A stretch of 15,886 nt of DNA. Source: an uncultured archaeon (GTDB lineage Archaea > Asgardarchaeota > Lokiarchaeia > Sigyniarchaeales > SOKP01). The stretch spans positions 1 through 15,886 of the forward strand of contig CAZALK010000033.1 of NCBI GenBank assembly GCA_964486045.1, read 5' to 3'. Each line of letters starts with the position of its first letter. The stretch's first letter is position 1. The translations under genes and the position numbers were made by a program. Below the pieces are notes generated by a model that worked only from the letters and a program-made list of their open reading frames with translations, did no database searches and was not told where the DNA came from. This document shows, piece by piece, positions 1 to 15,886 of the stretch.

Positions 1-295
1 GCTTGATTCAATCGTCACAAGTACCGTTATTTGTAAAAATATATAAAAGAAAAATTTAAATCTTTTTCAAAAGATTTAATCATATCTACTGCATAAACAA
101 TGACTCGTAATGGCACTTGGTGTTTTTTACCTACTTCTTGACAGAAAATTATTTTTTCATGGGCTTTACAAAAAGTAGTTAGATACCAAAGCTTATTAAA
201 TGTTAAAACAGAGATCTCCCAGAATTAAAATCTTTTTCTTTATAAATATTCCTTTCAATATGAAGACAAAAATAGAATAAAATTATAGGAGAAAA

Positions 296-1273
296 ATGAG
301 TCATAAACAAATAACTGATCCTCTACAAAAGAAAGCTATCAACGATTTACAGAAAATGAGACTACATTTTGATGTCGAATTTAAGGTTAAGAATGGAAAT
401 ATAAAAGAGCTTTTTTTTTGGCAGAATTGGATTGATAGACTTCCTGAATCTGTTGCCCATTTAGAACATTTAGAAAAGTTAACTTTAGGAATGAATCATC
501 TGTCCAGTTTACCTGAATCTTTTGTAAAATTAACAGAATTAAAAGAATTATTTTTAGAGGGAAATAATTTTGAAACGTATCCCGAAGTACTGTTGAGCTT
601 ACCTAACTTAGAATGGCTTGATCTTAGTGGAAATAAGATTAGTTCGATACCAGAATCGATATCTAAACAAAAAAATCTCAAAATCCTCGATCTCAGTTAT
701 AACCATGAATTAAAAACACTCCCAGACTCGATCACGAGCCTTGAGAAGCTCTTTGTTCTGGATTTAACACAATGTTATGATGTTATTGTCCCTAATTCAC
801 TTAAATCTATGAAGCAATTGGACCTTAGAGGGTTTGATGATTTAAGGGTTGACAAACAAGGAAACCTTACTATTGAATTAATGATTAGAGAGTATGGAAC
901 ACCTCCTGTTGACTATTATCAAGACGAAGAGATGAGAAAAAAAGTAATAGATCCTGATCAATTAGTCATTAATGATGAGAAAATAAAGATCCGCTTCACT
1001 TATCCGCTTTCAAGCGAACAAATTTTAACCTATGAAAATAAAGGAGGATTTACACGGTTAGATGTGTATCGATGCATTTATGAGGGATATAAAAAAATTT
1101 ATGATGAAGAAGAAAAAGCGGTTGGTGATCCGGGGATATACGGAAATGTTCTAAACCGGAAAAGGTCTGATGGTCCATACGGCATCTGGGGGCATTATAT
1201 TGGTGAATTGTGGATAGAAAGTATAACTTACAACACTCAAGCAAAGACTATCGATATGTTTATAGGATCATAA
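296..1273 (+). CDS. Leucine-rich repeat protein with an uncharacterised C-terminal domain
   Basis: About five 23-24 aa LRRs (LPESVAHLEHLEKLTLGMNHLSS, LPESFVKLTELKELFLEGNNFET, YPEVLLSLPNLEWLDLSGNKISS...), then a globular region with YPL..GFTR..Y..EE..NR..GPYGIWGH. AGGAG lies just upstream of the ATG; TAA stop. Confidence 0.9.
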   Translation: MSHKQITDPLQKKAINDLQKMRLHFDVEFKVKNGNIKELFFWQNWIDRLPESVAHLEHLEKLTLGMNHLSSLPESFVKLTELKELFLEGNNFETYPEVLLSLPNLEWLDLSGNKISSIPESISKQKNLKILDLSYNHELKTLPDSITSLEKLFVLDLTQCYDVIVPNSLKSMKQLDLRGFDDLRVDKQGNLTIELMIREYGTPPVDYYQDEEMRKKVIDPDQLVINDEKIKIRFTYPLSSEQILTYENKGGFTRLDVYRCIYEGYKKIYDEEEKAVGDPGIYGNVLNRKRSDGPYGIWGHYIGELWIESITYNTQAKTIDMFIGS

Positions 1274-1404
1274 GTTAACTTTTCTTAATTTTCTAGAAAT
1301 AAATTTTTGCATGGGCTTTAAATAGGTACTTTTTCAAAGTTCATTGATCATTATTTCACTACTCTTTCTACATGTTATATCTTAAGTCAGACAAATCGCC
1401 TTTT

Positions 1405-1443
1405 AGGGGTAATGAAAGTTACTCCTCTTTTTCTTTCTTTTTT
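1405..1443 (+). terminator. GNRA-capped hairpin followed by a U/C-rich tract
   Basis: aggggtaat-GAAA-gttactcct (1405-1426; 9 bp including two G-U pairs) followed by ctttttctttctttttt, about 130 nt downstream of the LRR gene. Confidence 0.45.
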
Positions 1444-1496
1444 CTTTAAATATTCTGAACATATTTCTCAAGCAAAAAATCAACTAAGGTTAAAAC

Positions 1497-3428
1497 ATGG
1501 AAGAAAAAGTCGAAAATAAGGAAAATAACGCTGAATCCCTACCTTTAGGAAAAAAATACGTATATACATGGAGAAATAAATTGATTACTTCAGGAGCGGG
1601 ATCCATTGAAGATTTCATTGCGACTTATAAACATATAGCAGAAAAAATGAGACGCTGGAAAGAAGCAGGGATCATTCTTGATCCGGATATCGATGGTGGT
1701 ATTGGAGATGATTATTCTCAGTTTTGTACCCATGATGAAGGGATTGCTATTAAAGAGGGTTTTGAAGAAGAAATTATTGAAGAATATGAAGAAGATTTAA
1801 AAAGTGAAAGGTCAGCTCCTCCATCTCTCGAATTTCAGATTAACGAATATCTTTCATTAAAATTGTATGATAGGTTTATTAAAATCTATGTCAACGGAGA
1901 ATCTTTTAACCAGTGTCGTTATCTTCTCATAGTCGATCCCCTTAAGCTTGAAAATCAAGACGAGATCGATTCCATAGATGAGGCTGAGTCAATATATAAC
2001 AAAGATTTAGAAAGAAAAGTCACCCCTGAGGAATTAGGGATTACCAAAGAGCAGGAATTCTGGGCACATTGTTCTAATTTACAAGCATGGGCAGAAAACG
2101 ATTATGACACTCGACTGCTACATAGTAACCTATCGTTTCCTCTGCTTAGAAAACTAACAAAGATCGGTGATGCTAAGGCACTAAAGGTGTTCAAAGAAGA
2201 GATTGCCCAAAGATTTGTGAGTGGATATATTCCAGTTATGAAGTATCTCTTCACAGAAAAATATGTAGATTGTATGACTCCAGAAGAGTTTGAAGTAATT
2301 TTAAATGAATTAGATTATAATACTCTTGATCTAAATTTACTATTAGAAAATATTGGGGATTATAGAGATTCAAAATATGGAACCCTTTTTCTTTTGCGGA
2401 TAAGGGGGGAATTTTTGGATCACTTTACAAACAACAAGATGTATGTCGAAGCAGTTTTCCATCATTTGGATGCAAGTGAGTTTAGCCCAATTGTAGTTAC
2501 TCCTAATAGGCAGTATTTTATCAGAGGTTCAAATGATGGCAAACTCAAAGTGTTTGGGATATTTAACGCTGACTTGGTGCGAGTCTTCGGTGACCATAAA
2601 GGACAATGCGTATCTACTCTTGCAATTTCACGTGATGGCAGGTACGTTGCAAGTTCTTCGGATACTCTCGTGAATGTATGGGACTACGAAACAGGGATCT
2701 TATTACACTCTTTTGAAGGCCATGAAGATTATGTAAATGCTTTAACCTTTGATCCTGAAGGGGGATATCTAGTAAGTGGCTCGGGAGGTGACGATTGGAA
2801 TGAAAGTGCCATAAAAATCTGGGATCTGAATAAAGGAAAGTTAAAAAGAACTGTGAACTCTCATTGGAAATCTATTATTTCATTATCATTTTCACCGAAC
2901 GGGAAGTATCTAGTCAGTGGAGCTCGTGATAAAACAGTGAATGTATGGGACACAATAAATGGGAGACTCCTCACTACGTTGGCTGGACATAAAAATAGTG
3001 TAATTGATGTAGCAATTACAAATGAGAAAAAGGTAGTAAGTGCCTCGTACGATGATACGATTAAAGTCTGGGATGCTGATAGTGGGGAAGTACTCAGGGA
3101 AATGGAAGTTTATCAATCAAAAAATTCGGAGACAAGGTTTGAAATTGTAAGTTTTGTGTTAACTCCTGACCACGAATTTGTTATTGGCGGATTACAAGGC
3201 TCCCTCAAAGATGGGGGAAAATTATGTATTTGGAAGCTTTCAAATGGGAAGTGTATCCAAGCGTTGCCCATAAAGCAAGATTTCGCCGGAGCTTATGAAG
3301 AACTAAATCAAATAGCGATTTCTAGTGACGGCCTATTTGTCTTTTCAGCATCACGGGATAGGATGGTAAAAGTATGGATGGAGTTCATCGAATATATGGA
3401 CTTTCAAGAATTTATTCAAGACTCATAA
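1497..3428 (+). CDS. Multidomain protein: acidic N-terminal domain + Lokiarchaeia-type domain X + WD40 beta-propeller
   Basis: Domain X at about aa 112-266 (EFQINEYLSLKL...FWAHCSNLQAWAENDYDTRLLHSNLSFPLLRKL...VFKEEI). About seven WD40 repeats follow (GHEDYVNALTFDPEGGYLVSGS, SGARDKTVNVWD, GHKNSVIDVAIT..SASYDDTIKVWD). Confidence 0.92.
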   Translation: MEEKVENKENNAESLPLGKKYVYTWRNKLITSGAGSIEDFIATYKHIAEKMRRWKEAGIILDPDIDGGIGDDYSQFCTHDEGIAIKEGFEEEIIEEYEEDLKSERSAPPSLEFQINEYLSLKLYDRFIKIYVNGESFNQCRYLLIVDPLKLENQDEIDSIDEAESIYNKDLERKVTPEELGITKEQEFWAHCSNLQAWAENDYDTRLLHSNLSFPLLRKLTKIGDAKALKVFKEEIAQRFVSGYIPVMKYLFTEKYVDCMTPEEFEVILNELDYNTLDLNLLLENIGDYRDSKYGTLFLLRIRGEFLDHFTNNKMYVEAVFHHLDASEFSPIVVTPNRQYFIRGSNDGKLKVFGIFNADLVRVFGDHKGQCVSTLAISRDGRYVASSSDTLVNVWDYETGILLHSFEGHEDYVNALTFDPEGGYLVSGSGGDDWNESAIKIWDLNKGKLKRTVNSHWKSIISLSFSPNGKYLVSGARDKTVNVWDTINGRLLTTLAGHKNSVIDVAITNEKKVVSASYDDTIKVWDADSGEVLREMEVYQSKNSETRFEIVSFVLTPDHEFVIGGLQGSLKDGGKLCIWKLSNGKCIQALPIKQDFAGAYEELNQIAISSDGLFVFSASRDRMVKVWMEFIEYMDFQEFIQDS

Positions 3429-3566
3429 GACCTTTTCTTTCTTAATATTTGTAGTTTTCTGAATCAAATTTTGTTCGCTTTCATGACAAACTACGCACAT
3501 TTCCTGATATTGCATGAATTCCGTTTCATCAATTACTTTACTACACTTTGGGCAATAAATTTTCAA
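3423..3566 (-). CDS. Small CxxC...CxxC zinc-finger protein (47 aa), not in the ORF track
   Basis: Manual translation from TTG: MKIYCPKCSKVIDETEFMQYQEMCVVCHESEQNLIQKTTNIKKEKVL*. A (C)TGTGAT SD-like sequence and a minus-strand TTTTTC..TTTATAT motif (~3615-3632) lie upstream. Its 3' end overlaps that of the WD40 gene. Confidence 0.7.
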   Translation of the reverse strand: MKIYCPKCSKVIDETEFMQYQEMCVVCHESEQNLIQKTTNIKKEKVL

Positions 3567-3701
3567 AATATATCACAGGTAATTTTCTAAGTTTACGTCT
3601 TATTTTCACCAAACATATAAAAAAGAAAAAAAGTAGAATCTTGTTTAGTATATGTTAAAATTTTAAATAGGTAAAGCTATTTTTTCTTTTTATAGTATTA
3701 G

Positions 3702-4442
3702 TTGGAGAAACTTAAAAAAGGATTTTCTCACAATCTTAAAATAATATATTTTCCAAAAGAAAAGATGGCAAGATTACAATTTTTAAGTTTTACGACCAAT
3801 CAAGACGGGTTCGTAAGTTGCCCAGATTTTATTAAAGGATGGGAATCTACAGCATTCCTCTCTAAAATTGAGGAAAGCCCATTAGGAAAGATGTTCTTTC
3901 AACCTTCATGCAAGTATTGTAGACACATGAAGTATGATGAATGTTATTTTGAATCGGCAGAGATTCGTGAGGTGAGTGGTGAGGTTTCTCCTTTTTCACT
4001 GAACCCTTTTAGCAAGTGGCATAAATATAGATGTGATATTTGTGGTCAGTCCCTCTCTCAGACGTTTCTATTATTAAAAAAACGATACATTAAGAGGAAA
4101 GAAGGAATTGATATTCCGTTAATTTGTAGTAGCTGTTATAAGCATGTTATACAGCGTGGAAATATTGACAAAAAATTTGTTAATTCTATACTTTTATATG
4201 GCTTGACCTTGTTTTTACCGGTGTTCATGGTTACGTTAGTTACTATCCTTTACTTTCTATTACGTCTCTACGCTCAGCCTAATTCTATCACTTATGCTGT
4301 ACTTATAATAATTCTTGATTCAGCAATGGGATTTGTTATCTACAATTATCCAGTAAAAAGACTGCGGTTATTGGCTCATGGTAAAGAGATCCTTATGATG
4401 TCTCTCTCTAACCCTGCGGTAAGGGAGTTAATGTTGAAGTAG
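3702..4442 (+). CDS. Cys-rich (probable zinc-binding) membrane protein
   Basis: CKYC, CDIC and CSSC pairs followed by two hydrophobic helices (SILLYGLTLFLPVFMVTLVTILYFLL; ITYAVLIIILDSAMGFVIY). The true start may be ATG 3765. Confidence 0.8.
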   Translation: MEKLKKGFSHNLKIIYFPKEKMARLQFLSFTTNQDGFVSCPDFIKGWESTAFLSKIEESPLGKMFFQPSCKYCRHMKYDECYFESAEIREVSGEVSPFSLNPFSKWHKYRCDICGQSLSQTFLLLKKRYIKRKEGIDIPLICSSCYKHVIQRGNIDKKFVNSILLYGLTLFLPVFMVTLVTILYFLLRLYAQPNSITYAVLIIILDSAMGFVIYNYPVKRLRLLAHGKEILMMSLSNPAVRELMLK

Positions 4443-4532
4443 TTGTTATTTAAGACTAAGGTTAAATGTAAATCATTTTTACTTCTTTCTCCATTTTTTT
4501 CCGAAGTTTTATTATGGCTCTTAGAATTAAGT

Positions 4533-5411
4533 TTAAAATTTCTTGTAGATACGATTTCTTTTTCTATTTCTATTTTTAGACATATGATATAAAATTGAAG
4601 ATTTAAAATAATTCCAGTAATTCTTATTGATTTTATACAGTTCTCGTATACATTGTAAAAGACTTATATCTGATGGTTGGAATCTTAATCCTTTCTTGAG
4701 CGTTTCTATGGCTTCATCAATGTTTCCTTTCTCATGAAATAAATCACTTAGACCAACCCAGGTGCTTACAGAAAAAGGATCTGACTGGACTGCTTTCCAA
4801 TACATCCACATAGCTTGATTATCCTTTTTCTCTTGAAGGTAGAGGAGAGCAAGGTTAATAAAAGCATATCTTCTAACTGAACTATATCTTCCAAGTGAAG
4901 CTTTTCTATACATTTTCTTAGCATTATTAATTTGACATAGATTGTTGTAAATATCTCCAAGACTCAAATAATCATCACTTTCTAACTTGTACATCCCTGC
5001 AAGGGTATTATAATATTTCAACGCTCTATGGTAATCCATTTCAATTATGCAGACATCACAAAGCCTTTTTAATACAGTCTTATTTATTGGATTAATCTCG
5101 AGAGCATGCTCCAAAGCTTCGATTGCTTCCTCTCCTTGTGAATTTAATAAATACTCCTCAGCAATAACTTTCCATAGATCAGCATCTATGACATATTTAA
5201 ATAACTCAAGTTTCTCTGATTTCGAGAAATTGTCCAAATATCCTTCAGAAATCAAGAATTCTTGCACAGGACCATAAAAACTTTTGAACCGTTTCGTTAT
5301 TTCTTCCTTAAAAACAGTAATCGCTTGGGGATCTCCAACTTCTGAAAGACGGCGTATCAAGGGAAATGACAGATCGCTACTTAAAAGACGAGTATCATAG
5401 TTATTTTCCAC
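4533..5411 (-). CDS. TPR-containing C-terminal part of the interrupted gene
   Basis: TPR-like units (WKVIAEEYLLNSQGEEAIEALEHALEINP; WVGLSDLFHEKGNIDEAIETLKKGLRFQP). The ORF begins in the middle of domain X (VENNYDTRLLSSDLSFPL), so the GTG is unlikely to be a real start. Confidence 0.5.
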   Translation of the reverse strand: MENNYDTRLLSSDLSFPLIRRLSEVGDPQAITVFKEEITKRFKSFYGPVQEFLISEGYLDNFSKSEKLELFKYVIDADLWKVIAEEYLLNSQGEEAIEALEHALEINPINKTVLKRLCDVCIIEMDYHRALKYYNTLAGMYKLESDDYLSLGDIYNNLCQINNAKKMYRKASLGRYSSVRRYAFINLALLYLQEKKDNQAMWMYWKAVQSDPFSVSTWVGLSDLFHEKGNIDEAIETLKKGLRFQPSDISLLQCIRELYKINKNYWNYFKSSILYHMSKNRNRKRNRIYKKF

Positions 5412-5510
5412 CCATACTTGAAGATTTGAACAATGACCTTTGAATATTTCTTTAGGCTTTATTTCGAACTGATGAGAGTAGAAAGTTGATTCTTTTTCAT
5501 CACCATATCG

Positions 5511-6128
5511 CTAAATTACATGATCTAAGGTGTCTACAGTATTTATGTCTCCAAACGGAACATCTATTATTAAATGTTTGCAGATCATATACAGTTTCTT
5601 GGCAATATAGATCAGTGTCTCCCCTCTCCTCAATTTAACAACAATAAATTCGTTTATCCTAAATGAAGCTCTTCTTACTCCCGAATATAGAGATGGCATG
5701 GAAATAATTCCTCCAAAAAATATAATCACCGTTCCAGGTCCTTGCCCGAATCCTTCTATAGAGAATAAAAGAATATAAATATAAGCAGCTAACACTCCAA
5801 GCAGGATAACTGGACTATAAATTATCCACCATAGTAATGTCTTTTTCCTATTTTTTAGATCATATGAAAAAATGATGAGAAACACACAACATATACAGAG
5901 CAGAAAAGCGGTTATAACACCTAAGCTCATAATAAAAAGAAATTGGAATGCAAATGTATAACCATACAACAGTTCCAAGTATTCCAAGATATTTGGTTCC
6001 ACATCACCAATTCCTACTATCCAGAAGTCCAATTTCCCATATAAACTTCCTGTTGGGAAAAATAACCCTAATAATACGACCATAGCGCCAATAGCTGGAA
6101 AGATAAACTTGTATTTCAAAAAATTCAA
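5511..6128 (-). CDS. N-terminal membrane part of the interrupted gene
   Basis: About four hydrophobic segments, then the first half of domain X (SFRINEFIVVKL...IYIAKKLYMICKHLII), ending at the TAG. Confidence 0.5.
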   Translation of the reverse strand: MNFLKYKFIFPAIGAMVVLLGLFFPTGSLYGKLDFWIVGIGDVEPNILEYLELLYGYTFAFQFLFIMSLGVITAFLLCICCVFLIIFSYDLKNRKKTLLWWIIYSPVILLGVLAAYIYILLFSIEGFGQGPGTVIIFFGGIISMPSLYSGVRRASFRINEFIVVKLRRGETLIYIAKKLYMICKHLIIDVPFGDINTVDTLDHVI

Positions 6129-6130
6129 AA

Positions 6131-6385
6131 TTATGACTCCATTGAGGCAGTTGGGGAACTATCAACGAAGACAATTTCGGAGAAGATGCTTTTACCTGTT
6201 ATTGCATCTATTAGATCCTTGACATCTCTCTTCCCAATTGTTTTATTATAAAAATTATTCACTTCAATAAGCCCATTAAAGGGTGAGACAATCTGATTAT
6301 AATCAACTACTCCAATAATCCATTGAGCAGTCTGCATATCATCCTCTTGAAACCAAATTCTGCAAATTAAGTCATCTTCTAACAT
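6131..6385 (-). CDS. Hypothetical protein (84 aa)
   Basis: ATG lies ~25 nt downstream of a TTTTTTCTTTAAATA motif (6424-6410). Its stop is 2 nt before the next minus-strand gene, suggesting an operon. Confidence 0.7.
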   Translation of the reverse strand: MLEDDLICRIWFQEDDMQTAQWIIGVVDYNQIVSPFNGLIEVNNFYNKTIGKRDVKDLIDAITGKSIFSEIVFVDSSPTASMES

Positions 6386-6409
6386 AATACTGATTTATCA
6401 AATTATGAA

Positions 6410-6491
6410 TATTTAAAGAAAAAAGAAATTTAGTCTCAAAATCTTAATCTATACATCCCATCTAAATTTGATCACTCTTTTTCTTTATATG
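6410..6491. promoter_or_regulatory. Divergent archaeal promoters (TTTTTC + TATA box)
   Basis: Minus strand TTTTTTCTTTAAATA at 6424-6410 and plus strand TTTTTCTTTATATG at 6478-6491. Each lies ~23-25 nt before an ATG, consistent with leaderless transcripts. Confidence 0.6.
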
Positions 6492-6513
6492 GATAGAAAT
6501 ATTTTAATGTATC

Positions 6514-7230
6514 ATGGTTAACCATATAATACCTCATATTATAGTAGACAACAGAGAAGGAAAGTTAATGGAAGTTCTTGATAGAAAAAGTGATGTGATA
6601 ACCTATGAGTCTAAACAACTCGATATAGCAGATATTATTATTACTTCTGAAGTTGCAATAGAACGAAAGGAGGGATATGACTTCGTGACTTCAATTATGG
6701 ACAATCGACTATTTGAGCAGATAGTTAGATTGAAAGACACTTACAACACTCAGATACTTATCTTAGAAGGCTTAAATGATAAAGTATTTGAGAGAACTGG
6801 TATGAAAATTAGTTCTATATATGGGGCACTCTCCGTTGTATCCTACAAATTGGGAATGTCAGTAATACCTACTCGAAATATTGAAGATACTGCAATTGTT
6901 ATTGAGGGAATTGCCGTAAGAGAACAGGGAGGAGATGAAAATAATCTTCCTCTTGTCCGCAGATCACCTAAAACAATGGATAAGTCTGCAAGGAGAACTT
7001 ATATTATTGAAGGATTGGTTGATACCGGTCCTAAGAAAGCAAAGATGTTAATTGATACTTACAAGACTCCACATAAAGTCTTAAAGTCTATAAAGGATAC
7101 TGAAATAACGTTCACCCGCACTGGAAATCCTAAAGGTATTAAAGGCCCGCTTGAATATCTGACCGGATTTGGTTGGAAATATGTACAAAAGAACAAAAAA
7201 ATATTGTTTGGTAGTAAAAAAAATGGTTAG
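6514..7230 (+). CDS. ERCC4-domain structure-specific endonuclease (short XPF/Mus81/Hef-nuclease type) with helix-hairpin-helix
   Basis: IIVDNRE, LDIADIII and the ERKxxxD motif IERKEGYDFVTSIMDNRLFEQ, then LILEG and an HhH-like IEGLVDTGPKKAKML. No helicase domain. Confidence 0.9.
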   Translation: MVNHIIPHIIVDNREGKLMEVLDRKSDVITYESKQLDIADIIITSEVAIERKEGYDFVTSIMDNRLFEQIVRLKDTYNTQILILEGLNDKVFERTGMKISSIYGALSVVSYKLGMSVIPTRNIEDTAIVIEGIAVREQGGDENNLPLVRRSPKTMDKSARRTYIIEGLVDTGPKKAKMLIDTYKTPHKVLKSIKDTEITFTRTGNPKGIKGPLEYLTGFGWKYVQKNKKILFGSKKNG

Positions 7231-7284
7231 GTACTTGTTTTAGCAAAGTCTTTTTATTTAAAGTATTTAAAAAATTGAATTGTT

Positions 7285-7764
7285 ATGAAAGATCTAAAAA
7301 GAATTAAGGAAATATGTAGGTTGTTAGAAGAAGCTTGGTCTTTTGATCCCCACCAACGGTTAGGACAATTCCTACTTAATTATGTTTTTGGGAGTTTTGG
7401 GAAAGATAGCCACATCTATATGAAAGAAGATGAGGAGATTACAATAATTCTCCAAAATTTCGTTGAAAAATTTAGAGAATTTAATAATATTCTGAAACCT
7501 GAAGTGATTAAGAAAACTAGAGAAATATTGACTGAATTATCCAAGGCAACCCAAAAATTATCAAATAAGAAGGCTTGCTGTGTTTGCCTTCATGATCTTT
7601 CTGACCATATTGATGAGAAAGAGGGTTGGAGATGTCACATGTTAGGACCTGACGGATTTCAATGTGAGTGTTTCTTAAGAAAATCAGGATTTGATTCAAT
7701 AGAGGGATACGAGTTAAATAAACGGATTTCGCAAGTGAAAGAAGAGCTAGAACTTGGTGAATAA
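7285..7764 (+). CDS. Hypothetical two-domain protein: DUF1040/YihD-like N-terminus + Cys/His-rich C-terminus
   Basis: KRIKEICRLLEEAWSFDPHQRLGQFL resembles the RI..L...W...PD.RLGQL pattern (recalled). The C-terminus reads CCVCLHDLSDH...WRCH...QCECFL. Confidence 0.75.
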   Translation: MKDLKRIKEICRLLEEAWSFDPHQRLGQFLLNYVFGSFGKDSHIYMKEDEEITIILQNFVEKFREFNNILKPEVIKKTREILTELSKATQKLSNKKACCVCLHDLSDHIDEKEGWRCHMLGPDGFQCECFLRKSGFDSIEGYELNKRISQVKEELELGE

Positions 7765-7771
7765 TTATAAC

Positions 7772-7903
7772 TTAAGTTTCCATTGCCATGGGTCGAATAA
7801 TCGCAAGGCTGTTTTTATCAATAACCACACTCTCATATTCCTTACAAATTACTAATCTTTCAATATCTGTCTTTGCAATTACTTTATTGCCATAATTCTT
7901 CAC
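7772..7903 (-). CDS. Possible small protein (43 aa)
   Basis: GTG start: MKNYGNKVIAKTDIERLVICKEYESVVIDKNSLAIIRPMAMET*. Two minus-strand TTTTTTCTTTA motifs lie upstream (7943-7974). Confidence 0.4.
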   Translation of the reverse strand: MKNYGNKVIAKTDIERLVICKEYESVVIDKNSLAIIRPMAMET

Positions 7904-8086
7904 TACAATGAAACTGTTCTCAGATTAGAATAATTGCTCTTTATCTAAAGAAAAAAGAAAATTTAAAGAAAAAACAAACAAAATCGTGATAGTATTAAGA
8001 CCTATAAAACAAGATGAGAAAATAATCAAGAGACATAAAATTACGACACTATTAGGATTTATAACAGATGATTGTATGCGTATCAC

Positions 8087-8174
8087 AATGGGGTAGTTTA
8101 TAGGATCACTAGGATACATATTTATATAGGCATAAATACCTCCTTTTGTTTGATCCTATAAACTAATTCCCATT
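8087..8174. repeat. Inverted repeat / long hairpin
   Basis: Perfect 15-bp inverted repeat tagtttataggatca (8094-8108) / tgatcctataaacta (8151-8165), extended by aatggg/cccatt. The loop contains an inner tatttat/ataaata stem, and a T-rich tract follows. Confidence 0.75.
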
Positions 8175-8301
8175 CTTTTTTTATTTCTCTTATTTTATTA
8201 TTATTTGATTTTTCAAGTAGTTTAAATAGGAGAACTAAGATTTAATTTTGCCTATATAAGATGTAATAAAACACGATTATAAGAATGGAGGTATATAAAT
8301 A

Positions 8302-8589
8302 TTGATATTTTCTTTAAAAATTATTATAGATGAAGATAAAAACGTCTCCTTAGTAATAAGTAAGACTCCCGAATTAGCCAAACTTTTAAAGAGTACAATA
8401 AACGTCTTAGAGATTAGCTTTCCTCATGTACGGATCACATCCCGTAATGATCATTATCAAATTGCAGGGATTGAAGGTACAGGTGCGTTTTCCACTATTA
8501 AATCAATAATCGAGGAGGTGTTTATCAGGTATGTTGATGATGTTGATGACTCCGAACCATCTGAATTTGAAAAGTTTTTTATGATTTAA
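8302..8589 (+). CDS. Hypothetical protein (95 aa)
   Basis: GGAGGT SD at ~8287-8292 before the TTG start; plausible alpha/beta composition with an acidic tail. Confidence 0.75.
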   Translation: MIFSLKIIIDEDKNVSLVISKTPELAKLLKSTINVLEISFPHVRITSRNDHYQIAGIEGTGAFSTIKSIIEEVFIRYVDDVDDSEPSEFEKFFMI

Positions 8590-8672
8590 CACTCAAAGAT
8601 TTATAATTTTGTCCAGTCTATGTTATAATAAGGTAAGAATGAAATCAGAATACTAATCTGAGGTAATAATCG

Positions 8673-9557
8673 TTGATCTCACTTACAACTCTATTAAAAC
8701 GGATACCTGATAGATCTACTCTTTCAGAGTACCTTCCCCCCCTTAAATTTCCGGTATTAAGCCACCCATTATTAAACCCTTATCCAGATTGGATAAACCA
8801 ATTTAAAGCGTGGGGAATATTTGGTACTTTTTCTGATTATGTTATTCGAAAGATACTGTTAAATCTATTCCCTACCAAAGTTAAAAACTTAAAGACTATT
8901 GCAGAAGAGGGTTATTATACTCTGGTTGCCACCATTGGAGCAAAAGATAATTCATTTCTTGATACTGTTTTACCCGATATCCCCGAAGAAGATCTATTGA
9001 GATATGCTGAGGAAATGGAACGATCTTTAGATAATTTCTATGATCGAGAAGTATATTGGAAATCAGAGCTCGATGAAATTTATAGAATGTCCTGTTTAGA
9101 TAAGATAGAAAGAAACAATGAGTTGGTGATGCCCCAATTTTCAGAGAGGCAAATCAAAGAATGTGTTCCTTTTTTCGAGCATTTAGAACAGTGGCTTGAA
9201 TATAGGTTTAAAGACTCCAATAACTTTTTCCTCAATCCAATCTTAGGACATACGAGTACCATAGCTGCCGATGCCGACTTGTTAATAGACTCAGCTCTTT
9301 ATGAAATAAAGACTGTTAAATACCCCACTTCGTACATAGAAAATGAGTATCATCAATTATTTGGGTATGTAAGTCTCTTCGAAAACCAGAAAGAAAATAA
9401 CCTCAGCTCATTTCGAGAATGGGAGGATCTGGACACTATTGGATATATTTTTCCATTACATCTGCAATTAATTACCATGGATATTTCTTCATGGAAAAAA
9501 AAAGAAAGATCGGAGTTTTTGTCTAGGTTATTATATTATGCTAAGATTTATGCATAG
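8673..9557 (+). CDS. PD-(D/E)xK superfamily nuclease (RecB-like QxxxY motif)
   Basis: LNPILG...ADADLLID (motif II), YEIKT (motif III) and HQLFGY. GAGGT SD upstream of the TTG. No Cas4-type four-cysteine cluster. Confidence 0.75.
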   Translation: MISLTTLLKRIPDRSTLSEYLPPLKFPVLSHPLLNPYPDWINQFKAWGIFGTFSDYVIRKILLNLFPTKVKNLKTIAEEGYYTLVATIGAKDNSFLDTVLPDIPEEDLLRYAEEMERSLDNFYDREVYWKSELDEIYRMSCLDKIERNNELVMPQFSERQIKECVPFFEHLEQWLEYRFKDSNNFFLNPILGHTSTIAADADLLIDSALYEIKTVKYPTSYIENEYHQLFGYVSLFENQKENNLSSFREWEDLDTIGYIFPLHLQLITMDISSWKKKERSEFLSRLLYYAKIYA

Positions 9558-9663
9558 TCAGCAATTTTCGCAATAAATAGTCTCGACTTTTTATTTTTTG
9601 ATTTAATCCCATTTCGTGAAATTCTCTAAATGCATCTACAATCTGATTAACATCCTTACTCAA
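9541..9663 (-). CDS. Possible small protein (40 aa)
   Basis: TTG start: MSKDVNQIVDAFREFHEMGLNQKIKSRDYLLRKLLTMHKS*. It fills an otherwise empty gap but has no clear SD. Confidence 0.3.
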   Translation of the reverse strand: MSKDVNQIVDAFREFHEMGLNQKIKSRDYLLRKLLTMHKS

Positions 9664-9820
9664 AATAACAAATAATAAGGTTATTTTCTCATTTCATAAA
9701 TACTCTTAAATAATTATGTAAAAAATCTTTCTTTCATTCTTCTTTAGTCACTTTTTTCTTTATATACTCCTGATTTCATGATGAAATAATTATCAATTAA
9801 ATAGAATGGAGTGATAGTAT

Positions 9821-9889
9821 ATGGCAATTTTAACCTTAATAGCTTTTATCAGTTATATATTTAGTCCACCCGATGAAGATGCTGAGTAG
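9821..9889 (+). CDS. Possible 22-aa hydrophobic micropeptide
   Basis: MAILTLIAFISYIFSPPDEDAE*, with a GGAGTGA SD at 9808-9814 and a TTTTTTCTTTATATA promoter motif at 9752-9766. Confidence 0.4.
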   Translation: MAILTLIAFISYIFSPPDEDAE

Positions 9890-9983
9890 TGTGAGTCAAT
9901 TCGACCGGGTGAATATTAGAAATAATTGAATATTAAAAATAAAAAAGAAATTTAAACCCACAATTTTACTATACTTTCAGGTT

Positions 9984-10250
9984 TCACAACAAATCTTCTC
10001 CAATCTTATATTTTAAGATATTTTCTACCCGCATCATTAGAAAATCATCATTCATCATATATTTGTTAAACAATACATTATAAACTTGCAGTGTTCTCAC
10101 ATAGAAATTCAAGAGTCCATGAGTTCTTTGATTATTGCCTAAAGGCATTGGTTTTGCTTCCAGTTCCTTTATTATACACTCGAATTTAGTATCTAGATCT
10201 TTGATTAACTCTAATTGTTGTGGTTCTAAAGCACTTACCCTACTTCTCAT
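9984..10250 (-). CDS. Hypothetical helical protein (88 aa)
   Basis: Open frame with ATG preceded by a GAGATGAT SD-like sequence; no recognisable motif. Confidence 0.65.
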   Translation of the reverse strand: MRSRVSALEPQQLELIKDLDTKFECIIKELEAKPMPLGNNQRTHGLLNFYVRTLQVYNVLFNKYMMNDDFLMMRVENILKYKIGEDLL

Positions 10251-10405
10251 CTAATTATCATCTCGTTATAAATTAATTTGTTTTTTTTCTTGTCTTTCAT
10301 ATTATATGACACTCTTATATCTAATTCCAGTTATTCACAATATTAAAATTTTGGTAGGTTACTAATCTTATATTTTTATTATCTTTCTAAATCTCATCTT
10401 TTTTT

Positions 10406-10606
10406 CTAGATGATCTTCTTACTACATTGGGTGCACGATGGTCCAATTACCCATTTGTCATCAGTAGAGATGGGATTAAATTCCTCTTTTATTCTTTCAG
10501 GTATGGAATTCATTCGAACATACTCAGAAAAGCACCGTAAACAGAAGATGTGCCCCATATCGATGTTTCTGTAGCCCACTATTTCCTTTCTTTCTTTTTC
10601 CGTCAT
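10406..10606 (-). CDS. Small zinc-finger-like protein (66 aa)
   Basis: CLRC ... CTQC pairs. Confidence 0.7.
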   Translation of the reverse strand: MTEKERKEIVGYRNIDMGHIFCLRCFSEYVRMNSIPERIKEEFNPISTDDKWVIGPSCTQCSKKII

Positions 10607-10628
10607 TTTCTTAATTATTTGGTCTTAA

Positions 10629-10763
10629 TCAGGTTAACATTTGCGAAAGAACACAGTTATCACATTTAATTTCATCAAATTCTTCCCAATCGTTTCTAAA
10701 CACTTCAATTATCCCCCTTCCACCACGCTTAGAACAGGTTCGGGGTTTTCGAATAGTTAACAT
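10629..10763 (-). CDS. Small, possibly degenerate zinc-finger protein (44 aa; shorter than track ORF 10629..10865)
   Basis: MLTIRKPRTCSKRGGRGIIEV...KCDNC. CSKRGGRG matches CxxCxGxG with the second Cys as Arg (CGT, one base from TGT). The promoter motif TTTTTTCTTTATATA at 10816-10802 favours the ATG at 10763. Confidence 0.5.
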   Translation of the reverse strand: MLTIRKPRTCSKRGGRGIIEVFRNDWEEFDEIKCDNCVLSQMLT

Positions 10764-10837
10764 TTCTCTAAAATGTATCATACTAGACAAAAACACATTC
10801 TTATATAAAGAAAAAATCTCAAAAGGAATTGTAAAAA

Positions 10838-10951
10838 TTAAACGGTTTTGGGCATAAGCCCCCATTTAATGGCTTCCAACATAATATCATAAAAATCGAT
10901 ATCATTTTCACTCTTCTCTGTTTTTCTATTCTGCTTTTTTTTATCCTTCAT
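10838..10951 (-). CDS. Small protein (37 aa), not in the ORF track
   Basis: MKDKKKQNRKTEKSENDIDFYDIMLEAIKWGLMPKTV*, with an AGGTGA SD just upstream. Confidence 0.55.
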   Translation of the reverse strand: MKDKKKQNRKTEKSENDIDFYDIMLEAIKWGLMPKTV

Positions 10952-11137
10952 ATCATATTTCACCTTTAATCTACTTTCAGTTATCCACCTATTTAAAATT
11001 TAGTATGAGTTGAATTTTAAGTTTGGATAAATTAAAATAAAATTTTACAGCGAATTTTTCTTTAAAAGTGTCAGATACAATAATAAAATAATTTATTATG
11101 ACTTGTAAAAAAATTGAGACTCTGAGGTGTGTCATAA

Positions 11138-12202
11138 ATGAAAAAAATTATTGATAGAAAAATAATATTTCTGGGAATGTTAAGTGTTATAGTGTTTTCA
11201 GGGATTTTCTCACCCACAGCAAAAGCCCAAGAATGGACTTACATTGGTGTTGATTCTCAAAAAATCAAAAACTTTTCTGTTTACCCTTCTGAGTGGTATA
11301 TATACGATCAGGGAGTTCCTGATGACTATAGGGCCGTTGAGATTTCGCATGGTAATATTTCTACCATCGGCTTAGATCGTGGTGTTTATGTCTGGGCTAA
11401 TATGTATTCTAAGAATAACACATCTGGAGAAACACAATTTATTGCTCAAGTAAATTGGGGTTATTGGAATGATTCTACATGTGTGTATAAAGGTGGGGTT
11501 ATACCTGTTGAAGACGATGGAAGAATCTCAGAACGGATTTTTGGAAATGTATCTCTTTTTTACCAAGATGCATTTAGCTATAGTAATTTCGAGCAAAATT
11601 ATACTGATTTTAATCTATTATCAATTACTTATTGGAATGAGACCTATAACGACTATTATGCTAGAGTCAATTTTTCAGATAACGGCATTTTGCTTAGTTT
11701 TGAAGCGTTCCCTGTAGGAAACTTTGCTTTAATTTCCCAACCTTCTCGATTACCACCTATGTTCAGTTTCACTACTAATGACGGATTCTTGGATATAAAC
11801 TCCACTAACATAAAGCTCAAGATTAATACGACCGATGCTGATAATAATAATGACGAAATAACAGATACTGATTATTTATACCGCACATTCATAAACTCGG
11901 AATGGACTGATTGGCTTACAATCCCCCCACTAATCGATTATGACTTAGGTTCTGTCTCTTCAGGTGAATATAATATAACATTGGAAGTGAAAAATATGTA
12001 TGGTACCACACAGGAGCAGATCACCGTGCATTACACTGAAAATATCCCCCCTATTGAAACGAAAGATACTATTATCCCTAGCGAATCGATCTTCGGTTAT
12101 TCTGCCATAATAATTATCGTTGTATTGTTCTTTAGTATTTCGGTTAAACTCTTGAGAAGCTTCTTCACCTCCAAATATTGCCATTATTATCCCCTATTTT
12201 AA
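11138..12202 (+). CDS. Secreted cell-surface glycoprotein with a C-terminal membrane anchor (Loki-CTERM-like)
   Basis: Signal peptide (MKKIIDRK-hydrophobic-TAKA/Q), at least ten N-x-S/T sequons and an Ig/PKD-like beta segment (GEYNITLEVKNMYG). The tail reads IFGYS-hydrophobic helix-KLLR. GAGGTG SD upstream. Confidence 0.8.
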   Translation: MKKIIDRKIIFLGMLSVIVFSGIFSPTAKAQEWTYIGVDSQKIKNFSVYPSEWYIYDQGVPDDYRAVEISHGNISTIGLDRGVYVWANMYSKNNTSGETQFIAQVNWGYWNDSTCVYKGGVIPVEDDGRISERIFGNVSLFYQDAFSYSNFEQNYTDFNLLSITYWNETYNDYYARVNFSDNGILLSFEAFPVGNFALISQPSRLPPMFSFTTNDGFLDINSTNIKLKINTTDADNNNDEITDTDYLYRTFINSEWTDWLTIPPLIDYDLGSVSSGEYNITLEVKNMYGTTQEQITVHYTENIPPIETKDTIIPSESIFGYSAIIIIVVLFFSISVKLLRSFFTSKYCHYYPLF

Positions 12203-12392
12203 GTAAGATATTTTAGTATAATACCTTTATTATCACTCATGTTTTAAGCCATATCCCTCCACAGTTTTTTTAGTGGTGATAGTCACTTTTAAGGTTTTTA
12301 TTATTACCTTATCTAAAGTTTCATGCTCTGAATATTTAAATAAAAAAATGTAAATATAGAGTCTAATTAAAACTGTTTTTCTTTATATAGGT

Positions 12393-12623
12393 TTGTTGAG
12401 ATTGGTTTTAATAAACATAACTGATACAGATTTGGCAAGTGTGAGTATAAGCAAAGATGCTAAAATAATTGTATGTAGGGACTGCTATGAGGGAATCATA
12501 GTCTTTGAAAATAGTAGGGGTGACGTTCTTAATCTAAAATTTGTTGATAAGTTCCTAGACAACCACCATAAAGTGGATGTAATGATTTACGAAGATTTTG
12601 TAAACAATGTCGAGAGCCCCTAA
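12393..12623 (+). CDS. Small hypothetical protein with CxxC and HH (likely start TTG 12432)
   Basis: IIVCRDCYEG...DNHH. The promoter motif TTTTTCTTTATATA at 12376-12389 is too close to 12393, favouring the in-frame TTG at 12432. Confidence 0.55.
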   Translation: MLRLVLINITDTDLASVSISKDAKIIVCRDCYEGIIVFENSRGDVLNLKFVDKFLDNHHKVDVMIYEDFVNNVESP

Positions 12624-13081
12624 AGTATTTTACTCAGTAATTTCTTAAGGACTCCTTGTTGCTCTCTCAGAACTTCATTACCAATCAATCCTGCACAATC
12701 TTCTGAAAAAGCATATATAAAATCTTCAATCTGTTGGTTTTTGTTCTGGAAAGGCTCATTAGTGGCTGTCTTTTGCTTTACTATCCTATTTATAACATCG
12801 TACATTACTTCTATAGTCCTCTCAACCAGCTTGACTCTCAATTTAGCTCCAGCGTCAGTCAATTTAAACTCAGTCCGATCATCGCCAGCATGATCACCTT
12901 TCTTAGTCTTTTTCTCAATAGATCCTTCTTGGACTCGTTTGTTTAATTTATTACGAATTGTTTCTGGAGCAATTACGTCAAATTTTTTCCGAATAGCTCC
13001 TGATGTGATATACTTTTTCGGAGATAAAAATAATAGTAACTCAAGGGTATCCAGAGATCCAAATAATATCTTTTCACTCAT
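12620..13081 (-). CDS. Winged helix-turn-helix transcriptional regulator (HxlR/MarR-like)
   Basis: LELLLFL...TSGAIRKKF..IAPETIRNKLNKRVQEGSIEK...RTEFKLTDAG follows the HTH + wing + (Y/F)xLTxxG pattern. Confidence 0.8.
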   Translation of the reverse strand: MSEKILFGSLDTLELLLFLSPKKYITSGAIRKKFDVIAPETIRNKLNKRVQEGSIEKKTKKGDHAGDDRTEFKLTDAGAKLRVKLVERTIEVMYDVINRIVKQKTATNEPFQNKNQQIEDFIYAFSEDCAGLIGNEVLREQQGVLKKLLSKIL

Positions 13082-13116
13082 TTTAAGGCAATATTGTGAA
13101 GTTCGTTATATACTTC

Positions 13117-13173
13117 CGTCTAGATCGTAACAAATGGTTATCTAGAACCTATCATATTTCGATCTAGATCAAA
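13117..13173. promoter_or_regulatory. Array of three TCTAGA-centred palindromes, putative operator
   Basis: TCTAGA starts at 13119, 13141 and 13163 (22-bp period), in the intergenic region between the wHTH gene and the divergent genes. Confidence 0.65.
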
Positions 13174-13274
13174 CTATACTATAAACTTTAAATACTTGAG
13201 TAACTAATTACCTCTTAGATATATATAAATTTGTATATCAAGGAAAGACAATTATATAAAACGAGGGTTTAAAA

Positions 13275-13661
13275 ATTAGTAACTTAGAAAATTACAGGGA
13301 GGTTTTAAGGTTTCTTGAAAAAGAGCCAATTTTAAAGGGAAAGTTTGATAGGTTAAGAAAGTCTTTAGAAGATTTATCGCATGATTTTTCTAAAAATAGG
13401 TTTGAAGCACAGTGTGATAAGTATCTATATTTTTTGGATTTTTTAGGTGAGACTGTTACGCATTATGATGAGATTTTGAAATTTCTTGAAGAAGAGCCGA
13501 TTCTAAAGGTGGAGTTTGATAGGTTAAGAGATTCCTTGGAGTCTTCCTCAGATAATTTTTCAGAACAAAATTTTGAAAGATATTATGAAAATTATCAAGA
13601 ATTACTGAGCTTTTTATGTGAGATAATAGCACTTCCGAAAAATAAGAAGTTTTTAGTTTAA
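13275..13661 (+). CDS. Hypothetical helical protein made of two 57-aa repeats; probable ATT start (extends track ORF 13434..13661)
   Basis: The frame is open upstream of 13434 and encodes NYREVLRFLEKEPILKGKFDRLRKSLE..., a copy of HYDEILKFLEEEPILKVEFDRLRDSLE... lying 171 nt downstream. A GAGGGT SD precedes ATT 13275, and an in-frame TAA lies just upstream. Confidence 0.7.
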   Translation: MSNLENYREVLRFLEKEPILKGKFDRLRKSLEDLSHDFSKNRFEAQCDKYLYFLDFLGETVTHYDEILKFLEEEPILKVEFDRLRDSLESSSDNFSEQNFERYYENYQELLSFLCEIIALPKNKKFLV

Positions 13662-13698
13662 GAATTCTAGAATATTAAATAGGGAATTATTTCAAATT

Positions 13699-14997
13699 AT
13701 GCGGCTTACAAAATCTGCCTTATTAAACACATTTAAGAAAAAAGTACAAAGATTAAGAAAAAAAGTCTCAAAATTTAGTTATGGGATTAACCTCTTCTCT
13801 GGAAAGCCTTTAATATTAGAGAGCTTTCTTGATGAAGCAATCACATTTCAGCCAATAGGGAAGGGAGATATTGATGTTCCATTATCTATTCAGAAGGCTC
13901 CTAAAGTTTTAAGGGAGGCAATAGAATATTTATTTGACATATCGATTCAAGAAGATGAGCCTCAACAAGACGGAAACTTCTATGGAATTTGTTATCATGA
14001 TAAGGAATTAAAATCCAGAATTAGTTTTTCTTTATACGGGTTATCAGAAGATTCAGAGCGAAACTGTTATGTTATAGAGTTACCTGAACCTAACTTTGAT
14101 TTTAAAGCTAAAAAGTCAATATATAATCAGCTTTTTCAAGGTCGGTACCCCAATTCAAAATATACATCCCCAGTATATAGTTTCGCTAGTGATGAATATA
14201 TAGATTCCCTAGCATATAGTTTCAATTCCGGTTATATAGAAACCTATAATTTCAGAGAAGATAATGATTACAGTACCATTACCGATGATTCGGAGAGTTT
14301 TGATTTTACGATATTAAAAGAATTTGTTATAAATAAACACATAACATTAAAGTTGATTCATAATGAGGTAATGGGAAGCTATACAAAGATTTTTGTGAAC
14401 AATATCCCATTTTTACAGTGTGCTTATATTTTACTTAAAGATCCTCAAAATCATGAGTCCCAATCAGAAATAAATTCTATTGATGAAGCTGCTGAAAAAC
14501 TCGATAGTCGTTTGGAGCTCCCGCTTGAACACCCAACCTTAATTTCTCCTGAGACTTTATTTTGGGGGCATTCTTCAAACCTACAAGGATGGGCTGAATT
14601 AGAATATGACACTCGTATTCTTCATTCCAACCTAGCTTTTCCACTATTAAGAAAGTTGGTTAAGGTCGGAGACCTTCAAGCCAAGAGAGTTTTTAGCGAA
14701 GAAATTGCAAAGCGTATCTTAAGTCAGTATCCCCCCGTACTTATTTTTTTAATAAACGAAGGGTATTTAGATTACCTAAACGATTCTGAGTTTGAATTCG
14801 TACTAAAAGAGTTAATCATACAGATTAATATACCACACTCCAGGCTTATTGATGCTAATTTTGCTAAGAGTTTGCTAAATTTGTCTCGGAAATATTTGGA
14901 AGAAGGTTCAGACCGCATCCAATTGCTTTTAAAGGTATATGCCGAACTTAATAAGTTTCTTGTGACAAACGACAATATTAATAATAAGTTTGAATGA
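13699..14997 (+). CDS. Hypothetical protein: unknown N-terminal region + Lokiarchaeia-type domain X
   Basis: EFVINKHITLKL...TKIFVNNIPFLQCAYILL...INSIDEAAE...FWGHSSNLQGWAELEYDTRILHSNLAFPLLRKLVKVGD...VFSEEIAKR...EGYLDYL. Confidence 0.88.
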   Translation: MRLTKSALLNTFKKKVQRLRKKVSKFSYGINLFSGKPLILESFLDEAITFQPIGKGDIDVPLSIQKAPKVLREAIEYLFDISIQEDEPQQDGNFYGICYHDKELKSRISFSLYGLSEDSERNCYVIELPEPNFDFKAKKSIYNQLFQGRYPNSKYTSPVYSFASDEYIDSLAYSFNSGYIETYNFREDNDYSTITDDSESFDFTILKEFVINKHITLKLIHNEVMGSYTKIFVNNIPFLQCAYILLKDPQNHESQSEINSIDEAAEKLDSRLELPLEHPTLISPETLFWGHSSNLQGWAELEYDTRILHSNLAFPLLRKLVKVGDLQAKRVFSEEIAKRILSQYPPVLIFLINEGYLDYLNDSEFEFVLKELIIQINIPHSRLIDANFAKSLLNLSRKYLEEGSDRIQLLLKVYAELNKFLVTNDNINNKFE

Positions 14998-15234
14998 AGA
15001 ATCTTTCCCAGAGTATAATTTTAAATTAATGATTACGGAATTTAAAATTGAGAATTTAAATAAGTAATTTTTATTGATATAAGTTTGATCTGATGATTGA
15101 AGAATTGTTGAATTAGAAAATTCCTTGTCCCATTTTCATTATATTTCCATTAACCATCTTTATCTATATCCCATAATTAACTTTTTAAGTCAGCTCGTAA
15201 TAATAGACTTAAGACAAAAGTGGTGAGGGCTTTA

Positions 15235-15886
15235 ATGCCTGATAGACAAAAATCAGAACAAGAGCGGATAAATCAACTTATTGGGGAGATTTCACGCCAT
15301 CGCTATCTCTATTATAATGAACAACCAGAAATCTCAGACGCAAAATATGACTCCCTTGAAGATGAGCTTCGAGAAACCGATCCTGAGAATCCTTTACTAT
15401 TTAAAATTGGTATAGATTCCTCAGAGCTATTCACTAAAAGGGCCCATATCATTCCAATGATGTCACAAGATAAGGTTACTCAACCTCAGGAATTTCTTAA
15501 GTGGGCCAAAAAACGCAATTATAAGACCTTTCTCGTTCAATTTAAGCTGGATGGGGTTAGCATCGAATTACAATATGAGAACGGAATTTTTCAGTATGCT
15601 TTAACTCGGGGTGATGGAAAGATCGGGGATGATGTTTCTGCCAACGTTACTCGGATGGATGGGTATATTTCTAAACTCAAGAGCAATTTTATAGGAGCAA
15701 TTCGCGGGGAGGTGTTACTATTTCATGAAATTTTTAACAAAAAATATAGTGATAAACAGAATTGCAGAAATGCGGCTTCAGGTCTTGTCAGGAGAAAAGA
15801 TGGGATCGGCAGTGGTGATTTAAACCTCATATTTTATGATGCAATCAGCACTTCTGAGGATGTCATCTTCCAAAACGAAATTCAAA
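15235..15886 (+). CDS. ligA: NAD-dependent DNA ligase, 5' part (runs off the window; absent from the ORF track)
   Basis: Manual translation: MPDRQKSEQERINQLIGEISRHRYLYYNEQPEISDAKYDSL...HIIPMMSQDK...FKLDGVSIELQYENG...ALTRGDGKIGDDVSAN...IRGEV...NCRNAASG. This has the domain Ia YY..ISD..YD motif and the KxDG adenylation motif. GGTGA SD at 15222-15226. Confidence 0.95.
   Translation, partial: MPDRQKSEQERINQLIGEISRHRYLYYNEQPEISDAKYDSLEDELRETDPENPLLFKIGIDSSELFTKRAHIIPMMSQDKVTQPQEFLKWAKKRNYKTFLVQFKLDGVSIELQYENGIFQYALTRGDGKIGDDVSANVTRMDGYISKLKSNFIGAIRGEVLLFHEIFNKKYSDKQNCRNAASGLVRRKDGIGSGDLNLIFYDAISTSEDVIFQNEIQ

Follow-up and report, generated by a model that had tools for sequence, protein, structure and literature searches.

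In the stretch of 15,886 nucleotides that we analysed (the window), a domain of approximately 155 aa, here called X, occurs three times, at 1830-2303 (+), 5214-5666 (-) and 14317-14805 (+). A profile hidden Markov model of X recovers these copies within the genome at E-values of 1.4e-86, 8.8e-79 and 1.0e-80, respectively, far beyond what chance likeness could produce, and their pairwise identity is 36-51% across approximately 155 aa. The original prediction that one domain recurs at these three places is confirmed.

The first X gene (1497-3428, +) is an intact open reading frame of 643 aa. An acidic N-terminal region (1497-1829, +) is followed by X (aa 112-269, profile positions 2-159) and by a WD40 propeller at about 2490-3383 (+; aa 332-629; PF00400, E 1.4e-42), as had been described for this copy. 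Full-length orthologues with 64-70% identity exist (P0014, L040, and L041), and the gene is, judged by its sequence, intact and conserved between species. None of the other window genes is found around its full-length orthologues in two other MAGs, and 70 sampled genomes of the family contain no full-length orthologue. The LRR gene predicted next to it is real (296-1273, +; LRR_8, E 1.1e-19); it lacks X, and its C-terminal 145 or so residues are not assigned to any domain. Among its 29 BLAST relatives across the genome, 15 carry X, the relationship running via the common LRR. It is also only on the LRR of this neighbour that the NCBIfam matches to XopAC, XopL, and SlrP fall.

The second X gene is broken. 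If an in-frame TAG is read through, a frame of 531 aa at 4533-6128 (-) encodes a hydrophobic N-terminal region with about four putative transmembrane (TM) segments, read from the sequence (about 5679-6128, -), then X, and then TPRs at about 4662-5183 (-; PF00515, TPR_1, E 1.8e-15). The TAG (5513-5511, -) is the single stop codon within the profile match to X and replaces a conserved Glu, the last residue of the helix S-I-D-E-A-A-E, leaving separate open reading frames at 5511-6128 and 4533-5411 (both -). The TM and TPR flanks proposed for this copy thus stand; the proposed single open gene does not, the TAG that splits X having been missed. The base at 5513 is backed by a contig of run X1, and a contig of the sister sample X2 (about 98% identical) has C at 5513 (+), which restores GAG. 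Glu is likewise present at this position in a truncated paralogue on contig C3 and in P0150, an orthologue that shares this architecture without the interruption, at 44% identity over 509 aa. Pyrrolysine recoding needs PylS and PylBCD in the genome. In this genome, which is 99% complete, the best PylB match scores 28 bits (cut-off 348) and the best PylS match 25.5 bits (cut-off 178); with neither above its cut-off and GAG in the sister strain, we reject read-through of the TAG as pyrrolysine. The gene was probably inactivated recently, by a GAG-to-TAG change.

The third X gene (13699-14997, +) is an intact open reading frame of 432 aa in which a 206-aa N-terminal domain specific to its subfamily (13699-14316, +) precedes X (aa 207-369, profile positions 1-159) and a helical tail of 63 aa. 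The gene has no match in Pfam, NCBIfam, or PADLOC, and the flanks are as had been described, with no Pfam domain on either side of X. Its N-terminal domain is shared only with contig C43 467-1810 (99.5%) and contig C8 96685-98061 (45%). Ten relatives have an X that is 61-70% identical (P0153, P0047, P0154, P0155, P0157, and five others), and in six of them X follows approximately 170-250 residues and is itself followed by a tail of approximately 60 aa, which is the layout of the window gene. On this comparison, the gene, which is intact, belongs to a small subfamily that has its own N-terminal domain. The neighbours of the X genes in the window are an ERCC4 nuclease, a LigA-type ligase, and unknowns; by gene content, the three X genes are not a conserved cluster.

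Counting paralogues and partners by profile search gave about 40 copies of X in the genome, of which approximately 37 are full. A protein library of 1.84 billion sequences yields 2,658 clusters with X when grouped at 50% identity, and 1,642 of these match at E<=1e-30. Of 68 genomes from one Lokiarchaeial family, 62 contain X, and its range so far is almost confined to this family. Sets of X genes differ between close strains, and the paralogues form a star-like tree whose branches are long (median 0.7). The family is absent from Pfam, NCBIfam, and PADLOC. With 37 X domains as queries, no Pfam family matched at E<0.004, and at E<=10 no match, F-box not being among them, was common to more than 2 of the 37. 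The X profile found nothing among PDB sequences at E<=10, and Foldseek found nothing at E<=0.001 in the PDB (two models) or BFVD. Matches in the ESM Atlas consist solely of Promethearchaeota clusters without a name. These results agree with the original prediction that X belongs to no characterised family. The many LRR, TPR, WD40, and small-GTPase proteins of Asgard archaea are often cited as eukaryote-like, with no function assigned to them (10.64898/2026.10.28.762692; 10.1101/2020.10.19.343400), and in the full-text portions retrieved from the literature, Asgard LRR proteins appear only as proteins of unknown function and X is not described.

X is joined to LRRs, TPRs, WD40 propellers, Ras/Arf-like GTPases, Rad51-like domains, zinc ribbons, or TM segments, and it also occurs duplicated or as stand-alone proteins of 187-230 aa. 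These architectures are many rather than few and fixed, in support of the proposal that X is shuffled among unrelated partners in this Asgard (Promethearchaeota/Lokiarchaeia) genome. Most partners are repeats of protein-binding type: LRRs are the partner in 32 and TPRs in 16 of 94 library X proteins, and LRRs in 15 of 31 paralogues of the genome. X can lie at the N-terminus, in the middle, or at the C-terminus of its host protein. In about 70% of proteins (168 of 245 in the library; 27 of 37 genome copies), it begins no further than 25 residues from the N-terminus, and most genome copies begin at residue 1-6, without a signal peptide. GTPase fusions mostly have the form GTPase(1-185)-X(190-346), as in 23 of 25 that were checked, and in LRR-X forms X is at the C-terminal end, so that X is found on either side of LRRs. 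Since X is C-terminal to GTPases and LRRs and mostly N-terminal otherwise, it is a mobile module of protein ends rather than a central hub.

This bears on the suggestion that X proteins are innate-immune receptors laid out like NLR/STAND proteins (variable N-terminus, hub, and repeats), with X as the central signalling hub. NLR/STAND proteins carry a central P-loop NTPase (NACHT/NB-ARC), with an effector on its N-terminal side and repeats on its C-terminal side. X proteins resemble them in joining variable LRR, WD40, or TPR sensors to a constant domain, and in forming a large, paralogue-rich family whose copies differ between close strains. They differ in that X is terminal, has no effector domain attached, and is not accompanied by an NTPase: Pfam finds neither NACHT nor NB-ARC in the products of the three X genes of the window, in 31 paralogues, or in 94 proteins of the library, and the alignment of X contains no Walker A motif, bearing out the earlier remark that X lacks a P-loop. 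Co-location with defence genes, put forward as a check, was examined as well; none lie near the window X genes, where PADLOC matches fall only on WD40, TPR, and other non-X regions, and there is no conserved synteny around the X-WD40 orthologues. We consider such a receptor system very improbable.

Structure prediction and a fold search for X yielded monomer models and no database fold. The AlphaFold2 models, for which copy 1 was modelled, have pLDDT values of 83-84 and pTM values of 0.71-0.72. They consist of a four-stranded beta-meander (residues 1-27), a linker (31-70), and an alpha-solenoid (74-158). The linker is conserved and poorly modelled, contains a helix cap with the sequence S-I-D-E, and gained no confidence when the alignment was deepened to 140 sequences. 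With VIA-align against 48,161 chains, the best Z of 4.3 is confined to the helical half, and the comparison hardly tested the beta-meander. The helical half weakly resembles the alpha-solenoids of HOPS, ARM, HEAT, and TPR proteins; F-box (among the best 50 VIA-align matches), BTB, and death folds are not among the structural matches. The last 58 or so residues of X constitute a helical solenoid repeat unit. Up to 7-8 tandem copies of it stand before the LRRs in P0015, P0022, P0030, and P0005, and proteins with 7-8 such units match no Pfam repeat family. X 74-158 is like ARM/HEAT/TPR solenoids in superposing weakly on HOPS, Vac8, CRM1, and AP-3 (Z 2.8-4.3) and in having a tandem 58-aa unit; it is unlike them in the lack of a Pfam repeat match, and the Z values are too low to tell kinship from a shared arrangement of helices.

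From the recurrence of this unit in front of LRRs, one might suppose that X is a mere structural cap or spacer which steadies the ends of solenoid repeats without a specific partner, and both the usual position of X beside LRRs or TPRs and its generic alpha-solenoid matches fit such a role for its C-terminal half. However, X also adjoins GTPases and beta-propellers, and about 15 of its polar residues are 96-100% conserved among old paralogues at an overall identity of about 50%, far beyond the needs of a cap; we regard this explanation as distinctly unlikely. An LRR N-terminal cap in the strict sense is found only at the N-terminal end of the LRR array, and we rejected it for X, which also occurs with WD40, TPR, or GTPase domains, alone, and C-terminal to LRRs.

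The motif blocks listed in the original prediction are real and hold in 287 distinct members of the family. Across these, conservation is 99% for C30, 98% for D52, 97% for H81, 99% for S83, 98% for N84, 97% for Q86, 99% for W88, 99.7% for Y93, and 99% for R129. The long, star-like branches of the tree, together with a motif kept at 97-100%, point to old duplicates under one common constraint, as a shared partner predicts. Part of the polar conservation may be structural, since S50-x-D52-E53 reads as a helix-capping box in the model. Conservation of this kind at C30, D52, H81, S83, and N84, set against the overall identity, is also typical of an enzyme or metal site. X might therefore be a small enzyme or metal-binding module that uses Cys30, His81, and Asp52 or Ser83/Asn84 and is aimed at substrates by its LRR, TPR, WD40, or GTPase partners; the presence of Gln29 immediately before C30 in at least 90% of an alignment of 140 sequences and the existence of stand-alone X proteins would suit such a module. 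LRRs do aim catalytic domains elsewhere, namely the NEL ligase domain in IpaH/SspH effectors and the TIR domain in LRR-TIR proteins. X proteins are like LRR-NEL (IpaH/SspH/SlrP) and LRR-TIR proteins in combining a variable LRR with one conserved module that has an invariant Cys or other polar residues, but X has no similarity to NEL or TIR, nor any sequence or fold likeness to a solved enzyme. Moreover, 11% of the 287 domains have Ser in place of C82, and where C30 or H81 is not kept, a bulky hydrophobic or aromatic residue (F, Y, V, or I) stands instead, as at buried packing positions. In the models, His81 lies in the middle of a helix and Cys30 borders a loop of low confidence, which would be unlike known Cys-His folds, and a reiterated solenoid repeat as the C-terminal third is atypical for a catalytic core. 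On balance, a catalytic or metal-binding X seems rather unlikely.

Five X genes of the genome, four of them X-LRR, follow giant open reading frames of 1,323-9,470 aa in the same direction, at a distance of 103-142 bp. The giant proteins have common trunks that are 75-80% identical and C-terminal ends that are unrelated, and the five X genes do not form a single clade in the paralogue tree. In polymorphic toxin systems, an Imm-LRR immunity gene directly follows the gene of a toxin whose C-terminal tip varies, and repeat-type immunity proteins of the Imm-LRR class were reportedly described in such cassettes by Zhang et al. in 2012. By analogy, the whole X family could be immunity or partner proteins for exchangeable toxic tips of the giants, which would be polymorphic surface proteins, copies elsewhere being orphan immunity genes. 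A window segment (10636-12141) is in fact duplicated (93-97%) beside the giant-gene loci on contig C8 (84983-86364). The window itself has no giant gene adjoining its three X genes and no giant-protein fragment in tblastn searches, and 32 of the 37 genome copies are not downstream of giants. In the 80 loci from other MAGs, upstream DNA is long enough for 61 X genes, and just one of these comes after a frame of at least 800 aa, in a sample that favours near-consensus X. GTPase-X, X-WD40, and TM-X-TPR proteins are not immunity-like, and X-WD40 is kept in other species. No immunity family is known to have a constant extra domain like X, and immunity would account for the variable LRR but not for X. 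For the family as a whole, we think an immunity function unlikely.

We tentatively favour, at a little short of an even chance, a role for X in docking or assembly, as a constant handle without catalytic activity. X would be an autonomous cytoplasmic module. Very different working parts, among them membrane anchors, Ras/Arf-like GTP switches, and ligand-binding LRR, TPR, or WD40 repeats, would be tethered through it to a single common partner or cell structure, or would be linked with one another. Specificity would come from the variable partner domain, and the shared contact surface would be the polar face G-H-C-S-N-L-Q-x-W-x-E-N-x-Y-D-T-R together with C30, D52, E125, and R129. A subset of X-LRR genes may have been recruited directly downstream of the giant proteins with exchangeable tips. 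The docking role is weakened by the enzyme-like conservation of C30, D52, H81, S83, and N84.

The logic would be that of substrate receptors of the BTB or F-box kind. In F-box proteins, a three-helix motif of approximately 50 aa binds the Skp1-type adaptor of a cullin ligase and is combined with LRRs (FBXL), WD40 repeats (FBXW), or other domains (FBXO). X and the F-box are both small constant modules, usually N-terminal, with interchangeable LRR, WD40, or other domains in a paralogue-rich family. Unlike the F-box, X is three times larger, has a beta-meander, is fused to GTPases and TM segments, and is sometimes C-terminal. No sequence or fold relation was detected; weak matches may be lacking even between distant relatives, and the comparison is an analogy only. 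More speculatively, and with rather low probability, X could be the handle of an Asgard-specific hub that is an independently evolved prokaryotic counterpart of F-box/cullin or BTB systems, or else a new Cys/His catalytic fold aimed by the attached receptors. Candidate hub partners are a ubiquitin-like ligase scaffold or a cytoskeletal or membrane-trafficking element, to which dozens of receptors and GTP switches might connect. Of five ubiquitin-like (Ubl) genes in the genome, one lies within 2 kb of an X gene, which is near chance and not an enrichment.

A large share of the LRR, TPR, WD40, and small-GTPase proteins of one Asgard family carry X, and with a profile model for the domain, these proteins need no longer be annotated by their repeats alone. 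Identifying the partner or activity of X would put thousands of database entries, and about 40 genes in each genome, into context, and would tell whether archaea evolved adaptor networks in which many receptors share one constant handle.

The three stretches that the original prediction took for copies of one domain, which we call X, do belong together: any two of them share 36-51% identity, and a profile built from them and run on the genome gives E-values of 1.4e-86, 1.0e-80 and 8.8e-79. Copy 1 occupies residues 112-269 of ORF 1497-3428(+) and has a seven-bladed-type WD40 region downstream. Copy 2 (5214-5666, minus strand) is preceded by approximately 4 hydrophobic segments and followed by TPRs, and copy 3 (residues 207-369 of ORF 13699-14997(+)) has no recognisable domain on either side. 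The X-less LRR gene at 296-1273(+) is likewise real, and the flanks differ in the way first described; the observation is confirmed, except that one of the 3 copies is broken. The C-terminal domain of that LRR protein (approximately 145 aa, residues approximately 180-325) is without a Pfam or NCBIfam match.

X was also rightly described as uncharacterised. No family in Pfam, NCBIfam or PADLOC covers it even at E<=10, a profile search of PDB sequences gave no match, and Foldseek with the X models found nothing in PDB or BFVD. An exhaustive VIA-align run reached a best Z of 4.3, to generic alpha-solenoids and over residues 73-159 only, and matches in the ESM Atlas are solely unnamed Promethearchaeota clusters. 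The portions of the literature reached by our search treat Asgard LRR proteins only as being of unknown function. X is, in short, an uncatalogued domain.

Two AlphaFold2 models of X, built from 37 and 140 aligned sequences, are concordant (pLDDT 83.4 and 83.9, pTM 0.72 and 0.71) and predict a four-stranded beta-meander (residues 1-27), a conserved, low-confidence stretch with a short helix at S-I-D-E-A (residues 31-70), and 6 helices (residues 74-158). In the models, the S-x-D-E that opens helix 50-56 resembles a capping box. The final approximately 58 residues (profile positions 100-158) constitute a repeat unit that matches no Pfam repeat family and is present in 4 to 7 further copies after X in the library proteins P0005, P0015, P0022 and P0030. 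Across 287 distinct X domains, near-invariant positions are L107 (100%), Y93 (99.7%), W88, A118, C30, S83 and R129 (99% each), D52, N84 and S50 (98%), H81, E125 and Q86 (97%), and N6 (96%). Such polar conservation is well beyond the needs of a cap, making it quite improbable that X passively caps a solenoid, and two explanations are compatible with it, a catalytic or metal site and a precise binding face. That X is an enzyme or metal site, as the near-invariant polar residues would allow, nevertheless seems unlikely to us: in the few domains that lack C30 or H81, a bulky hydrophobic or aromatic residue takes the place, which leans towards a packing role.

X is a mobile module, and the proposed shuffling among partners is supported, with X found N-terminally, internally, C-terminally and alone. 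Among 31 paralogues in the genome, partners are LRR (15), TPR (2), WD40 (1) and Ras (1), and 94 library representatives include 32 fusions to LRR, 16 to TPR and 5 to Ras; precomputed annotations additionally list Arf/Roc-type GTPases, a Rad51-like domain and Zn ribbons. In 168 of 245 library proteins, and in 27 of 37 proteins in the genome, the first residue of X falls no more than 25 residues from the N-terminus. The arrangement is GTPase(1-185)-X(190-346) in 23 of the 25 GTPase fusions checked, some LRR proteins carry X at the C-terminal end, 9 proteins have 2 copies, and stand-alone X proteins measure 187-230 aa. By these partner and position counts, the window holds 3 rarer architectures, with X internal. 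The suggested parallel to NLR/STAND receptors is not supported, and the chance that X is an NLR-like hub is very remote.

The genome (5.18 Mb in 45 contigs, 99% complete, with a contamination estimate of 7.8%) contains 37 full-length copies plus about ten fragments, spread over 20 contigs and in part clustered, with 5 copies within 20 kb on contig C8. Long terminal branches (median 0.7) give the paralogue tree a star-like shape, which marks the copies as old duplicates. In a library of 1.84 billion proteins, X clusters number 2,658 at E<=1e-3; tightening the threshold to E<=1e-30 leaves 1,642. Within a phylum-wide sample of 301 genomes, the family to which the window belongs has X in 62 of its 68 genomes; the counts are 2 of 7 for a neighbouring family of that order and 1 of 21 for one further family, and searches of the remaining 27 families found no X. 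A scan of species-representative genomes yielded more than 536 X loci, almost every one of them under a Promethearchaeota or Promethearchaeia label. One X-bearing contig (locus L119) is filed under a Patescibacteria group bacterium MAG but is probably archaeal and mis-binned, as a relative of window ORF 7285-7764 (49% identity) is encoded on it too.

The broken gene is the one encoding TM-X-TPR, where an in-frame TAG at 5513-5511(-), overlooked in the original prediction, interrupts X copy 2. Because PylB and PylS are absent from the genome, this codon is a stop. A public contig from sequencing run X1, of the probable source sample, agrees with the window base (TAG at 5511-5513(-)), but the contig of sister sample X2 (same study, approximately 98% identical) has C at 5513(+), giving GAG (Glu). 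The equivalent codon also specifies Glu in P0150, an uninterrupted TM-X-TPR orthologue (44% identity over 509 aa). A truncated duplicate at C3 233409-234080(-) (81% nt identity) does likewise: it comprises the hydrophobic region and the first third of X, retains GAG, then diverges and ends 9 codons on. The gene was thus inactivated recently and in one strain, through a G-to-T substitution in a conserved Glu codon. The TAG/GAG difference at 5511-5513(-) is a strain-level polymorphism. The C3 duplicate accounts for a loose-ended contig in run X1. Within part of the TPR region, at 4683-4924, run X1 has 2 contig variants whose depths are alike (about 270-297), one identical to the window and the other differing at 10 of 132-137 bases, which indicates alleles side by side or a close paralogue.

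The window is the whole of a 15.9-kb contig with a G+C content of 30-34%, and its proteins have relatives in MAGs labelled Promethearchaeota, Promethearchaeia or Lokiarchaeota. Its sequence is a patchwork of segments that have further copies elsewhere in the genome, beside other X genes: 10636-12141 corresponds to C8 84983-86364 (93-97%), 13176-13681 to C8 94902-95389 (84%), 13183-15081 to C43 3-1896 (92% nt identity), 5511-6116 to a stretch of C3 (81%), and 12146-12411 (266 bp), inverted, to C19 89821-90086 (100%). The 266-bp segment, whose C19 counterpart abuts the start of another X gene, may be a small mobile or recombination element. The C43 segment is a second copy of the 13699 gene in which identity is 99.5% over the N-terminal 206 aa and distinctly lower in X (87%, assuming that library protein P0152 is the C43 product), and is either a recombination mosaic or a co-assembled strain variant. 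A signal-like N-terminus, 11 N-x-S/T sequons and a hydrophobic anchor at the C-terminus characterise the product of 11138-12202(+), a predicted type-I surface protein with only 2 paralogues in the genome (C8 85427-86467, 92%; C2 7810-8850, 45%), both with X genes at most 4 genes away.

The X-WD40 gene has full-length orthologues (64-70% identity) in 3 other assemblies and none among 70 sampled genomes of the family. Their neighbours show no conservation of window genes, so the 3 window X genes are not a conserved system. No defence genes are found in the window either, its other recognisable genes being a short ERCC4 (XPF/Hef-type) nuclease without the helicase part (6514-7230(+)), the first part of a NAD-dependent DNA ligase of bacterial type (LigA-type fragment, 15220-15885(+)) and an unknown protein of 294 aa with a weak PADLOC match of the PD-(D/E)XK-like type (8673-9557(+), E 2.5e-5). 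The innate-immunity-like role originally proposed is thus not supported here.

Elsewhere in the genome, 5 giant ORFs of 1,323-9,470 aa (C7 85-29937, C9 108-11227, C10 186483-197972, C8 78049-84958 and C3 72541-77733) each have an X gene in the same direction, 103-142 bp downstream (loci L031-L036). The giant proteins have no Pfam match, and related ones combine trunks that are 75-80% identical with unrelated C-terminal ends, an arrangement that could speak for an immunity role across the whole X family. We nevertheless consider such a role improbable: no giant-protein fragment is encoded within the window, the giant-linked X genes are not one clade in the paralogue tree, and among 80 loci from other MAGs, a sample that favours consensus-like X domains, upstream DNA suffices for 61 X genes, only 1 of which comes after a frame of at least 800 aa. 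X-LRR is the architecture of 4 of the 5 linked genes. The pairing, though real, involves a minority of X genes, and it accounts for LRR better than for X. For X itself, the likeliest mechanism, which we put forward tentatively, is that it may serve as a constant, non-catalytic docking or assembly handle, following an F-box-like logic.
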